Made by a program: the position numbers and the translations under genes. The notes under the pieces were generated by a model, which saw nothing but the letters and a program-made list of their open reading frames with translations, was not told the DNA's origin and made no database searches. Below are positions 1 to 64,000 of a DNA stretch of 64,000 bases, piece by piece (positions within the stretch are counted from its first letter, which is position 1; every line of letters starts with the position of its first letter). Origin of the DNA: a virus (taxonomy: Duplodnaviria > Caudoviricetes); the IMG/VR virus record IMGVR_UViG_3300038393_003183, positions 4,656 to 68,655 of that record, one strand, 5' to 3'.

Positions 1-273
1 TGGGACCTACAGGCGCAGCAGGCATTGTTCCAGCAGGTTGCGGCCGGCTCGCTGGCGTACTGGATCGACGGGCGCTGCGGCGAGTGCCACGGGGCCGGGG
101 TGATGAAGACCCGCATGCTGTGCCCAGCGTGCAAGGGGACAGGAAAGGCCGAGATCGCGCCAGGAGCACCGCGGCTGGTGCGCGAGCGCATCATCGACAT
201 GGTCAGCGAACTGGAGGGGATGGTGCAGGCGCACAACAGCCGCGCTGCGGCCTACCTGCGCCGGCGCGGCTGA
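1..273 (+). CDS. 5'-truncated late antiterminator Q-like protein with CxxCxGxG zinc finger
   Basis: Frame is open from base 1. It contains two CxxCxGxG motifs (CGECHGAG, CPACKGTG), sits upstream of the packaging genes and is followed by a promoter-like sequence. Confidence 0.55.
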   Translation, partial: WDLQAQQALFQQVAAGSLAYWIDGRCGECHGAGVMKTRMLCPACKGTGKAEIAPGAPRLVRERIIDMVSELEGMVQAHNSRAAAYLRRRG

Positions 274-278
274 TTTAG

Positions 279-308
279 TTGCTTGGAAACGAGTTGTGAC
301 CGTATGAT
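279..308 (+). promoter_or_regulatory. Candidate late promoter (pR'-like)
   Basis: TTGCTT (279-284), 18 bp spacer, TATGAT (303-308), immediately after the Q-like gene, which is the lambdoid pR' position. Confidence 0.5.
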
Positions 309-456
309 GGCGCCAATTTACGTTCTGGCCTGAAACAGCAACCGCCCTGGCACGGCGGGATGGGCGCGCGGCGCAAGGCCGGCACCCGAACAGTCTTTTC
401 CCCAGCGTACTTTCCCGCTTGCGCGGGAACCCGATCGGGAAAACCGTCCCTTCCGC

Positions 457-702
457 TTACCTCCTGCTCGGCCCCCGCTCGCCCTGACGAACCGCCGGGT
501 AGGTCACGTTCCACGACACTTCGTACTCGTCGGTCCTGAGTACCTTCGTGCTGGTGCGATACATGAACCGCACCGCCTCCGCGACGAAGACGGGCACGCT
601 GCCCGTCGCGCTGGTGACGGTCTCGTCAGCGTGCAGCGTGACCGTATTCTGGCTGTTGGATGCAACGGCTTGCCAATCGTAGCTCGCGAGTTTTCGCAGC
701 AT
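457..702 (-). CDS. Hypothetical protein (antisense block 1)
   Basis: ORF MLRKLASY... with GGAG RBS; last gene of a coupled minus-strand operon. Confidence 0.55.
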   Translation of the reverse strand: MLRKLASYDWQAVASNSQNTVTLHADETVTSATGSVPVFVAEAVRFMYRTSTKVLRTDEYEVSWNVTYPAVRQGERGPSRR

Positions 703-703
703 G

Positions 704-1126
704 TCATTCTCCCGAGTTGGGGACACGGCCCTGGCTGATCTCCTCCACGTCGCTGCGGCTCAGGAACATGAGTTGGCGGCGAATCTCGTCACGCGTGCTT
801 TTGGGCGCGCAGATGGTTCTGCCGTCTGCCTCCAGCCCCGTGACCAGCCCGTCACCCGCAACCATGGTGCGCGAGCCGACCAGCCAGAAAAAATGCTGGG
901 TGTTCTTGAACGGCTGCATGCCTTCGTCATCGAACCAGATCACATCGCCGTTGGGCAGGGCCAGACTTTCGACCACGTCGCATTGCAGGAACGCGTTCAA
1001 CTGCGTACCGAAGCGGCTGGGATCAAGGTCAAATTCCGCGATGTCCACGCTGGAAGCCTGCGCGTGGATCAGGTAGGCGTCAATCTTCTTCACGTAATCC
1101 TCCGTCGGTTCAATGTTCGGGTTCAT
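704..1126 (-). CDS. DUF3846-like phage protein
   Basis: Pattern L-x-C-D-V-V-E...GDVIWFDDEG...VAGDGLVTG recalls the DUF3846 family (by eye). Confidence 0.55.
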   Translation of the reverse strand: MNPNIEPTEDYVKKIDAYLIHAQASSVDIAEFDLDPSRFGTQLNAFLQCDVVESLALPNGDVIWFDDEGMQPFKNTQHFFWLVGSRTMVAGDGLVTGLEADGRTICAPKSTRDEIRRQLMFLSRSDVEEISQGRVPNSGE

Positions 1127-1670
1127 CGCGGCGCGCACGGGCCATCAATTCCAAGCCCACGTATTCCTTGAAGTCGTCATAGTCGGAAATGCGGTCGTCG
1201 CCGCCCGCGCTAACGATGTCGCGCTGGTCGCTGGGCACCGTACCAGGAACAAAATCAATCTGGTGCTGTTGCAGCAGCGTGACCGAGTCGCTGAACTCGT
1301 TGTATTTGTCGAAATACCAGATCGGCTCATCCGCTCCCGAGCCGCCTTCCTCCAGCGGTACGTCGGGACCCAGCCCGAATTGAATGGTGTACAGGACTGA
1401 ATCCTGCGGCTGCGGGATTTCAATGCTCATTGCTGCCTCCAGCTGATTGGTTGATTTGACGCGCTCATAGACGCGCACGTTGTACTGACGAACCGGGGCG
1501 CGCCGCGGTCCGGTTTTGAAAGGAATGACGCGCGCATGTTTTCCAGCCTGCCGCTGTTCCTCGCAATATGCAAAAGCGGCCACGCGGTCGCTCTTGAATG
1601 GCTTTTCTTCGACGCAGTTCCACGTTGGCGGCTTGCGCGACCGCGCGACGGTACGGTTGGGATTGGCCAT
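1110..1670 (-). CDS. Hypothetical protein, possibly two fused genes (internal start at 1430)
   Basis: 186-aa ORF with a basic N-half and an acidic C-half. GGAGG (1440-1436) lies 5 nt before an in-frame ATG at 1430. Confidence 0.55.
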   Translation of the reverse strand: MANPNRTVARSRKPPTWNCVEEKPFKSDRVAAFAYCEEQRQAGKHARVIPFKTGPRRAPVRQYNVRVYERVKSTNQLEAAMSIEIPQPQDSVLYTIQFGLGPDVPLEEGGSGADEPIWYFDKYNEFSDSVTLLQQHQIDFVPGTVPSDQRDIVSAGGDDRISDYDDFKEYVGLELMARARRDEPEH

Positions 1671-1864
1671 TATTCCTGTCCTCCCCGGTTGACCGCCATT
1701 TCCAAGGCTTTGCGAATCCCTTCACTGATGTTGCCAGCGCCGAGAATTTCCGCGCGCCGACGGCTGGTGCGGTCGAGATAGACCTTACACGCTTCGCCAT
1801 CCACCAGTTTCTTTGGCGCCCCGCGTTTGCGCCTGGACTGCGGCGCTGCAGCTAAGTCGTTCAC
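1670..1864 (-). CDS. Small ribbon-helix-helix-like DNA-binding protein with AT-hook-like N-terminus
   Basis: RKRGAPKK followed by KVYLD...GAGNISEGIRKAL; GGAGG RBS upstream; first gene of the antisense operon. Confidence 0.6.
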   Translation of the reverse strand: MNDLAAAPQSRRKRGAPKKLVDGEACKVYLDRTSRRRAEILGAGNISEGIRKALEMAVNRGGQE

Positions 1865-1988
1865 TTCGTCATTCCTCCTTTACGAGCCAGGGAATCGGGC
1901 CGATTTCCCCTCACACAATCTTATGACCATATAAATCGGTCTTCTTGAGACTGCGCAACGCACTACCGCGCAGGCGAAAGGCAGCACC

Positions 1989-2597
1989 ATGAAAAAAGCA
2001 ATCGAATGGGATTTGGTCGAAATTGATTACCGCGCCGGCATCAAGTCCCTGAAAGCCATCGGCGCTGAATACGGCGTGAGTGATGCGGGCATCCTCAAGA
2101 AAGCCAGGCGCGAGGGCTGGGTGCGCGATCTCGGCGCGAAGATTCGCGCCAAGGCCGAGGCTCAAGTTAGCGCGGCGGCGGTTAGCGCCGAAGTTAGCGC
2201 GCAAACCGCCCAGCGCGAGCGTCAGGTGGTCGAAGCCAACGCGACCCTGCAATCGAACATCATCCTTGCGCACCGCACCGACATTCAACGTTCGCGCAGG
2301 CTGACGATGCAGCTTCTGGACGAGCTTGAACACCAGTCGGAGCACGCGGCCCTGTACCGCGAACTGGGCGAGCTGCTGGCTGCGCCGGACGAACGCGGCC
2401 AGGACAAGCGCCTCGATCTGTTCAACAAGGCCATGAGCCTGCCGTCGCGCACGGGCACGATGAAGGCGCTGGCCGATTCCCTGAAAATCCTGATCGCGCT
2501 GGAGCGCCAGGCGTTCGGCATTGACGAGCGCGAGAACGAAGGCGGCAGCGGCATTGACGACGTGATCCGGCGCGTGCGCGAACGGCTCGATGGCTGA
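1989..2597 (+). CDS. terS: Terminase small subunit
   Basis: N-terminal HTH (DYRAGIKSLKAIGAEYGVSDAGILKKARREGW), helical body, overlaps terL. Confidence 0.85.
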   Translation: MKKAIEWDLVEIDYRAGIKSLKAIGAEYGVSDAGILKKARREGWVRDLGAKIRAKAEAQVSAAAVSAEVSAQTAQRERQVVEANATLQSNIILAHRTDIQRSRRLTMQLLDELEHQSEHAALYRELGELLAAPDERGQDKRLDLFNKAMSLPSRTGTMKALADSLKILIALERQAFGIDERENEGGSGIDDVIRRVRERLDG

Positions 2598-4107
2598 CGG
2601 CCACGCCCTTGAGGTGACGATGGCGGCGCTGATGGCCGACATCCCGCTGCACTGCGACACCTGCCTGCGCGTGCTGGACAAGGACGGCCATCTGGTGCCG
2701 TTCGTGTTCAACCGGGCGCAACGCTTCATCCACGCGCGCCTCGAGGAGCAACTGCAAGCCACCGGCAAGGTGCGCGCGCTGGTCCTGAAAGGACGCCAGC
2801 AGGGCGCATCCACCTACATCGGCGGGCGCTTCTACTGCAAGACCAGCACCACGCCGGGCCGCAGCGCCTTCATCATCGCGCACGAACAGAAGGCGACCGA
2901 CAACCTGTTCAGGATGGTCAAGCGGTATCACGAACACAACCCGTTCGCGCCCTCGACCTCCGCGACCAACGCCAAGGAACTGGTGTTCGGGCGCTTGGAC
3001 GGCGGCTACAAGCTGGCCACGGCCGGCACCAAGGACGTGGGCCGCTCCAACACCGCGCAGCTCCTGCACGGCTCGGAGTTCGCATTCTGGGAGAACGCCG
3101 AGCTGCATCTGGCGGGCCTCGGCAACACCGTGGCCGACACGCCCAACACCGAGATCATTCTGGAGTCCACCGCCAATGGCGTGGGCAACAAGTTCCACAC
3201 GATGTGGCAGGACGCCGAGGCGGGCATTGGCGAGTACATCGCCATCTTCGTGCCGTGGTACTGGCAGGATGAATACCGCGCCCCGGTGCCGCCGGCGTTC
3301 CTGCTCAATGCCGCCGACCAGCTCTACATGGACACCTACGGGCTGGACATGCAGCAGATGGCGTGGCGCGCCAACAAGATCGCCACCTACGGTCAGGGCT
3401 TTGAGTGGCTGTTCGACCAGGAATATCCGGCCACGCCCGGCCTCGCGTTCCGCAGCGCGACCAACGACCCGCTGATTTCCCCCACCTTGGTCATGTCGGC
3501 GGTCAATTCGGACTACCGCGAGCGCACCGGGGCGCTGGTGATCGGCTGCGATCCTGCGGAATTTGGTGCCGACCGCACGGCGGTCGCGTTCCGCCATGGG
3601 CGCACCGTGTTCCGCATCGAGTACCACAACAAGAAAGGCCCGATGGAAGTGGCGGGCATGCTGGCCACCTACTGGCGCGAGCACCAGCCCGATGCGCTGT
3701 TCGTGGACAAGATCGGCATCGGCAGCGGCATCGTGGACCGCCTCAAGGAACTGCACGTTCCCGTCATCGGCGTGAACAGCGCCGAGCGCGCCGCCGATCC
3801 CGAGCGGTACGCCAACAAGCGCGCCGAAATGTGGCACCGCATGAAGGAATGGCTTGAGGACAGGCCCAACCGCCTGCCCAACGACCAGGCGCTGATCGCG
3901 GACCTGTCCGCGCCGGGCTACAAGTACAAGAGCAACGGCTCGCGGCTGGTCGAGAGCAAGGACGACATGAAGAAGCGGCAGGTGCGATCGCCTGACGGTG
4001 CCGACGCCGTGGCCATGACCTTTGCCGAACCAGTCGTGCCGCGCGCCCTGCAAGGCGAGCGCGGCCCGCACCGCACCCACAGCGCCGCCACCAGCGCCGG
4101 CTACTGA
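2590..4107 (+). CDS. terL: Terminase large subunit
   Basis: Walker A-like LKGRQQGAST, Walker B-like LLHGSEFAFW, nuclease acidic motifs GCDPAEFGAD, DKIGIG and SPDGADA. Confidence 0.93.
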   Translation: MADGHALEVTMAALMADIPLHCDTCLRVLDKDGHLVPFVFNRAQRFIHARLEEQLQATGKVRALVLKGRQQGASTYIGGRFYCKTSTTPGRSAFIIAHEQKATDNLFRMVKRYHEHNPFAPSTSATNAKELVFGRLDGGYKLATAGTKDVGRSNTAQLLHGSEFAFWENAELHLAGLGNTVADTPNTEIILESTANGVGNKFHTMWQDAEAGIGEYIAIFVPWYWQDEYRAPVPPAFLLNAADQLYMDTYGLDMQQMAWRANKIATYGQGFEWLFDQEYPATPGLAFRSATNDPLISPTLVMSAVNSDYRERTGALVIGCDPAEFGADRTAVAFRHGRTVFRIEYHNKKGPMEVAGMLATYWREHQPDALFVDKIGIGSGIVDRLKELHVPVIGVNSAERAADPERYANKRAEMWHRMKEWLEDRPNRLPNDQALIADLSAPGYKYKSNGSRLVESKDDMKKRQVRSPDGADAVAMTFAEPVVPRALQGERGPHRTHSAATSAGY

Positions 4108-4120
4108 GAACAGGCACCGC

Positions 4121-6484
4121 ATGGAAACAATCGAACAGGAACGCGCGCAGCAGGAGTACATCGAGGCCGCTGCCGCCGGGATGGAGCGTGACGACACCGT
4201 CGCCTACAACCCCGTCGACAGCCTCGGCACGCTGCTGCTCGCGGAGTTCAAGCAGGCCGAGAACCAGAGGCAGGAGACCGAGCAACGCTGGCTCAAGGAC
4301 CTGCGCCAGTACCGCGGCATCTACGATCCCGACGTGCTGGCCCTGATCGGCCCCAAGCGCAGCAAGGCGTTCGTGCGCGCCACCCGCGTCAAGATCAAGA
4401 CCGCCAATGCGCGCGTGGCTGACCTGCTGTTCCCAAGCGGAAGCGAGCGCACCTGGACTGCTGAACCCAGCCCCATGCCCAGCATCGACCGCGAAACGAA
4501 GATGCAGATCATCGGCGGGCTGCAACAGGCGCTGGGACGCCAGCCGACGCGCCAGGAGGTGGAGGAGGGCGTCAGGAAGGTGGTCGCGCAGGCCGCGAAG
4601 AAGATGGTGCAGGTGATCGATGACCAGCTCGGGGAGGCCGACTACGCCGCCACCGCGCGCAAGATTCTGCACTCGGGCCACCTGTACGGCACCGGCATCC
4701 TCAAGGCGCCGCTGGTCGAGCGCAAGACCCGCTCCAAGTTCGTGATCGAGAACGGCAGGTGGGTGATGAAGACCGAGTCCTACGTGGTCCCCTTCGTGGA
4801 GTACGTGCCGCTCTGGCGCTGGTATCCCGACATGGCCGCGACCACGCTGGACGAATGCCGCTACGTGTACGAGCTGCATGTGATGACGCGCGCCAAGCTG
4901 GCCAGCCTTGCCAAGAAAAAGAGCTTCAAGGGGCAGGTGATCCGCGACTACATTCTGGCCAACCCCAAGGGTGCCAAGACCCCGCGCTACTTCGACAACG
5001 AGATCCGCGACATTGGCGAGCGCCGGGCCGCGCACCCGACCGACGACGGCAGCTACGAGATTCTGGAGCGGTGGGGCTGGCTGGACGGCGAGACGCTGGC
5101 CAACGCCGGGGTGGCGGTGCCGCCCGACCGGATGCATGAGACGTTTTTCAGCAACGTCTGGATGCTGCCCAACGGCGACGTGGTCAAGGTCGTGCTCCAG
5201 CCGATCAACGGCGTGACGTGGCCCTACCACCTGTACTACGTCGACAAGGACGAGACCAGCATCTTCGGTGACGGCTTCGCCTCGATCCTGCGCGACGACC
5301 AGACCATGATCAACGCCGCCACCCGCATGGTGCTGGACAACGCGGCGCTGACCGCCGGGCCGCAGATCGAGGCCAACATGGCGCTGCTGTCGCCCAACGA
5401 GCGCGCCGACGACATTTACCCATTCAAAATCTGGCTGCGCAACGGCCAGGACCCGAGCGTCCCCGCCCTCCGCGTGCTGGCGATCCCGAACGGCCTCGAG
5501 GAACTGATGCCGATCGTGGAAATGTTCAAGATGAACGCCGACGACGTGTCGGCCATCCCGCGCTACATGCAGGGCGAGAACTCGACCACCGGCGCGGCGG
5601 GCACTGCCTCGGGCATGAGCATGCTGCTGGCCAATGCGTCCATCGTGATGAAGGACCTGCTGACCAATTACGACTCGGTCACGCGCAGCTTCATCGAAAG
5701 CCTGTACTTCTGGAACATGCAGTTCAACCCCGACGAGACGATCAAGGGCGACTTTGCGATCAAGGCCCGCGGCGCGGCCAGCCTGATGGCCAAGGAACTG
5801 CGCGCCCAGCAGCTCGACCAGTTCGCCGCCACCATCACCCCCGAGGACGCGCCCTACGTCAAGCGCGAGGAGCTGCTGCGCCAGCGCGCCGAGGCGCACG
5901 ACCTCGCCTCGATCATCAAGACCGAGGAGGAGGTGCAGACCGAGCAGAACACCGAACAGGCGCAGCAGGCGGCGGCGATGGCCCAGAAGATGCAGCAACT
6001 CCAGGTGGAGAACGCCACCCTCACGGTCAAGAAGCTCGAAGCCGAGATCGCGCGCACCGCCGCCGATGTCGAGCGACTGCAGGCCATCGCCACCAAGACC
6101 AACGTGGACGCGGCCTACGCCGGGATGCAGGCGGGCGGGGTGGCCGCCACCAATGCCGCCGTCGCCCCGGCTGGCGATGCGATCCTGCTGTCGGCGGGCT
6201 ACATCGACAAGACGCCCAAGAACCTCGATCAGGGCGGGCAGCCGCCGACCGGCCTGCCAAACCCGCCCGTGCAGGGCATCCCCAGCCCGGCCCAACCCGC
6301 GTTTGGGATGCCGCCCGCTGGTGCGCCCCATGGCGACGATGCGCCGCTCACGCCCGCCGCCGAAGCGGCCCAGCCGCAGCCAGACAGTGCGACGGCGGGC
6401 CTGCATGGCGCTGCCGCCGGGGCCGATGTCGGCCACGAACGCGGCATCGAGACCGCCCGCATCGACGGCCAGCCAGGAACATGA
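4121..6484 (+). CDS. Portal protein (podovirus type, long C-terminal barrel and Pro/Ala-rich tail)
   Basis: 787 aa directly after terL. It has GTGILK, DQTMINAATRMVLDNAAL and AIPRYMQG segments and a Q/A-rich coiled-coil C-terminus. Confidence 0.88.
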   Translation: METIEQERAQQEYIEAAAAGMERDDTVAYNPVDSLGTLLLAEFKQAENQRQETEQRWLKDLRQYRGIYDPDVLALIGPKRSKAFVRATRVKIKTANARVADLLFPSGSERTWTAEPSPMPSIDRETKMQIIGGLQQALGRQPTRQEVEEGVRKVVAQAAKKMVQVIDDQLGEADYAATARKILHSGHLYGTGILKAPLVERKTRSKFVIENGRWVMKTESYVVPFVEYVPLWRWYPDMAATTLDECRYVYELHVMTRAKLASLAKKKSFKGQVIRDYILANPKGAKTPRYFDNEIRDIGERRAAHPTDDGSYEILERWGWLDGETLANAGVAVPPDRMHETFFSNVWMLPNGDVVKVVLQPINGVTWPYHLYYVDKDETSIFGDGFASILRDDQTMINAATRMVLDNAALTAGPQIEANMALLSPNERADDIYPFKIWLRNGQDPSVPALRVLAIPNGLEELMPIVEMFKMNADDVSAIPRYMQGENSTTGAAGTASGMSMLLANASIVMKDLLTNYDSVTRSFIESLYFWNMQFNPDETIKGDFAIKARGAASLMAKELRAQQLDQFAATITPEDAPYVKREELLRQRAEAHDLASIIKTEEEVQTEQNTEQAQQAAAMAQKMQQLQVENATLTVKKLEAEIARTAADVERLQAIATKTNVDAAYAGMQAGGVAATNAAVAPAGDAILLSAGYIDKTPKNLDQGGQPPTGLPNPPVQGIPSPAQPAFGMPPAGAPHGDDAPLTPAAEAAQPQPDSATAGLHGAAAGADVGHERGIETARIDGQPGT

Positions 6485-6738
6485 CCATTCGCCATTTCGT
6501 CATGACGAAATCCTTCCAGTTCCTGCCCGCCGTCCGCAACCGCAAGGAAGCGCGCCCCGACGGCATCACGATCTACCGCATGTCCCGCACCGTCGGTGAC
6601 AGGGTGTACGGCTACGACGTGGCTGTCACCGACCTCGAAATGCAGTACCGCAGCGGGGTCGCCCACAAGCTGCGCAACGCACGGCGCGCCCTGCGTGCCG
6701 AAACCAATGGAGGTTCCAGCCATGGACCACACCACTAG
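6481..6738 (+). CDS. Hypothetical protein
   Basis: ATGA-coupled to the portal stop; 85 aa; good codon bias. Confidence 0.6.
   Translation: MTIRHFVMTKSFQFLPAVRNRKEARPDGITIYRMSRTVGDRVYGYDVAVTDLEMQYRSGVAHKLRNARRALRAETNGGSSHGPHH
6494..6511. promoter_or_regulatory. Perfect 18-bp palindrome ATTTCGTCATGACGAAAT (candidate operator, copy 1)
   Basis: Perfect inverted repeat; an identical copy lies at 39553-39570. Confidence 0.55.
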
Positions 6739-6922
6739 CCCCACCACCAACGAGTACGTCGACCACGCGAAAGAGCTGTGGAAGGACGACGCCAGCGCAA
6801 CCCGCCCGCTTGAGGTGACGATCATGGAGGTGGTGCCGCTCGCCACCGACCAGACGCCGGCCGACAAGCCCGCCGCACCCAAGGATTCCGACTACGCCGA
6901 CGCGTGGAACGGCCATGCGTGA
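6722..6922 (+). CDS. Small acidic protein with scaffold-like C-terminal motif
   Basis: GGAGG RBS; 66 aa; ends DSDYADAWNGHA, resembling the ends of the scaffold protein. Confidence 0.6.
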   Translation: MDHTTSPTTNEYVDHAKELWKDDASATRPLEVTIMEVVPLATDQTPADKPAAPKDSDYADAWNGHA

Positions 6923-7160
6923 CAGCCTCCAGTTGCGCGCCGCAGTCGCGCACGAACTGGCCGAGCTGCACCAGCTACGCGCCACGCTCCCGCTGCGCCA
7001 GTTGATCACGCTGCTGGACACGCTGATCGACTCGCATCTGGAGGACCTGACCACCATCGACCCCGACCACCTGCGGTTCAAGCAGGGCGCGATCCGGCAG
7101 CTCCAGTGCCTGCGTGCGGTCCTGCTGGAAGACCATCCCAACCTGTCACCGAAAGCCTGA
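6915..7160 (+). CDS. Small head-assembly protein (Bbp19-like)
   Basis: 81-aa helical protein with a KQGAIRQL motif, in the portal-to-scaffold position typical of this phage type. Confidence 0.5.
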   Translation: MRDSLQLRAAVAHELAELHQLRATLPLRQLITLLDTLIDSHLEDLTTIDPDHLRFKQGAIRQLQCLRAVLLEDHPNLSPKA

Positions 7161-7162
7161 GC

Positions 7163-7633
7163 ATGCCGTTCGCCTCCCATACCGACCGAATCCGCTCAAC
7201 CCCGGCCACGCGGCGCCGGGACGACAACGTGCGCGCCATCATCACCGCGCTGCGCGAGCGCCACCTGATGCGCGACGAGATCGCAGCCCTGATCAACATG
7301 GGCCGCTCGGGTGCCAACAAGTACGTGGCGATGCTGCGCGAGGCGGGCGTGATCGAGATCGAGCGGTACGTGGCCAAGACGGTTTGGGCCACCGGCAAGC
7401 CGGTGTACCGCCTGAACCCCGACACGGCGCTGGTCGACGGCTACCTGCGCTCGCTCGACACCGGCACCGTCAGCGTGACCAAGCCGGTGCGCGAGATCGA
7501 CCACACGCGCCATGTCCACCTGACCAGCGACGACTGCAACTACCACATCAAGCTGGCCTCGGTGCGCATCCCGCCGCCCGACCCGCTGCTGGCCGCGTTC
7601 TTCGGGCTGGCCAAGCCGGAGCAGCACGCGTGA
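7163..7633 (+). CDS. Winged helix-turn-helix DNA-binding protein
   Basis: MRDEIAALINMGRSGANKYVAMLREAGVIEIER...KPVYRL has wHTH geometry. Confidence 0.7.
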   Translation: MPFASHTDRIRSTPATRRRDDNVRAIITALRERHLMRDEIAALINMGRSGANKYVAMLREAGVIEIERYVAKTVWATGKPVYRLNPDTALVDGYLRSLDTGTVSVTKPVREIDHTRHVHLTSDDCNYHIKLASVRIPPPDPLLAAFFGLAKPEQHA

Positions 7634-9951
7634 GCGGGCTGACCTTCGGCAGCGTGTGCAGCGGCATCGAGGCCGCCAGCGTGGCGTGGCACCCGCTGGG
7701 GTGGCGCGCGGCGTGGCTGGCCGAGATCGAGCCATTCCCGTCGGCGGTGCTGGCGCACCACTACCCCGACGTGCCCAATCTGGGCGACATGACCAGGATC
7801 GCCGCCATGGTGCGCGCCGGGGAGGTCGCCGCGCCCGACGTGCTGGTGGGCGGCACCCCGTGCCAAGCCTTCTCTGTTGCCGGCCTGCGCCGCTCGCTTG
7901 ATGACGCGCGCGGCCAGCTTTCCCTCGCTTTCGTGGACCTCGCCAATGCCATCGATGCAGCTCGATCTGTTCGCGGTGAACCCGCCGCCATCATCGTCTG
8001 GGAGAACGTCCCAGGAGTTCTTACTACAGCCGACAATGCGTTCGGCTGCTTCCTTGCTGGCCTTGCCGGAGAAGACGAGGCACTTGTCCCGCCAGGGAAA
8101 AAATGGGCGAACGCTGGTTGTGTGTATGGACCCCAGAGAACAGTCGCATGGCGGATCACGGACGCCCAATTCTTCGGAGTGGCCCAACGGCGCCGCCGTG
8201 TGTTCGTTGTCGCAAGTGCTAGAGAGGACTTCGATCCCGGCGAGGTACTTCTTGAGTTCGACGGCGTGCGCCGGGATACTGCGCCGAGCCGACAAGCGGG
8301 CCAAGACCCTGCCGCCGGCCCTGCGCATGGCGCTCGAATCGGTAGCCATTGGGATGGCGAGTTCCCCCACCCGACACTGAACCAGTCCACCACCGGCGCG
8401 AGCGGCATCGGCATGTCCAATCAGGCGCTGTTCAGCCAGCGCGGCGCGTACCTGGTCGATCCCGCGCTGGCCGACCGCTGGCCCGCCGACCTCGCCTCGA
8501 CCCTGAACGCGTCGTTCGGCTCCAAGCTCGGGCTGGAGGACCAGCACATCCGCAGCGGCGCGCCGCTGTTCGTGCTGGGCACCCCGCCCGTGGCGGGCAC
8601 GCTCGACACGCAGTGCGGTGGCCAGAAGCTGACCCACCAGACGATCCTCAACGGCCATGTCATCGGCACCATCACGGCGCGCATGTTCAACGCGCTCGGC
8701 GCGCGCGACGTGGAGGAGGGTGCGCTGCTGGCCTGCGTCACGCAGGGTGGCGGCTTCGGCCAGTTCAGGGAAGCGGAAGTCAGCAGCACGCTGCGTGCCG
8801 ACGGCGGCGATCAGGGCGGCGGCAGCGAGTCGCTGGCAGCCTACGCGTTCCAGCCGCGCATCGCGCGCAACGGCCGCGGCGACATGGGCGATCTGGTCAA
8901 CGCCCTGACGGCGCAGGCCGGGGAGACGGGCAAGGGCGATGCCGCGCCGTGCGTGGCCTACGCGATCCAGGCGGGCGCTACCCGCGTCAACCCGGCAAGC
9001 GGCCCCGACGGCGTGGGCGTGCAGGAAGCCATCGCCTACACGCTAGAGGCCCGTGCCGAGGTGCAGGCGGTCGCGTTTTCCTGCAAGGACAGCGGCGCCG
9101 ACGCCTCGGTCGAACTGGCCCCGACGCTGCGCGCCATGGGCTACAGCGGCAGCCACGCCAACGGCGGTGGCCAAATGGCCGTGTGCGTCACGGGCGAGAT
9201 CACCCACACGCTCAAGGCCGACGGCTTCGACGCCAGCGAGGACGGCACGGGCCGCGGCCAGCCGATCGTGGCGGCGTTTGCGGAGAACAGCCGCGCCGAG
9301 CTGCGGCTGGAAGGCGGCGACGGCTCGCGCACGGGGGCGCTCAGCACGGGCGGCGGCAAGCCGGGGCAGGGCGTGCCGATGGTGTTCACGGGCGACGGCA
9401 TCGTGGCCGACCCGCTCAGCGCCAACGAGGCCAAGACCTACACCCATGAGGGTTCGACGTTCCGGCTGCACAACTGCATCGGGCAGCCCGTCACCGCGAC
9501 CAGCTCGGGGCGCGGCTGGTGGTCGCAGTCCGAGGTCGGTGCCACGCTGCGCGCCCAGGACAGCCCGATCAAGGCCGACACGCTGGCGGCGACCAGCATG
9601 GCGGTGCGGCGCCTGACGCCGCGGGAGTGCGAGCGGCTTCAAGCATTCCCTGACGACTATACGCTGATCCCGTGGACCGAATACCAGCGCATGCAGAAGC
9701 GCGCGGCCAAGCACGGCACGTCGTTCGAGGAGGAGCTGCGCAAGCATGGCAAGCCCCTGCGCGGCACGGCCACGCCGGCCGAATGCCCGGACGGCCCGCG
9801 CTACAAGGCGCTCGGCAACTCCATGTGCGTCAACAACATGCGCTGGATCGGCCAGCGAATAATGCTGGGCCTGTCAAGGCCGCAGCCGATCCCCGACAGC
9901 CCGCCGCGAGCGGGCTTTTTTACGCCCGCCGAGGAGGTTGTGACCGCATGA
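7630..9951 (+). CDS. DNA cytosine-C5 methyltransferase with greatly expanded variable region
   Basis: GTG start coupled to the upstream stop. Motif I SVCSGIEA, IV GGTPCQAFS, VI WENVPG, VIII QRRRRVF, IX RRLTPRECERLQAFP, X YKALGNS. Confidence 0.93.
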   Translation: MSGLTFGSVCSGIEAASVAWHPLGWRAAWLAEIEPFPSAVLAHHYPDVPNLGDMTRIAAMVRAGEVAAPDVLVGGTPCQAFSVAGLRRSLDDARGQLSLAFVDLANAIDAARSVRGEPAAIIVWENVPGVLTTADNAFGCFLAGLAGEDEALVPPGKKWANAGCVYGPQRTVAWRITDAQFFGVAQRRRRVFVVASAREDFDPGEVLLEFDGVRRDTAPSRQAGQDPAAGPAHGARIGSHWDGEFPHPTLNQSTTGASGIGMSNQALFSQRGAYLVDPALADRWPADLASTLNASFGSKLGLEDQHIRSGAPLFVLGTPPVAGTLDTQCGGQKLTHQTILNGHVIGTITARMFNALGARDVEEGALLACVTQGGGFGQFREAEVSSTLRADGGDQGGGSESLAAYAFQPRIARNGRGDMGDLVNALTAQAGETGKGDAAPCVAYAIQAGATRVNPASGPDGVGVQEAIAYTLEARAEVQAVAFSCKDSGADASVELAPTLRAMGYSGSHANGGGQMAVCVTGEITHTLKADGFDASEDGTGRGQPIVAAFAENSRAELRLEGGDGSRTGALSTGGGKPGQGVPMVFTGDGIVADPLSANEAKTYTHEGSTFRLHNCIGQPVTATSSGRGWWSQSEVGATLRAQDSPIKADTLAATSMAVRRLTPRECERLQAFPDDYTLIPWTEYQRMQKRAAKHGTSFEEELRKHGKPLRGTATPAECPDGPRYKALGNSMCVNNMRWIGQRIMLGLSRPQPIPDSPPRAGFFTPAEEVVTA
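7946..8380 (+). CDS. Nested +1-frame gene: putative accessory (beta-type) polypeptide of the C5 methyltransferase
   Basis: Open +1 frame wholly inside the MTase gene, encoding EWPNGAAVCSLSQVLE...YFLSSTACAGILRRADKRAKTLPPALRMAL. Main-frame codon bias is visibly degraded over this interval. Start is 7946 or 7955. Confidence 0.65.
   Translation: MPSMQLDLFAVNPPPSSSGRTSQEFLLQPTMRSAASLLALPEKTRHLSRQGKNGRTLVVCMDPREQSHGGSRTPNSSEWPNGAAVCSLSQVLERTSIPARYFLSSTACAGILRRADKRAKTLPPALRMALESVAIGMASSPTRH
9898..9921 (+). terminator. Intrinsic terminator-like hairpin inside the 3' end of the C5 MTase gene
   Basis: AGCCCGC-cgcga-GCGGGCT followed by TTTTT. Confidence 0.6.
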
Positions 9952-11201
9952 GCGGCACGATCCTGTTTGGCGACTGCCGCGCCAGCCTGCACCAGATGGC
10001 GGCTGCCGGCGTCAAGGTGCAGATGTGCGTCACCAGCCCGCCGTACTACGGATTGCGCGACTACGGCCACGACGGGCAGATCGGCCTCGAGGAGACGCCC
10101 GAGCAGTACATCGCCCATCTGGTCGAGGTGTTCCGCGCCGTGCGCGAGGTGCTGGCCGACGACGGCACGCTGTGGGTCAACATCGGGGACAGCTACGCGC
10201 AGGCGGGCGGACGCGGCGAGCAGGGGGCCACCAGCGCGCGCCGGGGCCGCAGCAACGTGGCGGCGCAGGAAAAGCGCCAGAGCATGAAGCCGCCCATGGG
10301 CTGCAAGCCGAAGGACCTGATCGGCATCCCGTGGATGCTGGCGTTCGCGCTGCGCGCCGACGGCTGGCACCTGCGCCAGGACATCATCTGGCACAAGCCC
10401 AACCCGATGCCCGAGAGCGTCACCGACCGCTGCACCAAGGCCCACGAATACCTGTTCCTGCTGTCGAAAGGCCCGCGCTACTTCTACGACCATGAGGCGG
10501 TCAAGGAGGAGGCGGTCGGCAACCCGTCGGGCAACAAGGAACGCCGCGCCCGCCCTGACGCCGAGGCGCTGCGCGAGCTGGGATTCCAGCGCGGCGCGCA
10601 GGCGGGATACATCCCATGGCTGGGCGACGAGAAGCGCAATCGGCGCTCGGTCTGGAAGATCGCCACCAAGCCGTACGCCGGCGCGCACTTCGCGGTGTTC
10701 CCGCGCGAACTGGTCGAGCCGTGCATCGAGGCGGGCACCAGCGAGCGGGGCCACTGCCCGCAGTGCGGCGCGCGCTGGACCCGCGTGGTACGCACCCAGC
10801 GCACGCTGCAAGGCGGCAGCGCGCGCGCCGGGCGCTCGCTGGATGAGATCAACGCCAGCGGCAAGCACCTGAACGGAGGCAGCAGCGGCAACCGCACCCT
10901 CAAGGGCGGGCCGGTACTGGCCAGCACGACGCTGGGCTGGCAGCCCGGCTGCGCCTGCGGCACCGAGCCGGTGCCCGATGTGGTGCTGGACCCGTTCATG
11001 GGCAGCGGCACCACCGCCGAGGCGGCAATCCTGCTCGGGCGCGGATACGCCGGCTGCGAACTGAACGAGAACTACAAGGCGCTACAGGACGCGCGCATCG
11101 CCGCCGCCCGCACCGCCGTGGCCACGCCGCCGCTGCTGGAGGACATCGACGTGCGCCAGATGACGATCTTCGACACCGCAACCAGTGAGGAATGCCCATG
11201 A
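9948..11201 (+). CDS. Beta-class amino-methyltransferase (SPPY, N4-cytosine type) with Cys-rich insert
   Basis: TSPPYY catalytic motif precedes DPFMGSGTT (SAM binding); IIWHKPNPMPE; insert HCPQC...CAC. Confidence 0.9.
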   Translation: MSGTILFGDCRASLHQMAAAGVKVQMCVTSPPYYGLRDYGHDGQIGLEETPEQYIAHLVEVFRAVREVLADDGTLWVNIGDSYAQAGGRGEQGATSARRGRSNVAAQEKRQSMKPPMGCKPKDLIGIPWMLAFALRADGWHLRQDIIWHKPNPMPESVTDRCTKAHEYLFLLSKGPRYFYDHEAVKEEAVGNPSGNKERRARPDAEALRELGFQRGAQAGYIPWLGDEKRNRRSVWKIATKPYAGAHFAVFPRELVEPCIEAGTSERGHCPQCGARWTRVVRTQRTLQGGSARAGRSLDEINASGKHLNGGSSGNRTLKGGPVLASTTLGWQPGCACGTEPVPDVVLDPFMGSGTTAEAAILLGRGYAGCELNENYKALQDARIAAARTAVATPPLLEDIDVRQMTIFDTATSEECP

Positions 11202-11611
11202 CGCAGTTGACGATCCCGATGCACGAAGGCCGCCGCCACCGTATCCACCTCAAGCAGGAGCAGCATGACCAGGTGCGCACGCAGTTGGGCGAGTGGGTCG
11301 GCCATGGTAGCCGCCTGTGGCCTGACAGCGTGATGGCGCGCGTGATCGGGCGGGCGCTGCCGTTTGCCGTCACGCCCAGCCACGTCAAGGTGGCGCGCGT
11401 GCGTCTGGGGCTGCTGATCCCGCGCGGTGCGCCGTCGGCACAGGACCACGCCACACTTAGCGCGGCGCTGGGCGAGGCACCAGCGGCAAAACCCGACCCG
11501 ATGGCAGAAGCGGCCGAGCTATTGGAGGAGTGGGAAGCCGAGAAGGTGGCGCTGGCCGCACGCTACCTGCCGCGCATCCAGCATCTGCTCGGACGCCGTC
11601 CCAGCGCATGA
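11198..11611 (+). CDS. Hypothetical protein
   Basis: ATGA-coupled on both sides; 137 aa. Confidence 0.6.
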   Translation: MTQLTIPMHEGRRHRIHLKQEQHDQVRTQLGEWVGHGSRLWPDSVMARVIGRALPFAVTPSHVKVARVRLGLLIPRGAPSAQDHATLSAALGEAPAAKPDPMAEAAELLEEWEAEKVALAARYLPRIQHLLGRRPSA

Positions 11612-11727
11612 CGCACAGCGACACCGACCTGCTGAAATTCTGGCTGCTGGTGGTCGCCATGCACGCGTTCAGGCTCGGCATCTGCTTCTGGGAAGTGCGG
11701 CGCAAGGGGAACGACGATGAGTCCTGA
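11608..11727 (+). CDS. Small membrane peptide (39 aa)
   Basis: MTHSDTDLLKFWLLVVAMHAFRLGICFWEVRRKGNDDES; coupled to both neighbours. Confidence 0.45.
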   Translation: MTHSDTDLLKFWLLVVAMHAFRLGICFWEVRRKGNDDES

Positions 11728-12925
11728 GCCGTTCACCTTGCACCTGGGCGACTGCGTCGAGGTGATGCGCGCCATGCCCGAGAACAGCATCGACGCCATC
11801 GTGACCGACCCCCCGTATGAGCTGGGGTTCATGGGCAAGGGCTGGGACGCCAGCGGCATCGCCTACAGCGTGGCCATGTGGCGCGAGGCGCTGCGCGTGC
11901 TCAAGCCGGGCGGGCACCTGCTGGCGTTCGGCGGCAGCCGCACCTACCACCGCATGGCGTGCGCGGTCGAGGATGCGGGCTTCGAGATCCGCGACCAGAT
12001 CATGTGGGTGTACGGCGACGGCATGCCCAAGTCGCGCAACATCGCCAAATACGACCTCAAGGCGCAGGCCGCGCAGGCGTGGGCAGGCTTTGGCACGGCG
12101 CTGAAACCGGCCCACGAACCGATCGTCATGGCGCGCAAGCCGCTGGCCGGGACGGTGGCGCAGAACGTGCTGGCATGGGGCACCGGGGTGCTGGACATTG
12201 ACGGCTGCCGGGTGCCGGTGGATGACGCCAGCTACGCCCGCAACTGCTCGGGCGACCGCGGCCATGGCGGCACGCGCAGCGCCGCACAGGAGGGCGCGAC
12301 CGACCTGCACACGGGCGGCGGCAGCGCCGCAGCCGGGCGCTGGCCCGCGAACCTGATCCACGACGGCAGCGCCGAGGTGGTGGCGCTGTTCCCGGCGCAG
12401 GCCGGCGCGGTCGCCCCAGTTCACACCCGACGCGCCGACAAGTTCCGCACCGCCTACGGCGCGTTCGCCGGCAACGTGGACGAGCAGGGCAGCACGTTCC
12501 AGGGCGACAGCGGCAGCGCAGCGCGCTTCTTCTACTGCCCCAAGGCGACCCGCAGGGACCGCAACGAGGGCTGCGAGCACATGGAGAAAAAGCCGCTGCT
12601 GTGGTCTTCCGGCACCAAGAACCCCGGCTCGTTTCAGGCCGAGGGCACCGACAAGAGCAGCCAGAACTTCCACCCGACCGTCAAGCCGACCGACCTGTGC
12701 GCCTATCTAGTGCGGCTGGTGGCGCGCCGGGGCGCGGTGGTCTACGACCCGTTCATGGGTTCCGGCTCGACCGGCAAGGCGTGCATGCGCGAGGGCGTGC
12801 GCTTCGTCGGCTCGGAGCTTGCGCCCGAATACATGGCCATCGCGCAGGCCCGCATCGCGCGCGAGTATGCGCGCATCGGCGCGCTAGAGCCAGCGCCCGT
12901 GCCGCAGCTCGACCTGTTCGCCTGA
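11717..12925 (+). CDS. Beta-class amino-methyltransferase (DPPY, N6-adenine type)
   Basis: VTDPPY, HPTVKP and DPFMGSGST motifs. Confidence 0.9.
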   Translation: MSPEPFTLHLGDCVEVMRAMPENSIDAIVTDPPYELGFMGKGWDASGIAYSVAMWREALRVLKPGGHLLAFGGSRTYHRMACAVEDAGFEIRDQIMWVYGDGMPKSRNIAKYDLKAQAAQAWAGFGTALKPAHEPIVMARKPLAGTVAQNVLAWGTGVLDIDGCRVPVDDASYARNCSGDRGHGGTRSAAQEGATDLHTGGGSAAAGRWPANLIHDGSAEVVALFPAQAGAVAPVHTRRADKFRTAYGAFAGNVDEQGSTFQGDSGSAARFFYCPKATRRDRNEGCEHMEKKPLLWSSGTKNPGSFQAEGTDKSSQNFHPTVKPTDLCAYLVRLVARRGAVVYDPFMGSGSTGKACMREGVRFVGSELAPEYMAIAQARIAREYARIGALEPAPVPQLDLFA

Positions 12926-12997
12926 CACGTTTCCCGCAACCGACCCGCTGAACGCGGGTTCACCACTACCCCGCGTTTCGACAAAAGGAGCAACCCC

Positions 12998-13960
12998 ATG
13001 CGCATGACCAAAGAAGACAAGGACAAGAACGAGGCCGATTACGCCGACCAGTTCAACCAGCCCGAGGCCGAGCCGCGCCAGATGAGCGACGAGGAAGCCT
13101 TCGGCCTGACGCCAGAGACCAACCCCGCTGACGAAGCGGCCAGCGAAGCGCCGGCTGCAACAGCCGAGTCGCCAGCCGAGGAAGCCGCCGAGCCGGCTGC
13201 CGAGGAAGCCGCCGAAACCCCGGCCGAGGAGGCCGCCGAGCCGCCCGCCGAGGAAGCCGCCGAGCAGGCGGCCGGCACCGAGCAGCCCAGCGCCGAGGAA
13301 AGCGCGCCCAGCGCAGCCGATCAGGAGCAGCGCCTGCGTTCCTGGGAGGGGCGTTTGAAGGCGCGCCAGGCTGAACTGGATGCGCGCGAAGCGGCCATGT
13401 CCAACTCCAGCGTCAACGACGAACAGAGCAGCACCCCGGCCGGGGAAGGCGGCGAGGGCGGCGAAGCCAGCGCAGCCGCAGAAGGTGGCAGCGAGGGCGA
13501 CCCGGCGCAGGTGCTGGCCGAGGACTTCGGCAGCGACTTCGTCCAGCAGCTCACCAAGCTGATCCAGAAGGTGGCGGGCGAGGGCTACAACGACATCAAC
13601 TACAAGGTCGGCTGCATCCTGAACGACTTGCAGAACGAGCGCCTGCAAAACCATTTCAGCGCGATCGCCGCCGCCCACAAGGATTTCATGGACGTGGTCG
13701 AGTCGCCCGAGTTTGAGGCGTGGAAGGCGGCCCAGCCCAACCAGGACCAGATCGCGCAGGTGATCGAGCGCGGTTCGGCCCAGCAGATCATCGACATGCT
13801 GAGCGCCTTCAAGGACTCGCGCAAGGCGCAGGAGGGCTACGGCAGCGACCACGATGCCGCGCTTGATGCCGCCGAGGGCGTGCGCAGCGGCGCCGCCATC
13901 ACGCTGCCCAAGGAACCGGCCCCGGACGACGAGTTCGCCAAGGCGTGGAACGAGGCATGA
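12998..13960 (+). CDS. Capsid scaffolding protein
   Basis: Very acidic, helical, SWEGRL coiled coil, AAGGAG RBS, upstream of the major capsid gene. Confidence 0.75.
   Translation: MRMTKEDKDKNEADYADQFNQPEAEPRQMSDEEAFGLTPETNPADEAASEAPAATAESPAEEAAEPAAEEAAETPAEEAAEPPAEEAAEQAAGTEQPSAEESAPSAADQEQRLRSWEGRLKARQAELDAREAAMSNSSVNDEQSSTPAGEGGEGGEASAAAEGGSEGDPAQVLAEDFGSDFVQQLTKLIQKVAGEGYNDINYKVGCILNDLQNERLQNHFSAIAAAHKDFMDVVESPEFEAWKAAQPNQDQIAQVIERGSAQQIIDMLSAFKDSRKAQEGYGSDHDAALDAAEGVRSGAAITLPKEPAPDDEFAKAWNEA
13175..13270 (+). repeat. 4 x 24-bp coding tandem repeat (AEEAAEPA) in the scaffold
   Basis: Units begin GCCGAGGA(A/G)GCCGCCGA at 13175, 13199, 13223 and 13247. Confidence 0.9.
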
Positions 13961-14181
13961 GCGCCATCATCCACGATTTCAGCGGCATTACCCGGCTCGA
14001 CCTCGATCCCGACCGCGTGCTGGAGCAGGCCAAGGGCCAGCTCGGCGGCGTGGTGGTGCTCGGCTTCGACCACGACGGCCAGTTCTACGGCGCGAGCAGC
14101 TACGCCGACGGCGGCGCCGTGATGTGGCTGCTGGAGGCGTGCAAGCACCAGCTGCTCCAGAGCGGCGCGACCTGCCGCTGA
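13957..14181 (+). CDS. Conserved small phage hypothetical protein
   Basis: ATGA-coupled to the scaffold; 74 aa; GFDHDGQFYGASS...WLLEACK. Confidence 0.65.
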   Translation: MSAIIHDFSGITRLDLDPDRVLEQAKGQLGGVVVLGFDHDGQFYGASSYADGGAVMWLLEACKHQLLQSGATCR

Positions 14182-14208
14182 AACCGCACACCCATTCGCA
14201 AACACGAT

Positions 14209-14376
14209 CAGGGCGCTGATCTTAGCCGGGCCCGCCCCGGCAAGCGCCTGCATTTCCGTGGTTTTTCCCGCTGCTGTTCGCGCCTGAACAGACCCCAAGC
14301 CAACCCACCGCCGGACGAGACGGCACCGCGCGCGATACGCCAAGAGGCGCCGCGCCGCTGTGCCGTGCCGTCCGGC
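14209..14376 (+). ncRNA. Candidate structured leader RNA upstream of the major capsid gene
   Basis: Nested stems: 14209-17/14243-50 with 14225-30/14236-41; 14274-79/14286-91; 14310-17/14369-76 with 14320-26/14360-66. They lie in a 300-bp non-coding gap. Confidence 0.4.
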
Positions 14377-14482
14377 AGGAGTTGATAGCACGCATCGAAG
14401 GACAGGCATGGCCCCCTGCGAGCGTTCGCTAAATCGCTGACCCCAACCCCATCGATTTTTCGTTCACTCAAGGAATAGACAA

Positions 14483-15484
14483 ATGTCCCAAACCAACTAC
14501 GGCGACATCAGCCCGCGTACTGCCGCGTATGCAGAAAAGGAGCTGCTCAAGCGTGCCCAACCCTTCCTGGTGCTGGAGAAGTTCGGCCAGTCGAAGGCGC
14601 TGCCCGCCAATAACAGCAAGACCATCGTGTTCCGCCGCTACAACGCGCTGGACAACACCCCGACCGCACTGGCCGAAGGCGTCACGCCAGGTGCCCAGCA
14701 GATGAGCGCGACCGACGTGCCGTGCATGCTGACCCAGTACGGCTCGCGCATCCAGATCAGCGACATCGTCCTCGACACCCACGAGGACAACGTGCTGAAC
14801 GAGGCGATCGAGCTGCTGGGCGAGCAGGCCGCGCAGATGATCGAGAAAATGCGTTACGGCATCCTGCGCGCCGGCACCAACGTGGTGTACGCCAACGGCG
14901 CCAGCCGCGGCGCGGTCAACACCGCACTGACCCTGTCGGTGCAGCGCAAGGTGACGAAGGCGCTCAAGCGCCAGAACGCCGAACAGATCACCAAGGTGAT
15001 CCGCTCGACCCCGGCCTACGGCACCGAAGCCGTGCCGAAGTCGTTCATCGGCCTGATCCACCCGGACCTTGAGACCGACATCCGCAACATGCTGGGCGCG
15101 GACGGCAAGAGCGTGTTCGTGCCGGTCGAGAAGTACGGCTCGCTGGTGCCGTACGAGAACGAGATCGGCAAGGTGGACGACGTGCGCTACCTGAGCTCGA
15201 CCATCTTCGAGCCGTTCCTCGACGCCGGCGGCGCCAAGGGCGCGATGACCTCGACCAGCGGCACCAACGCCGACGTGTACCCGGTGCTGTATCTGGCCGC
15301 GAACGCCTACGGCATCGTGGCGCTCAAGGGCATGTTCGCGCTGACCCCGATGGTGGTCAACCCGAAGCCGAGCGATTCCGACCCGCTGGGCCAGCGCGGT
15401 CACGTCGGCTGGAAGGCCATGCAGTCGGCGGTCATCCTGAACGACGCCTGGATGTGCCGCGCCGAGGTGGCCGTCACCGCCTGA
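14483..15484 (+). CDS. Major capsid protein (N4-gp56 family, HK97 fold)
   Basis: TIVFRRY, L.EGVTP, QYG, EIGKVDDVRY and DPLGQRGHVGWK signatures; 333 aa. Confidence 0.93.
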   Translation: MSQTNYGDISPRTAAYAEKELLKRAQPFLVLEKFGQSKALPANNSKTIVFRRYNALDNTPTALAEGVTPGAQQMSATDVPCMLTQYGSRIQISDIVLDTHEDNVLNEAIELLGEQAAQMIEKMRYGILRAGTNVVYANGASRGAVNTALTLSVQRKVTKALKRQNAEQITKVIRSTPAYGTEAVPKSFIGLIHPDLETDIRNMLGADGKSVFVPVEKYGSLVPYENEIGKVDDVRYLSSTIFEPFLDAGGAKGAMTSTSGTNADVYPVLYLAANAYGIVALKGMFALTPMVVNPKPSDSDPLGQRGHVGWKAMQSAVILNDAWMCRAEVAVTA

Positions 15485-15490
15485 TCCACC

Positions 15491-15510
15491 GCCCCCGCGC
15501 AAGCGGGGGC
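15491..15510 (+). other. GC-rich GNRA hairpin after the capsid gene (no U-tract; mRNA-stabilising candidate)
   Basis: GCCCCCGC-gcaa-GCGGGGGC. Confidence 0.55.
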
Positions 15511-15537
15511 GTTCCCCCATTCTGAAAGGAGCATTAC

Positions 15538-16038
15538 ATGGCAACCCTCAAAGAAGCGCCTACCGAAGTCGCGCGCGAGCTGTTCGGCTACCGCAACCAC
15601 ACGGCGGCCACGCTGGCGATCAACGGTGCCGGCGCGGCCACCTTCAAGACCACCAGCGCCTACGCCTACACCAACGACGGCATCTACAAGTCCAAGACCG
15701 CGCTCGCGGCACAGGCTTTCTCGTCCGGCCACGCGGTGCAGGGCACCAGCCAGACCCGCTACTACGTGGTGGGCCTCGACGGTTCCGGCACCGTGACCAC
15801 CTATCAGGGCGCCGCCCCGAACACCAACGCCATCACCGAGGCGCTGGTCAACGGCCAGGCTGCGTCGTCGGTCAAGGGCAGCCTGCCCGACGTGCCGAAC
15901 GGCGTCACCCCGGTGGGCCTGATCAAGGTCGTGACCGACTCGGCCACCACCTTCACCCCGGGCACCACCGCGCTGGACGCTGCCGGCCTGACCGTCACGT
16001 TCTACGACATCGCGCTGATCCCGTCGTCGGCCCCGTGA
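15538..16038 (+). CDS. Capsid cement/decoration protein
   Basis: Thr/Ala/Gly-rich beta protein directly after the major capsid gene; FTPGTTALD motif. Confidence 0.7.
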   Translation: MATLKEAPTEVARELFGYRNHTAATLAINGAGAATFKTTSAYAYTNDGIYKSKTALAAQAFSSGHAVQGTSQTRYYVVGLDGSGTVTTYQGAAPNTNAITEALVNGQAASSVKGSLPDVPNGVTPVGLIKVVTDSATTFTPGTTALDAAGLTVTFYDIALIPSSAP

Positions 16039-16055
16039 TTTTCAACGGGGGGAGC

Positions 16056-16077
16056 CGTTTCAGCATTTGCTGAAACG
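16056..16077. promoter_or_regulatory. 22-bp palindrome CGTTTCAGCA-tt-TGCTGAAACG (candidate operator)
   Basis: 10-bp perfect arms with a 2-bp spacer, immediately before a terminator. Confidence 0.45.
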
Positions 16078-16082
16078 CCCTG

Positions 16083-16110
16083 AACCCGCGCCTTCGTGCG
16101 CGGGTTTTTC
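16083..16110 (+). terminator. Intrinsic terminator after the capsid/cement genes
   Basis: AACCCGCGC-cttcgt-GCGCGGGTT followed by a T-run. Confidence 0.8.
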
Positions 16111-16127
16111 ATTTCTAGGAGAGCAGC

Positions 16128-16478
16128 ATGGCCAAAGCAACCGAAACCAGCATCACCACCATTGACGACGCACCCAAGGCGACCGAGCCTGTTGCTACCG
16201 TCAAGCTCAACGGCAAGGCCGATCCCGAGCTGTCTGGCAAGCGCGTCGAGCTGACCATCATGCAGGACAGCGGCGAGAACGGGCGCGAGCCGGTGTTCGT
16301 CGGCCTCAATGGCACCGGCTACCAGATCCCGCGTGGCATCCCGGTCAACGTGCCCGTCGAAGTGCTGGAAGTGCTCAACAACGCCACCATGACGGTGTAC
16401 GAGAGCAGCGCCGGCATGACCGTGCCGAAGGGCCGCGAAGTGAAACGCTTCGCCTACAACGTGAACCAGCGCGCCTGA
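16128..16478 (+). CDS. Conserved phage protein downstream of the capsid module
   Basis: GGAGAG RBS; PVFVGLNG...QIPRG...VP.EVLEVL motif. Confidence 0.7.
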   Translation: MAKATETSITTIDDAPKATEPVATVKLNGKADPELSGKRVELTIMQDSGENGREPVFVGLNGTGYQIPRGIPVNVPVEVLEVLNNATMTVYESSAGMTVPKGREVKRFAYNVNQRA

Positions 16479-16482
16479 CGCC

Positions 16483-17100
16483 ATGGCGAGCCTGGCCGAA
16501 TTCATGCCGCATGTGCTGCCGCTGGTGCCGGGCTGCCCCGAACCGCTGGCCGAAATGACCCTGCGCGGGGTACTGATCGACTTCTGCACCTTCGCCCCTG
16601 TGGCGCAGGAAGTGCTCGATCCGATCGACGTGATCGCCGGCCAGCCGCAGTACGACATCGACCTGCTGTACGGCGTGAATGCGACCGTGATCCTGGAGGC
16701 GTACTTTCAGGGGCAGCGCATGCAGGTGATCCACAACGACGACGACGAGCGCGGCCGCGAGGCTGCGCCGTTCGTGCTGCGCCAGGCCGCCGACAACACG
16801 TTCACGCTGTACCCGACCCCGACCGAGACGCTGCCCGGCGCAATCACGCTGCGGGTGGCGACCCGCCCCAGCCCGATGGCCAGCCAGATCAGCGATGTGC
16901 TGCTGGCCGACTACGGCTATGAGATCGGCTGCGGCACCGCCGCGCGCCTGATGCTGATCCCGAACCAGCCTTTTTCCAACCCGGCGCTTGCGCCGACCTA
17001 TCAGGCCATCTACGTGGCCGCGCGCACCAACGCCCGCATCCGCGCCGAAAGCTCGTTCGGCATGGCCCAGATCCGCGTCCGTCCGCGCCCCTTCATCTGA
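16483..17100 (+). CDS. Head-tail adaptor-like virion protein
   Basis: 205 aa, positioned between head and tail genes; TFTLYPTP...ITLRVATRP. Confidence 0.55.
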   Translation: MASLAEFMPHVLPLVPGCPEPLAEMTLRGVLIDFCTFAPVAQEVLDPIDVIAGQPQYDIDLLYGVNATVILEAYFQGQRMQVIHNDDDERGREAAPFVLRQAADNTFTLYPTPTETLPGAITLRVATRPSPMASQISDVLLADYGYEIGCGTAARLMLIPNQPFSNPALAPTYQAIYVAARTNARIRAESSFGMAQIRVRPRPFI

Positions 17101-17112
17101 AAGGAACCACCC

Positions 17113-17418
17113 ATGTACGCAACCCAGACCCCGCCCGTCCTCGCCAGCCACATCGGCAACATGCCCGCGCGCGACACCATGCCCGTCGAGCGTGCCATGG
17201 GCCAGCTCGATGACAGCCTCGCGCGCCTGAACACCGTGATCGAGTCGCTGCTGCCGCGGCTGGCGGCGGTGTCGCGCCCGGCAGTGGACGGTTCCACGGT
17301 GGGCCGCGAGCGCGCGCCGGCCGAGTGCATGCTGGTGGACCAGATCACCTCCAGCGCGATCTACGCCGACCATCTGGCCGAAGTGCTGATCGCGGCGCGC
17401 GACCGCCTCTGCATCTGA
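17113..17418 (+). CDS. Hypothetical protein
   Basis: AAGGA RBS; 101 aa; helical. Confidence 0.6.
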   Translation: MYATQTPPVLASHIGNMPARDTMPVERAMGQLDDSLARLNTVIESLLPRLAAVSRPAVDGSTVGRERAPAECMLVDQITSSAIYADHLAEVLIAARDRLCI

Positions 17419-17419
17419 C

Positions 17420-18070
17420 ATGCCTACCGTCACTGGCACCGCGATCATCGACGCCGCCGCCGTCGCCCTGCAGGACTTGGGCGGCACGCGCTGGACCCGC
17501 CCCGAGCTGCTGGACTACCTGAACGCGGGCCAGCGCGCGCTGGTCGTGGCCAAGCCCAATGCCTACGTGCGCCTGACCGACGCGCCACTGGTGGCGGGCA
17601 CCGTCCAGACCTTGCCGGTGGCCGACGGCACCGCCGCGATGGAGCCGATCCAGCTGGTCGCGGTGCTGCGCAACAGTTGCAACGGGCTGGCCGTGCGGCT
17701 GGTCGAGCGCCACCTGCTCGACCTGCACATGCCGGACTGGCACGCCAGGCCGCGGACCAAGGTGGTCAAGCACTACTGCTACAACCCGCTCGACCCCAAG
17801 CGTTTTCTGGTGTACCCGCCCAACGACGGCACCGGCTGCCTTGAGATCGCATGCGCGGCCACGCCGCCGACGCTGCCCAGCGAGGAAGCGACCATCGCGC
17901 TGGACGACATCTACCGCGACGCGCTGCTTGACTACTGCCTGTACCGCGCGTTTGCCAAGGACGCCGAATACGCCGCCGACCCGGCGCGCGCGGCGGCCCA
18001 CTACGCCGCCTTCACGCAGGCGCTCACCACCAAGACCGGCCACGAACAGGCCGAATCGCCCATCCGTTAG
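17420..18070 (+). CDS. Head-tail adaptor protein (DUF6682-like)
   Basis: RWTRPELLDYLNAGQR at the N-terminus; FLVYPP; ALLDYCLYRAFAKDAEY. Confidence 0.65.
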   Translation: MPTVTGTAIIDAAAVALQDLGGTRWTRPELLDYLNAGQRALVVAKPNAYVRLTDAPLVAGTVQTLPVADGTAAMEPIQLVAVLRNSCNGLAVRLVERHLLDLHMPDWHARPRTKVVKHYCYNPLDPKRFLVYPPNDGTGCLEIACAATPPTLPSEEATIALDDIYRDALLDYCLYRAFAKDAEYAADPARAAAHYAAFTQALTTKTGHEQAESPIR

Positions 18071-18096
18071 TTTTCACCCACCTGAAAGGAATCACC

Positions 18097-18501
18097 ATGG
18101 CCCTGCAACTCTCCGTCGCCGTGCGCAATGCGCGCCTCGATGCCATCGAAACGACCATCGGCGCATCGGCCAAGCTGCGCATCCTGACCGGCGCGCCGCC
18201 CGCCGACTGCGCCACCGCGCAGTCGGGCACCCTGCTGGCCGAACTGGCGCTGCCGTCCGACTACCTGTCGAACGCCAGTTCCGGCAGCAAGGTCAAGAGC
18301 GGCACCTGGTCCGGCACCGGCAGCGCATCCGGCACGGCCGGCTACTTCCGCATCGTGGACTCGACCGGCACCACCTGCCACATGCAGGGTACGGTCACGG
18401 CCACCGGCGGCGGCGGCGACATGACGCTCGACAATACGTCGATCGCGTCGAGCCAGGCTATCACGGTCAACACCTTCTCCGTTTCCGACGCCAACGCCTG
18501 A
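18097..18501 (+). CDS. Small virion tail structural protein
   Basis: RNARLDA...GTLLAEL.LP...GTAGYFRI...GGGDMTLDNTSI, a common phage tail motif set. Confidence 0.7.
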   Translation: MALQLSVAVRNARLDAIETTIGASAKLRILTGAPPADCATAQSGTLLAELALPSDYLSNASSGSKVKSGTWSGTGSASGTAGYFRIVDSTGTTCHMQGTVTATGGGGDMTLDNTSIASSQAITVNTFSVSDANA

Positions 18502-18509
18502 GGCTGCCA

Positions 18510-19472
18510 ATGCCGCGCTTCGCCAACTTTGTCGAGGAAACCACGACCAGCATTGCCGGCACGTCCGGCAATGGCGCGGTCACGCTCACGGCGCTGGCGA
18601 ATACCCCGCGCTTCTCGACCGTGTTCGGAACCGGCACCGGGTTGGCCAGCGCCCACCTGGTGCGCTACGTGATCGAGGACACGGTCAACAAGAAGTACGA
18701 AACGGGCCTTGGCAGCATCGACGTGAGTACCAACGTGCTGACCCGCACCCGGCCGCAGGTGACATGGAACGGCACGACTTACAACGACAACGCGCCGTCC
18801 GCGCTGGCGTTCGGCTCGACGCCCAACAGCGGCGACATCCGCATCCGCTGCGCCATGACCGCCGAGCACATGGCGGTCTCGATGCCCGCCTCGCCCACGT
18901 CGGTCGGCAACTTTGGCGACACCTGGTGGAACTACCCGCTCAGTGCGCACTTCGGCAATTTCCGCACCGACGACACGTCGGCCTATGGCTACGCCAGCGG
19001 GCTCGAAGTCTATGCCTACTACAAGCAGGAAACCGCCGGCCGGCTGACCGGGTTGCAGTTTGAAGTCACCAGCGTGACCGGCACGGTCAACCAAGATCTG
19101 GCACTGTATGCGCTCGACGCCAACGGCTTGCCATCGGCCAAGCTCATCGCGTTTGGCGTGCAGGCCATCAGCACCACCGGCGTCAAGACCCTGACCAGCA
19201 CGGCAAGCTGGACGCCAGCAGGCAGCCTCTGGCTCAATCCCGACTGGTACGCCGTCGGGTTTCTGGCCGACGGCAACATCAGCTTCAAGACGTTCGGCGC
19301 GACCACCACCAAGGGGCTGGACCGCACGCCGCTGGGGCGCTATGGCAACACGGACAACGGCCACCTGGTGACCAAGTCTACCGTACTGACGGCGATGCCG
19401 GCGGTCGCGTCGCTCGGCTCCCCTGGCGTTTCGGACGGCGCGATCTGGTTTGGTTTGAAAGTCACGCCATGA
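18510..19472 (+). CDS. Tail fibre / receptor-binding protein
   Basis: N-terminal anchor (VEETTTS.GT.G.VTL...YETGLG) plus a beta-rich C-terminal head. Confidence 0.65.
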   Translation: MPRFANFVEETTTSIAGTSGNGAVTLTALANTPRFSTVFGTGTGLASAHLVRYVIEDTVNKKYETGLGSIDVSTNVLTRTRPQVTWNGTTYNDNAPSALAFGSTPNSGDIRIRCAMTAEHMAVSMPASPTSVGNFGDTWWNYPLSAHFGNFRTDDTSAYGYASGLEVYAYYKQETAGRLTGLQFEVTSVTGTVNQDLALYALDANGLPSAKLIAFGVQAISTTGVKTLTSTASWTPAGSLWLNPDWYAVGFLADGNISFKTFGATTTKGLDRTPLGRYGNTDNGHLVTKSTVLTAMPAVASLGSPGVSDGAIWFGLKVTP

Positions 19473-19909
19473 TTGCCTACACCGAAAAGGGCTACGGCCT
19501 GCACGCCGCAATCCAGGCTGCCGGCCACTGGCTGCGCGAACAGGACGGCGTGTGGCTGGCCAGCGACGACGCCGCCGTGCAGGCGATCATCGACGGCTAC
19601 AGCCTGACCGACGCCATCGCCGCCCCCATCGCCGCCGTCAAGGCGCTGGCGCGCCAGAAGATCCTCGCGTTCCTGCCAGAGTGGAAGCAGTCGAACTACA
19701 ACGCGCGCATGAACGAGCTGAACGACGCGCGCTTCTCGCGCGCCCTGACCCCGCAGGAAGAAAGCGAGATCGCCGTGATGCGCACCGCATGGGACACCGC
19801 CAAGGCGATCCGGGCGGCGTCGGACGCACATGAAACGGCGCTGCGGGCGCTGGACTCGTTTGCGGAGATCACCGCCTACGACATCACCGCTGGCTGGCCG
19901 GAAAGCTGA
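19469..19909 (+). CDS. Tail fibre assembly chaperone-like protein
   Basis: Coupled to the fibre gene; ends AYDITAGWP, typical of chaperones. Confidence 0.6.
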   Translation: MIAYTEKGYGLHAAIQAAGHWLREQDGVWLASDDAAVQAIIDGYSLTDAIAAPIAAVKALARQKILAFLPEWKQSNYNARMNELNDARFSRALTPQEESEIAVMRTAWDTAKAIRAASDAHETALRALDSFAEITAYDITAGWPES

Positions 19910-19911
19910 AC

Positions 19912-21681
19912 ATGAGCCTCGGTCTGCTGCCCCTCGGGCGCGCCCGGCTGGGCGATGTCGCCACGCTGGCGGCTCCGGCCAACGCCGACCTGAATGGCGC
20001 GCTGGGCGCGGCCACCGCCAGCGCCGATGCAAGCGTGGCGATCACCGCCACGGCCAGCCGCACGCTCGGAACGGCCAGTTCCAGCGCCGCCGCAACGGTG
20101 GCGATCACTGCCACGGCCAGCCAGACACTCGGCCCGGCCAGCCCCAGCGCCACCGCGAACGCGGCAACCAGCGTGACGGCCAGCGTCACCTTGGGCAGCC
20201 TGACCGTCAGCTCTGGCGCGGGCGTGGCGATCACCGCGCAACGCAGCGGCACGCTCGGCGCGGCCAGCCTCACCGCCAGCGCCGCCGCCACCACCGCCGC
20301 CACGCTGTCGGCACCGCTGACCGCGCTGACCGGCGCGGCGTCCGGCACCGTGGGCGATGCCGCCCAGGAGAGCAGTACCCTCGGTCCGCTGACCGCCAGC
20401 GGCAGCGCCAGCGTCGCGCTGGCCGCCGCCGCCAGCCGCACGCTGGGCGCGGCAGCGACCACCAGCGCCGTCGGTGTCGCCGTCGCCGCCGCTGCCAGCA
20501 GTACCTTCGGCACCGCGACCACCAGCGCCGCCGCCAGCGGCGCCGTTGCCGCCACCGCCACCAGCACCTTGGGCGCGGCCAGCAGCGTGGCCAGCGCGTC
20601 CGTGGCCGATGCAGCCGCGCTCGCACGCTCGTTCGCGCCGCTGACGCTTGCGCTGACCGCCAGCGCCGCTGACACGGCCGCTGCGGCGCTGGCCTGCGGG
20701 GGGCTGACCGGCACGGCGAGCGCCGCCGCCACCGTGGCCGCAGTTACCGCCGCCACGCTGGGCGCGGCTAGTATCACCGCCAGCGCGGCAGTGGGCGATA
20801 CGGCGCAGGAAAACAGCACGCTCGCGCCCCTCGCCGGTGCCGCCAGCGCCACCGTGCTGACCAGCGCCGCAGCAGCCAAGGCACTGGCCCCGGCCAGCGC
20901 CGCATCGACCGCGACCGTCGCGCTGACGGCTACCGCCACGGCCACGCTGGCACCGGCCACGGGCATCGCCAGCGCCGCCGTGCTGGTCGTACTGGACGGG
21001 CCGCTCGCGCTGGCACCAGCCAGCATCGCCAGCACCGTCGGCGTGACCGTCGGACTCAATGGCGTGGCACCGCTGTCGCCTGCCGTGGTCCACGGCACCG
21101 CCGCCCTGGTGGTGATGGCCGATGCCGGCACCGCGTTCGACCCTGCCAGTTGCCACGCCATCGGCACCGTACTGCTGGTCGCGGACGCCGCACCCACGCT
21201 GGCCCCTACGCTGCTGGACGCCAGCGCGGCTGAACTGGACGCCGCTGCCATCGCAGGCACCCTCGGTCCGCTGTCGATCAGCGCCACGGCCGGGCCGCTG
21301 GTGCGCGCGGTGCTGAACGAGGGGCTGGAGGCGGCCACCGTCAGCGCCGACGGCGAGCATGTCACCGTCGCGCTGCTGGATGCGGCGCTGGGCAGCCTGA
21401 CCGGAGGGGCCGATGGCAGCGCCGCTGCCGGCCTGACGCTGCTGGCGGCACTGGACCCGGTCGGCTTTGCCGCCGACGCCCGCAGCAGCACGCGCGTGGC
21501 ACTGGCGGCAGGAACCTGCGGCGCGCTGCTGCTCAGTGCCGACGCCAGCGTGGCGCTGACGGCCAGTCTCGCGGCGCGCCTTGGCAAGGCCACCACCGGC
21601 ACCGGACTGCGCCTGCTGCCCGAGCTGGCCATGCGACCGCTGCGGCGCCCGTTCACCGACCGCGTGATGCAGCACCGATAG
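19912..21681 (+). CDS. Ala/Thr-rich repetitive fibre protein
   Basis: Recurrent A-x-V-x-I/V-x-A-x-A-S-x-T-L-G units; C-terminal RRPFTDRVM. Confidence 0.7.
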   Translation: MSLGLLPLGRARLGDVATLAAPANADLNGALGAATASADASVAITATASRTLGTASSSAAATVAITATASQTLGPASPSATANAATSVTASVTLGSLTVSSGAGVAITAQRSGTLGAASLTASAAATTAATLSAPLTALTGAASGTVGDAAQESSTLGPLTASGSASVALAAAASRTLGAAATTSAVGVAVAAAASSTFGTATTSAAASGAVAATATSTLGAASSVASASVADAAALARSFAPLTLALTASAADTAAAALACGGLTGTASAAATVAAVTAATLGAASITASAAVGDTAQENSTLAPLAGAASATVLTSAAAAKALAPASAASTATVALTATATATLAPATGIASAAVLVVLDGPLALAPASIASTVGVTVGLNGVAPLSPAVVHGTAALVVMADAGTAFDPASCHAIGTVLLVADAAPTLAPTLLDASAAELDAAAIAGTLGPLSISATAGPLVRAVLNEGLEAATVSADGEHVTVALLDAALGSLTGGADGSAAAGLTLLAALDPVGFAADARSSTRVALAAGTCGALLLSADASVALTASLAARLGKATTGTGLRLLPELAMRPLRRPFTDRVMQHR

Positions 21682-21714
21682 CCTGATCCTGATCCCGCTT
21701 TCACGGAGAACACC

Positions 21715-22770
21715 ATGAGCCTGCTGTTTATCGATGGCTTCGACCATTACGCCACGGCCGACCTGAACAAGAAGGGCTGGACCAACACCAGCAACTCGCC
21801 AGGCATGATCGCCCCCACTGGCGGGCGGCGCGGTGGCGGCGCGCTGAGCGGCAGCATGACTGGCGACGGCTTTGAATTCAACGTGCGGCGCAGCTTCACG
21901 TCCGTTGCCACCGTGGTCGTTGGCTGCGCGTTCGCGGCACAGTTCGGCGTCGGTGTCATCGACGGCGGCAACCAGATTCTGCTGCTGCGCGACACCAACA
22001 CCACGCAGGCATCGCTGTACGTGACGTTCGACGGCATCCTCAATGTGTACCTCGGTGACGATGCCTCCAGCCTGATCGCCACTTCCGGCACGCCGGTACT
22101 GACGTTGGACGGGAACTACGACTACATCGAGTGGAAGTACACGGTGGACCCGAGCGCCGGCGCGACCGAGGTGCGCGTGAACGGCGTCACTGTTGCCAGC
22201 GCCTCGGGCGTGAATACGCGTGCGTCGGCCAACAGCAGCGCCAACGTGCTGGTGCTGGGGCACTGGCCGTATCTCTATCCCTACGCTATGACGTTCTGGT
22301 ACGACGACCTGTACCTGCTCAACACCAGCGGCACGGCCAACAACGACTTCCTCGGTGACTGCCGTGTCGTGACCCTGCGTCCCGTGGCCGATGGCAGCTA
22401 CAGCGACTTTGTGCCGTCGAGCGGCACCGCGCACTACGCGCTGGTCGATGACACCACCCCCGACACGACCGACTACGTCAGCAGCCTGACGCCCGGCGAC
22501 AAGGACAGCTACGTGTTCTCGGACGTGACCGGCAGCGGCAGCGTGTTCGGGGTGCAGGTGGTCAATGGCGCGCTCAAGGACGACGGCGGCATTCGCACGA
22601 TGGCCAACCTGGTGAAGTCCGGCGCCAGCGAAGTGCAATCGACGCCGGTCACGCCGCGCACCAGCCTGACCTATACCGCAACGGTCCATGAAACCGACCC
22701 GGCCACCAGCGCGCAATGGACCGTCGCCGCCGTCAACGCCGCCGAGTTTGGCGTGGTGCTGGTGTCCTGA
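21715..22770 (+). CDS. Tail-associated beta-sandwich protein, paralog A1
   Basis: Starts MSLLFIDGFDHY, ends NAAEFGV; paralog of 25134-26186. Confidence 0.75.
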   Translation: MSLLFIDGFDHYATADLNKKGWTNTSNSPGMIAPTGGRRGGGALSGSMTGDGFEFNVRRSFTSVATVVVGCAFAAQFGVGVIDGGNQILLLRDTNTTQASLYVTFDGILNVYLGDDASSLIATSGTPVLTLDGNYDYIEWKYTVDPSAGATEVRVNGVTVASASGVNTRASANSSANVLVLGHWPYLYPYAMTFWYDDLYLLNTSGTANNDFLGDCRVVTLRPVADGSYSDFVPSSGTAHYALVDDTTPDTTDYVSSLTPGDKDSYVFSDVTGSGSVFGVQVVNGALKDDGGIRTMANLVKSGASEVQSTPVTPRTSLTYTATVHETDPATSAQWTVAAVNAAEFGVVLVS

Positions 22771-22786
22771 AAGGAGCGGAACAATC

Positions 22787-23848
22787 ATGACGATCCTGTT
22801 TGTCGGTGGCGAAGAAGGCGATTTCATCAAGACTTCGAGCGCGTGCAGCGTCGATACGGCGACGACGGCGGCGCGCCGCACGACGCTGGCGCGCTGCTCG
22901 CTGAAGGTGTTTTCCAACCTGTCCCTAACAGACAGCTGGAGCGCCACGTTTCCCGGCGGTGGCGTGACCAGCTTCTGGCTGACCGCGCGCTGCTACTACA
23001 ACCGTATCTCGGCCATCGGAAACCTGTTCGCCGCGCGCGGCCTCGCCTTCACCAGCGGCGGCGTGACGCGGCTGGCGGTGTGCCCCGGTGCCGCCGTTGG
23101 CTCCAACATCGTCAGCGCCGGGCTGGTCAACCAGCCGATCGCGCTGTGCAAGATCACTGCCAGCGGCACCAAGACCACGCTGGCCAGCTCCAGCGTGAAC
23201 TTCATGGGGTGGAACACCATGGCCCGGTTCGACGTGCAGGTGCAGAACTACGGCGCAACCGCTACCGTCACCGTCTATCTGGAGGGCGTGCAGGTGCTGA
23301 CCTATACCGGCGACGTGACCACCGATGGCGCAACCAGCCTTGACGGCGTGCGGCTGCACTCGTTCGTCAACAGCGACACAACCAACGCCGAAGCGTTCCA
23401 CTGGTCGGAAGTGATTGCCGCCACCACCGACACACGCAGTGTGGCGCTGGCCACGCTGGCACCGGCCGCCACCGGCAACGCCTTCGCCTGGAGCGGCAAC
23501 GTGGCGGCGCTCAACGAGACCACACTGGACGACACCACGATTGCCAGCAGCACCAGCGCCGGGCAGGTGCTGGAAACCACCGTCACCAACACCACCGTGT
23601 CGGCCACGGCGGCGGTGCAGGCGGTGGTGGTCAGTGCGCGCGCGATGAAGGGCGCAACCGGCCCGACCAGTGTCAACCTGCTGGTGCGCACGGGCGGGGC
23701 CGACTACGCCATCGGGCCGCAGGCGCTGCCGACCGGCTTTGGGCGCCTGCAGGGGGTGTGGGCCACCAACCCGGCCACCGGCGCGGCGTGGAGCGCGAGC
23801 GACCTGACCGCTGCTGGATTCAACATCGGCGTGCAGAGCGCCGCCTAA
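22787..23848 (+). CDS. Tail-associated beta-sandwich protein, divergent paralog A2
   Basis: AAGGAG RBS; similar length and two-domain layout; ends NPATGAAWSASDLTAAGFNIGV. Confidence 0.7.
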   Translation: MTILFVGGEEGDFIKTSSACSVDTATTAARRTTLARCSLKVFSNLSLTDSWSATFPGGGVTSFWLTARCYYNRISAIGNLFAARGLAFTSGGVTRLAVCPGAAVGSNIVSAGLVNQPIALCKITASGTKTTLASSSVNFMGWNTMARFDVQVQNYGATATVTVYLEGVQVLTYTGDVTTDGATSLDGVRLHSFVNSDTTNAEAFHWSEVIAATTDTRSVALATLAPAATGNAFAWSGNVAALNETTLDDTTIASSTSAGQVLETTVTNTTVSATAAVQAVVVSARAMKGATGPTSVNLLVRTGGADYAIGPQALPTGFGRLQGVWATNPATGAAWSASDLTAAGFNIGVQSAA

Positions 23849-23860
23849 GCCATGTAACCG

Positions 23861-24835
23861 ATGGCCGACGTTTCCAAGCTGACCGGCTACGCGCTGGTGG
23901 GCGGCGCGCCCGATGGTGCCAGCGCCTCCAAGCTGACTAGCTATGCCGTGGTCGGTGGCGCGCCCGACGGGGCCAGCGCCGCCAAGCTCACTGGCTATGC
24001 CGTGGTCGGCGGCGCACCCGACGCGGCGAGCGCGGCCAAGCTGACTGGCTACGTCGTGTTCGATGCACCGGCGTGCATCAGCCAGTTGGCGGCCGAGGCG
24101 CTGCTGCCCGCCTACCCCACGCTGCGCAGCGGCCAGTTGGCGGCCGAGGCGCTGCTGCTGCCCGACTCCGCGCTGCGCAGCAACCAGTTGGCGGTCGAGG
24201 TGCTGCTGGGTGATGCGGTGCCGGACGACCCGACCCCAGACCCGATAACCGCAGTGGCCGAGCTGACCTTGGCCCCGCTGCTGTTCAGTGCGACCGCAGC
24301 GGTGCTGGTCAAGGCCGATGCGCCGCTGCCGCTCGCTCCTGGCGTAGTGGCCGCTGACGGGGTGGTGCTGGTCGCCGCCGATGCCGCAGCGGTGCTGGCC
24401 GCGCCGCTGTCGTCGGCAGCCGGCACCGTGCTGGTGGTGGCCGATGGCGCACCGACCGCGCCCGCCTGCCTGCTGGCATCCGGGGGCGGGGTGCTGGTGG
24501 TGGCCGATGCCGCGCTGCCGTGCGCCACCCTGCTGCTCGACGCCGCAGGCACGCCGGTGGTCGGCATCAGCGCCGACCTGCCGTGCGCGCCGTGCGCGGT
24601 GGCCGCCGACGGCGCGCTGGTGGTGGGCGTGACGCTCGACACGCTGCCGGAGCCGAGCACCGCCGCCGCCGACGGTGTCGTGCTGGTGACGGGCAATGCC
24701 GACATGACCGCGCTGTTGCTGCCCCTGCGGGTATCGAGCGCGTTTGCCGCGCCGCCGCCGCTGCGCGCCATCGACGCGCTGTGCGTGCTGCGACGCCCGA
24801 CTTTTGACCGCGTGATGCGAAGGGAACCACCGTGA
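23861..24835 (+). CDS. Repeat-containing tail protein B1
   Basis: 18-aa repeats KLTGYAVVGGAPDGASA and 17-aa repeats QLAAEALL; C-terminal RRPTFDRVM. Confidence 0.7.
   Translation: MADVSKLTGYALVGGAPDGASASKLTSYAVVGGAPDGASAAKLTGYAVVGGAPDAASAAKLTGYVVFDAPACISQLAAEALLPAYPTLRSGQLAAEALLLPDSALRSNQLAVEVLLGDAVPDDPTPDPITAVAELTLAPLLFSATAAVLVKADAPLPLAPGVVAADGVVLVAADAAAVLAAPLSSAAGTVLVVADGAPTAPACLLASGGGVLVVADAALPCATLLLDAAGTPVVGISADLPCAPCAVAADGALVVGVTLDTLPEPSTAAADGVVLVTGNADMTALLLPLRVSSAFAAPPPLRAIDALCVLRRPTFDRVMRREPP
23873..24070 (+). repeat. About 3.6 x 54-bp coding repeat in B1
   Basis: (S/A)KLT(G/S)YA(L/V)VGGAPD(G/A)ASA repeated. Confidence 0.85.
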
Positions 24836-25134
24836 TACTAGGCAAATTCATCAAGCAGCCGGCCGAGCGCGAAGCCTACGCCATCGAGTACGAGGACGAT
24901 CTGGCCAGCGGCGACACGATCCTGATCTCGCCCGTCATTACGGTGGCGCAGATCGGCAGCGCCGCCGATCCCACGCCGCTGCTCCTCGACGCCACCGACA
25001 CCACCGACACGCGCGCGACCATGTGGCTGTCGGGCGGCACCAACGGCGTGTCGTACAAGGTCACGGTCACAACCACCACCAACTCGGGCCGCATCCTGCA
25101 GGACGAGTTCATCCTGAAGATAAAGGACTACTGA
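24832..25134 (+). CDS. Phage fibre-tail adaptor-like protein
   Basis: FIKQPAE...MWLSGGTNGVSYKVTVTTTTNSGR motif. Confidence 0.7.
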   Translation: MILGKFIKQPAEREAYAIEYEDDLASGDTILISPVITVAQIGSAADPTPLLLDATDTTDTRATMWLSGGTNGVSYKVTVTTTTNSGRILQDEFILKIKDY

Positions 25135-26186
25135 TGAGCCTCTTGTTCATTGATTCGTTCGACCACTACGGCACCAACGACATCGGCCTCAAGTGGAGCG
25201 GTCGCACCAGCCAGACGGTCATCGCGCCGACCAGCGGTCGCCGCGGCGGCGGCGCGCTCAGCGTGGGCAATGCCAGTTCGTGGGCGTTCAAGGACGTGCC
25301 GGGCGCGACCACGCTGATCATCGGCGCGGCCGTCAAGCTCGGTTCGTTCGGGGACGACTTCACCGGCAACTGGATCCTGTACGAGTTCTGGGGCAGCACG
25401 TACATGAACGTGGCCGTCGGCGTGGCGGCAGACGGCTCGGTCATGGCCAAACGCTACCGCTTCAATAGCGACGGCCTGCCGGTGCTGATCGGGCAGTCCA
25501 CCGGCGGCATCGTGCCCCTCAATGTCTACACCTACATCGAGGCCAAGGTGACGTGCCACGGCACCACCGGCGCACTGCAGGTGCTGGTCAACGGGGTGTC
25601 GGTACTGAACCTGACCAACACCAACACCTACAATCCGGTCAACCCCACCACCAACCTGAGCCGCATTTCACTGCGCGCCCCCAATCCGACGCTGGGCTCG
25701 ACGCCGACGCTGTACGACGACCTGTATATCTGCGACACGGCCGGCACCGTCAACCACGACTTCTTTGGCGACGTGCGGGTCGACGTGGCGCTGCCCAACG
25801 CCGACGGCACCTATTCGGAATTCACGCCAGACACCGGCAGCGCCCACTACAGCCGCGTCAACGAGGCGGTGGCCGACCAGCTCAGCTACGTGGCGTCCAG
25901 CACGGTCGGGGCCAAGGATACCTACCAGTTTGCCGACCTGACCAGCATCGTCGGGGTGATCCGCGGGGTGCAGGTGGTCGATGCCGCGCTCAAGGACGAT
26001 GCGGGCGCGCGCTCGATCGGGCACATCGTCAGGTCTGGCGTCAGCGAGCAGTTCTCGGCGGCGATGCCGCTGTCGACCGACCGCAAGCTGTACACGACGA
26101 TCCACGAAACCGACCCGGCCACCGGCATCAAGTGGACGCAGGCAGGCATCAACGCCGCCGAGTTCGGCGTGTACGTGGCCGAGTAA
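25134..26186 (+). CDS. Tail-associated beta-sandwich protein, paralog A3
   Basis: Starts MSLLFIDSFDHY, ends HETDPATG...NAAEFGV. Confidence 0.75.
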   Translation: MSLLFIDSFDHYGTNDIGLKWSGRTSQTVIAPTSGRRGGGALSVGNASSWAFKDVPGATTLIIGAAVKLGSFGDDFTGNWILYEFWGSTYMNVAVGVAADGSVMAKRYRFNSDGLPVLIGQSTGGIVPLNVYTYIEAKVTCHGTTGALQVLVNGVSVLNLTNTNTYNPVNPTTNLSRISLRAPNPTLGSTPTLYDDLYICDTAGTVNHDFFGDVRVDVALPNADGTYSEFTPDTGSAHYSRVNEAVADQLSYVASSTVGAKDTYQFADLTSIVGVIRGVQVVDAALKDDAGARSIGHIVRSGVSEQFSAAMPLSTDRKLYTTIHETDPATGIKWTQAGINAAEFGVYVAE

Positions 26187-26795
26187 GTGGCATTCGCCGC
26201 CGCCAAGCTGTCGGCCTACCAGGTCGCCGTTGAGGCGCTGGGGCAGGGCGTGCCGCGCGCCAGGACGGGCCAGCTCGCGCTCGAAACGGCCACGTTCAAG
26301 GCCAGCGCGCGGGCGCGCTCGGCGCAGGTGGTGGTCGAGGTGGCACGGCGCAGCGGCCTCGGGGCCGACTATCTGCCAGGCGGCCTGTTCATCTCGTCGT
26401 ACACGCTGGAGGCGGTGGGCGATGCCGCGCCGCAGATCACGCTTGGCCAGTTGGCGGTCGAGGCGGTCAGCCGCAGCGGCCTCGGTGCCGACTACGTGAC
26501 GCCAGAGTCGGTGTTCCTGTCGTCCGCGTGCATCGAGGTGGCCAGCCGCAGCGGCCTCGGTGCCAATCCGCTGCTCGCGGATGCCGCCTCCATCGGCACG
26601 TTCTTGATCGAGGTCGTCAGTTTCTCCAGTCCCAATCCCGATGACCGACCGCCCAATCCGGTCTCGGTCGGCACGCTGGTGCTCGAGGTGGCCAGCAGCG
26701 CCGCGCCCGAGCTGGCTGGCGGGTGCGGCTGCGTCATCACCCCCGAATTAGCCCCGGCCAAGTACCTGATGCGCCGTCCGGGGCGCTTCAAGTGA
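26187..26795 (+). CDS. Repeat-containing tail protein B2
   Basis: Repeated Q(L/V)x(V/L)E(V/A) strands, 3 x RSGLGA(DY/N), C-terminal MRRPGRFK. Confidence 0.65.
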   Translation: MAFAAAKLSAYQVAVEALGQGVPRARTGQLALETATFKASARARSAQVVVEVARRSGLGADYLPGGLFISSYTLEAVGDAAPQITLGQLAVEAVSRSGLGADYVTPESVFLSSACIEVASRSGLGANPLLADAASIGTFLIEVVSFSSPNPDDRPPNPVSVGTLVLEVASSAAPELAGGCGCVITPELAPAKYLMRRPGRFK

Positions 26796-26818
26796 CCCAA
26801 CCGAAGGAGAGAAGCAAA

Positions 26819-27271
26819 ATGCCGAATTCCGCGACGCCAATTCGCATCGAGCCAAGCACCAACTTTGTCCCACCGAGCGCGCCGCTGACCACTTTCCTGT
26901 GCGCCGACGGCGGCTGCGACAAGCGCCGCCAGCTCTCGCCCAAGGAGATCGCGGACCTGATCCTGGGCGAGAACGAACTGAGCGAGGCGATCGACACCAA
27001 GATCGGCAACGCCATCCGCAGCTACACGGGCGACCGCTTCACGGCGCAGGGCTTGCGCATGGATTCGCTGGACGAGAAGGTCGGGGCCAACACCATCGAG
27101 ATCAAGCGCATCGCGGACTCCACGGCCGGCATCGTGGAGCTGATGCAGAGCTGGACCGGCGCGATGAAGACCATCGACGCCACCGGCAAGGTACTCAAGC
27201 CGCTGACCTGGATCATCGGCTTCTTTACGGCCTTGGCCGGGTTGTGGGCAGCACTGCGCGGAGGGAAATGA
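26819..27271 (+). CDS. Coiled-coil protein with C-terminal transmembrane segment (holin/XhlA-like)
   Basis: AAGGAG RBS; C-terminal LKPLTWIIGFFTALAGLWAALRGGK; first gene of the lysis cassette. Confidence 0.55.
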   Translation: MPNSATPIRIEPSTNFVPPSAPLTTFLCADGGCDKRRQLSPKEIADLILGENELSEAIDTKIGNAIRSYTGDRFTAQGLRMDSLDEKVGANTIEIKRIADSTAGIVELMQSWTGAMKTIDATGKVLKPLTWIIGFFTALAGLWAALRGGK

Positions 27272-27272
27272 C

Positions 27273-27746
27273 ATGCTGATGACCTTACTGTCGATGCTGG
27301 GCGGCGGCTTCATGCGCCTGCTGCCCGAACTGATCGGCCTGTGGAACAAGGCCACCGACAACAAGCACGAACTGGCCATGCTGGACAAGCAGCTCGCGCT
27401 GGAGGCGGCGCGCGGCGCCGAATCGCGCGCGACCATGCAGGTGCAGGGCGACATCAACGAGGTGCTGGCCCTGATCGACGCCCAGAAGACGGCGCTGGCC
27501 AGCCAGATGCAGAAGACCGGCATCTGGATCGCGGACGTGCTGAACTTTCTGGTGCGCCCGGTCGTGACCTACTTCTTCCTGCTGCTGTTCGGCGCGGTCA
27601 AGGTCGCCACCATCGTGCTGGCGATGCAGCAGACCGATGCCTGGCACGCGATCCTCGGGTCGTGGGACGCGGACGACCGCGCCACCTTCTCTGGCATTTT
27701 AGCTTTCTGGTTCGTCGGCCGCGTGTTCGACCGCCGCAGCAAGTGA
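27273..27746 (+). CDS. Putative holin
   Basis: N-terminal amphipathic helix, VRPVVTY motif, two C-terminal hydrophobic segments, FWFVGRVF; overlaps the endolysin. Confidence 0.65.
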   Translation: MLMTLLSMLGGGFMRLLPELIGLWNKATDNKHELAMLDKQLALEAARGAESRATMQVQGDINEVLALIDAQKTALASQMQKTGIWIADVLNFLVRPVVTYFFLLLFGAVKVATIVLAMQQTDAWHAILGSWDADDRATFSGILAFWFVGRVFDRRSK

Positions 27747-28273
27747 ACGCCGTCGACCTCGCGCTGCCGCTGGTGACAGCCTCCGAAGGCTGCTGCCTGC
27801 GCGCCTATCCCGACCCGGCCTCGCCGCTGTCGAAGGCGCTGGCCAAGGCCGGGCTGCTGCGCGCGTACAAGGCGGGGCGGGCCGAGATCCCGCCCGAGCT
27901 GCGCCACCTCGACGGCAGCCCGTGGACCATCGGCTACGGCGAGACGCAGGGGGTGGTGGAGGGCATGGTGTGGACGCAGGAACAGGCCGACGAGCGGGTA
28001 CGCCTGCGGGTGGCCGGGTTCGCGTCCGGCGTCCTCAAACGCTGCCCGCAACTGGCCTCCGAGCCGCCGCAGCGCCTCGCTGCCTGCACTTCGCTGGCCT
28101 ACAACATCGGGCTGGGGGCGTTTGCCGCCAGTTCGGTGCGCAGCCGCACCCAGCGCCGCGAGTACCAGGCGGCGGGCGATGCCTTCCTCAACTGGAGGAC
28201 GGCGGGCGGGGTGGTCATGCCAGGGCTGGTGGCGCGGCGCGAGCGCGAGCGGCTACTGTACCTGTCGGCGTAG
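27743..28273 (+). CDS. Endolysin, GH24 lysozyme
   Basis: E15-x8-D24 and WTIGYG(T62), AYNIG and GLVARRERE motifs. Confidence 0.9.
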   Translation: MNAVDLALPLVTASEGCCLRAYPDPASPLSKALAKAGLLRAYKAGRAEIPPELRHLDGSPWTIGYGETQGVVEGMVWTQEQADERVRLRVAGFASGVLKRCPQLASEPPQRLAACTSLAYNIGLGAFAASSVRSRTQRREYQAAGDAFLNWRTAGGVVMPGLVARRERERLLYLSA

Positions 28274-28280
28274 CGTGCCT

Positions 28281-28532
28281 TTACCACGACGGCCGCTTGT
28301 CGTCGGCGGCGGTGCCCACCTGGGCGCGGTAGACGCGGTCGTCGGCACCATGCCAGATCAGCACGACGCCGCGCACGCTGTCTGAGTTGTGGCCGGTGCC
28401 CTTACCGTCCAGTTCCATGAAGCGGTACGGCACATGCAGGCCGATGACGGTCTCGTGCTCATCGTAGCGTTTCCCGATCAGCGCCTTGGCGATTGCCGCC
28501 AGCTTGTCCTTGCGGGTTGGTCGATTGCCCAT
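28281..28532 (-). CDS. Hypothetical protein (antisense block 2)
   Basis: 83 aa; part of a coupled minus-strand operon. Confidence 0.6.
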   Translation of the reverse strand: MGNRPTRKDKLAAIAKALIGKRYDEHETVIGLHVPYRFMELDGKGTGHNSDSVRGVVLIWHGADDRVYRAQVGTAADDKRPSW

Positions 28533-28534
28533 TT

Positions 28535-28732
28535 TCAGGTGCCCACGCCAGGCAGCCCGCCTGCTTGCTGGTACAGCTCGGCCAACTGCGCATCAATGGC
28601 ATCGATCTCGGCGCGCAGCAAGACGGCGGCGGGGTGCTCGGCCACCAGCTGAGCGAACATGACATTGATGCAGTGGATGCGGTCGAGCAGTTCGTGCTTG
28701 AGGAACGGGTCATTGATCTCGGTGTCTTCCAT
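28535..28732 (-). CDS. Hypothetical protein
   Basis: AAGGAG RBS; 65 aa. Confidence 0.65.
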   Translation of the reverse strand: MEDTEINDPFLKHELLDRIHCINVMFAQLVAEHPAAVLLRAEIDAIDAQLAELYQQAGGLPGVGT

Positions 28733-28744
28733 GTGCTTGCTCCT

Positions 28745-28978
28745 TCAGATCGGCTTGTCGTTGACGGGGTCGATGTCAGGCATCTTGAGGCCGGTGTCGC
28801 GCTCGATCTGGGCCGTGATGTCCTGGTGGTCGTCGCCGTACATGATCGCGATGACGATGTCGGTGTCGATGCCCAGTTCGCGCAGCCTGATGAGCATCGG
28901 CTTGCGCTCCTGCAGGCGTGTCAGGTTGCGCGGTTCCAGCCCGAGGATGACGATGTTGCCGGCGCGTGCTTTGATCAT
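28745..28978 (-). CDS. Hypothetical protein
   Basis: AGGAGG RBS; 77 aa. Confidence 0.7.
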   Translation of the reverse strand: MIKARAGNIVILGLEPRNLTRLQERKPMLIRLRELGIDTDIVIAIMYGDDHQDITAQIERDTGLKMPDIDPVNDKPI

Positions 28979-29013
28979 GGGTTCCTCCTGTTCAGATGCT
29001 GTTCAGATGCGGC

Positions 29014-29190
29014 TCATGGTGATTTCCTGCCCACGCGGTGCCAGTCTTCGCGGCTCAGCAGCTCAGACAGGGCCGCGATCGGGCCGAACCGGAAGCCCGG
29101 CGCGAGGCGATGCCAGTAACGCGAGCGGACCGGCTGGCCGCGCCACTTGCCGAGGTAGTGCCCTTCGCGGGCGTTGCGGCTGGTGCTCAT
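29014..29190 (-). CDS. Small basic protein, SRNAREG family (copy 3; below the ORF-track cutoff)
   Basis: Hand translation: MSTSRNAREGHYLGKWRGQPVRSRYWHRLAPGF... (58 aa); ATGA-coupled to the upstream gene. Confidence 0.65.
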   Translation of the reverse strand: MSTSRNAREGHYLGKWRGQPVRSRYWHRLAPGFRFGPIAALSELLSREDWHRVGRKSP

Positions 29191-29441
29191 GCGCTTCCCT
29201 GCGCTCGACCAAGCAGCGCGCGCGCTTGCAGCACGAATGCGCTCACCTCTGCGTTGGTGGGGAACCGATGCCGCACCATCGCCAGCAGCGTGGCGGCATC
29301 GCCTGGCTGGCCACCGTGGTGCAGCACGCCGGCGCGCATGACGTCGACCAGTTCCTCATGCGTGACCTGACCCGCTTGGGCGCGCGCCATCAGTTGGTCC
29401 AGCTTGCGTTTGCCCTCATCTTCCATGCTCGCCCCCTTCAT
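29187..29441 (-). CDS. Small helical protein, GxVTHEEL...FPT family (copy 3)
   Basis: AGQVTHEELVD...RHRFPTNAEV. Confidence 0.7.
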   Translation of the reverse strand: MKGASMEDEGKRKLDQLMARAQAGQVTHEELVDVMRAGVLHHGGQPGDAATLLAMVRHRFPTNAEVSAFVLQARALLGRAQGSA

Positions 29442-29653
29442 TCCTGACTCAAGTTCAACCGCTCAAGCACCACGGCGCACTGGTCTGGCATGGCGTCGAT
29501 CAGGGCCAGCAGCAGGCGCGCTGACTGGTCTGGCTCGCGCAGACCCTGTTCCCAATTGCGCAGGGTGCCCAGCGACAGCCGATAACGCACGCAAAATCGT
29601 TCCTGCGACAGACCTAGCCGCGCGCGCAGTGCCTTGATGTCCTCTGGACTCAT
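29438..29653 (-). CDS. XRE-family HTH protein (HigA/YiaG-like antitoxin type)
   Basis: IKALRARLGLSQERFC...LGTLRNWEQGLREPDQSARLLL. Confidence 0.85.
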   Translation of the reverse strand: MSPEDIKALRARLGLSQERFCVRYRLSLGTLRNWEQGLREPDQSARLLLALIDAMPDQCAVVLERLNLSQE

Positions 29654-30090
29654 CCTATGTCGCCGCACCCGATCCCGTGGTCGGCGGCGTGGCACACGTC
29701 CACTGGCGCGCTCTGGTCGACCGGATCGACCCATGACGGCTGGCCGCAATAGCGGCAGGCGAACGGCGCCGTGGTGGCCGAGACGAACACCCGGCGCACC
29801 AGCGCGAGCAGGTCGTCGTGCGTCATTTGCCGGAACGCGTGGCGCATCTGGGCGATCTCGCGCTGCTCTTGCGGCTCCAGCCCTTCGATGAACTCGTCCA
29901 CGCTGACGCCGCTGCGCGGGATGTAGCGCGGCCGGCGCACCAGCAGCGCGCGGCGCGCGCGCTTGCTCATCACGGCCCACGCCGTGTCCGCGTCCACGCC
30001 CATGCCGATGAACATGCGGTGCCGGGTGCGCACGGCCTTGCCCTGCCAGCGCCCCACGAAGCGGCCCTCGCGCGCGGTGCGGCTCACCAT
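29650..30090 (-). CDS. Protein with N-terminal SRxAREG module and C-terminal CxxC...CH motif
   Basis: MVSRTAREGRFVGRWQGKAVRTRH...; CRYCG...VCH. Confidence 0.6.
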   Translation of the reverse strand: MVSRTAREGRFVGRWQGKAVRTRHRMFIGMGVDADTAWAVMSKRARRALLVRRPRYIPRSGVSVDEFIEGLEPQEQREIAQMRHAFRQMTHDDLLALVRRVFVSATTAPFACRYCGQPSWVDPVDQSAPVDVCHAADHGIGCGDIG

Positions 30091-30479
30091 TGGCCCTGTC
30101 GTTTCAGTAGCGCCTCCACGAACTCGGGCGGCAGCAGGCAGTTGGTCGGTGCCTTGGCGAACAGCGGCGCGATGTCGTCAGGTTTGTAGCCCGCCAGTCC
30201 GCAGCCGATCGGCGTGACCTGAAAGGTCAGCTCAGGGTGGGCATCGGCAAACCCAAGGAAGATGCCGACATGGATGGCGATTACCTCCAGCGGCAGCAGT
30301 TGGCTCGGATCGGTCAGTTTAGCGCCGTTGCGCCCATCTTTCGTCGGGATCGCGTAGCTGGTGCCCTGCAGCCCTTCGCCCTGGCCGTAGATCGCGCCGC
30401 GATGCCGGCGCGCGTACAGCGCCGCGCCCTTGCCGTGGCGCCCGGCGAGGTTGGAGCCGAACACGAAGATGGTGGTCAT
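30084..30479 (-). CDS. Macro-domain-like phage protein (A1S_2505-like)
   Basis: IFVFGSNLAGRHGKGAA, SYAIPTK and TPIGCGLAG motifs. Confidence 0.75.
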   Translation of the reverse strand: MTTIFVFGSNLAGRHGKGAALYARRHRGAIYGQGEGLQGTSYAIPTKDGRNGAKLTDPSQLLPLEVIAIHVGIFLGFADAHPELTFQVTPIGCGLAGYKPDDIAPLFAKAPTNCLLPPEFVEALLKRQGQW

Positions 30480-30486
30480 GTTGCGC

Positions 30487-30855
30487 TCATCGCAGCGTCC
30501 CGAGGTCGGCCACGCCGACCATCAAGGCGGGCGGGCGCGGAATCTCGACACCGACCGGGCACCACAGGTGCAGGCAGTACGGGTGGTTGTTGACCCAGTC
30601 CGCTTTCGGCGGGTGCAATTGCATCACGCAGTCGTCGTCATCCCAGAACAGCTCCTTGACGCGGCACATTTCGGTCCATGTCGGGCAGCGGTGCGGCAGC
30701 GACACCGACACATGCTCCCAGCCTTCTTCTGCCGAGGCGATCACGCGCAGCACGTCGGGATGGCGCACCGGCACGCGGAACAGGCCAGCTCGGCCCGGCT
30801 CGGTGGCGAACGCTCCCTTGCGCACGCGGTTGGGTTCGGGGTAGTGGAAAGTCAT
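30487..30855 (-). CDS. Conserved phage protein (DUF7694-like, His/Trp-rich)
   Basis: GWEHVSVS...CPTWTEMCRVKELFW...QLHPP...HPYCLHLW. Confidence 0.7.
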   Translation of the reverse strand: MTFHYPEPNRVRKGAFATEPGRAGLFRVPVRHPDVLRVIASAEEGWEHVSVSLPHRCPTWTEMCRVKELFWDDDDCVMQLHPPKADWVNNHPYCLHLWCPVGVEIPRPPALMVGVADLGTLR

Positions 30856-30877
30856 TTTCAATCCTGAGAACGGCACC

Positions 30878-31183
30878 TCATCGCGGCACCACCACCAGCC
30901 GCATCCCCAGCGCGTCCAGCACCTTGAGGATCGTATCGAGGCGCGGCGAGCTGCCGGCGCGCAGCGCCTTGTAGAGCGCCTCGCGCGCGAGGCCGGTGTG
31001 CGCGGCCACGACCGGCATGCCGCGCGCCTTGGCCAGTTCGCCCAGCGCGAACGCCAGCAGCCCGGCATCCCGGTCTTCCAGAATGTCGTTCAGGTAGGCC
31101 GCCACCATGGCGGGGCTGTCGAGGTAATCGGCCACGCGGAACTCGGGCATTTGCCTGATCTTGTCGATGTCGAAGTCGCTCAT
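30878..31183 (-). CDS. Addiction-module antidote protein (HI1420 family HTH)
   Basis: ADYLDS...AYL...ALGELAKARGM...AAHTGLAREALYKAL...PRLDTILKVLDALG. Confidence 0.85.
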   Translation of the reverse strand: MSDFDIDKIRQMPEFRVADYLDSPAMVAAYLNDILEDRDAGLLAFALGELAKARGMPVVAAHTGLAREALYKALRAGSSPRLDTILKVLDALGMRLVVVPR

Positions 31184-31470
31184 TGGTGTTGTCGTTCCAG
31201 ATGCCATTTGGCCGCCGCAAACCACGCATCGCGCAGCAGCCAGTCGCCCGCGCGCGCCGTCTCCAGCCAGTCGTTGAAGGCCAGACGGCTCAGCGCAATG
31301 GCGGCCGGATGGACGCCCCGGCGCACCAGCGCCGCCTGCCATGTCTCCCAGCCCGTGACGCGCACGCGGCCCGGCTCGCCCGCCAACTGCTCAAACCACT
31401 CGTTAAATTGCAGGTCCAGCGCGTCGGCCAAGCCGTCCGCGAACGCCTGTTCGTAGTCCGGCTTGTCCAT
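31180..31470 (-). CDS. Trp-rich hypothetical protein with internal duplication
   Basis: FNEW...WETWQAA and FNDW...DAWFAA. Confidence 0.6.
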   Translation of the reverse strand: MDKPDYEQAFADGLADALDLQFNEWFEQLAGEPGRVRVTGWETWQAALVRRGVHPAAIALSRLAFNDWLETARAGDWLLRDAWFAAAKWHLERQHQ

Positions 31471-31748
31471 CAGTGGGGCTGCGAGGTTTCGCGGATGTTC
31501 GTGATGACCCTGGCTTCCAGTCCCATGCCCTGCATGAAGGATCGGATCGCCCACTGGCGTTCGGCGTCCACCTCGCCGCCGTTCTGGATGCCAGACTCGA
31601 TCACCTTCTGCGCAAACATGCCGAACAGGGTCAGCACGAACCCTGGCGGCAGGTTCATTTCGCGCGCCAGCGCGGTGATCTTCTCGGCGTAGTCGAGTCC
31701 CTTGCGGGCCAGTGCTTCCTGTTCTGGTGTCAGCTGTGGTGTCGTCAT
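31470..31748 (-). CDS. Hypothetical protein, ITxLARE...FGMFA family (copy 1)
   Basis: Paralog of 37912-38169. Confidence 0.7.
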   Translation of the reverse strand: MTTPQLTPEQEALARKGLDYAEKITALAREMNLPPGFVLTLFGMFAQKVIESGIQNGGEVDAERQWAIRSFMQGMGLEARVITNIRETSQPH

Positions 31749-31754
31749 GGCGTG

Positions 31755-32108
31755 TCAATGAAGGGTGGTCGGTCGCGCATCGCCGGCCTGCTCGCGGGCC
31801 TTCTGGGTCGCCACCGCGACGATGATCCCCGACAGCATGAAGCGCCCGACGCCGCCCATCAGGAAGTCCAGCAGGTCCTGCTGCGTTGGGCATTTGTCGC
31901 GCAGCTTGGCCAGCACCACCTCGCGCGAGGCGGCGGCGGCCTGCGGCACGTAGCGCACCATCTGGTCGGCCAGCTCCTCATGGGTGATGGTGCCGCTCCT
32001 GACGTGCTCCACGAACGCCAGCAGGGCTGGTTCGAGCAGCGCGAAGTATTCAGCCGGGATGCCGCGGAACAGCAGTTCCAGCGGGTTGTTGATCGGATTG
32101 TCGTTCAT
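31755..32108 (-). CDS. GxVTHEEL...PT family protein (copy 2)
   Basis: GGAGGA-type RBS; SGTITHEELAD...RDKCPTQQDL. Confidence 0.7.
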   Translation of the reverse strand: MNDNPINNPLELLFRGIPAEYFALLEPALLAFVEHVRSGTITHEELADQMVRYVPQAAAASREVVLAKLRDKCPTQQDLLDFLMGGVGRFMLSGIIVAVATQKAREQAGDARPTTLH

Positions 32109-32125
32109 CGCGTCTTCCTCCGTTC

Positions 32126-32467
32126 TCAGTGCGCTCCCTGCTGGTCGAGCAGCCACGTCATGCGCAGCGACTGGCGGGCGCGGAACCAGCGCAGGTAGGC
32201 GCGCGCCAGCGCGGCGCGCACCACCTTGCCCTGGCCATGCCGCCCGCGCACGAACCTGCCCCACGCGTAGCCGGTAAAGCGGCCCTCGCGGGCGTTGCGG
32301 CTGGTCTGCGGGGGAGGCGGGGCGAAGACGGCCATGTAGCGCAGCGCGGCGCGCTCGACCCATTCGTCCAGGGACGCGCCGGCGCAGTACGCGGCCACGG
32401 CCACCCTGCAGATCAGGGGCCACGGCAGGACCAGCCGGAGATTCTGGTACTCCTCAAAGAGCTTCAT
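32126..32467 (-). CDS. Protein with RHH-like N-half and C-terminal SRNAREG module
   Basis: AAYCAGASLDEWVERA followed by TSRNAREGRFTGYAWGRFVRGRH. Confidence 0.6.
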   Translation of the reverse strand: MKLFEEYQNLRLVLPWPLICRVAVAAYCAGASLDEWVERAALRYMAVFAPPPPQTSRNAREGRFTGYAWGRFVRGRHGQGKVVRAALARAYLRWFRARQSLRMTWLLDQQGAH

Positions 32468-32718
32468 TGCAGGTCACGGGCCGAATGCGGCTGGGGAACC
32501 ACCATGCGGTAGATGCGCAACTGCCTCTGTAGGTGGGCAATCAGTTGCTCCTGCGTGGGATAGCGCGCGTGTATCTCGACCAGCAGCTCGTCGCGCGACT
32601 TCTCCCAGCCGACCACCTGGGCGGCAGTCAGCAGCATGTCCGCATATTCGTCTGCGGTGACTTCGCCGGCCTCGATGCGCGCCGCCATGGCGGCGAACTG
32701 GCTGGTCAGGCTGCTCAT
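32464..32718 (-). CDS. GxVTHEEL...PT family protein (copy 1)
   Basis: AGEVTADEYAD...HARYPTQEQL. Confidence 0.7.
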   Translation of the reverse strand: MSSLTSQFAAMAARIEAGEVTADEYADMLLTAAQVVGWEKSRDELLVEIHARYPTQEQLIAHLQRQLRIYRMVVPQPHSARDLQ

Positions 32719-32864
32719 GCCTTGTACCAGATCAGGATCATGGACACCGGGATGGCGAAGGTCAGGGCGACCGCCGCAATCAGCTCCGAATGGGTGAAGC
32801 CGACGGCGGCGGCGCAGGCACCGCAGACTGCGATGGTGGCAACGGCGCGACCGTGCTTTTGCAT
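32715..32864 (-). CDS. Small two-TM membrane protein
   Basis: 49 aa, hydrophobic; coupled to both neighbours. Confidence 0.55.
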   Translation of the reverse strand: MQKHGRAVATIAVCGACAAAVGFTHSELIAAVALTFAIPVSMILIWYKA

Positions 32865-32865
32865 G

Positions 32866-33123
32866 TCAGTGGGCAGACTCGGTCGCGGGCCGGAACACTT
32901 CCAGCTCCTCGGGCGCGCCAAAGCGCACCAGCCGCACGGACACGCCGGAACCGTCCACGGCGCGCTGCACCATCGGGCGCATCTGCTCCAGGTCTTCCTC
33001 GGCCGAAGTCACCATCGGGGTCGTGCCGCCGCCCACGTCGACGGCGACGATGCCTTCGACACCGGAATCGTCACTGGGCGGGACGCCGAGGAACGCCCAC
33101 AGGCTTGTGCTTTGAGTTGTCAT
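32866..33123 (-). CDS. Hypothetical protein, first gene of antisense block 2
   Basis: GGAG RBS; TATACT -10-like element at 33157-33152. Confidence 0.65.
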   Translation of the reverse strand: MTTQSTSLWAFLGVPPSDDSGVEGIVAVDVGGGTTPMVTSAEEDLEQMRPMVQRAVDGSGVSVRLVRFGAPEELEVFRPATESAH

Positions 33124-33185
33124 TTCTAGTCTCCGCGTGGCTGGAAGCAACAGTATAGCCGCGTAATCTCGCCGTTAGGAAATAA

Positions 33186-35249
33186 ATGCCGAACGCTTTC
33201 AAACTCGACCGCTTTCTGGGGCTGATCCCGCGCCTGCCAGACACGCTGTTGCCGCCTACCAACTCGACGGTGGCTGAAAACTGCGACTTTGCCTATGGCG
33301 AACTGCGCAGCCTTGCCGCCAACCTCCCCGAGCATGTGCTGGACCACAACGCGGCCAGCCTGTACACCGACGACGGGGCGCTGTTCTACACCTGGCCGGT
33401 CGATGTCGACGCGGTGCGCTCGCCCATGGCGAACGACACCTTCAACCGCCTGTACTACACCACGCCGGGCGACTTCCGCGTGGCACCGCGCGACGGCATG
33501 CGACCGGGCGGCGGCGAGCCGCCCAGCAGCTACCGGGTCGGCGTGCCCAAGGCGGCCACCGCGCCAGGCACCGTGCTGGCACCCGATGCCACCGTGGTCG
33601 ATACGGCCACCAACGTGGGAGTGGTGCCCGTGTACGCGCACGGTCCCGGCGACCCGACCGGCTTCGAGTACCACGCCGGTGCCGGCGTCGGCCCGGTGAT
33701 CGCCACCCTGACCCTGACGCTGCCCGCAGCGGGCAGCGTGGCCGCGCTGGTGACGTGGCAGTCGGTGTCGGGCATGGCCGGGGACAACTTCAACGTGCGG
33801 GTCGAGCTGACCGCCGACGGCGCGATGATGGTGGCGCAGTCCGACTCGGGCACCGCTGGCTACGTCGAGCCGCACTTCGCCACCGGGTCCATCGCACTAG
33901 ATGCCGGCGAGCATGAGTTCATCCTGCGCTTTGCCAACGACTGGACCCGCGGCTGGTGGTATCTGGGCCAGTGGAGCGTGACGATCCTGCCCGTCAAGGT
34001 CGAGGGCGAGGTGCTGCCCACGCCCGACAAGCCGGTGGACGTGACCCGCGCCTACGTCTGGACCCATGTCAATATCTACGGCGAGGAAGGGGTGCCGTCG
34101 CCGCCGACCGTCATCACGATCCCGTCGGGCAGCGCGGTGGACCTGGACATCAACTACCAGGTGCCGACCATCGACTACGCGCCGATCAAGGAACTGCGCA
34201 TCTATCGCACCCCCGACGCGTCCACGATTGCCGAGTATTTCTACGTCGGCAGCATCAATGTCGAGGGACTGCCGAGCCAGCATTTCAGCTTCCACGACGC
34301 GGTGGCGGCGGCCCAGCTCAACGAGCAACTGGCCTCAATGAACTACTACCCGCCCGATCCCGATCTGGTGGGGCTGACGGCGCTCCCCAACGGCATCCTG
34401 ATGGCATGGAAGGGCAACGAGCTGCACTTCTCGGATGCCTACAAGGCGTGGTCGTGGCCACCGCAGTACGTGCTGACCTTTGGCGACTACGACATCGTCG
34501 GTGCCATCACGGTCGGCTCGTCGGCGCTGATCACGACCACCGGCAAGCCGTTCCTGGTGGCCGGCGTGTCGCCTGACGCGATGACCAACTCGGTGCTCAA
34601 CATCCAGCAGGCCGGGGTCTCGAAGTGGGCGCTGGCCGATCTCGGCGGGGTCATCGCCTACGCCAGCCACGACGGCATCGTGGTGTTCGACGGCGGCCTG
34701 CCGTCGATGGCCATGTCGGAAAATTTCTTCACGCGCGACGTGTGGCGTGCGCGCTACGCGCCAGGGCTGGCGACCATGCACTTTGCCGTGTGGGACGGGC
34801 GCCTGATCGTGTATTCGGCTGACGACACGTTCACCCCGTTCATGATCAGTCTGGACGAGGCGCGCGGGGCGATGACCGAACTGCCGGGGTTGGTGGCCCA
34901 GAGCTCGTTCGTCTCGCCCGTGGCCGACCAGTGCTACATCGTCAACGACGCGGTGCTGCTGCGCATCGGTGGCGGGCCGGACCAGATTACGACCTGGACC
35001 AGCCATACCTTCATCCAGAACCAGCCGTGCAATTTCAGCGTGGCGCAGGCCGTGTGCGACGGCGTGTGGGAACTCCAGTTCTATGCCGACGGCGTGCTGC
35101 GCCACACGCAGGCCGGGGTGTCGGGCAATGTCACGTTCCGGCTGCCAGGCGGGTTCCTGGCCGACCGCTGGCAGATCCGCATCCAGGGCAGCGGCCGCTT
35201 CCGCGAGCTGCGCGTGGCCGAAAGCGCCGCCGACCTGAAAGGCTTGTGA
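33186..35249 (+). CDS. Tail nozzle / tail tubular (stabilisation) protein with inserted beta-sandwich
   Basis: FLGLIPRL...AENCDF..GEL N-terminus; beta-propeller-like middle (FSDAYKAWSWPPQY); 687 aa. Confidence 0.75.
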   Translation: MPNAFKLDRFLGLIPRLPDTLLPPTNSTVAENCDFAYGELRSLAANLPEHVLDHNAASLYTDDGALFYTWPVDVDAVRSPMANDTFNRLYYTTPGDFRVAPRDGMRPGGGEPPSSYRVGVPKAATAPGTVLAPDATVVDTATNVGVVPVYAHGPGDPTGFEYHAGAGVGPVIATLTLTLPAAGSVAALVTWQSVSGMAGDNFNVRVELTADGAMMVAQSDSGTAGYVEPHFATGSIALDAGEHEFILRFANDWTRGWWYLGQWSVTILPVKVEGEVLPTPDKPVDVTRAYVWTHVNIYGEEGVPSPPTVITIPSGSAVDLDINYQVPTIDYAPIKELRIYRTPDASTIAEYFYVGSINVEGLPSQHFSFHDAVAAAQLNEQLASMNYYPPDPDLVGLTALPNGILMAWKGNELHFSDAYKAWSWPPQYVLTFGDYDIVGAITVGSSALITTTGKPFLVAGVSPDAMTNSVLNIQQAGVSKWALADLGGVIAYASHDGIVVFDGGLPSMAMSENFFTRDVWRARYAPGLATMHFAVWDGRLIVYSADDTFTPFMISLDEARGAMTELPGLVAQSSFVSPVADQCYIVNDAVLLRIGGGPDQITTWTSHTFIQNQPCNFSVAQAVCDGVWELQFYADGVLRHTQAGVSGNVTFRLPGGFLADRWQIRIQGSGRFRELRVAESAADLKGL

Positions 35250-35367
35250 TGCTCACAATTCTGAGATTACAATCAGGAAATCGAACACGCGCTTTTACCA
35301 GGGGCGCAAGACTGTAAGACAACACCCCTATAACCGCCCAACCGAGGGCATTTATAGGAGAGCAGCA

Positions 35368-35628
35368 ATGAGCAACGAGATCGGCGCGGTGCGCGCCAAG
35401 ATGACGTGCCACGCGACAGAAACGAGCCGCTGGGGCGAGGGCGCACAGCAGGTGCAGCACAAGGTCAAGCTGGGGGCCGTGTACGGCAGCAACGGCGAAA
35501 ACAAGGACTTCGCGGATGCGACCCCGGCCGGCGAATGCTGGATGAACATCAGCCCCGGTCGGCCCGCCGCCGACTTCTTCAAGCCAGGCAAGAAATACTA
35601 CGTGACGTTCACCGAGGCACCCGACTGA
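35368..35628 (+). CDS. Conserved small phage protein
   Basis: AGGAG RBS; VRAKM...ENKDFADATPAG...FKPGKKYYVTFTEA. Confidence 0.75.
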   Translation: MSNEIGAVRAKMTCHATETSRWGEGAQQVQHKVKLGAVYGSNGENKDFADATPAGECWMNISPGRPAADFFKPGKKYYVTFTEAPD

Positions 35629-35667
35629 CCCACTTGCACGGGCCGATCCGTCGGCCCGTTTTTCCAG

Positions 35668-36135
35668 ATGAAAGTCCTGTTCCTCGACATCGACGGCGTC
35701 CTCAACAGCGACCGCTCGGACCTCGCGTTCGGCGGCCTGCCGGACGGTTTCATGCCGCACGATCTGGCGCGCTTTGATCCAGTGGCGTTGGCTCTGGTGC
35801 GGCGGTTGTGTGCGGAGACGGGCGCCGCAGTGGTGCTGTCCTCGAGCTGGCGGCTGCACCACACGGTGCAGGAAGCGGCTGCCGGCTTGGGCCTGCCCGT
35901 GGTCGACTCCACGCGCGATCTTGGGTCCAGCTTCGGCCGTTCCGACGAAATCACGCTGTGGCTGGCCACGCACCCCGAGGTGACGCACTACGCGATCGTG
36001 GACGACATGGCGCTGCACTGGCCGAACGCGCCGCACTGGCAGCACTTCGTGCGCACCAGCGCCGCCATCGGGCTGACCGCATCCGAGTATTTCAGCCTGC
36101 ATCGGCTGCTGTCGTCGGTTGAGCCGATCAGGTAG
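35668..36135 (+). CDS. HAD-family phosphatase (Swiss-Army-Knife RNA-repair type)
   Basis: FLDIDGVLN, VVLSSSWR, R.DEI..WL and YAIVDD motifs. Confidence 0.85.
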   Translation: MKVLFLDIDGVLNSDRSDLAFGGLPDGFMPHDLARFDPVALALVRRLCAETGAAVVLSSSWRLHHTVQEAAAGLGLPVVDSTRDLGSSFGRSDEITLWLATHPEVTHYAIVDDMALHWPNAPHWQHFVRTSAAIGLTASEYFSLHRLLSSVEPIR

Positions 36136-36277
36136 ATTCTTCTTCTTCGTCGTCCCCGGCGAAACACTCCAACGCCCAGCCAACCATGCGCAGCAGCAGA
36201 ATCATGCCGAACGCGACCCACCACCACACGCTCTTGGTGAATGTGGTAATCAGGATAGCGGCTATCAGAGCGGTCAT
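36128..36277 (-). CDS. Small membrane protein with acidic tail (below the ORF-track cutoff)
   Basis: Hand translation: MTALIAAILITTFTKSVWWWVAFGMILLLRMVGWALECFAGDDEEEEST. Confidence 0.55.
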   Translation of the reverse strand: MTALIAAILITTFTKSVWWWVAFGMILLLRMVGWALECFAGDDEEEEST

Positions 36278-36287
36278 GGTGATCTCT

Positions 36288-36527
36288 CTAGGCTGGTAAT
36301 TGGGTCAGGGTGGCCACTGCGTTCTCGGCCAGGTCGCGGTAGACGCCGTCCTCGCCTTGCAACAGCGGCAGGCTGCCCACCACCATGCCGCCGCTCGGCG
36401 TGCGCAGGGCACCGCCAAAACCGAGCATCAGGCTGCGGCTGTTGGGCGATGCCAGCAGCACCATGGCGCGCACCGACTGGCCGTTATAGTCGAGATGGAC
36501 GAACTGGCCACGGGTGAAGTGGCTCAT
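36288..36527 (-). CDS. Hypothetical protein (antisense block 3)
   Basis: 79 aa; coupled to the upstream gene. Confidence 0.6.
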   Translation of the reverse strand: MSHFTRGQFVHLDYNGQSVRAMVLLASPNSRSLMLGFGGALRTPSGGMVVGSLPLLQGEDGVYRDLAENAVATLTQLPA

Positions 36528-37060
36528 GTCTTCCTCGGGAAATAGGGGAGCGGGCCGGCGATCATGTCGAACTCAGCATGGCCGAGGTCGGCCAGAATAC
36601 GGGCCAGCATCGTGAGGGTCACGCGCACCCCGCCGCCTGGCAGTATGTCGCGCGGACGGATGTGGATGGCACCGCACTCCAGAGCCCGCGCGGTGTCCCA
36701 ACGCGCCCCCCACAGCGCCCCGATGTCCGCAAAGTCGTTTGCCAGATTGATGCTGTAGACGATGCAGGTCCGTCCTGGCTCGCTGTTGAACCGGAACGGC
36801 AGGCGCACCGAATAATAGTTGAGCCAGTGCCGGAGCCGGTCGGCAGGCGGCATGGCGGCCAGCGCGGCAGCTTCTTCGGCGGCGATCCGGCGCTCCTCGG
36901 CCAGTTCGCGCCGCCGCTGCGCGGCGCGCAGGCGCCGCTGTTCCTTGCGTTCCTCACGCTTGCGCGCGGCCGCTTGTTCGCGCTCGTCGCGCAGTGGCCC
37001 CTCTAGCCGGAAGCGGGTGACGGCGGCGATCAGCGCGAGTCGGGCAGGGTCGATCTTCAT
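36524..37060 (-). CDS. Hypothetical protein with charged coiled coil
   Basis: 178 aa; R/E-rich helix followed by a globular C-terminal half. Confidence 0.6.
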   Translation of the reverse strand: MKIDPARLALIAAVTRFRLEGPLRDEREQAAARKREERKEQRRLRAAQRRRELAEERRIAAEEAAALAAMPPADRLRHWLNYYSVRLPFRFNSEPGRTCIVYSINLANDFADIGALWGARWDTARALECGAIHIRPRDILPGGGVRVTLTMLARILADLGHAEFDMIAGPLPYFPRKT

Positions 37061-37254
37061 TGTGGCCTCATCGGTGCGTGGAAGACGAGAGAGCAGTGCG
37101 GGCAGCGGTACAGCATCAGGTTGAAGAACGGGCGCACGGCCTCAGCGTCGGGGTGCCCCCACTGGTAGACATTCTTGTCCTCCATCGGCTCGGCGGCGCT
37201 GCAGGTGCGCTGCGGCAGGGCAGAGGGGGCGTAGACCAGAATCGGGGCGCTCAT
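37057..37254 (-). CDS. Small Cys-containing (Zn-ribbon-like) protein
   Basis: C...YRCPHC; 65 aa. Confidence 0.5.
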   Translation of the reverse strand: MSAPILVYAPSALPQRTCSAAEPMEDKNVYQWGHPDAEAVRPFFNLMLYRCPHCSLVFHAPMRPQ

Positions 37255-37268
37255 GATGTTAATGTCCA

Positions 37269-37277
37269 ATTATGACA
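37269..37277 (-). promoter_or_regulatory. Extended -10 promoter for antisense block 3
   Basis: TGtCATAAT on the minus strand, 14 nt upstream of the ATG at 37254. Confidence 0.45.
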
Positions 37278-37292
37278 CTAGGAAACGACTAA

Positions 37293-37871
37293 ATGGCACT
37301 CGACCAGGGTAACAAAGTCATTCCCGGCATCCCGCTGGGGGCGCTGGCCGGCATTGCCGACCCCAAGGTGCGCGCGGTGCTGACCGCGCTGGTCGACACG
37401 CACAACGTGCGCAACAATCTGGCTGGCGCGGGCGACGAGGCGTTCATCACGCATCTGGAGGCCCAGCAACTGGGCAGCAGCGGGCCAGGCACCGATACCG
37501 CCACCACCCAGCGCCTGCTGGCGCGCTACCTGCACGGCAACGGCGGCGGGCCGTTCACGACCGGCTCGCTGGTCGGGCTGGGCTCGACCACGCTGGTGCT
37601 GGAGCGGCCCATGAACTTTTTCGCCACGGCGGTGTGGGGCGCTGCCGGCATCAGCGCATCCAACACCCGCGTCGAGCTGCACACGGCCGACGGTGCCGTG
37701 CTGCTCAGCCTGAGCGAGTCGGTACGGGCCGGCTATGCGCGCTCGCATGTGGCGTCCAGCAGCTTTTCGCTGGACGCGGGGTCGCACGCGCTGGTGTTCC
37801 ACGCCGGGAACGACTACGGCGGTGCCTACACCATGGGGCAGTGGGCGGTGCTGATCGTGCCGACTTCATGA
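37293..37871 (+). CDS. Tail protein (fibre-attachment-like N-terminus plus beta-sandwich)
   Basis: N-terminal IPGIP...VRAVLTAL...AGDEAFIT; the C-terminal domain is similar to the nozzle insert. Confidence 0.65.
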   Translation: MALDQGNKVIPGIPLGALAGIADPKVRAVLTALVDTHNVRNNLAGAGDEAFITHLEAQQLGSSGPGTDTATTQRLLARYLHGNGGGPFTTGSLVGLGSTTLVLERPMNFFATAVWGAAGISASNTRVELHTADGAVLLSLSESVRAGYARSHVASSSFSLDAGSHALVFHAGNDYGGAYTMGQWAVLIVPTS

Positions 37872-37911
37872 TTATGTGGCTGAAACGGTACAGGACGCCT
37901 AGAATGGGACG

Positions 37912-38169
37912 ATGAGCACCCACATCGACCCCACCACCGGCAAGCTGGACGAGGCCGCACGCGCCTACGGCGAGGGCATCACGGACCTGGCGCGCGAACT
38001 TGGCCTTGATTCCGAAACCTGTTTCGTCATCTTCGGCATGTTCGCGCGCAAGCTGATCGACGTGGCGATTGCGCGCGGTGCCAGCGAGCAGGAGCTGCTG
38101 GAATCTGCGTGCAACGCGTTTTCGCGTGGCCTTGGCATCACGTTTGCTGGTTTGCACAGGAAGCAATGA
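37912..38169 (+). CDS. Hypothetical protein, ITxLARE...FGMFA family (copy 2)
   Basis: Paralog of 31470-31748. Confidence 0.65.
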   Translation: MSTHIDPTTGKLDEAARAYGEGITDLARELGLDSETCFVIFGMFARKLIDVAIARGASEQELLESACNAFSRGLGITFAGLHRKQ

Positions 38170-38178
38170 ACGCGTTTC

Positions 38179-38331
38179 TCATAGGCGGTTGGCGATCATC
38201 TGCATCACAATCAGATGGAACAGCGCCACGACGTAGCGTCCACCCGCTACCGCGTCGATCATCGCGTAGGCGTTGAGGAAGCCGAGCAGGTGCCCGATGG
38301 TGATGGACACGCTGATGCGGCGCTTGCTCAT
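38179..38331 (-). CDS. Small membrane protein (below the ORF-track cutoff)
   Basis: Hand translation: MSKRRISVSITIGHLLGFLNAYAMIDAVAGGRYVVALFHLIVMQMIANRL; ATGA-coupled. Confidence 0.55.
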   Translation of the reverse strand: MSKRRISVSITIGHLLGFLNAYAMIDAVAGGRYVVALFHLIVMQMIANRL

Positions 38332-38654
38332 GCCAGGTCGAACCAGAACTGGAACGCCGACAGCAGGTCGTGGACCGACAACTGAAAGCGCACGTTCTCG
38401 GGATCGGCGGCTTCTTCCATGCTGTCGAAGTGACTGCCGATGAAGGCCATCACCTCCTGCGGCGTGGTCGGCACCTTCGCCGCCTGCCGATCACCGCGCG
38501 CGATGTGCGCCACGACGGCATCGGCCACCATCATCGGCGGCACGCTCTTGTCGATCACGCCGGCCTCGATCAGCTCCTGACGCACCATGGCCATGCAGTC
38601 GGCCATGCCCTGCAAGGTCAGGCGATCATCCGCGCCCTCTGGCCGGTCGCTCAT
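38328..38654 (-). CDS. Hypothetical protein (antisense block 4)
   Basis: 108 aa; coupled; FQLSVHDLLSAF. Confidence 0.65.
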   Translation of the reverse strand: MSDRPEGADDRLTLQGMADCMAMVRQELIEAGVIDKSVPPMMVADAVVAHIARGDRQAAKVPTTPQEVMAFIGSHFDSMEEAADPENVRFQLSVHDLLSAFQFWFDLA

Positions 38655-39004
38655 GCCAGGTCCCGCCCGCTGCCGGCCTTGCCCAGCAGCCGTGCGCGTA
38701 GGTTGATGATCTCCGCGATCAGGTCGTCCACCAGCGGATCCTTGCCCTTCTCGTCGTCAATCCAGCGCGGCAGGTCCACGTCGTCGCGCACGTCGCACGG
38801 TGCCGCCGACCCGACCAGCGCGAAGAAGTGGGAGCAGCAGACGTAGGCGGTCAGCGGGTGGCGCGCCTGAGCCGGATCGTCCCACTGGATTACCTCGCTG
38901 ACCTTATGGGTGGCCGGGCGCCCGCAGGTCATGCAAAACTCGCCTGTGCAGCTTTTGGATACGTGGTGCATGGCCTTGCCCTGATGTGGTAGTGGTGCGC
39001 TCAT
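38651..39004 (-). CDS. Cys/His-rich putative Zn-binding protein
   Basis: CxxC (CMTC), H, CCxH motifs. Confidence 0.6.
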   Translation of the reverse strand: MSAPLPHQGKAMHHVSKSCTGEFCMTCGRPATHKVSEVIQWDDPAQARHPLTAYVCCSHFFALVGSAAPCDVRDDVDLPRWIDDEKGKDPLVDDLIAEIINLRARLLGKAGSGRDLA

Positions 39005-39414
39005 GCCGACGGCGTGCCGGTGTCGATCACCAGCACGTCGTTGTACTGGTTGACCGTGTCCTGCTGCACGGCGCGCCAGCCTTCGACCGCCGCTTTCAGC
39101 GCCCTGTCGGCTTTGAACAGGCTCGCTGTATCGTTGGGTGCGTTCTGGTAGGCCACCAGCGCGTTGGCCACGGCTGCCGCCTTGGCCGTCAGCTCGGCCA
39201 GATCATGCGTGGACCAGCTGGAGTCGGGCGGCGGCGCACCGCGCAGCGCGTTGACGGCATCTTCCATGGCGATGCCCATGCTGATGACCGTGCCCTGGTA
39301 GTGGTTACGCTCTTGTTCGGAAAGCGTCAGCGCCTCGCGCAGCAACGCGTTGGCCTGTTCCAGCTCGGCGGCGCGGGCACGCAGTTGGTCGATCAGGCTT
39401 TCGGCGTCGTTCAT
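39001..39414 (-). CDS. Coiled-coil hypothetical protein
   Basis: GGAG RBS; heptad-rich N-terminus. Confidence 0.65.
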   Translation of the reverse strand: MNDAESLIDQLRARAAELEQANALLREALTLSEQERNHYQGTVISMGIAMEDAVNALRGAPPPDSSWSTHDLAELTAKAAAVANALVAYQNAPNDTASLFKADRALKAAVEGWRAVQQDTVNQYNDVLVIDTGTPSA

Positions 39415-39551
39415 GGGTATTGGCTCCAGACGTTGGTGGTGGGTTACTTGCCCTTGAGCAGGCGGGTTGCCGCGCCTAGCTCGACGCAGTTGGCGGCGAT
39501 CCATCGTCTGGCATGCCGCGCAGGCGCTCCCAGAAAACGGCTTCGTCATCG

Positions 39552-39571
39552 GATTTCGTCATGACGAAATC
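39552..39571. promoter_or_regulatory. Perfect 20-bp palindrome GATTTCGTCATGACGAAATC (candidate operator, copy 2)
   Basis: Intergenic; its core is identical to 6494-6511; an extra half-site TTCGTCAT lies at 39542-39549. Confidence 0.6.
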
Positions 39572-39676
39572 GTCGCGGTCGCGCGCCCCCATGGAAGTGC
39601 CTCCTGGTCGGTGTGGGTGGTTTGTTCCACCAGGGACTATACCGCAGAAGTTACCAAAAATCACCACGGCAAGGGG

Positions 39677-39716
39677 CGTGGAAGCGATTCGTGGAAGCGA
39701 TATTCGTCTCTACAAT
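39677..39716 (+). promoter_or_regulatory. Candidate promoter with tandem 12-bp direct repeats
   Basis: CGTGGAAGCGAT at 39677 and 39690; TACAAT at 39711-39716; upstream of the SET-cupin gene. Confidence 0.45.
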
Positions 39717-39746
39717 TTTCGGCATTTCCGCACAAGAAGGGCCGTG

Positions 39747-40619
39747 ATGTCGCCTGCCGTCACCGATTCCCGCGAGGCTGCCGATGCGGCGCGTGACCGC
39801 GCCGACTTCGACGCGTTCCTGCTCGAAACCGGCCTGTCTGCCGACTGGGTGGCCGCCGTCTCCCAGTACACCCACGACCTGATCCCTATGCCGCACGGCT
39901 GGTGCGTGCAGGTGCTGCCGTCCCCGATTCAGGGACAGGGGCTGTTCGCCACCCACAACATCGGCCCTGGCGAGATCATCGCCCCCGCCCGGCGCGGCAA
40001 CAAACGCACTCCAGCGGGCCGCTACGCCAACCACGCGGCCAACCCCAACGCCTGCGGCGTGCCGAACTCGCAGGCACCGAACGCCGACATCGACCTAGTG
40101 GCGCTGCGCCCGATCCGGCCTGGCGAGGAAATCACGCTCGACTACCGCCAGTCGTTCCGCACCAACCGCAGTCTGGCGGCGGCGGCGCGGCGCGAGCACA
40201 TGACCAGCCTGGTCGCGGCGCTGATGGCGCACGGCGACCGCCGCTCGCCGCCCGTCAAGCACACGCTGTGCAACGGCATGTACATGCGCGAGCTGTTCAT
40301 CCCGGCAGGCACGGTGCTGGCGGGGAAGGTCCACCGCGTGGCCTGCCTGAATGTCTGCTCGGCGGGCGACATCGAGATCGCCACCGAGCATGGGCTGATG
40401 CGGGTGGCGGCCGGCTTCACCGCCGTGTCCGAGCCGTTCACCCAGAAGCTCGGCTACGCCTACGCGGACACGGTCTGGATCAACGTGTTTCGCACCGACC
40501 TGACCGACATCGCCGCCATTGAGCGCGAGGTGTTCATGTCGGACGACGAAATGATCGCCTACCTCGACCCCGAGGGAAGGCATTTCGAGGAATTTTTGAA
40601 ACTGAGAGGTACATCATGA
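39747..40619 (+). CDS. SET-domain plus cupin-fold fusion protein
   Basis: SET motifs SPIQGQGLFA, RYANHAANPN and GEEITLDY; cupin-like HTLCNGMYMRELFIPAG...GKVH. Confidence 0.85.
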   Translation: MSPAVTDSREAADAARDRADFDAFLLETGLSADWVAAVSQYTHDLIPMPHGWCVQVLPSPIQGQGLFATHNIGPGEIIAPARRGNKRTPAGRYANHAANPNACGVPNSQAPNADIDLVALRPIRPGEEITLDYRQSFRTNRSLAAAARREHMTSLVAALMAHGDRRSPPVKHTLCNGMYMRELFIPAGTVLAGKVHRVACLNVCSAGDIEIATEHGLMRVAAGFTAVSEPFTQKLGYAYADTVWINVFRTDLTDIAAIEREVFMSDDEMIAYLDPEGRHFEEFLKLRGTS

Positions 40620-41362
40620 GTGGATGGGCAGCAGGAGCCACCATCGGCGCCTCCCTGATCGGCGGCCTCGCGTCGAAGCACGCCGCCGACAGCGCGCAAG
40701 CCTCGCAGCAGGCCGCGCTCGACGCCAACCGCTGGCAGGGCGAGATCGCCAGGGACCAGTGGGACGACTACAAGCAGAACTACCAGCCGCTGGAGCACCA
40801 GATGGTGCGCAACGCGATGGACTACGACAACCCCGAACACCGCGAGGCGGCGGCATCGGAGGCGCAGGCCGCCGTCTCCAATGAGCTGGCCAAGGCCCAG
40901 CAGCGCCTGTCGCGCACGGTCGGCTACGACCCGTCGTCGGCGGCGGCGCAGGCGGCGCAGGGCAACCTCGCGCTGTCTGGCGCGGCATTGGGCGCGACCA
41001 CCCAGAATGCGGCGCGCAAGCAGGTGCAGGACACCGCCTACGCCCACCAGCTCGACATGCTGGGCATGGGCAAGGGGCTGGTTGCGAATGCCTCTACCGG
41101 GATGGCCAATTCGGCCAGCGCGGCGGCGCAGATCGCGGCCCAGCAGCAGCGCATGGCGGGCGAGCAGGCGGCCGGCGCGGGCATGTTGACCGGCAACCTG
41201 ATCAACGGGCTGTCGAAGGTCAACTGGAGCGGTTTCGGCAACGGCGTCAACAGCCTGTTCAACGAGGCCGGGCCGGGCCTGAACGGCTACACGTTCTACA
41301 ACCGCAATTCGGGCGGCAACGACGGCTACACGCTGCCGAACGGCGAAAGCCTCGGCAGCTAA
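40616..41362 (+). CDS. Internal virion / DNA ejection protein (small)
   Basis: Hydrophobic N-terminus (WAAGATIGASLIGGL), Ala/Gln-rich helices, Gly/Asn-rich C-terminus. Confidence 0.75.
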   Translation: MSGWAAGATIGASLIGGLASKHAADSAQASQQAALDANRWQGEIARDQWDDYKQNYQPLEHQMVRNAMDYDNPEHREAAASEAQAAVSNELAKAQQRLSRTVGYDPSSAAAQAAQGNLALSGAALGATTQNAARKQVQDTAYAHQLDMLGMGKGLVANASTGMANSASAAAQIAAQQQRMAGEQAAGAGMLTGNLINGLSKVNWSGFGNGVNSLFNEAGPGLNGYTFYNRNSGGNDGYTLPNGESLGS

Positions 41363-41374
41363 CAGGAGCGCACC

Positions 41375-43300
41375 ATGGGATTGGGACTGAACTGGGCCGG
41401 CATGGGCCAAGGCTACCTCGCCTACAAGGACGACCAGCGCCGCCAGGCTGCCGATGCGCGCCAGGCCGAGGACGACGCGCAGGCGCGCAAGGATCGCGCG
41501 TTTCTGGAGGAACAGCGGTCGCGCCAGCGGTATGACTGGTCCGAGGCCGACCGCATCCGCAACCAGGCCAAGCAGGCGGCAGCCGACTACTGGAACGACC
41601 ATGACGACGGCAGCAGCGCCGCCAGTGCCAGCGCCGCACCGACCGCCGCGCCCACCACAGCACCTGCGAGTGCCGCCCCGGCTGCGACCGACCTGCAAAT
41701 GCAGACCACGCCCGTCCCCGATCCGGCCGGCACGATCACGCCGCTGTCGTCGCCGGCACCGCGCAAGCCGGTGCCGGTCGATGCGTCCCTCGCGGGAGCG
41801 CCGGGCAGCGCCGTCGCCGCTGATGCGGCAGACACGGCACCGACCGCCGCGCCACAGCCGGCCAACCCGTCTGGGCTGCTGGTGCCGGGCAATATCGACC
41901 TGGCGCACCGCCCGCGCGTGACCAACCCCGACGGGTCGGTCAGCACGGTGCGCTCGGTTTCGGTCGGCACCGATCAGGGCGAAGTGCTGATCCCGACCGT
42001 CAGCGACGACGGCCGCATCATGTCGGACAGGGAGGCGGTCGATGCCTACCGCCAGAGCGGGCGCCACCTCGGCATCTTCCAGACGCCCGAGCAGGCCACC
42101 GCGTATGCCCAGCAGTTGCATGCCGATCAGGCCGCCGCAGTGGGCGCGCCGACCGAAGCGCCGGCCCAGCCAGGCGGCGTGGCGGCCCCGCGCCGCCTCG
42201 GCAATATCCTCGACATGCAGCGGTATGTGCTCGAACAGGCCGCGCGCCGCGGCGACGTGGCCCCGCAGGCATACGCGCAGACCCGCGCGTTGCTCGACAA
42301 GATGCGCGCCGAAGGCATCACGACCGCGCTCGACGCGTTCGCGCGCGGCGACTACCAGGGCGGCATCGATGCCTACAACAGCGCCGGCGTGGCCAACGGC
42401 GCGCGCTTCGTCAAGGCGGTCGACGGCACCACCACGCTGCCCGACGGGCGCGTGCTGCCGACCAAGCTGGTCACGATCATGAACGGCAACGGCGTGCCGG
42501 GCGTGATCGACACCACCGCCGACCGCTACAAGATGCTCGACCTCGCCAAGCAGATCGAGCTGTACGACAGCGCCAAGAAGGACCAGAGCGAATCCAGCTA
42601 CAAGGACCGCATGGCGGGCGTGGCCGAGCGTCAGGCTGGTGCGGCAGAAAAACAGGCCAACACGATGGAGAACTACCGCCGCGACCAGGCGCGCAACGCA
42701 GCCGATGCCAACGTGGTGCGGCTGCTGACCGGCGGCGGTCGCGGGGCCAAGATGGACGACAAGGCCATCAAGGAGGCGCTGGACCTGAACGAACACCTGT
42801 ACAGCTACCAGGACGACACCGGCAAGCAGGTGCCGATGCCCGCTGCCAAGTCCCTGTACGGCAACATGATGCTGCGGCTGGGCGACCCCGACAAGGCGTA
42901 CCAGGTGATGACGGCGCTGCGCGCCGATGCGCTCAAGCAGGCCACCGACCCCGAGACCGGCAAGGTGGACCCGGCCAAGTTCATGCAGTCGTGGACCAGC
43001 GGCATCGCCGCCGCCGACCAGCGCATGCGCACCGCGCCGCCCGCCGCCAAGCTGGGCGCTGCCCCCGCGCCCGCCCAGCCTGCACCCAAGCAGCAGGCCG
43101 CCGCCGTCAAGCCGCCGCCAGCCAAACCGCTGCCGTCTGGCCAGATGGTGCCCGAGCCGCCGCGCGAACGCGTCTGGATGGGCAACCAGTTTGTCCCCAA
43201 TCCCGCCTATGCCGAATGGCAGCGCCAGTACGGGGCCGCGTGGGCGGCCCAGAACAAGGCGTTCGCGCAGCAGATGGAACGCGCCACCAGCCATTTCTGA
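41375..43300 (+). CDS. Internal virion / DNA ejection protein (medium) with an inserted globular domain
   Basis: GMGQGY N-terminus; Pro/Ala linkers flank a GNIDL..RP.V.NPDGS.STVRS domain. Confidence 0.7.
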
Positions 43301-43324
43301 CCGAGACGAATACAAGGATCGCCA

Positions 43325-46300
43325 ATGTCCGACGCACTCAACCTGCTTGATGCCTACCTGAACCAGCAGCAGCACGGGGCCACGCCCCACGCCGCCGATC
43401 CGGCAGCGTTCGTGGCGCAGTTCGCGCCGACGGCGGCGCGGGTCGGTGCGCGCCTCGGCGTGGATCCGTCGGTCCTGCTCGGGCAATGGGGGCTGGAGAC
43501 GGGCTGGGGCAGGTCGATCATCCCTGGCACGAACAACCTGGGCAACATCAAGGACTTTTCCGGTCGCGGCGTGGCCGCGCGCGACAACGCGACCGACAGC
43601 GTGGACCGCTACCGCCAGTTCGACAGCGCCGATGAATTTGGCGACCACTACGCCGACCTGCTGGAACGCATGTATCCTGGCGCGCTCAATGCCGGCAGCG
43701 ATGCCGCCCGTTTTGCGCAGGGGTTGCAGGGCGGGCAGCGCCGCTATGCCGAAGATCCCGCCTACGCCAGCAAGGTGGTGGCGGCGGCGCGCGATGTCGC
43801 GGGTCGGCTTGGCACTGCTGCCCCCGCGGAAGGCGCGCAACCGGACCAGCCGGCAGGATACGACCCGTATGCCGACATCCTCAACGCCGGGCTGGCGGCG
43901 ACCAGGCTGCCCACCCCGGCACCGGCGCAGGCCGGGGTGATGCGCACGCTGGGCGATGTGGGCATCAAGCTGGCGCAGGGCGCGGTCGATCTCGGCCAGT
44001 CTGTCGTCGGCCTCGGCAGCCTCGCCACGGGCGGGCTGGTAGGCAAGGCGGCGCGCGCGGTCGGCTACGATCCCGAGGCCACCAACCAATTCCTCGGCCA
44101 GTACCTGTCGCCCAGCCAGCAGGCCGCCGAGCAGGCGGTGCAGAACTCGGACGGCATGGTGGATGCCATCGTGCAGTCGCTTACGCACCCGCGCTCGATT
44201 CTGGGCGGTGCCGCCGAGTCGCTGCCGGGCATGCTGGGCGGGATGGGCCTGACTGCGGCAGTCGCGCGCGGCATCGGCCTGAAAGCGGCGCTGGCCACTA
44301 CGGAGGGCGCGCTGGCGCGCGACCTCGCCCTGCAGGCTGGCAAGAACGAGGCGCAGGCCGCCGCTGCCGCCCTGTCCACCATGGCGGGCAAGCGTGCCGC
44401 AGCCGACGCGATCGACGCGGCTTCGGCGCGCCTGATGGCCATCGGCTCGGCCAGCGAGGGCGCGCAGAGCGCCGGCCAGATTGCCGACCAGGCGCAGGGG
44501 CAGGGCCGCAGCTGGGGCCAGTACGTGCTGCCGGCGCTGGCGGCGGGCACCGCCACGGCCGGCATCGGCTATGGTGCCGGTCGCCTGATGGGCGACGTGG
44601 GGACCGACATCGCCACGGGCAGCCACACGGTCAAGGGCGGCCTGCCAGCGCGGCTGGCCAAGGAAGCGTTCAGCGAGGGCGTGCTCGAGGAAGCCCCGCA
44701 GTCGGCGCAGGAGCAGTTCTTCACCAACGTGGCCACCGGCGAACCGGACCTGATGAAGGGCGTCGGCCAGCAGGCCGGCGTGGGCGGCGTGGTCGGTGCC
44801 GCGATGGGGGCGGGCATGGGGATGGTCCACCGCCCGGCAGGACCGCTCACGCGCGCGGCGCAGGCCGCTGGCGCGAACGTGCCGGCCGCGACGACGCCCG
44901 ACAGCCAGCCGGCTGCGGCGGCACCTGCCGCGCCGTCGCCCGAGGCGCAGCCCGCCGCGCAGCAACCGCTGGCAGAGGCGGCGGCGACCGCCGCTCAGGC
45001 CGTCCCGCCAGCGGCCCAGAACATCCCGGCCACGCTGGGCGAGGCGCTGGCCACCGCGCCAGACGCCGCACCCGCGCCAGACATGCCCGACCACGGGCTG
45101 CCGCAACTGGCCGCAACCGCACGCCACGCCGCCGAGGTGGAGGGACTGCAACAGCAGTCGGCGCACGAATCGCTGAACGCGAACCTGCCCGCCAGCCAGG
45201 CCAACGCCACGCAGCGCGCCCGCATGGCCGTGCTGGATGGAGTGCTGGAACGGCTGCCGCCCGACACCCCGCCCGAGCGCAAGCTGGCGGCGTTCTCCGC
45301 GCAGTTGAAGCGCGAGGGCTACCGCTTCACCGCACCCACCCCGGATGAAATGGAGTACGTGGCCACGCACGCACGCGTGGCCGATGCCTACACCCGCACC
45401 GAGCAGGAATACGCCGCGCCGAACGAACTGGTCGACGCGGTGCCCGAGCGCAAGGCACCCGTGCCGCCGCCGCGCAAGAAGGCCGCGCCGGCACCGCTGC
45501 TGCCGCCCGAGCTGCTGCCGGCCGCGCAGGAAGCCAAGGACGCCACCGCGTTCTGGAAGGCGCTGAACCGCGCCGGCATCCCGCAGGGCCAGCGCGCGCC
45601 GCTCATGGAGGGGTTCAAGGCGTTCGTCAAGAACGGTCGCAAACAGCAGGGAGGAACCAATGCAACCGCTCTACCAGAGAACCCAGCCGCTGCCGGAACC
45701 GGAAGCGATCAACCTGTTGCTGGTCACGGGGCAGATGACACCGCGCGACCTGGCGTTGCTGGACCGGCACTTGCGGAGCAACCGGGTGCTGCCGCAGCAT
45801 CTGGAGAAGCTGATGCAACTGATCCTGTTCGCGCAGGTGGCGGGAGCGACGCCGAGCCTGCACTGAATGCCCAGCAGCTCGACGGCGAGTGGCACGCCTT
45901 CCCGCCCGAATCGGGCACGCTGGGGATCGAGCGCGCCGACATGCCGCAGATCAAGGCCGAGCATCGCGGCGCGCTGACCCAGTTCCTCAAGGCGCGCGGC
46001 ATCACCCACGAGCAGGAGTCGGTGCTGCCGTCGTCGCTCAAGGCGACCCAGCGCGAGTTCTCCATCGACAAGGTGGACCGCGCCAAGAACTTCCAGGAGG
46101 GCGACCGCGCCATTCTGGTGTCGTCGGACGACCACATCCTCGACGGCCACCACCAGTGGCTGGCCGCGCTCGAACACGACACGCCGATCCGCGTGATCCG
46201 CTTCAACGCCCCGATCCGCGAGCTGCTGCCCGAGGCCGCGCAGTTCCCCAGCGCCGAGCTGGAGGAGGGAGCGCAAGCCGCTCCAGAAGGCGAAGCACCG

Positions 46301-49300
46301 CATCTGTCGATCGGCAAGACCCCCAACAGCGCCGCGCCGGTCACGGTCAGGGACGGCGTGGTCCACATCGGTGCCTACCCGGCGCAGGACTTCGATTCGG
46401 GTGCCGACATCACGGTGCCCGACGGGGCCACCGCGCAGCAGATCAAGGATGCGCTGGTCAAGGGCGGGGCCATCGGCCACGGCAACAAGATTTTCGGGAT
46501 GCCGAAGGAAGCCGAGGCGGCCAAGGTGCCAGAAGTGGCACCGACCGCCAGCCCGGCCGAGCAGTTCCAAGGCATCATGGGCGACCTGGAAAAGGGCAGC
46601 GCCGCCGAGCGCGCCCGTGCCGAATGGGAGAAAAGCCCAGACGACAGCCCGCCGCCGCCACTGCCGTTCCCCGCCGCCCAGACCGAGGCAGTGACGGAAA
46701 CGGCCCCACCGCAGTCTGCGGCAGTCGAAGCGCCGGCACTGGATGCCGCAGCCGACGATCTGGACGAGCAGATCCGCGCTGCTGGGGCGCACCTGATCGA
46801 CGTGCTGACCGACATCACGGGCAGCAAGCTGAAAGCGACCGGCCCGCAGTACACGGCGGGCGACCTGCTGCCGGCCCTGTCCAAGCTGATCGGCCTGCTG
46901 ATCCAGAAGGGCGCGCGCTCGTTCGCGCAGGCGGTGGCCGGGACGGCGCGCGCGCTGCGCGGCCTGCCAGGCGGGGCCGAGGCGGTCGACAAGATCAGCG
47001 CCCGCCAGTGGAAGGCGGGCTACAACGCGGTGGCCGACTACCACGAAGGCACCGACAGCGAGGCGGCGGTGGCCGCCATGCCGGCTGACGAGGTGCTGCG
47101 GCTGGTGCAGCCAGCCGCGTCGTCTGCCGCTCCGAAGCGGCCGATCAATCCAGACCCACAGGCGCTGGAACTCGCGCGCGAAGTGCTGAATGGGCGGTTC
47201 ATGGCTGACCACAAGGACAAGAACGAGGTCATCCGGCTGGCGCGCGAGCGTGGCATCCCGCCCGAACACCTCGCGTTCGGGCCTGACGCAGCCACCGCGA
47301 AGCTGGTTGTGGACGAAGTGGCCGACCGGAACCTGCACGCCGCGCCAGCCGAAGCCATCGAACGCAAGATCAAGAAGCTGCGCGCCGAGGTGGACGAGTC
47401 GCTTTCGCACTCGGTCGCCACGTTCGACCCCACCCGTCTGGGCGGCTCTGGTGCCGCCGGGCGCCAGCGTGACCGCGCCCATGCATCGGAGCGGCGCAAC
47501 CTCACCAGCGCGTTGGCCGACCGCCTGCAGCGTGAACTGGACCAACGCACCGCTCCTGCTACGTCGGGGCCGTCCGCGCCCGCCGACGAACTGGAGCTGA
47601 CCACCCAACAGCTGAACCGCAAGTCGGTCAAGGACATGACCGATGCCGAGCTGCGGCGCGCGCAGCAGGAACTGCCCAAGCGCGCCGAGCCGGTGGCCAA
47701 GGAGATCGAGCGGCGCCGCCTGCTGTTGCAGGCCGCAGCGCAGTCGAAAGTCGACGAGGTGATCGATCGCGGCCGCAAGATGGTTGCGGAAAAGGTGGCG
47801 ACCGATCTGGCGGCGTGGGCCAAGAGCGAGAACGGCGAGGATGGCTTTGCGCTGCGCGATTACAAACTGCGCGATTACGCCTTTGTGCGGCCAGAGCAGG
47901 CGCAGGAAACCGCCGCCGAGTTCCGCGCCAACCCGCAGTTGTACGCCAAGCTGGCCAACGTGCAGCCAGAGGACATCGCCCGCTTTGCCGATGTGATTGC
48001 GCAGCAGCTGGAAGCCGGAACCAAGCCAGAGCGCCCCAAGAACATCGGCGCGAACGATGAATACCACGGCTTCGGTGCTGACCTGCCGCCGATGCAGCGT
48101 TCCCGCGCACAGAAGGCGCTGGGCCAGTATTTGCGATTTGACGGCGTGATGCGCACCCGCAAGGCCGAAATGGAGCGCCGCGTGGCAGAGGGTGCGCGCA
48201 TCGAGCCGCACGACAGGGACGGGCGCCGCCTGTTCAACCCGCGAGGCGCGTTCCTGCCCGAAGGCGCGATCGGCAAGACGGCGATGGACTACGCTGCGCA
48301 CCTGATCGCGCAGCGCGGCCAGCAGCAGGCCGCAGCGGCCCAACCGCAGGAACCGGCCAGCCCCGTGCATCTGGAAGGCTCGTCCGAGTATGAGAACCTG
48401 CGCCAGCGCGAAGCGGTGAACGACAAGGCCGTCGACCAGTTGAACGACGAACAGGTCGAACGCCTGTTCAAGGCAATGAATCTGGCTGGCGGCAAGCAGG
48501 GCATCGAATGGAAGCGCAACGCCATCAAGGCCGAGCACCCCGACGACGTGGAAGCCGGATTGCAGGCGCTGGCCGATGACGATGTGGTACGCGCGCATTT
48601 CGGCACCCCTGCCGAGCATGTGGAGTCTGGCCAATCCGAACCCGCCACCTTGGCGGTGATCGGCCAGTCGCTGGCCAAGGAAGCCGCGCACACGCCGATC
48701 AACTACAAGACCGCCAAAGCCAACTTGCTGGCCGCGATCGACGCCGCCATTGCTACCGCGCCGCAAAAGGACACCGTCACCAACGGCCAGGAAACCGAAC
48801 TCCACGCAGCAGCGGCAGAACTGGACAAGGCGCGCGAAGCCCTCCGCGTCGGCAAGGGCGACCGCGCCCAGCTTCTCGCTGCCGTCAGGCGCGCCGAACA
48901 ACGCTCCGTCGACGCGCGCAAGGCCGCGCACTACCTTGAGTTCGACGTGCCAGGCGACGGCAAATTCAGCGTGCTGAACAGCCGCGAGAAGCTGAGTGAG
49001 TTCAGGAAGCGGGTGGTGGAGTCCAAGGGCTTTGACGCGCCCAAGCGCCGTAGCAGCGGCTCGGCGTCGAGCAGGACGCTGGGCGTGTCGGAAAACCCAG
49101 CCGCCGCGATCCGCGACATGCTGGAGCAGGGCGAGAAGGTTGCCGCCTACGAGCTGGCCAAGACCATCGGCCAGCCGTTCCGCTTCACGCCGAACACGGC
49201 GCAGGGTTCGACCGGGCCGAACCTGTACATGGATGCGCGCGACATCCCCGACATGCCGCACGGGATTCAGGGTTACGTCGGGCGCCGCTACGGCGACAAG

Positions 49301-52300
49301 GGCAAGCCGTGGTACTTCATCGAGAAGAACACCGGCATGCACATTGGCGAGCCGGCCACCAGCGCCGTCGCCGCCGAGAAAAGTGCGCGCGACAAGATCA
49401 AGGCGACCAACAAGGACGCACTGGCCAACGCCATCCACAGGTTCGCCAGCACCGTACCTGACAACGCGGCGCTGGAGGCGGCCTGGCTGGCTGCCGCCGA
49501 GAAGTCGGACGACGATTACGCGACCAAGCTGGAGCGCGAGGCGCAGGCGGCGACCCGCCAGCGCGAAGCCCAGGCCGAGCGCGCGCAGGCCGAGGCCGAG
49601 CAGCGCGCCCGCGAAGCAGCAGCGCGCGCTGCCTCGCCGGAAGGGAAGATCGAGGCGGCCGGCTTCACGATCCGCGGCACCACCATGCGCGTCAATGACG
49701 GCAATGGCGTGGAAGTGACCTATCCGGGCAGCCAGAAGATCGGCCAAATCTCAAAGTTCGACCGTCTCAACGACAAGTACCGCGCTTACGTCGCCACTGA
49801 GCGCAGCGAGTCGGGCACGCTGGAGCAGGCCATCGCGTGGCTGAAAGACTGGTACGCCAAGGAAGCGGCGGCCAAGGCGGCGAAGCAGCCGTCCAACGCG
49901 GCCAAGATTGGCGACACCGTGTCGATCCAGGGCACCGACTTCGTGCTGTTCCGGCAGCAGGTGGCGGGCGACGGCGTCCTGCGCCAACTGTTCAACGGTG
50001 CCAAACTAGCTGACAAGCGTGGCGCGGTGCGCTATGCCGACCCGGACAGCGGCGAGACGATCTACATCAAGGTATTCCCGACCTTCGACGCGGCTGAGCG
50101 CGTGTTTGAGGAGGCACCCGCAACGGAGCCTCCCGCTGAACCAGCACCGCGCAGCGGCAGCGTGCGCAGCGTCGACAGCCTGAACGCGCTGACCAACCCG
50201 CTGGGCGACGGCGACGTGGTGCGGCTGGCCGACGGCAGCGAATGGACCGTCAGGAACCGCATGAAGGGCTGGTCGCTGATGCAGGGGCAGACCGAGCACC
50301 CCGAGGTGCGCGACATCCCCAGCCAGGTGGGCCTGATCCGCGCGATCATCGACGCCGATGCCGAGGCCGAGGCGCGCATGAAAGCCAAGGCCACGCCGGC
50401 ACCGACAGAGAAACCGTACTACATTGAGCGCGGTGCCGACGGCAAGTACGTCCTCGAAAACGACGACCACATCGAAGCCGACGGCGGCCAGCCGCGCAAG
50501 TTCGACACCGACTACGCGGCGCTGCAGTGGGCCGAGGCCAACGGCATCCCGGTCTACCATGTCCACGCACGGATGGCGCGCACCCAGCACGAGACGATCA
50601 CGGCAGCCAAGGCCGAGGGCCGCGCTGCGGCGCTTGCGGGCAAGCCGAAAGCGCCGCCAGGCGGCTACTCGCGCCACCGCATCAAGCACGATGCGTGGCT
50701 GGCCGGGTACGACTCAGCTGCGGCCGAGCAGAGCACCGCAGAAGCGACCCCGCCCGCCGAAGGCGGCACCGATGACCGGATCAGCCCAGAGCAGGCGAAG
50801 AAGCAGATGGCCTGGCGCGACCTCGGCCAGCGCGACGGCGTGACCACGCACAAACTGTTCTTCAACGAGGACGGTGAGGGCGATGCGTCTGGCGCGATCT
50901 CCATTGCCAGCGTCCAGAAGATCGACGGCGGCAAGTGGGAGCTGGGCGGCGAACGCTTCGACGGCCTGCGCGACGCCAAGAAGGCGGCGGTCGAGGCCGG
51001 GCTGCAATACCTGCGCGAGCAGGGCTACGTGGCGAAAGAGGCGGCACCGGCCGAGGCGGCGCAAGACGTGAGCGACGACTGGAGCAACCGGCTGGACCAG
51101 CTCGCGCAGGTGAAGAAGGAACCGGAAGCCGCGCCCGCCGCGCCGGTCGACCTGACCGCGCGCCCCGCACTGCCGCCCGACGAATCGGGCTACGAGAGCC
51201 TGCGCGCGCGCCTGCAGGCGTACAGCGAGGCATTTCTGCGCTGGGTCGCCACACTGCCCGATTCCACCATCGAGAATCAGGGCGCGCTGGTCCGCAAGAT
51301 CAACAGCACGCCGATGCGCGAGTGGGTGCGCATCGACAACGGCGACGACCACCACCAGAAGTCGATCGACTTCCTCGGCCCGAACCGGAAGCTCGAGCTG
51401 CGCGAGTTCGCCGGCGGCATGTCCAGCAACCACTCGGGCTACACCGTGCCAGGCTCGGGCCGCGATGTGGCCGCAATCCTGCACAACATGGTCGCGCAGG
51501 TCGAGGGCGGGCGCCGTGGCGAAACCAATCATTGGGCCGCTGAGCGGGTGGCCGCTGAACGCTACAAGGCCGGCGAATCGGTCGCCGCCGCGATCAAGGC
51601 GCTGTTCGCTGCACCGCAGCAGGCGGCAGCCAGCGAAGCGGCACCGCAGCAGGAAGCCGCTGGCGTCGAGGCTAGGCCGGCGCAGTCGCCGGTGGACACG
51701 CTCGGCCTGATGAACGTGGCCGAGCAAGAGCGCACGGAAAAGGCGCTGTACGACGGCGAGCTGCCGCTGGCCGCGCTGAAAGCGAATTTCAAGCGGCTGC
51801 TGGCGTCGGAACAGGTGATCCGCGACGAACTGAACGCGACGAAGAAGGACGACCTGCTCAAGATGGGCGGCGTGTACTTCTACCACCGCCACAGGAACGA
51901 CAACAAGCCCGACATCATCAAGGCGCTGTACGAGCAGATGCTGCACCAGTACACGCTGAACGAGTCGATCAGCTACGTGATGGGGCGCGACAGCTACCGC
52001 TCCGCGATGGAAAAGGTGGTTGACGCGCTGACGCCGGAAAAACTGGCGGCGTTCCGCGAGAAGGTGATCGCCTCGCGCAAGGAAGCACGGGCCGAAGCCG
52101 AACAGCATGTCGCCGCCCTGACCGACCCGCAGACCGCCGACGACTTCGACACGCTGGCGCGCAGCCAGATGGCCGAGTACCAGAAGGAGCACCCGGACGC
52201 GACCAATGCTGCTGCGTTCCTGCACGCGCGCCTGTCGATGACGCCTGAGCAGCGCGCCCGCTACGACGAACTCAAGGCCGATGCCGCCCGTGCGGACCGC

Positions 52301-55300
52301 GCCAGCCGCAAGGTCGAGAAGCAGGACCAGGCGCTGCGCGTGCCGGGCGAGCCGCTGCGCGCGACTGAGACCATCAAGACCAAGCACGGCAAGTATGGCC
52401 ATGACCTGTGGCAGTTCCAGATCGAGCAGCGTGTCTCGACCGAGGAGTACAAGCGCCTGTCCGACGCCGCGCGCCGCCTCGGCGGCGACTACTCCAGCTA
52501 CCGCGGCAACGGGGCCATCCCTGGCTGGCAGTTCAAGACGCCGGAAGGGGCCGAGGCTTTCAAGAAGCTGATCGCGGGCGACGACAGCGCCGCCCGCGAG
52601 GTGGCGCAGGCGCGCCGTGATGCGTTCGATGACGACCGCTCGCAGTCGACCGTGGAGCGGCTACGCGAAATGGCCGAGCGTCTGGACGAGCAGGCCAGCG
52701 AGAGCGAGGGCCGCGAGCGCAAGACCAACACCGCGCGCCGCGCCGGCTTCGCCGCCGCTGCCGATGCCGCCGCGCGCCGCCAGCGCGCGATGGCCGAAAC
52801 GATGCGCAACCTCGCCGCCGGGATCGAGGCCGGCACGGTCAAGTTCCTCGACCGCGTGCGCGCGATGACCCAGATCGACCTGCTCAACACGCTGGCAGAG
52901 AAAGCCCGCGACAAGGCGGCCGATGCCGAGTTCCCGCTGGCCGAGGACAAGCAGCGCCGCACCTGGTCGCGCCCGCACGGCTACGACAAGCGGCTGGAGG
53001 TCAAGCCGACCGTGTCGGACATGGATCACGCCGAGTTCCCGAGCTACACGGCCTACCGCAGCGACCTCGCCACCCTCGGGCGCCAGTTGCTGGAGGTGGA
53101 CGGCACCAAGAAGCTGGGCGAGAAGATCATGAAGGTGGCCGATGACGTGACGGCGGCTTACCTCAAGTTCGCCAAGGAGAACCTGCACAGGGTCAGCACG
53201 TACACGAAGCGCAGGGGACCGGACGGCAAGGACGAGCCGGCGGTGTTTGAGAACAAGATCAGCGCCGAGCGCGCCATCGCCGCCAGCAACCTGAGCGGCA
53301 AGGCCATCGTGCTGCCGTTCAAGCGCGGCCAGAACATCATCGTCATGAGTCCGTCCGAGGCGATCGAGCACGCCATCTGGAAAGGCGACGGCGACAAGAA
53401 GATCACGCTGCACCCCGATTTCGGTGCCGAGCTGGTGGAAAGGCTGGCGCGCGTGAACCGCCGCCAGCAGCGCGTCAGCGTGCCGTGGACGTTCGACACC
53501 GCGTATGAACGCCGCAAGGCGCTCGCGCGCATGAACATCGAGTCGCCGGCCGAGCTGCGCGCGGCCCTGCGCGAGTATCTGGGCCTCAAGGTGGCACCGA
53601 AGGAAGCCGACCGCGTCAAGGAACTGGAGCGCCAGATGGTCGGGCGCCGCAACGACGGCCTCGACTTCTTCCCGACCCCCGCCGATCAGGCCGACGACAT
53701 GATCGCGGTGGCCGAGCTGGAAGCGGGCATGCGGGTGCTGGAGCCGTCGGCCGGCATGGGCCACATCGCAGACCGCATCCGCGAGGCCGGGGTGGAACCG
53801 GACGTGATGGAAATCTCGCCCGAGCGCCGCGAACTGCTGGAGGCCAAGGGCTACGAGTTGGTCGGCAACGACTTCATGGACATGAAGGCGGCACCACGCG
53901 GCTACACCTTTGGCGACCTGATGGAAGCGCCAGACGGCGTGCGCGGCATCGTGCGCGGCAAGGGTGGCATGGGGTCCGACCGCGTGCGGCTGGTGGATCC
54001 GGCCGACCCGACGCGCAACCTCGGCTTCTACAATTTCAGCGAGCTGCAGGGGATCGAGTACCGCGGCGTGCAGTCGGGTTACGACCGCATCATCATGAAC
54101 CCGCCATTCTCCAACCGCCGTGATGCAGAGCATGTGATGCACGCGTACAGCCTGCTCAAGCCAGGCGGGCGACTGGTGGCGATCATGGGCGAAGGCGTGT
54201 TCTTCGGCCAGGACAAGATGGCGCAGGCGTTCCGCGACTGGCTCGCGGAGCGTGGCGGCACCAGCGAGAAGCTGGCCGAGGGCACGTTCAACGACCCGTC
54301 GCTGCCGGTCAATACCGGGGTGAACGCCCGCATGGTGGTGATCGACAAGCCGGCCGATGCCGCGCAGGTGGCCGACACGATGTACTCCAAGGCGGTGCCA
54401 GACGAGACGCGCCGCAAACTGCTGGTGGCGGCGGCCGCCGCTGCCATCGCGCCGAACGCCAGCGCCGCCGATGTCGCGCTGGGCAAGGCCAAGCCGCTCG
54501 ACCCGAAACTGCTGGGGCAGCGCGTGCTGCCCGGCGTGGAGAAGGTGCTGCGCGACGGCCAGTCCAGCGGCACCACCAGCCTGAACGGCATCAAGGTGCT
54601 GCACCAGGCCATGAAGCTGATCGCGCTGTCCGGTCCCAAGGAACTGCGCCCGTTGGCTGCCCAGATCGACAAGCTGCTGCCCACCAGCGGCACCGTGATG
54701 GTGACGGTGGACGACACGCGCCACATGAACGTGCATGGCGCGGTCGAGCTGGAGCCGTTCGTGCATCTGCGCCTGTTCACCGCGCAGGGCCACCGCGGCA
54801 TGACCTACGAGACGGTCCTGCACGAAGCCCTGCACGTCGCGGTGGCGGCGCGCTACCGCTCGCTGTCGGTCGGCATGGTGCGCGGCAATGACAAAGTGAT
54901 CGGGATGGCGGCACCGCAGGCCGCCAAGGCTCTGGCGCAGTTCGAGGCGGTCTGGGACGAGTTCCGCAGCGCCGTGGCCGCCGAGCAGTTCGCCAACAAG
55001 GAGCTGGGGCTGGCCGTGGACGAGGCGCGCGCCAACCCGGACGAGTTCTTCGTGCGGGCGCTGACCGACCCGCTGCTGCAAGCCTACATGGCCGGCAAAC
55101 GCTACGAGGGCAGGACCCTGTGGGAACGCTTCAAGGACTGGGTCAAGACCTTCCTGTTCGGGATGGTGGAGACGGGCGGCACCGCGCCGTCCTGGCTGGA
55201 CGCGGCGCTGGCCGCGTCGGGCGACGTGGCCGAGGCCATGGGGCAGGACCGCGCCGACTTCAAGCGGCTGGCCGCGATCAACAACTACGAGCCGCCCAAG

Positions 55301-58300
55301 GCGCAGAACTCGCGCCGGGTGCAGGACGAAGGCGAGACCAAGCCGATTGCCGAGCTCCGGTTCCACCAGCTCGATGACGGCAAGTACCGCGTGGTCGGCG
55401 TCGGCAGCGACCGCGAGGTGGTGCTGGCCAATAACTACGACGAGGCTGGCCTGGCGCGCGCGCTGGGGGATGATCTCGCCGCCCGGATCGTCCGCGAGAA
55501 CGCCGGGCAAATCGACGGCCTGAACGTACGCGCCAAGATCGGCGCCGCCGAACCGCCGCCGCCAGAACCGCCTACCCCGAGCGCGCCACGCGGCCCGGTG
55601 TTCTACTCGGCGCTGGCGCGGACGATCCCCGACATGGCCAAGATCGCCAACAAGGACGGCATGGTGTCGCCAGAGCAGGCGCGCGCCTGGCTGGCGGCGC
55701 GCCAGAAGGAAGGCAAGTTCAAGGCGGCCGAACTGCTGTGGTCGGGCGTGGAGGACTGGCTCAAGCTCCAGCCGGGCAAGATCAAGGTGGACGACATCGC
55801 CCGCTTCGTGGACGAGAACGGGGTACAGGTACAGGAAGTCATCAAGGGCGAGCGGGGACCTGACACAGCAGGGCCGGCTGCAGACCGGGAAGACCGGGAT
55901 GCGGTGCTCGAGGAACTAGGCGAGGAGTACGGCCAGTTTCTGGAGGAGAACGGGCTGCCCGAACTCAGCGCCGACGAACTGCTTCTTCACCCGTCCCTGA
56001 CGCCTGAACAGCGTGACTGGCTGCGCGACTTCTCGGAGCGGTGGGAGTCGGCCGAGTGGGGCGACAGCGAGCCGAGCGAACAGCGGCCTGACGACCCAAA
56101 ATACGCCACTTACACCATGCGCGGCGGCGAGAACTACCGCGAACTGCTGCTGACGCTGCCTAGCGAGCATGTCGAGATCCGCGAGGACCTGATCGACTAC
56201 CTCCAGCAGCAGATGCGCGATGCCGGCTACCCTGGTCTGGCCGGGGAGGAACGTCGCGTGTTGCGCGAAGGCGGGCCGGACGCGATCGGCATGCTGGAGG
56301 ACTACCGCGACCGTCTGGGGCTGAATGTCAACGACGTTCTGGCGGCGAGCCGCAGCAGCGGCTATTTCAGCGGACATTGGGACGAGCCCAACGTGGTCGC
56401 CCATGTGCGATTCAACGACCGCACGGACGCCGACGGCAAGCGCGTGCTGTTCATCGAGGAGCTGCAATCGGACTGGGCGCAGGAGGGCAAGAAAGAAGGC
56501 TTCGCAGCCCGCCATACGCGTGCGTTGACCCGCGAGCAGCTCGAGGAACGCGGCGTGGAGTTCGTTCACAACCGCGGCAAGTGGCAGGCCAATTTTGAGG
56601 ATGGCCAGATCGCAGAAGCTGACACGCTCAGCGAGGCAGTGCGGCAGGTGAACGAGGACACTGATCCTGATTTTATTAACTGGCTCAGGGGCGGGGTCCC
56701 AAGCGGGCCGTTCGTCACCGACACCAAGGCGTGGGTGACGCTCGCGCTCAAGCGGATCATCCGCTACGCCGCCGAGCACGGCCACGACCGGATCGCGTTC
56801 ATCAACGGCCAGCAGAGCACCGAACGCTACGATCTCGCGCGCAAGATCAATGAGGTGGCCTACAACAAGCAAACCCAGTTCCTGCGGGTGCTGAGCAAGG
56901 GCGGCAAAGAGGTCTTCAACGACGTGCTGCCGCAAAGCGAACTGGCTGACTTCCTCGGCAGGGAGGTGGCCGACAAGATCGCGGCCGGCGGCAGCTTCGT
57001 GCAGTTGACGGGGCTGGACCTGCAACTCGGCGGCGAAGGCATGCACGCGTTCTACGACCGGATCGTGCCGCAGGCCGCCAACGAGCTGCTGAAAAAACTC
57101 GGTGCCGGCAAGATGGGCACTGTGGACATGCGCCCGCCCGACACGTTCGAGGACGGCCAACTGGTGTACGGCAAGGACCAGCAGGACGCGCTCTACACCC
57201 GGCAACCCGGCTTCGACATCACGCCCGCCCTGCGCGAGGAGGCGCTGACCGGGCTGCCGCTGTTCAATCAGGCACACGCGCCGGTGTTCTACTCGGCGCT
57301 GGCGCGCACCGTCCCCGCGATGGCGAAGATCGCCACCAAGGACGGGCTGGTGTCGCCCGCGCAGGCGCGCGCGTGGCTGGCCGCACGCCAGAAGGAAGGC
57401 AAGTTCAAGGCCGACGAACTGCAATGGTCGGGACTGGACGACTGGCTCAAACTCCAGCCCGGCAAGGTGGCGGTGGACGACATCGCGCGCTTCGTGGCCG
57501 AGAACGGCGTGCAGGTCAAGGAAACGCTGTACCAGGCCAGCCAAGAGGGCACCCAGACGATCGATGCGTTGAGCAGCCGTTACCCGGATGAGGTGGCGCA
57601 ACTGCGCGCCGCCGGCTTCAAGCCCGTCATTGAGGCCAACGCCGACGGCGACGACCAGCTGTATTTCTACCACGCCGACAACGACCACTACATTGACAGC
57701 CCGCTGGAGCTGCGCCAGATTTACGGCGCCGACCGGCAGACGGTCGATGCCGCCCAGGCGCTGTCCAACGCGTTTGCCAGCTCGGTCAGCAAATACCAGA
57801 ACGCCACCCGCTACGACAACTACACCCTGCCAGGTGGCACCAACTACCACGAACTGCTGCTGTCCCTGCCGCGCAAGGTGACGCCGCCGACCGCCGCCGA
57901 GGTGGCCCGCGTGCAGGCAGGTCGCGCCGCGATCTTTGCCCAATACCAGCCGCGGCTGGACGAGCTGATCAAGCAGGCAGAAGCCGAGCAACAGGCGGGG
58001 GACCTGGTCGCATCGCGCGCCCTGTACGGCGAATACAGCAGCCTGATGGCCGCCCGCGACCAGCGCGCCGCGCGCGAGGTGGGCGAAATGCCGCTCCCGC
58101 GCACCGAGCCGGTCCGGTACACGACTGGGCACTGGGACGTCGACAACGTGATCGCCCATGTGCGATTTAACGACCGCACCGACGCCGACGGCAAGCGCGT
58201 GCTGTTCGTTGAGGAGCTGCAAAGCGACTGGGGCCAGAGCGGCGCGAAGGACGGGTTCACCGGCCCCGAGGGCTACGCGCCTGGTGGCCTGACGGCCGCG

Positions 58301-61300
58301 CCGTGGGATGCCAGCCAGCCGTGGGGCTGGTGGCGCGTGCGCGACGGTCAGGGCAACTTCGTCATCAACATTGATCCGCGCGAACTGTACCACCGGCTCG
58401 GGCGCACGTTCGACCAGCCGATGACGGAAGCACTCGCCGTGCAGGACGCCGAGCGGCAGCTCCGGCTCGGCCACCGGCCGAGCGGCGAGAAAAACACCAC
58501 CCCGCGCGGCCCGTTCGTCACCGACACCAAGGCCTGGCTGTCGCTCGCGCTCAAGCGGGTGATCCGCTACGCGGCGGAACACGGCTATGACCGCGTCGCG
58601 TTCATCAACGGCGAGCAGAGTGCCGAACGCTACGACCTGTCCAAGCATGTCGATGAGCTGACCTGGCGCGTGGCCGACATCGGCGGCTACATGCTCCATA
58701 TCAAAGACGTTACTGGCAAGATCACCAACATCCGTGTCGAGGACGACAAGGAACTGGTCAACACGGTGGGCAAGGAGCTGGCCGAGCGCATCACCGAGTA
58801 TGCCAAAGCGGGCTTGGAGAGCGGGCGCATGCAGGGGCTGGACCTGAAAGTCGGCGGCGAGGGCATGCGCAAGTTCTACGACCAGATCGTGCCGCAGACC
58901 GCCAACGAGCTGCTGAAAAAGCTCGGCGGCGGCAAGGTCGAGCCGGTCCAGATGGGCGGCGACCAGTGGCGCGTGGTGGAAACCGATGGCGGCTCGTTCG
59001 TCGCGGTCGGCACCAAGGCGGGCGAGGAGAAACGCTTTGGCACGCGCGCGGCTGCGGACCAGTTCGTGGAACGCCAGCGCCGCGACACGATGCTCAAGCA
59101 ACCAGGTTTTGACATCACGCCGGCGCTGCGCGAGAGGGCGCTGGCCGGGCTGCCGCTGTTCGACCGCAAGGCGTCGTCCGCGATGCCCGGCGCGAGCGAT
59201 TTCGACCGCAAGCTGTACGCGCTCGTCCAGCATGGCAGCAGCGGTTATGAACTGCTGAACCGGATCGTGCGCGAGTCGGCCAACCCCGACTACCGCGCGC
59301 TGGCCGAGCGGCTGCTGGCCCTGCACGTCGACCCGGTGGTCGAGCTGGGCGCACCGATCACCGCCGCCGACTTCGCCACCAGCGAGGACGTGAACGGGGC
59401 CACCTACTACCCCGGCGAGCACCGCATCGAGCTGCACGAGCCGTACGACACCGAGCGCCACCTGCTGCACGAACTGATCCACGCCGCGACCTACCAGGGC
59501 CTGCGCGCCGGCGGGCGGGCCGCGCAGCAGATGCGGGCGCTGTTTGCCGAGGTACAGCGGCGCAACCCGACGCTGGCCGGCTACGGTATGAAGAACGTGG
59601 ACGAGTTCGTGGCCGAGGCGCACAGCAACCCGGCGTTCCAGGCCAGACTGCGCGCCATGCGCGACGGTCAGCGCAGCCTGTGGCAGCGGTTCGTGGACAT
59701 CATGCGCCGCATCATCGGCCTGCCTGAAGCCGCACGCGATCTGCTGGACAAGGTGCTGGCGGTCGGGCGCAGGGTGATGGCCGAAAACGCGCGGGCGCTC
59801 GGGGAGGCGGGCGAGTACGCGCCTGGCAACCGCAGCGCGGTCCCGGCTGGGCTGATTGATGTCGATGGCGTGCAGCGCCCGACCACCAACAGCCGCGGGC
59901 GACCGATCGCCGCCACGCCGACCGCGATCCGCAACTTCTGGCGCTGGTTCGGGGAGAGCAAGGCAGTGGACGAGCAGGGGCGCCCGTTGGCGCTCTACCA
60001 CGGAACGCCCGAGCAGGATGTGATCGACAGCTTCCGGCCCGCCGAAGGCGTCGACGGCCTGTACTTCTCCGACCACCCGGCTGTGGCGCAGGGCTACACC
60101 GGGCAGCGGGGGCTGTGGCTCGGGCGCCCGACCGGCGCGATCTACCCGGCCTATGTGGCGATGCAGAACCCGCTGGTGATCGACGCGCTCGGTCGGCGTT
60201 ACGACAATATCCCGGTGCCCTGGCAACCATGGCGGCCCAAGGTGTACGGCAACCTGCCGAAGAACGCCGTGAGCGTCATGGGCGCGCTGGCCTACGCGAT
60301 CGAACACGGCCACGACGGGCTGATCGTCAGGAACGTGATCGACACCGTGGACCGCGCTGGAACGACCAAGTCCGATGTCTACGCCGCACTGCGCCCCGAG
60401 CAGGTCAAGAGCGTGATCGGCAACAATGGCGCGTTCGACCCCGCCAGCCTGGAAATCCTCGGCAACCAGGGCTGGCGCCGCCCGGCCAAGCTGGAATGGG
60501 AGCGCGGCGACGAGAACAATCTGGACCCGGCTCTCAAGGGGCACCTGCTGGAGTCGTACCTGCCCGACGGCAGCACGCTGCTGCTCTACCATGACGCCGA
60601 CGGCGCTACCCTGTCGCATGTGAGCGAAGACGGCCACGACCTGCTGATCACGGATGGCACTGACGCGCCGGCAGCTTCCCTGCACTTCGAGACGCCCGAG
60701 CAAGCCAAGGACGCCGCGCAGAAGGTCTACGAGCGCATCGTGGAGGACACCAACCCGTTCGGTGCGCCGCCCGACATGCTCGGCAACCAGAGCGCCCGTT
60801 TTGGCCAGGCGGTGGCAGAAGCGGCCAACAACATCAACAACGTGCGCCTGCCCGCCGGTTACGTGCTGGGCGACTTCCTGCGCAGCCACGGCAAGATCAA
60901 CTGGTGGCACAAGACCATCGGCACGATGGACAACCTGGCGCGCAAGCACCCGGCGTTCGCGCTGGTCTACCGCCGCGTGCAGCAGTTCCTGAACGACGTG
61001 TCGCGCTTCGCCAACCAGGCTGCCGACGCGGCACCGACCCTGCTGCCGCAACTGGAGACGTGGCGCGACATCGTCGGGCGCAACCGCAAGAAGGCGGTGT
61101 CGGCCGAGGACACGCGCGCCATCGCCGCCCCGATCTTTGAGGGCACGCTGCTGTGGACCCGCGACGGTGCCGGCCGCCCGGTCAAGCTGGCCGACCTCGA
61201 GGACCGCGCCCAGACGATGAGCGTTGCCGACATGGCGCGCGAGCTGATCGCCGCCGGCGAGATGACCGAGGAGGAAAACCGCGCCTGGCAGACCGCGTCG

Positions 61301-63715
61301 GCGGGGCTGTACAACTCGACCATCCGCGACAAGTACGGCTCGGCCATGCTGCAAGCCGGGATCGTGTTCACGCCCGAGGAACTGCGCGGGCTGTTTGGCC
61401 TGAACGAGGGCCAGATCGGGCTGTACCAGGAGTTCCGCGCCGCCGTCGACAAGAGCCTGACCAACCTGACCATCACCGAAATGGTGCGCATGGGCGGCAA
61501 GCACGCGGACGGCACGCTGGAGCACCTGCTGGACGCGCCCGACCTGCGCACCGCCGCCTCGCTGCTGCAGGCGCATTTTGCGGCGCTGGTGCGGCAGGAC
61601 CCCGAGAACGCGCCGCTGTACGCGCGCACCGCCCAGGCGGTCGCCAACGTGGCCAAGAAGGGCCAGCGCCTGATGGACAAGGGCTACGCGCCGCTGATGC
61701 GCTTCGGGCGCCACACCGTGTACGTGACCGAAGACGGCCAGCAGATGTATTTCGGCATGTACGAGAACCGCGCCGACGCCAACAAGATGGCACGCCAGAT
61801 GCGCGAGCTGCACCCCGAGGCGCGCGTCACGCAGGGCACGCTGTCGGAGGAGGAATACAAGCTGTTCTCCGACATATCGCCCGAGACGCTGGAAATGTTC
61901 GGTGCCATCCTCGGCCTGCGCGACGACGAGGGCGATGCCGCCGACCTCGCGTTCCAGACCTTCCTCAAGCGCGCGCGCGACAACCGCAGCGCCCTCAAGC
62001 GCCTGATCCACCGCAAGGGCGTGGCGGGCTTCTCGGAAGACCCCGGCCGCGTGCTGGCCGCTTTCTTGTATAGCAACGCGCGGCGTGCGTCGGCCAACGC
62101 CCACCAGGGCGAGGTGGACGAGGCCATCAACGAAATCCCGCAGCGCCAGGGTGAGCTCAAGGACGCCGCGATGCGGCTGCGCGACCACGTCTGGAACCCG
62201 CGCAAGAGCACGTTCCTGTCGGGCCTGATGTTCGCCCAGTTCCTCGGCGGCTCGCTGGCCTCGGCGGCGGTCAACATCACCCAGCCGCTGACGATGACCC
62301 TGCCGTTCCTGAGCCAGTACGGCGGCCTGAAAGCGGCCTCGGACGAGCTGCTGCGGGCGGTGCGCGAGGCATCCCGCGACAGCACCGGCGACCCCGAGCT
62401 GGACAAGGCGCTGCAATGGGCGATCGACCAGGGCATCGTGGCCCCGCAGGAGGTCCACTACCTGATCGCACAGGCGGGCGGCAAGGCCACGCTGCGCGCC
62501 GGCGACGGCAGCAAGTCGGGCAATGCGCAGGCGGCGGCGCACAACGCGCTGACGGCGCTGCGCATCGCGTGGGGCAAGCCGTTCGAGTATGCCGAGCTCA
62601 TGAACCGCAAGGTGACGTTCATCGCCGCCTGGCGCACCGCGCGCCGCGAGGGCATCCCGAATGCCGAGCGGTTCGCGGCCGATGCCGTCAACCAGACCCA
62701 GATGGTCTACAACAGCGGCAACCGCCCAGCGTGGGCGCGCTCGCCGATCGGCGGCCTCTTGATGACGTTCAAGCAGTATTCGGTCGGCTATCTGGAACTG
62801 CTGGCGCGGCTGGCCTTCGCGGGCCAGCCGGGTTCCCCCGAGCGCGCCGCCGGGCGCCGCGCCGCGCTGTACATGGTTGCGGTGCTGTTCCTGATGGCAG
62901 GCGCGGACGGCCTGCCGTTCGAGCAGGACGTGGAGGACGCGATCGACGGCCTGCTGCAACGCCTCGGCTACAACTTCTCGACCAAGCGCGCCAAGCAGGC
63001 ATTGCTGGCCGACGTGCTGGGCGCGGGCGGGGCCGACTTCGTGACCAAGGGCTTGTCGGCGCTGCCAGGCATGCCGCTCGACGTGGCGGGCCGCTTCGGC
63101 ATGGGCAACCTGATCCCCGGCACGGGCCTGCTCAAGAAGAAGGAGGACTACACGCGCGACCTGGGCGAGCTGGCCGGGCCGGCGGGCGACCTCGCCAAGC
63201 GGGCGTTCACGGCCAGCGGCAAGGCGCTCGGTGGCGACCTCGCGGGGGCCGCGCTGGACCTGTCGCCGCTGGCGGTGCGCAACATGGCGCAGGGTGCGGA
63301 CATGCTGCGCACTGGCAGCTACAACGACCAGCGCGGCTACAAGGTCAACGACACCACGCCGTTCGAGGCGGTCATGAAGGGGGTGGGCTTCCAGCCCAAC
63401 AGCACCGCCGACATCCAGGAGGCGAAGGGGCAGGCGCTCGACCTGATCGCCCAGACCCGGATGCGCTCGCGCGAGATCGCGGAACGCTGGGCACAGGGCC
63501 GCGCCAACAACGACGAGCAGATGGTGCAGGAGGCGCGCGACATGCGCGACGAGTGGAACCGCAAGAACCCCGACACGCCGATCCGCGTGGACATGCCGGC
63601 CGTCATCCGGCGCGCACGGGCGATGCGCGAGAACGCGGTGGCGCGCACCCAGAAGACTGCCGGTCGCGGCCTCAAGGAGGCGGTGCGCCAGCAATTGTCG
63701 GAGGTGCGCGAGTAG
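43325..63715 (+). CDS. Giant polyvalent internal-virion protein (6,796 aa)
   Basis: Single uninterrupted ORF with consistent GC3 bias. It contains GH73 (ETGWG, NNLGNIK, YAEDP), ParB-like (ILDGHHQW), MTase (EPSAGMG, NPPF), HEALH, a duplicated EELQSDW domain, HELIH, ART-like YHGT...GLYFS and PLMRFG. Confidence 0.92.
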   Translation: MSDALNLLDAYLNQQQHGATPHAADPAAFVAQFAPTAARVGARLGVDPSVLLGQWGLETGWGRSIIPGTNNLGNIKDFSGRGVAARDNATDSVDRYRQFDSADEFGDHYADLLERMYPGALNAGSDAARFAQGLQGGQRRYAEDPAYASKVVAAARDVAGRLGTAAPAEGAQPDQPAGYDPYADILNAGLAATRLPTPAPAQAGVMRTLGDVGIKLAQGAVDLGQSVVGLGSLATGGLVGKAARAVGYDPEATNQFLGQYLSPSQQAAEQAVQNSDGMVDAIVQSLTHPRSILGGAAESLPGMLGGMGLTAAVARGIGLKAALATTEGALARDLALQAGKNEAQAAAAALSTMAGKRAAADAIDAASARLMAIGSASEGAQSAGQIADQAQGQGRSWGQYVLPALAAGTATAGIGYGAGRLMGDVGTDIATGSHTVKGGLPARLAKEAFSEGVLEEAPQSAQEQFFTNVATGEPDLMKGVGQQAGVGGVVGAAMGAGMGMVHRPAGPLTRAAQAAGANVPAATTPDSQPAAAAPAAPSPEAQPAAQQPLAEAAATAAQAVPPAAQNIPATLGEALATAPDAAPAPDMPDHGLPQLAATARHAAEVEGLQQQSAHESLNANLPASQANATQRARMAVLDGVLERLPPDTPPERKLAAFSAQLKREGYRFTAPTPDEMEYVATHARVADAYTRTEQEYAAPNELVDAVPERKAPVPPPRKKAAPAPLLPPELLPAAQEAKDATAFWKALNRAGIPQGQRAPLMEGFKAFVKNGRKQQGGTNATALPENPAAAGTGSDQPVAGHGADDTARPGVAGPALAEQPGAAAASGEADATDPVRAGGGSDAEPALNAQQLDGEWHAFPPESGTLGIERADMPQIKAEHRGALTQFLKARGITHEQESVLPSSLKATQREFSIDKVDRAKNFQEGDRAILVSSDDHILDGHHQWLAALEHDTPIRVIRFNAPIRELLPEAAQFPSAELEEGAQAAPEGEAPHLSIGKTPNSAAPVTVRDGVVHIGAYPAQDFDSGADITVPDGATAQQIKDALVKGGAIGHGNKIFGMPKEAEAAKVPEVAPTASPAEQFQGIMGDLEKGSAAERARAEWEKSPDDSPPPPLPFPAAQTEAVTETAPPQSAAVEAPALDAAADDLDEQIRAAGAHLIDVLTDITGSKLKATGPQYTAGDLLPALSKLIGLLIQKGARSFAQAVAGTARALRGLPGGAEAVDKISARQWKAGYNAVADYHEGTDSEAAVAAMPADEVLRLVQPAASSAAPKRPINPDPQALELAREVLNGRFMADHKDKNEVIRLARERGIPPEHLAFGPDAATAKLVVDEVADRNLHAAPAEAIERKIKKLRAEVDESLSHSVATFDPTRLGGSGAAGRQRDRAHASERRNLTSALADRLQRELDQRTAPATSGPSAPADELELTTQQLNRKSVKDMTDAELRRAQQELPKRAEPVAKEIERRRLLLQAAAQSKVDEVIDRGRKMVAEKVATDLAAWAKSENGEDGFALRDYKLRDYAFVRPEQAQETAAEFRANPQLYAKLANVQPEDIARFADVIAQQLEAGTKPERPKNIGANDEYHGFGADLPPMQRSRAQKALGQYLRFDGVMRTRKAEMERRVAEGARIEPHDRDGRRLFNPRGAFLPEGAIGKTAMDYAAHLIAQRGQQQAAAAQPQEPASPVHLEGSSEYENLRQREAVNDKAVDQLNDEQVERLFKAMNLAGGKQGIEWKRNAIKAEHPDDVEAGLQALADDDVVRAHFGTPAEHVESGQSEPATLAVIGQSLAKEAAHTPINYKTAKANLLAAIDAAIATAPQKDTVTNGQETELHAAAAELDKAREALRVGKGDRAQLLAAVRRAEQRSVDARKAAHYLEFDVPGDGKFSVLNSREKLSEFRKRVVESKGFDAPKRRSSGSASSRTLGVSENPAAAIRDMLEQGEKVAAYELAKTIGQPFRFTPNTAQGSTGPNLYMDARDIPDMPHGIQGYVGRRYGDKGKPWYFIEKNTGMHIGEPATSAVAAEKSARDKIKATNKDALANAIHRFASTVPDNAALEAAWLAAAEKSDDDYATKLEREAQAATRQREAQAERAQAEAEQRAREAAARAASPEGKIEAAGFTIRGTTMRVNDGNGVEVTYPGSQKIGQISKFDRLNDKYRAYVATERSESGTLEQAIAWLKDWYAKEAAAKAAKQPSNAAKIGDTVSIQGTDFVLFRQQVAGDGVLRQLFNGAKLADKRGAVRYADPDSGETIYIKVFPTFDAAERVFEEAPATEPPAEPAPRSGSVRSVDSLNALTNPLGDGDVVRLADGSEWTVRNRMKGWSLMQGQTEHPEVRDIPSQVGLIRAIIDADAEAEARMKAKATPAPTEKPYYIERGADGKYVLENDDHIEADGGQPRKFDTDYAALQWAEANGIPVYHVHARMARTQHETITAAKAEGRAAALAGKPKAPPGGYSRHRIKHDAWLAGYDSAAAEQSTAEATPPAEGGTDDRISPEQAKKQMAWRDLGQRDGVTTHKLFFNEDGEGDASGAISIASVQKIDGGKWELGGERFDGLRDAKKAAVEAGLQYLREQGYVAKEAAPAEAAQDVSDDWSNRLDQLAQVKKEPEAAPAAPVDLTARPALPPDESGYESLRARLQAYSEAFLRWVATLPDSTIENQGALVRKINSTPMREWVRIDNGDDHHQKSIDFLGPNRKLELREFAGGMSSNHSGYTVPGSGRDVAAILHNMVAQVEGGRRGETNHWAAERVAAERYKAGESVAAAIKALFAAPQQAAASEAAPQQEAAGVEARPAQSPVDTLGLMNVAEQERTEKALYDGELPLAALKANFKRLLASEQVIRDELNATKKDDLLKMGGVYFYHRHRNDNKPDIIKALYEQMLHQYTLNESISYVMGRDSYRSAMEKVVDALTPEKLAAFREKVIASRKEARAEAEQHVAALTDPQTADDFDTLARSQMAEYQKEHPDATNAAAFLHARLSMTPEQRARYDELKADAARADRASRKVEKQDQALRVPGEPLRATETIKTKHGKYGHDLWQFQIEQRVSTEEYKRLSDAARRLGGDYSSYRGNGAIPGWQFKTPEGAEAFKKLIAGDDSAAREVAQARRDAFDDDRSQSTVERLREMAERLDEQASESEGRERKTNTARRAGFAAAADAAARRQRAMAETMRNLAAGIEAGTVKFLDRVRAMTQIDLLNTLAEKARDKAADAEFPLAEDKQRRTWSRPHGYDKRLEVKPTVSDMDHAEFPSYTAYRSDLATLGRQLLEVDGTKKLGEKIMKVADDVTAAYLKFAKENLHRVSTYTKRRGPDGKDEPAVFENKISAERAIAASNLSGKAIVLPFKRGQNIIVMSPSEAIEHAIWKGDGDKKITLHPDFGAELVERLARVNRRQQRVSVPWTFDTAYERRKALARMNIESPAELRAALREYLGLKVAPKEADRVKELERQMVGRRNDGLDFFPTPADQADDMIAVAELEAGMRVLEPSAGMGHIADRIREAGVEPDVMEISPERRELLEAKGYELVGNDFMDMKAAPRGYTFGDLMEAPDGVRGIVRGKGGMGSDRVRLVDPADPTRNLGFYNFSELQGIEYRGVQSGYDRIIMNPPFSNRRDAEHVMHAYSLLKPGGRLVAIMGEGVFFGQDKMAQAFRDWLAERGGTSEKLAEGTFNDPSLPVNTGVNARMVVIDKPADAAQVADTMYSKAVPDETRRKLLVAAAAAAIAPNASAADVALGKAKPLDPKLLGQRVLPGVEKVLRDGQSSGTTSLNGIKVLHQAMKLIALSGPKELRPLAAQIDKLLPTSGTVMVTVDDTRHMNVHGAVELEPFVHLRLFTAQGHRGMTYETVLHEALHVAVAARYRSLSVGMVRGNDKVIGMAAPQAAKALAQFEAVWDEFRSAVAAEQFANKELGLAVDEARANPDEFFVRALTDPLLQAYMAGKRYEGRTLWERFKDWVKTFLFGMVETGGTAPSWLDAALAASGDVAEAMGQDRADFKRLAAINNYEPPKAQNSRRVQDEGETKPIAELRFHQLDDGKYRVVGVGSDREVVLANNYDEAGLARALGDDLAARIVRENAGQIDGLNVRAKIGAAEPPPPEPPTPSAPRGPVFYSALARTIPDMAKIANKDGMVSPEQARAWLAARQKEGKFKAAELLWSGVEDWLKLQPGKIKVDDIARFVDENGVQVQEVIKGERGPDTAGPAADREDRDAVLEELGEEYGQFLEENGLPELSADELLLHPSLTPEQRDWLRDFSERWESAEWGDSEPSEQRPDDPKYATYTMRGGENYRELLLTLPSEHVEIREDLIDYLQQQMRDAGYPGLAGEERRVLREGGPDAIGMLEDYRDRLGLNVNDVLAASRSSGYFSGHWDEPNVVAHVRFNDRTDADGKRVLFIEELQSDWAQEGKKEGFAARHTRALTREQLEERGVEFVHNRGKWQANFEDGQIAEADTLSEAVRQVNEDTDPDFINWLRGGVPSGPFVTDTKAWVTLALKRIIRYAAEHGHDRIAFINGQQSTERYDLARKINEVAYNKQTQFLRVLSKGGKEVFNDVLPQSELADFLGREVADKIAAGGSFVQLTGLDLQLGGEGMHAFYDRIVPQAANELLKKLGAGKMGTVDMRPPDTFEDGQLVYGKDQQDALYTRQPGFDITPALREEALTGLPLFNQAHAPVFYSALARTVPAMAKIATKDGLVSPAQARAWLAARQKEGKFKADELQWSGLDDWLKLQPGKVAVDDIARFVAENGVQVKETLYQASQEGTQTIDALSSRYPDEVAQLRAAGFKPVIEANADGDDQLYFYHADNDHYIDSPLELRQIYGADRQTVDAAQALSNAFASSVSKYQNATRYDNYTLPGGTNYHELLLSLPRKVTPPTAAEVARVQAGRAAIFAQYQPRLDELIKQAEAEQQAGDLVASRALYGEYSSLMAARDQRAAREVGEMPLPRTEPVRYTTGHWDVDNVIAHVRFNDRTDADGKRVLFVEELQSDWGQSGAKDGFTGPEGYAPGGLTAAPWDASQPWGWWRVRDGQGNFVINIDPRELYHRLGRTFDQPMTEALAVQDAERQLRLGHRPSGEKNTTPRGPFVTDTKAWLSLALKRVIRYAAEHGYDRVAFINGEQSAERYDLSKHVDELTWRVADIGGYMLHIKDVTGKITNIRVEDDKELVNTVGKELAERITEYAKAGLESGRMQGLDLKVGGEGMRKFYDQIVPQTANELLKKLGGGKVEPVQMGGDQWRVVETDGGSFVAVGTKAGEEKRFGTRAAADQFVERQRRDTMLKQPGFDITPALRERALAGLPLFDRKASSAMPGASDFDRKLYALVQHGSSGYELLNRIVRESANPDYRALAERLLALHVDPVVELGAPITAADFATSEDVNGATYYPGEHRIELHEPYDTERHLLHELIHAATYQGLRAGGRAAQQMRALFAEVQRRNPTLAGYGMKNVDEFVAEAHSNPAFQARLRAMRDGQRSLWQRFVDIMRRIIGLPEAARDLLDKVLAVGRRVMAENARALGEAGEYAPGNRSAVPAGLIDVDGVQRPTTNSRGRPIAATPTAIRNFWRWFGESKAVDEQGRPLALYHGTPEQDVIDSFRPAEGVDGLYFSDHPAVAQGYTGQRGLWLGRPTGAIYPAYVAMQNPLVIDALGRRYDNIPVPWQPWRPKVYGNLPKNAVSVMGALAYAIEHGHDGLIVRNVIDTVDRAGTTKSDVYAALRPEQVKSVIGNNGAFDPASLEILGNQGWRRPAKLEWERGDENNLDPALKGHLLESYLPDGSTLLLYHDADGATLSHVSEDGHDLLITDGTDAPAASLHFETPEQAKDAAQKVYERIVEDTNPFGAPPDMLGNQSARFGQAVAEAANNINNVRLPAGYVLGDFLRSHGKINWWHKTIGTMDNLARKHPAFALVYRRVQQFLNDVSRFANQAADAAPTLLPQLETWRDIVGRNRKKAVSAEDTRAIAAPIFEGTLLWTRDGAGRPVKLADLEDRAQTMSVADMARELIAAGEMTEEENRAWQTASAGLYNSTIRDKYGSAMLQAGIVFTPEELRGLFGLNEGQIGLYQEFRAAVDKSLTNLTITEMVRMGGKHADGTLEHLLDAPDLRTAASLLQAHFAALVRQDPENAPLYARTAQAVANVAKKGQRLMDKGYAPLMRFGRHTVYVTEDGQQMYFGMYENRADANKMARQMRELHPEARVTQGTLSEEEYKLFSDISPETLEMFGAILGLRDDEGDAADLAFQTFLKRARDNRSALKRLIHRKGVAGFSEDPGRVLAAFLYSNARRASANAHQGEVDEAINEIPQRQGELKDAAMRLRDHVWNPRKSTFLSGLMFAQFLGGSLASAAVNITQPLTMTLPFLSQYGGLKAASDELLRAVREASRDSTGDPELDKALQWAIDQGIVAPQEVHYLIAQAGGKATLRAGDGSKSGNAQAAAHNALTALRIAWGKPFEYAELMNRKVTFIAAWRTARREGIPNAERFAADAVNQTQMVYNSGNRPAWARSPIGGLLMTFKQYSVGYLELLARLAFAGQPGSPERAAGRRAALYMVAVLFLMAGADGLPFEQDVEDAIDGLLQRLGYNFSTKRAKQALLADVLGAGGADFVTKGLSALPGMPLDVAGRFGMGNLIPGTGLLKKKEDYTRDLGELAGPAGDLAKRAFTASGKALGGDLAGAALDLSPLAVRNMAQGADMLRTGSYNDQRGYKVNDTTPFEAVMKGVGFQPNSTADIQEAKGQALDLIAQTRMRSREIAERWAQGRANNDEQMVQEARDMRDEWNRKNPDTPIRVDMPAVIRRARAMRENAVARTQKTAGRGLKEAVRQQLSEVRE
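45660..45866 (+). CDS. Nested +1-frame gene inside the giant ORF (68 aa)
   Basis: GGAGG (45650-54) 5 nt before the ATG. G/C third-position bias switches into this frame, while the giant frame reads a low-complexity linker. Confidence 0.7.
   Translation: MQPLYQRTQPLPEPEAINLLLVTGQMTPRDLALLDRHLRSNRVLPQHLEKLMQLILFAQVAGATPSLH
55595..59161 (+). repeat. Tandem duplication of a roughly 560-630-aa domain (55595-57265 and 57281-59161)
   Basis: Both copies start CCGGTGTTCTACTCGGCGCTGGCGCG and end GGGCTGCCGCTGTTC, with shared internal blocks. Confidence 0.92.
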
Positions 63716-63736
63716 GGCGGCGGCAGGGCGGGGCGG

Positions 63737-64000
63737 TCATTCCTCCCCGCGCGCCCATGCGCCGAACTCGTCCACGATGCGCCGCGCTTCCTGGAGCTGG
63801 GCCGCTTCGTCGTCGTTTTCGGGTGTCAGGGTGCGCAGCGTCATGCTCAGGGTCGCAGCCATCTTCGTGAAACCATCCAGCAAGCGGATCCGGTTTTGCT
63901 TGAAATGCGCCTGAATGGTCGGATGCACTGGAATCTTGTCGTCCAGGGCGCTGCGGTACAGGTCGAGCATGCCCTGAATGGCATCCACGTCAATCTTCAT
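63737..64000 (-). CDS. Hypothetical protein, possibly 5'-truncated at the window edge
   Basis: 87-aa ORF convergent with the giant gene; its ATG falls exactly at the window end. Confidence 0.6.
   Translation of the reverse strand: MKIDVDAIQGMLDLYRSALDDKIPVHPTIQAHFKQNRIRLLDGFTKMAATLSMTLRTLTPENDDEAAQLQEARRIVDEFGAWARGEE

Follow-up and report, generated by a model that had tools for sequence, protein, structure and literature searches.

A conserved gene nested out of frame in phage cytosine methyltransferase genes and its probable role as a separate module of the enzyme

Introduction

In a gene for a C5 DNA methyltransferase of a Caudoviricetes virus, a second reading frame on the same strand stays open for well over a hundred codons, which raises the question of whether this frame is itself a gene and, if so, what its product contributes to the enzyme. 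The locus lies in a 64,000-nucleotide stretch of viral DNA, analyzed here in full and called the window. An earlier note on the DNA had proposed an overprinted subunit that supplies the small-domain linker in trans. Here we evaluate this proposal by comparing the locus with its homologs, by profile alignment and by structure prediction. We refer to the nested frame as B, to its disordered and conserved parts as B1 and B2, and to the main reading frame as A-C.

Results

A nested reading frame within the methyltransferase gene

The features of the locus used below are as follows.

7630–9951, + strand: main C5 DNA methyltransferase ORF (A-C), 773 aa; PF00145, E=1.5e-29; phrog_116, E=8.5e-81
7645–7680, + strand: main-frame motif I
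7849–7875, + strand: main-frame motif IV (PCQ)
7933–7948, + strand: start region of B; GTGGAC (family consensus GTGGAG), a gap of 7–8 nt, ATG
7946–8380, + strand: nested gene B, 144 aa and a TGA stop, +1 relative to A-C
7958–7972, + strand: QLDLF, B residues 5–9; beta-clamp-binding-like motif in the predicted disordered N-terminus
7973–8164, + strand: B1 linker, B residues 10–73; rich in Ser, Pro, Thr and Gly, predicted disordered, lying over main-frame motifs VI–VII
7996–8019, + strand: main-frame motif VI (ENV)
8095–8106, + strand: GGGAAAAAATGG homopolymer run within the overlap; frame-switch point of the chimeric proteins P0163, P0176, P0179 and P0187
8165–8335, + strand: B2 core, B residues 74–130; EWP, then SLSQVLE, then YFLS..AC.GILRRA, then LPP.L..AL
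8185–8214, + strand: main-frame motif VIII (QxRxR)
9607–9663, + strand: main-frame motif IX (RRLTPRECERLQAFP)
9814–9861, + strand: main-frame motif X

The main ORF carries motifs I, IV, VI, VIII, IX and X of the C5 DNA methyltransferases (PF00145) in order and in one frame, with a long, variable region of TL repeats between motifs VIII and IX. The earlier note had stated that this ORF retains motif IX, which we find to be the case, and motif X is kept as well. A short FDP..VLLE stretch follows motif VIII in the main frame, and might partly replace a segment of the B2 type.

A +1 ORF of 142–145 codons had been reported over motifs VI–VIII. It is present, with 144 codons counted from the ATG at 7946 to the TGA at 8378–8380, and its translation contains the peptides quoted for it. 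The frame is already open from a TTG at 7877, upstream of the ATG that is conserved in the family. B lies wholly within 7630–9951, the nested arrangement known from the small subunit of M.EcoHK31I, and overlaps main-frame motifs VI and VIII; motif VIII and the first 16 residues of B2 have their DNA in common. The collapse of main-frame codon bias claimed for this region is real and has sharp edges: GC3 is 0.91 over 7630–7945, 0.53 over 7946–8165, 0.62 over 8166–8380 and 0.92 over 8381–9951.

B is conserved as a coding sequence

Synonymous-codon shuffling of the window by itself makes the open +1 frame just mildly improbable (P=0.077); the comparative evidence is decisive. In each of the 82 loci of the initial set, the +1 frame encodes the B peptide, with 64–82% identity, 80 of these loci having been picked on main-frame similarity only. 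The dual-frame conservation that the earlier note had proposed as a check is borne out in a larger set: of 114 unique homologous loci, all but one have a +1 frame free of internal stops over main-frame codons 111–240 (130 codons), the exception being L022, which has a stop within B. At the same 114 loci, stops in the +1 frame flank B by the hundreds, and they also occur by the hundreds in the +2 frame. The median per-locus probability of an open +1 frame under synonymous shuffling is 0.043, and the B frame is open in genomes spanning 41–70% GC.

Selection on the second frame is also seen in the nucleotides themselves. Main-frame synonymous-codon identity is 0.56–0.91 within B versus 0.37–0.50 outside, the constraint being found only inside B; over B1 it is moderate (0.56–0.66) and +1 stops are absent. 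Nucleotide diversity outside B is highest at main-frame position 3 (0.58); over codons 206–240 the maximum lies at main-frame position 1, equivalent to position 3 of B (0.45 vs 0.28), and codon periodicity follows the B frame over the C-terminal part of B. The most conserved part is B2 and not the N-terminus, with a +1-frame identity of 0.65–0.87 that exceeds the main-frame identity at codons 211–240. In distant hosts (Verrucomicrobiota, Actinomycetota, Bacteroidota), the A part of the main frame is 34–54% and B2 55–65% identical to the window. The tail of B beyond residue 130 is unconserved, and at some Pseudomonas loci (L134–L138) a deletion truncates B2 with the main ORF still open. With the frame kept open, synonymous change suppressed and the periodicity of a second frame present, which are the marks of a same-strand overlapping gene, sequence comparison confirms that B is a real gene, under selection and overprinted on that of the methyltransferase.

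The start of B is preserved as well. The A, T and G at 7946–7948 are each conserved in 106–110 of ~110 aligned sequences, and the ATG is maintained because the main-frame Asp codon at 7945–7947 stays GAT (106/110 sequences). An SD-like motif lies upstream in 74 of 132 unique B genes.

Among database proteins, B matches 360 of near its own length and 82 longer ones, and its profile matches 4,834 cluster representatives (50%-identity clusters). Scans of Pfam, PHROGs and NCBIfam gave no family for B, a search of PDB sequences with the B profile gave no match at E≤10, and all that the ESM Atlas yielded were clusters labelled 'hypothetical protein' with no further name, mainly viral. B2 sits in the +1 frame relative to an annotated methyltransferase CDS in P1 (dmt), TC7, CobraSix, Mycobacterium phage Omega, Streptococcus phage Javan261 and Akkermansia phage Chantilly. 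The conservation of B extends over phages from many bacterial phyla. Literature searches for a gene overlapping the cytosine methyltransferase gene of P1 or other phages found nothing relevant.

The conserved core resembles the segment that follows motif VIII

We aligned the B profile with 30 ordinary C5 methyltransferases from Pseudomonadota genomes using hhalign; the best matches have E values of 0.001–0.08, these enzymes not being mutually independent and each single match being weak (best E 0.001). In 10 of the best 11 matches, B residues ~68–116 are placed 10–45 residues past motif VIII, and the sole match to E. coli Dcm falls at the same place (Dcm profile, E ~0.1). There, ordinary enzymes carry [EF]-[FW]-P, L..[IV]LE and [IV]P..Y[FY]LS in succession, a pattern that B2 matches. 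Against motif IX, the stretch of B near YFLS..AC reaches E ~0.4–0.5 only. The conserved C-terminal 60 residues of B thus correspond weakly but consistently to the segment after motif VIII of one-chain C5 enzymes, and on this alignment B carries an element usual in such enzymes but missing from the main frame. Since B is conserved and carries this element, a two-chain enzyme is probable. Since B2 starts two codons before motif VIII in the +1 frame, the same 45 nt carry two canonical segments.

In the AlphaFold model of B alone, pLDDT is below 50 for residues 1–13, 43–55 for B1 and 91–95 for B2, which forms three confident helices. The model of a natural B-C fusion, P0145, shows the three-helix element and the helices of the IX-X part with confidence. 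The N-terminus and the target-recognition domain (TRD) are of low confidence, with pTM 0.30–0.33 for the two models. Both are models of single chains, and that of P0145 was uninformative on contacts. A wide structure search with the B-C model using VIA-align gave generic helical hairpins only (Z≤4.1) and was likewise uninformative.

Relatives join the modules in different ways

In about 51 of the 82 longer database matches, B is fused in frame to a TRD-IX-X half. The same fusion is found at L083 (Pseudomonas abyssi) and at L087 and L141 (Mannheimia), where the A and B-C genes overlap out of frame by ~450–520 nt; it represents an M.AquI-type split, which is absent in the window, where A and C form one ORF. 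In P0124, B2 is joined directly to the module that comes after the overlap in the main frame of the window, and at further loci A, B and C are three separate ORFs. Among the 82 longer matches, no colinear A-B-C enzyme, in which B2 would continue the frame of motif VIII, was found: QxRxR precedes B in 0 of them.

We propose that the enzyme family would consist of three modules: A (motifs I–VIII), B, and C (target-recognition modules, IX and X), where B would comprise a short N-terminal motif, a disordered linker of ~65 residues and a helical core of ~60 residues. With A and B overlapping on the DNA, a single chain of all three cannot be made. In the window, in P1 dmt and in most relatives, A-C would be one polypeptide and B would be made separately, its translation in the window starting at the ATG at 7946. 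By docking on A-C, B would complete the connection of the catalytic domain with the small domain, as a two-polypeptide enzyme of the M.EcoHK31I kind. A shift of one base directly after B2 would, in some relatives, join C to B, giving the M.AquI-like pair A and B-C. We consider it reasonably probable that B is a translated overprinted gene whose product is a trans-acting module of the phage C5 methyltransferase. Two parts of the subunit proposed in the earlier note hold: (i) the nested gene is under selection, and (ii) its conserved part is the link from catalytic to small domain after motif VIII, which relatives fuse to TRD, IX and X; its translation, its docking in trans and its requirement for activity are what we infer.

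A beta-clamp-binding-like motif at the N-terminus of B

QLDLF is the optimal, strongest consensus peptide for binding the beta clamp, the motif being Q-aliphatic-x-[L/M]-[F/L] (review PMC11139829). In B it stands within the terminal segment for which pLDDT is below 50. QL[DS]LF occurs only twice in a six-frame translation of the whole window, once in B. The other occurrence lies at the very end of the adjacent DPPY methyltransferase, at its C-terminus (QLDLFA).

A tentative reading of the motif, which we regard as possible, is that B would serve the enzyme as an obligatory third module and, at the same time, as a replisome tether: QLDLF would bind the host clamp, the linker would be a leash and the core would plug into the enzyme. 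If so, phage DNA would be methylated during replication, a bacterial or phage counterpart of DNMT1-PCNA coupling; the neighbouring DPPY methyltransferase would have clamp coupling in common with B; and two ancient canonical segments of one enzyme, motif VIII and its usual successor, would be read in different frames from a shared 45 nt.

A rather unlikely alternative is that B is real but works mainly as a clamp-binding adaptor or inhibitor through QLDLF, or by regulating how active the methyltransferase is or how much of it is made, with the helical C-terminus as an anchor only. The two QL[DS]LF sites of the window agree with it, as do the B protein of Mycobacterium phage Omega, which begins MTFDQLDLF, and the occurrence of Q-aliphatic-x-[LMFI]-[FWLY] within the first 14 residues of 96 of 132 unique locus-derived B proteins, many of them close kin, against 0 of 168 B1 control windows. 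However, only 13 of 56 B cluster representatives match this pattern; the motif is absent from the P1, CobraSix, Mannheimia and Streptococcus versions of B; and its MQL is partly dictated by a conserved D-A-I-D of the main frame. That conservation is greatest in B2 rather than at the N-terminus, and that the B-C fusions link B to the enzyme itself, also argue against this alternative. Bacterial clamp partners such as Hda, Pol II and Pol IV have a terminal clamp-binding motif, which the putative motif of B resembles, whereas DNA methyltransferases have 0 occurrences among the clamp partners in the same review (PMC11139829), and the B motif is not family-wide. A literature search for a link between methyltransferases and the clamp found nothing relevant.

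Frame-switching chimeras and the start of B

In ~19 database proteins, a main-frame N-terminus runs into B. Four of these chimeras switch at a GGGAAAAAA-type run and the remaining ones elsewhere, the junctions being spread over ~100 codons; the proteins are mainly singletons and have no motif VIII. They are probably indel mutations or errors rather than products of a programmed site. We judged programmed frameshifting unlikely because the junctions are scattered.

The chimeras nevertheless bear on a further explanation, by which the functional product would arise by frameshifting. Ribosomes reading the main frame would enter B at the G/A run, or those reading B would return to the main frame close to its end, so that a B-C chain would be made in this phage as well. 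The ~19 chimeras, four of them switching at the run, agree with it, and the natural B-C fusions demonstrate that such a chain works in other genomes. Against it stand the scatter of the junctions, the chimeras being mainly singletons without motif VIII, the lack of a conserved slippery heptamer at the end of B and the unconserved tail. In addition, the B ATG is near-invariant and +1 stops cluster just upstream of it, which fits independent initiation of B, and we consider a frameshift product improbable.

Least probable is that the +1 ORF is untranslated and conserved through main-frame constraint or a nucleic-acid-level element: the merely mild improbability of the open frame in the window alone and the abundance of spurious long ORFs in high-GC genomes would allow it, but it is strongly disfavoured by the comparative data, in that the frame is open across the whole GC range given above, +1 identity exceeds main-frame identity, periodicity follows B, and B resembles a canonical protein segment and is fused in frame to the C half.

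Discussion

The locus represents a same-strand gene within a gene, ~430 nt long, that has escaped annotation throughout a very large family of cytosine methyltransferases from phages and prophages, P1 dmt among them. If B is a subunit, annotation or cloning from the main ORF alone misdescribes these enzymes, and B would have to be allowed for in specificity and activity assays, in REBASE-style predictions and in phage engineering against restriction barriers. The family has three interchangeable connectivities (A-C with B; A with B-C; A, B and C separate) and therefore offers a natural experiment on split-enzyme assembly and on the evolution of overlapping genes. The terminal QLDLF motifs make clamp-riding by phage methyltransferases directly testable.

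Comparison with known methyltransferases

Ordinary single-chain C5 methyltransferases have the same motifs I, IV, VI, VIII, IX and X as the main frame of the window, but hold the stretch after motif VIII in the one chain, whereas in the window it is encoded in the +1 frame.

PMC2836561 and PMC3404938 describe M.EcoHK31I (E. coli HK31, YGGCCR; Lee, Kam and Shaw 1995) as an alpha/beta C5 methyltransferase whose beta chain is encoded entirely inside the alpha gene, in another frame of the same strand, and beta is reported to supply motif IX, which alpha lacks. Compared by published description, beta is like the predicted product of B, a small chain nested in the gene of the large chain in an alternative frame. 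The N-terminal 42–67 residues of beta are dispensable (PMC2836561), which parallels the disordered first ~70 residues and conserved C-terminal core of B. The two systems differ in their division of labor: in M.EcoHK31I motif IX is on the small chain, whereas in the window it is in the main frame, on the large chain, and B aligns with the segment after motif VIII. They differ also in breadth, M.EcoHK31I being a single restriction-modification enzyme, whereas the family of B is very large, is carried mainly by phages and joins its modules in several ways.

M.AquI (CYCGRG) is a two-subunit C5 methyltransferase in which alpha holds motifs I–VIII and beta the rest (PMC3404938). This partition, a split after motif VIII, is identical in layout to that of the Pseudomonas abyssi and Mannheimia loci, with A and B-C as the two chains; in the window, by contrast, A and C are fused and B alone is separate.

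Architecture of the methyltransferase gene and its nested frame

The window belongs to a 68.7-kb virus record. The features relevant to the nested frame are:

C5 DNA methyltransferase gene, GTG 7630 to 9951, 773 aa
Nested ORF B, +1 frame, ATG 7946 (start conserved in relatives) to TGA 8378–8380, 144 codons
Variable region of the methyltransferase, 8368–9560, many TL-type modules, e.g. STLRADGG, PTLRAMGY, HTLKADGF and GATLRAQ

The first 200 residues of the main frame contain motifs I, IV, VI and VIII (the N-terminal domain, A); a long variable region, in which TL-type modules are repeated, separates motif VIII from motifs IX and X (C denotes this region together with IX and X). Relatives and B-C fusions contain these TL-type modules too, in varying number and order, as would fit a modular and possibly multispecific TRD array. 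The methyltransferase start overlaps the stop of the upstream wHTH gene in a GTGA; this 175-aa winged-helix ORF (7106–7633, HTH_24-like by weak Pfam hits) lies immediately 5′ of the methyltransferase and may regulate the cassette.

The +1 ORF described in the earlier note (142–145 codons) is present, with 144 codons from ATG 7946, and motif IX does remain in the main frame as claimed there. The reported collapse of main-frame codon bias is likewise seen: GC3 is 0.91 upstream of B, 0.53–0.62 within it and 0.92 downstream, so that the break coincides with the boundaries of B. The +1 frame is open from 7877, 5′ of the conserved ATG. As judged by reshuffling synonymous codons of the window sequence alone, the open frame is only mildly improbable (P=0.077), and the case for B therefore rests on comparison with relatives. 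Main-frame motif VIII (8185–8214) and the E-W-P ... S-L-S-Q-V-L-E segment of B (8177–8224) are read from the same DNA in two frames.

Comparative evidence for coding

A tblastn search with the last 76 residues of B matched 146 phage records. In P1 dmt and Pseudomonas phage TC7 the match lies in +1 relative to the methyltransferase CDS as annotated, and it is likewise +1 to the methyltransferase in Enterobacter phage CobraSix, Mycobacterium phage Omega, Streptococcus phage Javan261 and Akkermansia phage Chantilly. All 80 IMG/VR loci selected by main-frame similarity only contain the B peptide in +1 (64–82% identity), in an ORF open for ~140 codons that begins M-Q-L-T-M-F-D-L-F, often a few codons past an upstream stop.

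We analyzed a codon alignment of 114 unique loci (41–70% GC), which are phylogenetically non-independent. Stops in +1 number in the hundreds ahead of codon 110 of A and again beyond codon 240, and between these points there is a single one, in locus L022. With this one exception the +1 frame is free of stops there in the homologues, dual-frame conservation being a check named beforehand. The +2 frame has stops throughout. Pairs with an identical main-frame residue use the same codon at a share of 0.56–0.91 inside B versus 0.37–0.50 outside, and +1 amino-acid identity rises to 0.65–0.87; over codons 211–240 it exceeds main-frame identity (0.87/0.60/0.43 against 0.65/0.36/0.22). Nucleotide diversity outside B peaks at main-frame position 3 (0.58); over codons 206–240 the peak is at main-frame position 1, equivalent to B position 3 (0.45, versus 0.28 at main-frame position 3), so that periodicity there follows B. 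The motif VIII stretch is constrained at all three codon positions. The ATG at 7946 is kept in 106–110 of about 110 sequences, with the main-frame Asp codon being GAT in 106/110, and a GGAG-like site lies 7–8 nt upstream. In distant loci (Verrucomicrobiota, Actinomycetota, Bacteroidota, Alphaproteobacteria) the B core is 55–65% identical to that of the window, and A only 34–54%. The open +1 frame, the constrained synonymous choice and the switched periodicity across the 114 loci bear out the overprinted gene proposed earlier.

The predicted B protein and its probable counterpart in ordinary enzymes

AlphaFold, run on an alignment of 77 sequences, predicts residues 1–85 of B to be disordered (pLDDT 43–55) and residues 88–136 to form three helices (pLDDT 91–95). 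All invariant and near-invariant columns fall within the C-terminal core, B2 (E-W-P ... S-L-S-Q-V-L-E ... Y-F-L-S ... A-C-x-G-I-L-R-R-A ... L-P-P). B has no match in Pfam, PHROGs, NCBIfam or PDB sequences, and the literature searched contains no description of the nested gene; among 1.84 billion cluster representatives searched, the B profile matches 4,834 at E<=0.001 (3,828 at E<=1e-10), called hypothetical where the sources name them.

Thirty ordinary single-chain C5 methyltransferases from Pseudomonadota genomes were set against the B profile. The 11 best comparisons (E 0.001–0.08) include 10 in which B residues about 68–116 align 10–45 residues past Q-x-R-x-R; for example, E-F-P-K-P ... 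L-A-D-I-L-E ... V-P-E-S-Y-F-L-S is aligned to E-W-P-N-G ... L-S-Q-V-L-E ... I-P-A-R-Y-F-L-S of B. With E. coli Dcm, entered as a single sequence or as a 91-member profile, hhalign gives one match only, which is at the same place but not significant (E 0.1–0.2). The main frame past motif VIII has no stretch of B2 type. Individually the comparisons are weak, and the ordinary enzymes are mutually related; these alignments give moderate support to B2 being the segment usually found after motif VIII.

Connectivity of A, B and C

In about 51 of 82 longer database hits, B comes first and its reading frame then runs on through target-recognition modules to motifs IX and X, as in P0159 (Pseudomonas abyssi). 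In three loci, L083 (P. abyssi), L087 and L141 (two Mannheimia), A stands as an ORF of its own, which extends ~75 residues beyond motif VIII and shares about 450–520 nt, in a different frame, with the B-C ORF. Among unique loci, in a sample biased towards window-like loci, 123 have A-C fused with nested B (the form in the window), 3 have A plus B-C, and about 13 have three separate ORFs. In the latter form, A, B and C occupy all three forward frames in the Collinsella MAGs L158 and L160; in Mycobacterium phage Omega (L161), A (gene 127) and C (gene 128) share a frame with a stop between them, and B is nested in +1. The database protein P0124 joins B2 directly to the same W-P-A-[DE]-L-A-S-T-L module that follows the overlap in the main frame of the window, which indicates that one indel just past B2 decides whether C attaches to A or to B.

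About 19 database proteins are main-frame-to-B chimeras with scattered junctions and without motif VIII, which we read as probable indel mutations or errors. Four of them change frame at a G/A homopolymer run homologous to GGGAAAAAATGG (window 8095–8106, within the A/B overlap), which suggests an indel hotspot.

Two further variants were observed. In short Pseudomonas forms of about 320 aa (L134–L138, L142), a deletion has left very little of the variable region and has cut B2 short (ACAGILRRAE to ALAGIARRDG...); these forms may be decaying copies. Faecalibacterium phage FP_Toutatis (L163, 1123–2534) has its methyltransferase annotated as a pair of CDSs. The first of them begins past motif I, has no motif VIII and continues in frame into B2; the second contains the TRD and motifs IX and X, with a motif-I-like LGSLFDGIGGFP at its end. 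Circular permutation or rearrangement of the enzyme could explain this, as could an error of assembly.

A possible clamp-binding motif

B begins M-P-S-M-Q-L-D-L-F, and QLDLF (residues 5–9) is the strongest consensus peptide for the bacterial beta clamp, such motifs being located in disordered termini (PMC11139829); that review of clamp motifs does not mention methyltransferases. Six-frame translation of the whole 64-kb window contains QL[DS]LF only twice, in B and at the C-terminus of the DPPY enzyme, and a terminal clamp-like motif is present in all three methyltransferase units of the cassette, B and:

SPPY methyltransferase, 9672–11201, QMTIF at 11157–11171, 13 residues from the end
DPPY N6/N4 methyltransferase, 11717–12925, C-terminal ...PVPQLDLFA-stop, motif at 12905–12919, a perfect clamp-binding consensus

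Phage Omega B starts M-T-F-D-Q-L-D-L-F. A clamp-like motif is found at the B N-terminus in 96/132 locus-derived proteins, from phylogenetically non-independent loci, versus 0/168 control windows. The regex matches only 13/56 cluster representatives, the motif is absent from the P1, Mannheimia and Streptococcus versions, and M-Q-L is partly imposed by the conserved main-frame D-A-I-D. A second role of B as a clamp tether, besides that of enzyme module, is a tentative and rather doubtful suggestion. Separately, Pseudomonas phage TC7 (L002) carries a gene annotated as putative DNA polymerase III beta subunit (sliding clamp; 432–1106), two genes upstream of its B-bearing methyltransferase.

Comparison with known two-polypeptide enzymes

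We propose a modular enzyme: in this phage the main frame would yield A-C, and B, made from its own start, would act in trans to supply the segment that joins the catalytic and small domains. We infer the translation of B, its docking and its requirement for activity. The beta chain of M.EcoHK31I is encoded within alpha in another reading frame, and the first 42–67 residues of beta are dispensable (PMC2836561; PMC3404938). The likeness would be a small polypeptide nested in another frame of the large-chain gene. M.EcoHK31I beta is said to supply motif IX, whereas here motif IX is in the main frame. The M.AquI partition (PMC3404938) is matched by the A plus B-C relatives. Compared with known two-polypeptide C5 methyltransferases, what is new is the segment supplied, the very large phage-borne family, the interchangeable connectivity and the possible clamp motif.

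Follow-up and report, generated by a model that had tools for sequence, protein, structure and literature searches.

An island of small genes, lying antisense to the late genes of an uncultivated phage, contains two repeated families of small proteins, designated T and S, and raises the question of whether these families constitute a dedicated two-gene module or have come to be adjacent in some other way. The phage, whose genome is ~97 kb in length, encodes a terminase, a portal protein, three DNA methyltransferases, a lysis cassette, internal virion proteins, and a giant polyvalent ejection protein of 6796 aa. In the window, which is the whole 64,000-nucleotide stretch of DNA analyzed here, the ORF list, the tight packing of the genes, and GC3 values of 0.72–0.93 delineate a 16-gene accessory operon at positions 28281–32921 of the minus strand. 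It is situated within the late region and is antisense to the late genes at both sides, with the lysis cassette at its left and an internal-virion/nozzle gene at its right, which agrees with the antisense island described in the first-pass annotation. Along the whole operon, stop and start codons mostly overlap, or the genes nearly abut. The three T and three S ORFs proposed there, including one that encodes only 58 aa, are all present on the minus strand, and their GC3 values (0.75–0.93, in a genome with a GC content of 67%) fit coding frames. Between the S2 and T3 genes described below lies an Xre-type HTH gene (29438–29653, minus strand; PF01381, E 1e-6; phrog_2104, E 3e-16), which shares an ATGA overlap with S2. 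Scanning of the island for promoters and terminators gave no signal above that of shuffled sequences.

The T family consists of ~80-aa four-helix proteins with ~60 metagenomic relatives. Its members in the window are T1 (84 aa; 32464–32718, minus strand), a four-helix protein whose nearest orthologue is P0022 (50% identity; clade support, 97/84); T2 (117 aa; 31755–32108, minus strand), which has the ribosome-binding site GGAGGA, is extended at both its N- and C-terminal ends relative to the family, and has P0067 as its nearest orthologue (clade support, 99/83); and T3 (84 aa; 29187–29441, minus strand), which is 51% identical to P0004 and was modeled by AF2 as four helices with a pLDDT of 88.7. 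Pairwise BLASTP of the three copies gave E values of 3e-4, 1e-4, and 5e-5, with 29–31% identity across 50–55 residues, and a profile made from them found those three and no other protein in the record. In the tree, they belong to three separately supported clades; judged from their sequences, the T copies in the window are old paralogues without recent amplification. The earlier view of an amplified, diversifying set holds for diversification, which is seen in both families, but not for a recent amplification of T. The T fold gave no match at E ≤ 0.001 when searched with Foldseek against PDB and BFVD, a best Z of 4.2 in the wide VIA-align search, which is the noise level among helical bundles, and only weak structural neighbors (TM < 0.5) in the ESM Atlas. 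The T profile searched against PDB showed only similarity to EF-hand-like loops with an E value of 0.18 or weaker, and tblastn of T3 against GenBank phages returned zero matches at E ≤ 1. Long proteins, such as P0023 and P0057, were considered as T relatives and discarded because the T profile matches just short repeated motif fragments in them. The assignment of T1 as a VbhA-like antitoxin was also rejected, given an E value of 0.021, a score of 15 bits against a cut-off of 25.9 bits, and the lack of the inhibitory S/T-xxx-E-G/N motif.

What unites the S proteins is a box of ~23 residues, which accounts for their pairwise similarity (E 6e-6, 3e-5, and 4e-8). Its near-invariant core of 11 residues, S-R-N-x-R-E-G-x-Y-x-G, gives the "SRN box" its name, and for the longer pattern, S-R-N-x-R-E-G-x-Y-x-G-x3-G-x3-R, the predicted structure is a short helix with a beta hairpin. 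About 40 proteins have the box, every copy of which is in frame and on the coding strand, but its position varies from the N-terminus to the middle or the vicinity of the C-terminus of otherwise unrelated proteins. On its C-terminal side, the S proteins have variable, strongly basic tails that form at least three subfamilies, whereas in some of them an RHH-like domain, a zinc-ribbon-like domain, or a domain of ~110 aa (STVFLGLDH...LFETM) precedes it. S1 (113 aa; 32126–32467, minus strand) has an RHH-like N-terminal part, the box at residue 55 (encoded by 32276–32305), and a basic helix ending with DQQGA, an architecture also found in P0013 and P0017. S2 (146 aa; 29650–30090, minus strand) represents a "long" subfamily, in which the N-terminal box is followed by a hairpin, a helix, PLPxRRPRY, and a C-terminal extension; P0009 is 61% identical to it, and residues 1–75 were modeled by AF2 as a hairpin-helix structure with a pLDDT of 76.6. 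S3 (58 aa; 29014–29190, minus strand), which also begins with the box, is a short form of a subfamily that includes a 110-aa relative, L015:5491–5820, to which it shows 63% identity. The basic character is marked, with 18 K/R versus 7 D/E in S1 and 12 versus 4 in S3. S genes occur in up to five tandem copies per genome. The S fold gave zero Foldseek matches, no hit with Z ≥ 2 in the wide VIA-align search, and no usable neighbor in the ESM Atlas; the S profile had no match in PDB at E ≤ 10, and tblastn of S2 residues 1–75 against GenBank phages had none at E ≤ 1. A scan of 185,579 species genomes for the box pattern returned four matches, all in unrelated frames and phyla and attributable to chance, while the same scan of metagenomes returned one true match. 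The N-terminus of P0099 looked HicB-like, but this was not confirmed by Pfam.

Neither T nor S matched anything in Pfam, PHROGs, NCBIfam, PADLOC, PDB, or 50,697 GenBank phage genomes. Since they are absent from all libraries tried, the two families can be regarded as the dark matter of a single clade of uncultivated phages, and their description as unrecognized families was well founded. The suggestion that they are toxin/antitoxin or anti-defense proteins, in contrast, found no homology behind it: no toxin, antitoxin, or defense family in Pfam, PHROGs, NCBIfam, or PADLOC was matched above the cut-off by T1–3 or S1–3. Type II toxin-antitoxin pairs, moreover, stay adjacent across genomes and include a known toxin or antitoxin family, neither of which is true of T and S. 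The GTA gp10-like tail assembly chaperone family Phage_TAC_11 (PF11836) resembles T in being small, helical, and of similar length, and T3 matched it with an E value of 6.7e-5 and 23.3 bits, under the gathering cut-off of 27.8 bits. Weak matches were found in 8 of 56 T members, all under the curated cut-off, hhalign of the T alignment with six PF11836 members gave a probability of 18.6% (E 0.0013; 46 columns), and the Atlas structural neighbor of T in this comparison had a TM of 0.44. PF11836 genes are, however, positioned between the tail tube and tape measure genes, while the T genes belong to accessory islands, where their neighbors are HTH, H-NS, and CxxCxxCC genes. The strand-helix-helix pattern of the N-terminal part of S1-type proteins is reminiscent of RHH antitoxins and Arc-like regulators, and the S1 relatives P0014 and P0089 showed weak matches to Antitox_RHH (E 0.019), phrog_582 (E 0.0012), and a RelB-like family (E 0.066). 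S1 itself matched no RHH model, and so its N-terminal part can be called ribbon-helix-helix-like only weakly, by sequence pattern. Unlike RHH antitoxins, it has a C-terminal box and basic helix that correspond to no known toxin-binding tail, and no toxin gene is adjacent. The operon as a whole is similar to anti-CRISPR/Aca loci and phage moron islands in that small, fast-evolving ORFans and small HTH regulators are placed between structural modules, although none of the known Acr or Aca families gave a match.

The idea of a T–S module originated from the gene junctions of the window. The coupling noted earlier is real: T1/S1 and T3/S3 are joined by 4-nt ATGA overlaps, and one further junction has S followed by T. 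Such coupling is not special, however, because most junctions in the operon overlap, and at least two T-then-S adjacencies would arise with p ~0.06–0.07 if three T and three S genes were placed by chance among 16. Among 12 related viral records, which were retrieved via the S box and thus bias the tally toward S, S was found in 11 and T in 4, and 7 of the 11 S-positive records lacked T. Positive records contain one to five S matches (two to five in ten of them), mostly in tandem and usually in S-only arrays; G002, G004, and G011, all of them complete genomes, carry S arrays but lack T, and in G006 a T gene is ~40 kb away from a three-gene S array. Loci of the relatives, many of which are short fragments, give a similar picture: L031 has four tandem overlapping S genes without T, and L030 and L034–L037 have one to three T genes each, in tandem in L030 and L034–L036, with no S within 5–6 kb. 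Even the closest orthologues of the window copies stand beside other neighbors, as seen for T3 (L007 and L030), T1 (L034), T2 (L049), and S1 (L046), and the space between the T3 and g77 orthologues, occupied by S3 in the window, holds two unrelated genes in L007 and L030. If T and S were nevertheless physical partners, such as an inhibitor and its target, a toxin and its antitoxin, or a chaperone and its basic client, the window would contain two or three diversified copies of the pair. The neutral to acidic nature of T, as opposed to the strongly basic nature of S, fits this, as do the ATGA junctions, an S-box gene directly followed by two T genes in L029, and T and S genes 0.9–1.5 kb apart in L007, L023, and L015. 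Such proximity in several relatives leaves room for a loose functional link. The adjacency only marginally above chance (p ~0.07), the inconsistent gene order, the differing neighbors, the unmatched toxin, antitoxin, and defense models, and the frequent arrays of one family without the other make physical partnership improbable, though. A dedicated two-gene module is not supported by the sequences, because related phages have either family alone; the apparent new module fails against related genomes, and the first reading is corrected accordingly.

We consider it reasonably probable that T and S are instead two unrelated, lineage-restricted families of small proteins in a packed accessory operon, each of which has been expanded and shuffled alone, without forming a dedicated pair. 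Their adjacency in the window would then have arisen incidentally through cassette mosaicism, in an operon whose genes are nearly all translationally coupled to the one that follows. T would simply be a separate ~80-aa four-helix protein, and S a modular SRN box family in which the near-invariant box is combined with variable basic tails and, sometimes, an additional preceding domain. The box might be a binding unit that these proteins have in common, with nucleic acid as the most likely ligand and one shared protein partner as the alternative, and might anchor tails that differ in function, acting as regulators or as effectors of host takeover or anti-defense. The pointers to nucleic acid are the charge of the proteins and their RHH and zinc-ribbon fusions, and our best guess from the sequences is that the box is a putative shared module for nucleic-acid binding or docking, to which variable tails are joined. 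In arms-race genes, a near-invariant segment amid swapped, fused, and duplicated surroundings usually marks a shared interaction surface. S is the more notable of the two families because of its eleven near-invariant residues, whose surroundings are swapped, fused, or duplicated, and the box offers a short, defined, and testable handle on what such phages do to their hosts.

Two other functions might be conceived for the box as a protein segment. By analogy with the capsid targeting sequence (CTS) of phage T4, it could be a targeting or docking signal through which diverse effectors, all small and basic, are packed into the virion or gathered on a single hub, to be delivered together with the DNA and the giant polyvalent protein. 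The T4 internal proteins IPI, IPII, and IPIII are small, basic, anti-defense proteins encoded in plastic regions, and the diverse set to which they belong has only the CTS, a short N-terminal segment, conserved in common (PMC3012670). The S proteins are likewise small and basic, many share nothing but an N-terminal box, and their tandem, hypervariable arrays are found in plastic regions, one of them after a Lar restriction-alleviation gene, in phages of which ours makes a giant ejected polyvalent protein. The likeness is one of analogy and not of membership, as there is no sequence similarity between the two groups. The S box is basic, is internal or C-terminal in the fusion proteins, and is predicted to be a structured element and not a leader to be cleaved off, while S, known from genes alone, contains no known prohead-protease site and is encoded antisense to the late operons; we therefore regard targeting as unlikely. 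With a similarly low probability, the SRN box could be a portable docking module that lets a diversified set of small basic proteins, some of them DNA-binding fusions, plug into one partner; this might be T itself, a hub protein of the host, or the virion/ejection machinery associated with the giant polyvalent protein. If so, this clade of uncultivated phages would possess a hub-and-spoke effector system whose function parallels that of the capsid-targeted T4 internal proteins, although the motif from which it is built is unrelated and structured.

It is far less probable that the box is a translated DNA-level site, i.e. one that marks the boundary of a cassette or serves shuffling by recombination of the shufflon/invertase type. 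That two S copies are alike at the DNA level was correctly noticed: S1 and S3 share the exact 20-mer ACCAGCCGCAACGCCCGCGA, which has exactly two copies, at 29165–29184 and 32286–32305 of the minus strand, against 0.08 expected from shuffles (0 of 100 shuffles reached 2), and the box is located at gene junctions. The 28 unique box sequences, however, use several codons for fixed residues (CGC, CGT, CGG, AGA, or AGG for Arg; GAG or GAA for Glu), with changes at first and third positions, as in AGA versus CGC, while the amino acid pattern stays; because of these varied codons and the constant frame, the box is constrained as protein and not as DNA. In many copies, synonymous changes disrupt the stem of the small hairpin GCCC-GCGA-GGGC, which was also considered as an RNA structure for the box and rejected. 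Shufflon and invertase cassettes have inverted, near-identical DNA repeats and a nearby recombinase, whereas the S boxes of the window are all direct repeats in an island where no recombinase gene was found. A recombinase is beside S arrays in some relatives only, namely the serine recombinase gene adjoining those of L040–L042, and L039 has S genes on both strands.

All six T and S ORFs of the window were found on the minus strand, within an accessory block of 16 small genes (28281-32921): T1, T2 and T3 at 32464-32718, 31755-32108 and 29187-29441, and S1, S2 and S3 at 32126-32467, 29650-30090 and 29014-29190. The observation behind the first-pass annotation was confirmed, because the three T proteins are related to one another (29-31% identity, pairwise E 5e-5 to 3e-4), the three S proteins have a box of ~23 residues in common (E 4e-8 to 3e-5), a 20-mer recurs exactly in S1 and S3, beyond chance expectation, and an ATGA overlap couples T1 to S1 and T3 to S3. 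Neither family had been recognized in that annotation, and both are new in that they have no described relatives; among 50,697 GenBank phage records, tblastn gave no match to T or to S. The interpretation of T and S as a two-gene module is, however, not supported, since the comparison with related genomes speaks against it. With three T and three S genes among 16, two T-then-S adjacencies have a probability of ~0.07 by chance, and the coupling is weakened as a special feature because genes throughout the operon usually overlap or nearly abut.

Among 12 related viral records, S is present in 11, with 1-5 matches each (2-5 in ten) that mostly form tandem clusters, whereas T is present in four, and the complete genomes G002, G004 and G011 contain S and lack T. 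In record G006, ~40 kb separate a T gene from a three-gene S array adjoining the terminase genes. Four overlapping S genes directly follow a Lar restriction-alleviation gene in the fetched locus L031, where there is no T, while each of the loci L030 and L034-L037 contains between one and three T genes, and S is missing from the surrounding 5-6 kb. No S was found near the T1-type gene of L034 or the T2-type gene of L049, and no T near the S1-type gene of L046. In L007 and L030, a T3-type gene is followed by an unrelated gene of 68-72 aa, a zinc-ribbon gene and an orthologue (56% identical) of the window gene g77, and in the window S3 stands in place of the first two. Complete independence of T and S is countered by L029, in which an S-box gene is directly followed by two T genes, and by L007, L023 and L015, in which T and S are 0.9-1.5 kb apart. 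The expected linkage is real to the extent that T and S are loosely associated within one accessory region, but they are not an obligate pair.

The T profile matched 73 of 1.84 billion representative proteins at E <= 1e-3, and ~60 of these stand alone with a length of 70-100 aa, every one of them unnamed and of metagenomic origin; the few long ones were set aside, only repeated motif fragments being aligned. Two motifs are conserved in an alignment of 56 sequences, G-x-[VI]-T-x-[ED]-[ED] in helix 1-2 and, ahead of the last helix, R...L..LR..[FY]PT. The AlphaFold2 model has four helices at confident pLDDT (88.7), and structure searches gave no significant neighbour. T was not filed under PF11836, the GTA gp10-like tail chaperone family, because all matches were weak and below the cut-off and the profile-profile comparison gave a probability of only 18.6%. 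The maximum-likelihood tree places T1, T2 and T3 in three different clades, each with its own support, and their nearest relatives are P0022, P0067 and P0004 from other contigs rather than each other; the window copies are therefore old paralogues and do not stem from a recent amplification. T is most likely a four-helix protein independent of S. A CxxCxxCC (PF03692) gene is a steadier neighbour of T than S is, recurring at L007:7373-7999, L037:5369-6004, L036:1809-2453 and L030:8921-9535, and in L007 and L037 it lies directly upstream of T and overlaps it.

In profile searches, 5.8 billion proteins yielded ~40 S members. A degenerate DNA pattern of the S box matched 14 IMG/VR stretches and one metagenome contig, and only chance matches were obtained in 185,579 species genomes. 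The core of the box, S-R-N-x-R-E-G-x-[YF]-x-G-x3-G-x3-R, is invariant, and the constraint on it acts on the peptide rather than on a DNA or RNA site, because the fixed residues use several codons, arginine being encoded by CGC, CGT, CGG, AGA and AGG (28 distinct DNA versions). The box is followed by one of three types of tail: a long one with PLPxRRPRY at its end, as in S2, P0009, P0015 and others; a basic helix terminating in DQQGA, as in S1, P0012, P0013 and P0109; and that of S3, which has a longer relative in L015. The box is N-terminal in stand-alone S proteins, stands behind an RHH-like domain in S1, P0013, P0014 and P0089 and behind a zinc-ribbon-like segment in P0113, and closes a ~110-aa STVFLGLDH...LFETM domain in L007:6773-7147 and P0011. 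The S proteins are strongly basic, and in the AlphaFold2 model of S2 residues 1-75 (pLDDT 76.6) a short helix is followed by a beta hairpin and another helix, with no structural match and no PDB sequence match. The ~110-aa domain, which is marked by STVFLGLDH and LFETM(I/V)F, is shared by L007:6773-7147 and relatives in L011-L014, L022, L023 and L029, has no match in Pfam or PHROG, and regularly ends with the S box and a tail of ~9-17 residues before the overlapping start of the next gene. P0011 (191 aa) is a fourth S-box protein, listed, like the window's own proteins, on a contig of 96,631 b and without a match in the 68,655-b record.

S may be a modular family whose box would act as a common binding unit, and nucleic acid is the first choice of partner, given the basic charge, the invariance of the arginines and the fusions with domains of a DNA-binding type. 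Alternatively, the box might be a common protein-docking or targeting signal, which would fit the combination of a shared box, diverse tails and tandem arrays. The internal proteins of T4, which have only a capsid targeting sequence in common and act against host defences (PMC3012670), would be analogous to S in sharing one segment while being otherwise diverse. The conserved SRN box is the part deserving experiment. As to their kind, both T and S are familiar, being fast-evolving accessory mini-genes of a plastic phage region. The S arrays of L040, L041 and L042 (records G004, G001 and G009) adjoin terminase genes, with a gene for a ~200-aa serine recombinase between, and in L039 (G005) S genes on opposite strands converge; a shufflon-like rearrangement at the arrays was considered and gained no support from the codon data. 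A BrxR-type small winged-helix gene (L046:2508-3218, PF26109) adjoins an S gene, as does a look-alike judged by eye on an unrelated contig (L040:3524-3781).

The operon is flanked on the left by a plus-strand lysis cassette, with a holin-like gene (27273-27746) and a lysozyme-like frame ending at 28273, and on the right by an internal-virion/nozzle gene (33186-35249, plus strand), and most likely represents a moron-type or early-type accessory cluster. It also encodes a DUF7694 protein, a phrog_2072 protein and, on the minus strand, a HigA-like "addiction module antidote" HTH protein (30878-31189; PF21716, E 2e-31) and an Xre HTH protein (29438-29653; phrog_2104). These two antitoxin-type genes, which are without a recognizable toxin partner, may be regulators of the operon. 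Elsewhere, the window encodes a terminase large subunit, a portal protein and three DNA methyltransferases, the last in succession directly after the portal gene (7114-12925, plus strand; phrog_116 and twice phrog_67), which suggests heavy self-methylation as anti-restriction. The IMG/VR record is labelled "provirus", and its trimming to 68,655 of the 96,631 b of the contig is probably wrong; its relatives exist as free phage genomes of 98-118 kb, some of which have terminal repeats. A giant plus-strand ORF of 6796 aa (43325-63715) encodes a "polyvalent" ejection protein as that term is used in PMC5512222. Its residues 35-155 form a glucosaminidase domain, an ART-PolyVal ADP-ribosyltransferase domain lies ~5,550 residues in, and a 7099-aa relative in L036 has InPase and SNF2/helicase domains in addition.

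Follow-up and report, generated by a model that had tools for sequence, protein, structure and literature searches.

The gene at 39747–40619 encodes a phage protein in which a minimal SET domain, devoid of the SET-I region, is joined to a divergent cupin barrel, and members of this family sit almost universally directly upstream of the first gene of the DNA-ejection module. The reading that we favour, tentatively, is that the product is a late-made protein-lysine methyltransferase, tethered by its cupin domain, which would act on ejection or other internal virion proteins. The gene comes from an IMG/VR provirus record (68.7 kb, estimated to be 97% complete, about 68% G+C), of which a stretch of 64,000 nucleotides, here called the window, was analysed. 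The open reading frame lies on the plus strand and specifies a 290-aa product (P0001) with the SET domain in its N-terminal half and a small monocupin in its C-terminal half. Its surroundings in the window are as follows.

About 2.6–27 kb of the window: terminase, portal-like, major head and tail genes.
33186–35249: nozzle or 'internal virion protein' gene.
Up to 39549, minus strand: an island of small genes.
39736–39741, plus strand: Shine-Dalgarno-like GAAGGG, read from the sequence, 5 nt 5' of the ATG.
39747–40619, plus strand: SET-cupin gene, 290 aa (P0001), which heads the plus-strand ejection operon.
40616–41362, plus strand: E1, the first ejection or internal virion protein, 248 aa, assigned from phrog_8003, alignment A4 and the neighbours of homologues.
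41375–43300, plus strand: E2, the second ejection-module protein, 641 aa, with no family match and with the same position in the relatives L086–L088.
43325–63715, plus strand: E3, a giant 6796-aa protein of the polyvalent type with an N-terminal glucosaminidase and an ART-PolyVal domain.

Homologues share the methionine at 39747 as their start (alignment A2, 48 relatives with the same domain order or with a single domain), and this coincidence of N-termini identifies 39747 as the true start. An upstream ATG at 39513 was considered as a start and rejected, because the homologues begin at the Met of 39747; the longer reading frame from 39513 would overlap the minus-strand gene at 39001–39549. 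No sigma-70-like promoter was seen in the 197-nt intergenic region upstream of the gene. At its 3' end, the TGA (40617–40619) and the ATG of E1 (40616–40618) overlap in the sequence ATGA, and the SET-cupin gene is translationally coupled to E1. The E1 protein matches phrog_8003, 'virion structural protein' (E 2e-20), and has a hydrophobic, Gly/Ala-rich N-terminus. The neighbours that SET/cupin homologues have in the E1 position are annotated 'DNA ejection'. NCBIfam holds no model for P0001, E1 or E2. The close relatives L086, L087 and L088 keep the same layout as the window. The third protein of L086, which contains an SLT domain, is only 392 aa long, so the giant protein of the window is an expanded E3.

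Placement directly upstream of E1 is near-universal. In 62 of 78 IMG/VR loci an E1-family gene begins between -24 and +5 nt from the stop codon of the SET gene; as 8 of the remaining 16 loci reach the end of their contig less than 650 nt past the stop, this amounts to 62 of 70 informative loci. In 61 of the 78, the upstream region contains a gene for a P22 gp10-like tail-hub protein, at a distance of 70 nt to 6 kb. Annotated phages show the order gp10-like gene, needle or small ORFs, SET/cupin gene, 'DNA ejection' gene and two further internal proteins, which parallels the P22 order 10-26-14-7-20-16. This order is seen, for example, around gp30 of Rhodoferax phage P26218, gp49 of Pseudoalteromonas phage PH1, ORF13 of Ralstonia phage RSK1 and gp04 of Vibrio phage VvAW1, the last two being cupin-only proteins. 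In RSB3, a T7-like Ralstonia phage (Autographiviridae), the T7 gene 13 slot, with the tail tube B gene on one side and a gene matching Pfam T7_gp14 on the other, is taken by a cupin-only homologue (hhalign 99.8%, E 5e-29). The SET-only protein P0249 is encoded by a gene that overlaps a T7_gp14-family gene by 4 nt, and a giant LPD22 protein comes next.

Since fusions, cupin-only and SET-only proteins are found in P22-like and T7-like contexts, the cupin, the SET domain and either fusion stand in for one another in a single gene slot directly upstream of the first ejection gene. The SET and cupin modules share a transcript with E1 and in most cases are coupled to it in translation. The original prediction had described an overlap of the stop codon with the ATG of the ejection gene, a coupling to that gene and a position like that of T7 gp13. 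The ATGA overlap, the E1 spacing across the loci and the RSB3 homologue placed exactly in the gp13 position agree with it on all these points. Synteny of this kind establishes association with the ejection module and is silent on what is methylated.

T7 gp13 (PF11090) and P22 gp14 (PF11039, DUF2824) hold the same slot as the SET-cupin gene. They carry the Pfam/RefSeq labels 'probable scaffold protein' and 'head morphogenesis', respectively, and we take them to be scaffold or morphogenesis factors that are presumably not major virion components. To our knowledge, neither is known to bear a SET domain. No homology of the cupin to P22 gp14 or T7 gp13 was detectable, with hhalign probabilities of 0.2% and 0.5%, respectively, and no Pfam match. 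As separate observations, P22 gp14 has a weak glyoxalase-like match in the PDB (E 0.008), and an Atlas cluster of 317-aa viral proteins, 20% of whose members carry Phage_T7_Gp13, resembles the cupin structurally and offers a lead. A literature search on P22 gene 14 and T7 gp13 returned nothing usable.

An AlphaFold2 model of P0001, built on alignment A2, has a mean pLDDT of 94.4 and a pTM of 0.78. From the N-terminus it comprises helices (residues 8–40), a six-strand SET core (48–137), a helix (141–162), a beta-barrel (163–266) and short C-terminal helices. Because the two domains of the model match the SET domain of MLL1 and small cupins, the fusion of SET and cupin in P0001 is genuine. The parts of the gene that encode these elements, and the cupin residues discussed below, are located as follows.

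39768–39881, plus strand: pre-SET helical segment, residues 8–45 (alignments A1 and A2; model helices 8–28 and 32–40).
39888–40157, plus strand: minimal SET core, residues 48–137 (Pfam, PDB profile matches, VIA, conservation).
40167–40232, plus strand: long inter-domain helix, residues 141–162 (AlphaFold2 secondary structure).
40233–40544, plus strand: small monocupin beta-barrel, residues 163–266 (Foldseek and VIA fold, TM1459 alignment, conservation).
40260–40262, plus strand: family-specific His172.
40326–40328, 40332–40334, 40344–40346 and 40461–40463, plus strand: cupin ligand positions Lys194, His196, Cys200 and Tyr239.
40545–40616, plus strand: C-terminal helical tail with helices 266–273 and 281–286 (alignments A2 and A3, model).

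In all architectures the pre-SET helical segment immediately precedes the SET core, and the SET-only P0249 is no exception. The C-terminal tail is common to close kin and stand-alone cupin proteins (A2, A3).

Residues 86–133 of P0001 score 40.1 bits with the Pfam SET family (PF00856; E 5.3e-10), for which the curated cut-off is 22.4. The SET motifs are GQG at residues 63–65 (39933–39941), NH at 95–96 (40029–40034) and NPN at 99–101 (40041–40049), the last two forming the stretch N95-H96-A-A-N-P100-N101, and EEITLDY at 127–133 (40125–40145), which includes D132 and Y133. Among 313 non-redundant relatives, S59, G63, G65, N95, H96, E128 and Y133 are kept in 100%, and R87, T88, G91, R92, P100 and N101 in at least 95% (P100 and N101 in at least 96%). 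The conserved positions include the SAM-binding and catalytic residues of SET enzymes. Such conservation of catalytic residues fits selection for catalysis, and the SET module is, by its residues, apparently catalytically competent.

The family profile matches MLL1, EZH2 and vSET in the PDB (best E 4e-12, for MLL1), and Foldseek also pairs the N-terminal domain of P0001 with the MLL1 SET domain. The MLL1 structure 7u5v_A superposes on residues 48–134 of the predicted model with a VIA Z of 11.0 and an rmsd of 2.4 Å over 82 residues (35% identity). P0001 has three motifs in common with PBCV-1 vSET (A612L) and with SET domains of the MLL/EZH2 type: the GxG loop, NH(S/A)xxPN and E-x-x-x-x-Y, the last of which contains the catalytic tyrosine. 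Like vSET, it is virus-encoded, small and without pre-SET or post-SET zinc clusters. In contrast to vSET, it is smaller, SET-I and the flanking strands (about 35–45 residues) being replaced by an invariant segment. It further differs from vSET and MLL by an N-terminal helical segment of its own, the cupin fusion, its origin in a phage late operon and the lack of histone targets.

In known SET enzymes, SET-I forms one wall of the lysine channel. The corresponding region spans about 11 residues in the family profile versus about 45 in MLL1, where the match falls into two separate HMM blocks, and the 82 superposed model residues cover a span of 123 residues of MLL1. Based on the short gap region and this superposition, SET-I is replaced in the family, and its place is taken by the invariant segment A-P-A-R-x-G-x-R-T-P-A-G-R. 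The SET motifs (GxG, NH..NPN and EEITLDY) had at first been described as complete; they are so and lie where they had been predicted, but the domain as a whole is minimal and lacks SET-I. The loss of SET-I could compromise catalysis, and a SET domain of this kind may depend on a partner protein or may be a binder that transfers nothing. The pre-SET helical segment (residues 8–45) may substitute for SET-I.

The predicted fold of the C-terminal half (40233–40544) confirms the cupin-like domain that had been placed at about 40250–40530. Foldseek matches the barrel to the RmlC-like cupins 3fjs (E 3e-7), 9bwf, 4e2g, KdgF and TM1459, at E-values of 3e-7 and above, and VIA-align of residues 163–266 of the predicted model gives Z of 10.6–12.5 to many monocupins. 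Its structural neighbours include the non-enzymatic dimerisation cupins CENP-C and Mif2p. The Pfam cupin models yielded no family for the C-terminal domain at E up to 5, and a cupin profile made from 53 domain sequences (A5) reaches PDB cupins only weakly (E about 0.03, TM1459). TM1459, KdgF, DddK and Reut_B4087 have the same double-stranded beta-helix of about 100 residues (Z 10.6–12.5 with the predicted model). In contrast to these small metal-binding monocupins, P0001 has His at one of the four canonical ligand positions and has an extra, nearly invariant His172; its context is phage morphogenesis and theirs is metabolism.

The Mn-cupin TM1459 has the metal ligands His52, His54 and His58, and in the weak but sensible A5 alignment (E about 0.03) these residues face Lys194, His196 and Cys200 of P0001. 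The motif-2 ligand position is Tyr239, placed from motif spacing and not from alignment. P0001 preserves the motif 1 spacing G-x5-[H]-x-H-x3-[E/H]-x6-G; its set of His ligands in motifs 1 and 2 is incomplete. In most cupin-SET proteins, positions 194, 196, 200 and 239 read H, Q/H, H and L/H. His172 is present in 93% of family members and Glu240 in 76%, but P0001 has Ala at 240. The HxD/E...H triad of 2OG/JmjC enzymes is absent from the roughly 100-residue cupin of P0001, whose ligand strand reads K-V-H, and no JmjC entry is among the structural matches listed for P0001. Judged by these residues, the canonical cupin metal site is degraded in P0001, and since its canonical ligands read K/H/C/Y, a second metal-dependent activity appears doubtful. 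A metal site could be formed by His172, His196 and Cys200.

A phmmer search against 1.84 billion representatives recovered 3687 clusters at E ≤ 1e-3, 1412 of them at E ≤ 1e-10. The two domains occur in either order: of 263 homologues, 211 are cupin-SET and 40 are SET-cupin, 10 have the cupin alone and 2 the SET domain alone, and the 80 IMG/VR loci include 74 cupin-SET and 4 SET-cupin. P0001 and its close kin are SET-cupin, and the arrangement cupin-(helical segment)-SET prevails among the relatives (A1). The best domain-order trees imply 9–22 switches, a figure that comes from poorly resolved trees of domains of about 100 columns and is compatible with a single origin. A search of 185,579 bacterial species genomes gave only 26 loci, many on short MAG contigs and mostly in Burkholderiales (Cupriavidus, Paraburkholderia, Burkholderia, Comamonadaceae), and the Atlas clusters of the family are 80–100% viral; the family is essentially phage-borne. 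A few relatives of 500–553 aa bear an extra N-terminal domain of about 250 aa, for which no Pfam, PHROG or PDB sequence match was obtained. The AlphaFold2 model of such a long relative is poor (pLDDT 65, with the N-terminal domain mostly below 60).

In the reading that we favour, the SET-cupin protein would be an accessory enzyme of the ejection (internal-virion-protein) module. Encoded at the head of an operon that continues with E1, E2 and the giant E3, it would be produced late, alongside the ejection proteins. The SET domain, which retains all residues for both steps, would bind SAM and transfer the methyl group. The cupin, serving in binding or dimerisation and not as a second catalyst, would keep the enzyme at or close to its targets; the K/H/C/Y ligand positions and the non-enzymatic structural neighbours of the CENP-C/Mif2p type argue for this role. 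The enzyme would then methylate lysines in ejection proteins or in other proteins inside the virion, before or during procapsid loading. The E1 family contains no invariant lysine in alignment A4, so that E1 does not stand out as a substrate for all members; the Lys residues that recur after its hydrophobic N-terminus are uninformative. We infer that the protein is an active enzyme, what it acts on, when it is made and that its cupin serves as an adaptor, and the choice among ejection, virion and host proteins as substrate is purely conjectural. One speculation is that lysine methylation shields internal proteins from host proteases or from lysine-directed defence chemistry. A broader proposition, that podophages widely methylate their own ejection or internal proteins, or those of the host after ejection, by means of a minimal SET domain usually fused to a cupin, is conceivable and rather doubtful.

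The same genes could be read as those of a packaged effector, which we regard as unlikely. The protein would be loaded with the ejection proteins through docking of its cupin and ejected, and its SET domain would methylate host proteins for take-over or anti-defence, so that it would parallel, as a small protein of its own, the enzyme domains of the giant polyvalent protein. Its gene heads an operon that otherwise encodes ejected proteins, and the translational coupling to E1 fits co-assembly. The downstream E3 is of the polyvalent type with an ART-PolyVal domain, and SET-only and cupin-only relatives precede giant LPD22 or DarB-like proteins. Polyvalent proteins tie enzymatic domains to the DNA-entry apparatus, as in the 6796-aa ART-PolyVal neighbour of P0001; in contrast to them, P0001 is a separate small protein. 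Against an effector role stand the slot analogues T7 gp13 and P22 gp14, annotated as scaffold or morphogenesis proteins and presumably minor or absent in the virion, and the literature search found virion proteomics for no family member. Moreover, the survey of polyvalent proteins by Iyer et al. (2017, PMC5512222) covers neither SET nor cupin. Quite unlikely is a protein that serves only as a chaperone or scaffold, aiding assembly of the internal core or of the ejection proteins in the manner of T7 gp13 and P22 gp14, with a SET domain that binds peptide and transfers nothing. The equivalence of the slot and the loss of SET-I suit such a role, and many phages have the cupin alone in the slot, which makes SET dispensable for what the slot does. 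However, the 100% conservation of N95, H96, Y133 and the GxG loop over the 313 sequences would be hard to explain without catalysis.

It had been predicted that P0001 is an enzyme with two activities. A metal-dependent cupin (carrying out hydroxylation, isomerisation or a similar reaction) and SET methylation would then act on the same substrate. For the family at large this has some appeal: most members keep His at 194 and/or 196 and 200, together with the nearly invariant His172 and Glu240, HHQH.. and HHHH.. patterns prevail in cupin-SET proteins, the repeated fusion of SET and cupin fits coupled chemistry, and some relatives have a third, N-terminal domain. P0001 and its subgroup, however, read K194/H196/C200/Y239 with Ala at 240, the 2OG-dioxygenase triad and a Pfam cupin match are both lacking, and small cupins are often non-enzymatic. 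These findings weaken the two-activity prediction and make it improbable for P0001. The PHROG-derived labels would instead make the protein a structural tail fibre or adhesin. The C-terminal half (140–273) matches phrog_12032 (E 1.8e-29) and phrog_24280 (E 5.4e-27), and the names 'short tail fiber protein' and 'tail fiber adhesin' appear in GenBank/RefSeq records. Yet the predicted fold is a globular cupin of 100 residues that has no fibre-like repeat, collar or trimeric coiled coil, and the gene sits among internal-protein genes, away from receptor-binding genes. No experimental basis for the label was found, the R8W paper that uses it having no proteomic or structural data and itself noting the lack of proteomics, and a tail fibre is very improbable.

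A full-text literature search found no study of the phage SET/cupin family, in agreement with the original prediction, which knew of no characterisation, and no report of activity, SAM binding or virion proteomics for any member. Some members are already labelled 'SET domain containing protein' in databases, so SET in phages is known at the level of annotation. What is new is a minimal SET domain without SET-I, its fusion in either order to a divergent cupin and its fixed place in the ejection module. SET enzymes are best known from chromatin modification and from a few effectors of bacteria, and the literature searched contains no report of a SET role in tailed-phage morphogenesis or DNA delivery. 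Homologues are carried by the cultured phages P26218 (gp30) and PH1 (gp49), so a direct test is feasible.

The slot occupants T7 gp13 and P22 gp14 are themselves barely understood, and a large family is now tied to the same slot. If the enzyme is active, it would add a new type of post-translational modification, placed either on ejection or internal proteins or on host targets as the phage enters, and would provide a biochemical handle on the assembly or protection of the ejectosome. It would also be the smallest natural SET scaffold, one without SET-I. Were the broader proposition on podophages to hold in either form, the making or use of the apparatus for DNA ejection would involve protein-lysine methylation as a step so far overlooked.

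The giant ejection protein of the window, E3, is a protein of polyvalent type. A glucosaminidase domain (PF01832, E 5e-18) occupies its N-terminus, and an ART-PolyVal domain (PF18760, E 4e-17) lies near residues 5550–5700. At the counterpart position in L086, a locus of a close-kin phage, there is an SLT protein of just 392 aa. The preceding ejection protein, E2, gave no match in the family search; it contains a long Ala/Pro-rich linker followed by a compact motif block (G-N-I-D-L-x-x-R-P ... L-I-P-T-V), which resembles the kind of conserved domain seen in internal proteins of phages.

Window 41375–43300, +, E2 (641 aa)
Window 43325–63715, +, E3 ORF (6796 aa) with the Pfam domain matches

Between the nozzle/tail genes and the SET-cupin/ejection operon lies an island of small, mostly minus-strand genes. 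In the relatives, the island carries antitoxin-like genes (HI1420-type, MqsA-type, and HTH) and BrxR-like WHD genes. The island is common to three related phages, and it is therefore no one-off insertion.

Window 35352–39549, mostly minus, island of small genes
L086 3071–9879, island counterpart
L087 (second close-kin locus) 4442–9382, island counterpart

Elsewhere in the window, the head/packaging region contains two DNA methyltransferase genes, and the tail region contains three paralogous genes assigned to PHROGs without an assigned function.

Window 9672–11201, +, DNA methyltransferase (phrog_67, E 1e-68)
Window 11717–12925, +, DNA methyltransferase (phrog_67, E 1e-76)
Window 21715–22770, 22688–23848, and 25023–26186, +, paralogous tail-region genes (phrog_2448 / phrog_6368)

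The slot of the SET-cupin gene is also occupied by relatives of 500–553 aa with three domains, in the order N-terminal domain (~250 aa), cupin, and SET (P0282, P0286, P0287, P0290, P0304, P0306, P0310, P0311, P0314, P0317, and P0320). The N-terminal domain has invariant D-N-x-S and D-P-D motifs, and its Rossmann-like start is reminiscent of GT-A glycosyltransferases. It had zero matches in Pfam, PHROG, or PDB, and its AF2 model was of poor quality. Separately, a very divergent stand-alone cupin gene is present in viral contig L069, ~3.2 kb upstream of the cupin-SET gene of that contig.

L095 230–1861, three-domain relative
L097 5405–6910, three-domain relative
L069 4408–4761, divergent stand-alone cupin gene

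P22 gp14 matches the glyoxalase-family structure 3ct8 weakly in sequence (E 0.008).

L005 (P22 locus) 8911–9366, gene 14 (gp14, DUF2824)

An Atlas structure cluster of viral 317-aa proteins matches the cupin domain structurally (TM by query, 0.76); among the members of this cluster, 20% contain Pfam Phage_T7_Gp13. The cluster may represent a cupin-gp13 fusion, which, if true, would tie together both occupants of the slot, cupin and gp13.

Follow-up and report, generated by a model that had tools for sequence, protein, structure and literature searches.

A stretch of 64,000 nucleotides of Caudoviricetes DNA (hereafter the window) raises the question of whether a single interval within a very long viral gene also encodes a second, independent protein. 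A giant ORF of 6796 codons occupies positions 43325 to 63715 of the plus strand (20.4 kb), and a much smaller ORF, referred to here as X, lies wholly within it on the same strand, at 45660-45866 and in the +1 frame relative to the giant (outer) frame. X comprises 68 codons plus a TGA stop (45864-45866), and is preceded by the Shine-Dalgarno (SD) sequence GGAGG (45650-45654, plus strand) and a 5-nt spacer, AACCA, which leads to the ATG at 45660. The initial annotation of this DNA, made from the letters alone, had proposed a 68-residue nested gene with its own GGAGG-5nt-ATG start, and both the coordinates and the translation were reproduced exactly. An identical nested arrangement was found in more than 50 relatives. 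By itself the SD-ATG pattern is not rare in the window, with 16 matches versus 10.8 expected. Read in the outer frame, the SD of X forms a GGA-GGA dicodon, the sole in-frame occurrence among the 6796 codons of a gene in which GGA makes up 3.3% of the glycine codons.

The two reading frames have distinct compositional signatures across this interval. For the giant ORF as a whole, the GC content at codon positions 1/2/3 is 0.71/0.47/0.88, as against 0.87/0.70/0.38 for the outer frame across 45660-45866; over the same bases the nested frame has values of 0.70/0.38/0.87, a normal coding pattern. The earlier observation that the giant frame's codons end mostly in A/T here, while those of the +1 frame end in G/C, is thus confirmed by the frame-specific GC3 (0.38 outer vs 0.87 nested). 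When a 150-nt window was slid along the 20.4-kb ORF, outer GC3 fell below 0.62 at 45605-45785 only. The outer-frame codons that are dual-coded with X (codons 779-847; 45659-45865, plus strand) specify a low-complexity, A/G/P/D-rich inter-domain linker, in which the residues G, A, P, D, E, S, T, Q and N account for 87% of the translation, versus 60% in the entire giant protein; the description of this segment as a G/A/D/P linker therefore held as well. A scan of 44800-46400 for promoters and terminators found none, and we therefore do not claim a separate transcript for X.

The product of the giant ORF is a DarB-like polyvalent virion protein of the injected kind (Pfam PF01832 and PF18760; phrog_10089, DarB-like antirestriction). 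It carries an N-terminal glucosaminidase (about 43427-43789), a ParB-like domain of the DdrB type (about 45863-46252), an ART-PolyVal domain (about 59969-60436) and a methyltransferase-like region (within 43325-63715), all on the plus strand. Polyvalent proteins are recognized by such a combination, in which a single product of the late or virion genes brings together many effector domains unrelated to one another; the genes beside the giant ORF encode an internal virion protein and tail fibres. F116-like and other phages match this DNA and its translation from the ParB-like domain onward, with an onset at about 45863-45871. Homology to this domain therefore starts directly past the stop codon of X, in agreement with the initial placement of X just ahead of it. 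Nested or overlapping genes go unmentioned in the paper that describes polyvalent proteins (Iyer et al. 2017, PMC5512222), and our literature search turned up no report of a gene nested in one for a polyvalent or DarB-like protein.

Homologues of X came to light only through exhaustive phmmer and profile searches. A tblastn search of 50,697 phage records with X gave no match, and both a word search with the single X sequence and a scan of viral contigs with X alone returned nothing. With phmmer, four small proteins among 1.8e9 representatives matched X (E 2e-14 to 1e-6), and a search with the X profile recovered 22 homologous database clusters of 35-77 aa, so that the homologue search suggested initially for the 68-aa peptide did yield a family of small proteins. 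This family is found at about 50 viral or prophage loci. Copies nested in the same manner are present in 35 viral contigs, in five further loci (L004, L005, L016, L085 and L074) and in Delftia prophages. The carriers are podovirus-like prophages of Burkholderiales. X is rare and prophage-borne: in a survey of 401 Burkholderiales species genomes it was found in at least 2, a lower bound, as part of the candidates were scored. Searches of Pfam and PHROGs, including a Pfam scan of each member, gave no match to the family, and the Pfam model for TnpV matched none of 21 members at E values up to 5. A feature search of the ESM Atlas, with a Delftia-type member as query, returned unnamed small-protein clusters only. 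X represents a new protein family for which neither Pfam nor PHROGs has a model. One giant protein closely related to that of the window (L006) has no X at all, which indicates that at least some giant proteins of this kind can do without it.

Comparison of homologues points to selection on both frames, with most of the constraint in that of X. Among 21 unique Delftia-type sequences, dN/dS over the bases of X was 0.17 in the X frame versus an apparent 2.98 in the outer frame. In the flanks the relation was reversed, the outer frame having the lower values (0.25-0.46) and the +1 frame the higher ones (1.2-1.8). Codon differences over X were divided 161:50 between synonymous and non-synonymous when read in the X frame, versus 10:206 when read in the outer frame, and the variable columns per outer codon position numbered 32/11/8 inside X, as compared with 33/29/45 and 40/37/65 in the two flanks. 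The amino-acid sequence of X is thus under purifying selection, and the X frame, whose loss among homologues would have spoken against the original proposal, is retained. It had also been proposed that the +1 frame is the ancestral one here; this was not established, as GC3 shows only which frame has the stronger constraint.

The outer frame, for its part, is free of stop codons across X in all eight diverged lineages compared. Random synonymous recoding of X keeps it open in 7-77% of cases, depending on the lineage, for a joint chance over the eight of 7e-5, a figure that is optimistic because the lineages share ancestry. It is likewise open over X in 34 of 35 further loci; at one locus (L159), an indel merges both frames. 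The wobble bases of X are skewed, with 12 T observed vs 68 expected and 451 G vs 346 expected (chi-square p 4e-20, again optimistic, as the lineages are related by descent). These data show that the outer frame is held stop-free and hydrophilic mainly via the choice of synonymous (wobble) bases in X. The result is a clean dual-coding signature, in which the amino acids of X are conserved while its wobble bases serve to keep the outer linker open and flexible.

The putative start signal of X is conserved along with its sequence. In nearly all relatives, GGAGG or AAGGAG lies 5-8 nt ahead of the ATG, and the SD and ATG are kept in 34 of 35 loci and in all window-type relatives; at two loci the start is less clear, one having no obvious SD ahead of the best ATG (L074) and the other an ambiguous X start (L132). 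Homology between lineages starts at the SD/ATG and stops at the X stop codon. Further, in one lineage (L122-L124) X is free-standing: a phrog_10969 gene ends in TGA 32 nt upstream, a 1032-codon gene starts 87 nt downstream, and both neighbours are unrelated to the flanks of the nested copies. These copies are situated in the structural module of another phage, with no polyvalent neighbour. That L122 might be the giant gene in split form was considered and rejected, as its neighbours are unrelated. On the strength of this free-standing homologue, X appears to be an autonomous gene. The L122 copy gives no order of events for nesting.

AlphaFold2 models X as a bundle of three helices (residues 13-23, 28-40 and 46-60; pLDDT 83.6), and the same helices were predicted for the other subfamily (pLDDT 75.2). 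Helix 3 is strongly hydrophobic, a property that is conserved, as is a turn with the pattern L-G-x-V/M-S/T-x-x-D. The subfamilies differ in charge, Delftia-type members being basic and window-type members about neutral. The window copy has no cysteine, no signal peptide and no hydrophobic N-terminus, and Delftia-type members have a single cysteine, within helix 3. A Foldseek search of the model against PDB and BFVD gave no match at E 0.001 or better, and the best Z in a wide VIA-align search was 4.3, which is not meaningful. The suggestion that X is a real helical protein is well founded, given its homologues, the signs of purifying selection, the conserved SD and ATG, and the confident three-helix model.

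Taken together, we consider it highly probable that X is a genuine coding gene inside a DarB-like giant gene, with both frames maintained and with a translation start of its own. Several other accounts of the same bases were weighed against this reading. X might be a fossil, the untranslated remnant of a gene swallowed by fusion, or else an artefact, in which a pair of indel or assembly errors that cancel out masks a domain in frame with the rest of the giant protein. GC3 alone cannot separate a recent frame change from a live gene, and the giant ORF is indeed fragmented in some long-read assemblies of relatives; however, more than 50 independent assemblies, among which the X protein differs by up to 75%, show this out-of-frame arrangement, and a fossil would gather stops and frameshifts, whereas here the start, stop and SD are conserved and dN/dS in the X frame is low. 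We regard this account as extremely improbable. A programmed +1 frameshift just upstream of 45660 would instead yield a product in which X forms a C-terminal extension of the N-terminal ~778 residues, with GGAGG acting as the stimulator. SD-like elements inside coding regions can stimulate frameshifting, as in prfB and dnaX. Ahead of the X ATG, the +1 frame contains no stop for 31 codons (giving an open frame of 99 aa), and an outer frame that stays open is what would be expected if two products were made. Yet no slippery motif upstream of X is common to the lineages, whose upstream sequences are not alignable, and homology begins at a conserved ATG 5-8 nt past the SD, which is the spacing of initiation. 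Moreover, the free-standing X follows the stop codon of an unrelated gene. Frameshifting is thus very unlikely.

The remaining alternatives accept X as a protein and differ in its role. The initial annotation had raised the possibility of a chaperone, which is no more than a guess, and of an inhibitor or immunity protein, which in this locus would act on the adjacent ParB-like nuclease domain or on some other toxic domain of the giant protein. X does adjoin a ParB-like domain in the window and in seven other loci (L004, L005, L016, L074, L119, L131 and L165), and its hydrophobic helix 3, as modelled, would be suited to protein binding. However, among the 43 loci found through X itself, a ParB-like domain lies within 4 kb in only about 12 and is missing from that distance in about 31; where present it may be upstream of X, downstream, or 300 nt away. 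Other X lineages have InPase-like, LPD38 or Trans_reg_C domains as neighbours, with no constant neighbouring domain, and the free-standing copies have no polyvalent neighbour. Conversely, about 100 of 117 loci with ParB-bearing giant proteins, those of the F116 type included, are without X. A fixed association of X with the ParB-like domain was accordingly rejected, and a dedicated inhibitor or immunity protein seems quite unlikely. X could also be a small helix-turn-helix (HTH) DNA-binding regulator, with a fold of the sigma region 4/LuxR type, expressed from the late transcript of the giant gene. The three helices and the conserved turn are in keeping with this, as is the basic charge of Delftia-type members, and about 8 of the top 40 VIA rows were sigma region 4 or LuxR/MarR HTH domains (rmsd 2.4-3.5 Å over 45-55 residues), all at a Z of 3.0-3.8, which is below the meaningful range for helical bundles. 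Against it, every Z was far under the level that the tool treats as meaningful for such folds, Foldseek found nothing, the would-be recognition helix is strongly and conservedly hydrophobic, and window-type X is about neutral in charge. We therefore consider an HTH regulator unlikely.

Returning to X as a nested gene with its own start, the conservation of GGAGG-N5-ATG suggests that X would be translated independently from that signal, on a late mRNA common to the giant gene, while ribosomes that started at 43325 would stay in the outer frame across these bases and produce the linker. X may be seen as an autonomous cassette consisting of an SD and an ORF. Given the free-standing copies, the most likely origin of the nesting is that this cassette became enclosed within a long ORF. 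As for function, we would guess, with somewhat less than even confidence, that X contacts other proteins and in this way assists the giant injected protein or the assembly of virions, for example by helping to fold, package or hold that protein. X probably has no dedicated partner among the enzymatic domains of the giant protein.

Two well-known gene pairs show a comparable architecture. In phage lambda, the spanin gene Rz1 is embedded entirely in Rz, in the +1 frame of that strand, and has start signals of its own; a single late transcript yields both products. Like Rz1, X is complete, small, read in the +1 frame of an enclosing gene on the same strand, and equipped with predicted start signals of its own. 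As a lipoprotein of the outer membrane, however, Rz1 has a signal sequence and a lipobox cysteine, whereas the X of the window has neither a signal peptide nor any Cys, and the outer gene of X encodes a 6796-codon polyvalent injected protein in which the overlap is limited to a disordered linker. In Bacillus subtilis, comS (46 codons), whose product is a regulatory or adaptor protein, lies out of frame within srfAB, with its own RBS, and is co-transcribed with it. X resembles comS in being tiny, out of frame and preceded by a predicted RBS of its own within a gene for a giant protein of many domains. Unlike comS, which overlaps a catalytic NRPS module and whose product has MecA/ClpCP as its partner, X overlaps a linker, and it has no sequence relation to ComS. 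A functional parallel may be offered by the Dar antirestriction system of phage P1, in which the small proteins Ulx and DdrA are reportedly needed for loading DarB into capsids (Piya et al. 2017). These too are small, late-expressed proteins whose genes adjoin that of a DarB-type giant virion protein, and by analogy the same kind of role is proposed for X; unlike X, Ulx (146 aa) and DdrA (121 aa) are the products of separate, non-overlapping genes, and hhalign comparison of the X profile with each found no similarity (probability 0.04% and 0.11%, respectively).

To our knowledge, few long overlaps between genes on one strand have so far gained solid comparative support in bacteria and their phages, and such genes are usually overlooked by annotation pipelines. 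At the X loci, gene callers reported either the giant ORF alone or X together with a truncated giant ORF, and never both genes together. On the comparative evidence, X and the giant gene form a previously undescribed overlapping pair, and the X family is hidden in injected polyvalent antirestriction proteins, a class of current interest for phage-host conflict. The linkers of giant mobile-element proteins may be a recurrent hiding place for small genes, for which a systematic search is possible. A broader and more doubtful proposal, which we consider rather unlikely, is that the disordered linkers of giant polyvalent proteins are general safe harbours for autonomous small genes and that the nesting itself is functional, with X serving as a cis-acting, co-translational holdase or packaging adaptor. 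X would then be made on the shared mRNA as the N-terminal module of the giant protein emerges, and would serve a 700-kDa protein that needs to be loaded into the capsid and injected. A second mini-ORF, basic and of 34 codons, was observed in the Delftia-type relatives; both it and X would fit such a proposal.

By direct reading of the plus strand, the nested gene has its start signal, GGAGG, at 45650, followed after five bases by an ATG at 45660, and its open reading frame (ORF), +1 relative to the giant ORF, runs for 68 codons to a TGA at 45864-45866 (45660-45866, +). The translation is identical to the peptide of the initial annotation, and the start, ribosome-binding site, and length were all confirmed. 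G+C content at outer codon positions 1, 2, and 3 is 0.71, 0.47, and 0.88 in the giant ORF overall and 0.87, 0.70, and 0.38 across this interval, which in the nested frame gives 0.70, 0.38, and 0.87, a normal coding pattern. In a 150-nt sliding window, outer third-position G+C (GC3) fell below 0.62 at this interval only, so the proposed inversion over the nested ORF is the sole such place in 20.4 kb. As had also been proposed, the outer frame here reads as a linker rich in A, G, P, and D, in which 87% of residues are small or polar (60% in the whole protein), and the ParB-like domain (~45863-46252), common to F116-type and many other phages, begins directly 3' of the nested stop. The initial annotation took the nested frame to be ancestral; the stronger constraint on that frame stands, but greater age does not follow, as GC3 tells which frame is the more constrained and not which is older.

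The window belongs to a 68.7-kb IMG/VR provirus record of 68% G+C, and the giant ORF (43325-63715, +) is a single ORF of 6796 codons. Pfam domains in its product comprise an N-terminal glucosaminidase, a methyltransferase-like region, and ART-PolyVal; in PHROGs, residues 1-778 matched endolysin and “DarB-like antirestriction” families, and the genes 5' of it matched an internal virion protein, a tail fibre, and virion structural proteins. On the basis of these matches and the upstream virion genes, the product is predicted to be a polyvalent virion protein in the sense of Iyer et al. 2017 (PMC5512222), one that is probably injected. Its closest relatives, loci L004 and L005, carry the glucosaminidase part as a gene of its own further upstream (L004:580-942, with the giant ORF beginning afresh from L004:1246; L005 likewise), whose window counterpart is 43325-43820 (giant residues 39-161). 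This split makes the 6796-codon ORF itself the product of an additional fusion and indicates that module fusion and fission are common in the giant-protein family. An antisense ORF of 1603 codons (40559-45370, -), opposite the giant-gene start and its upstream neighbors, was rejected as a gene, as an antisense frame free of stops is usual opposite high-GC coding sequence; in the phage Itty13 record, a region homologous to this stretch is annotated on the opposite strand.

Quick searches with the nested peptide returned no homologue. A family was found by an exhaustive phmmer search of 1.8 billion representatives, which returned four proteins of 67-71 aa (E 2e-14 to 1e-6), and by a profile search, which returned 22 clusters. 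Its window-type and Delftia-type subfamilies, the latter found in Delftia prophages, can be aligned across three predicted helices and a conserved tail with no internal gap; the versions in L004, L005, and three other related loci (L016, L085, and L074) are shorter or more divergent. A further 35 loci came from searching viral contigs with a profile of each subfamily. Some members are NCBI entries labeled “hypothetical protein” from Delftia species, and none matched a Pfam family, TnpV included, or a PHROGs family. The gene is rare, being found in at least two of 401 sampled Burkholderiales species genomes.

The nested layout is conserved among these homologues. In four metagenomic contigs with window-type members, a second frame is open across the gene for the length of the contig, with the two frames offset as they are in the window, and GGAGG or AAGGAG lies 5-8 nt 5' of the ATG. 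Delftia-type prophages have the same open outer frame and Shine-Dalgarno (SD) layout, and at 34 of the 35 viral loci added by the profile scans the gene sits within an outer ORF of 800 to more than 2300 codons. Gene callers predicted the nested gene only on short contigs or where the giant ORF was broken, or else split the giant ORF. In one locus (L159:4001-4756) the nested frame extends to 251 codons and the outer frame meets a stop at 4281; the indel responsible, near the gene's end, reflects a faulty assembly or a broken copy. Two other loci carry a variant with an internal 17-codon deletion (L126:6001-6159 and L127:127-285), leaving 52 aa with both frames open, which may be a decaying or shortened form.

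Selection on the nested frame was assessed by Nei-Gojobori dN/dS on 21 distinct Delftia-type sequences in a gap-free 810-nt alignment. Within the gene, dN/dS was 0.17 for the nested frame and an apparent 2.98 for the outer one; the 300-nt flanks gave 0.25-0.46 for the outer frame and 1.2-1.8 for the +1 frame. Variable columns at outer codon positions 1/2/3 numbered 32/11/8 inside the gene vs. 33/29/45 and 40/37/65 in the flanks, and a smaller sequence set gave the same picture. Amino-acid selection thus moves to the +1 frame precisely within the bounds of the gene; together with the family, this bears out the reading of the ORF as a real protein. For the outer frame, each nested protein was back-translated with synonymous codons chosen at random according to local usage. 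Depending on lineage, just 7-77% of these trials left the outer frame free of stops; in the actual sequences it is open in all eight diverged lineages (product of chance probabilities 7e-5); at the nested wobble position in 11 lineages, T occurs 12 times vs. 68 expected and G 451 times vs. 346 expected (chi-square p 4e-20), probabilities that are optimistic given that the lineages are related, with the direction identical in every lineage. A T at the wobble position puts T first in the outer codon, which then specifies a stop or a residue that is aromatic or hydrophobic, and a wobble G yields Gly, Ala, Asp, Glu, or Val. These substitution and codon patterns point to selection on both frames. 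We conclude that the gene represents a new small protein family hidden in a real, conserved dual-coding overlap.

The SD falls on GGA-GGA in the outer frame, the sole in-frame occurrence among 6796 codons, and GGA makes up 3.3% of the Gly codons. The bare pattern GGAGG-N4-9-ATG is not rare in the window, so the case for the start rests on conservation: in a DNA alignment of one free-standing and three nested copies, similarity begins at the SD/ATG and ends at the stop, and the flanks are unalignable. The best reading is that the nested gene would be initiated independently. Entry by a programmed +1 frameshift is argued against by the lack of a shift-prone motif common to the lineages 5' of the gene. 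Neither a sigma-70-type promoter nor an intrinsic terminator was found nearby, and the gene is thus presumably expressed from the late transcript of the giant gene itself.

In Logan contigs from three samples (L122-L124), a free-standing copy (6001-6222) lies between two unrelated genes within a block of virion-type genes: a 634-codon phrog_10969 gene ends in a TGA 32 nt before it, and a 1032-codon gene with its own SD starts 87 nt after it. These contigs and the nested loci have the gene alone in common (~70% identity), and the neighbors are unrelated, an arrangement suggesting that the gene is autonomous. In L006, whose giant protein is related fairly closely to that of the window, the same junction holds an unrelated domain and no nested gene. 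Most likely, the nested state would have arisen when a long ORF came to span the gene cassette; the reverse order of events seems less likely. In L118 (1-160), a metagenomic relative, the outer frame just 5' of the gene resembles, by eye, an OmpR-type winged-helix (Trans_reg_C-like) segment, which illustrates the variety of modules around the cassette.

AlphaFold2 predicted a three-helix bundle for the window-type protein (pLDDT 83.6; helices 13-23, 28-40, and 46-60) and the same helices for the Delftia type (pLDDT 75.2), in support of the helical protein originally proposed. Foldseek (PDB and BFVD) and VIA-align returned no significant fold match to the model; in VIA-align, sigma region 4, LuxR, and MarR helix-turn-helix (HTH) domains recurred at Z 3.0-3.8, a range that the tool rates uninformative. 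Helix 3 is strongly hydrophobic and conserved, and in the model would suit a protein-protein interface better than a DNA-recognition helix, making an HTH regulator less likely. A function linked to the ParB-like domain was not upheld: such a domain lies within 4 kb in only ~12 of the 43 loci found via the gene, on either side of it or 300 nt away, and InPase-like, LPD38, and Trans_reg_C domains are neighbors elsewhere. The protein has no similarity to P1 Ulx or DdrA. Our best guess, a tentative one, is that the protein would assist the giant protein or virion assembly as an accessory factor; an inhibitor of one particular domain is less likely.

The nested architecture is like that of lambda Rz/Rz1 and Bacillus comS/srfAB, but the protein has none of the defining features of those proteins. 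Nested genes are not mentioned in the account of polyvalent proteins by Iyer et al. 2017 (PMC5512222), and a literature search found no description of one in such proteins. Delftia-type relatives have a second +1-frame mini-ORF, of 34 codons with a very basic product, ~380 nt 5' of the nested gene (L090:2111-2215; L126:5620-5721; ~3620-3721 in L133-L158) and preceded by an SD-like AAGGAAG. Absent from the window, it occurs in 52 loci with identity of up to 100%, always within an outer ORF of more than 500 codons, and outer GC3 dips there as well. In the phage P1 record (L128), iddB is annotated on the opposite strand inside ddrB (26577-26975), another gene within a gene in a Dar-system protein.
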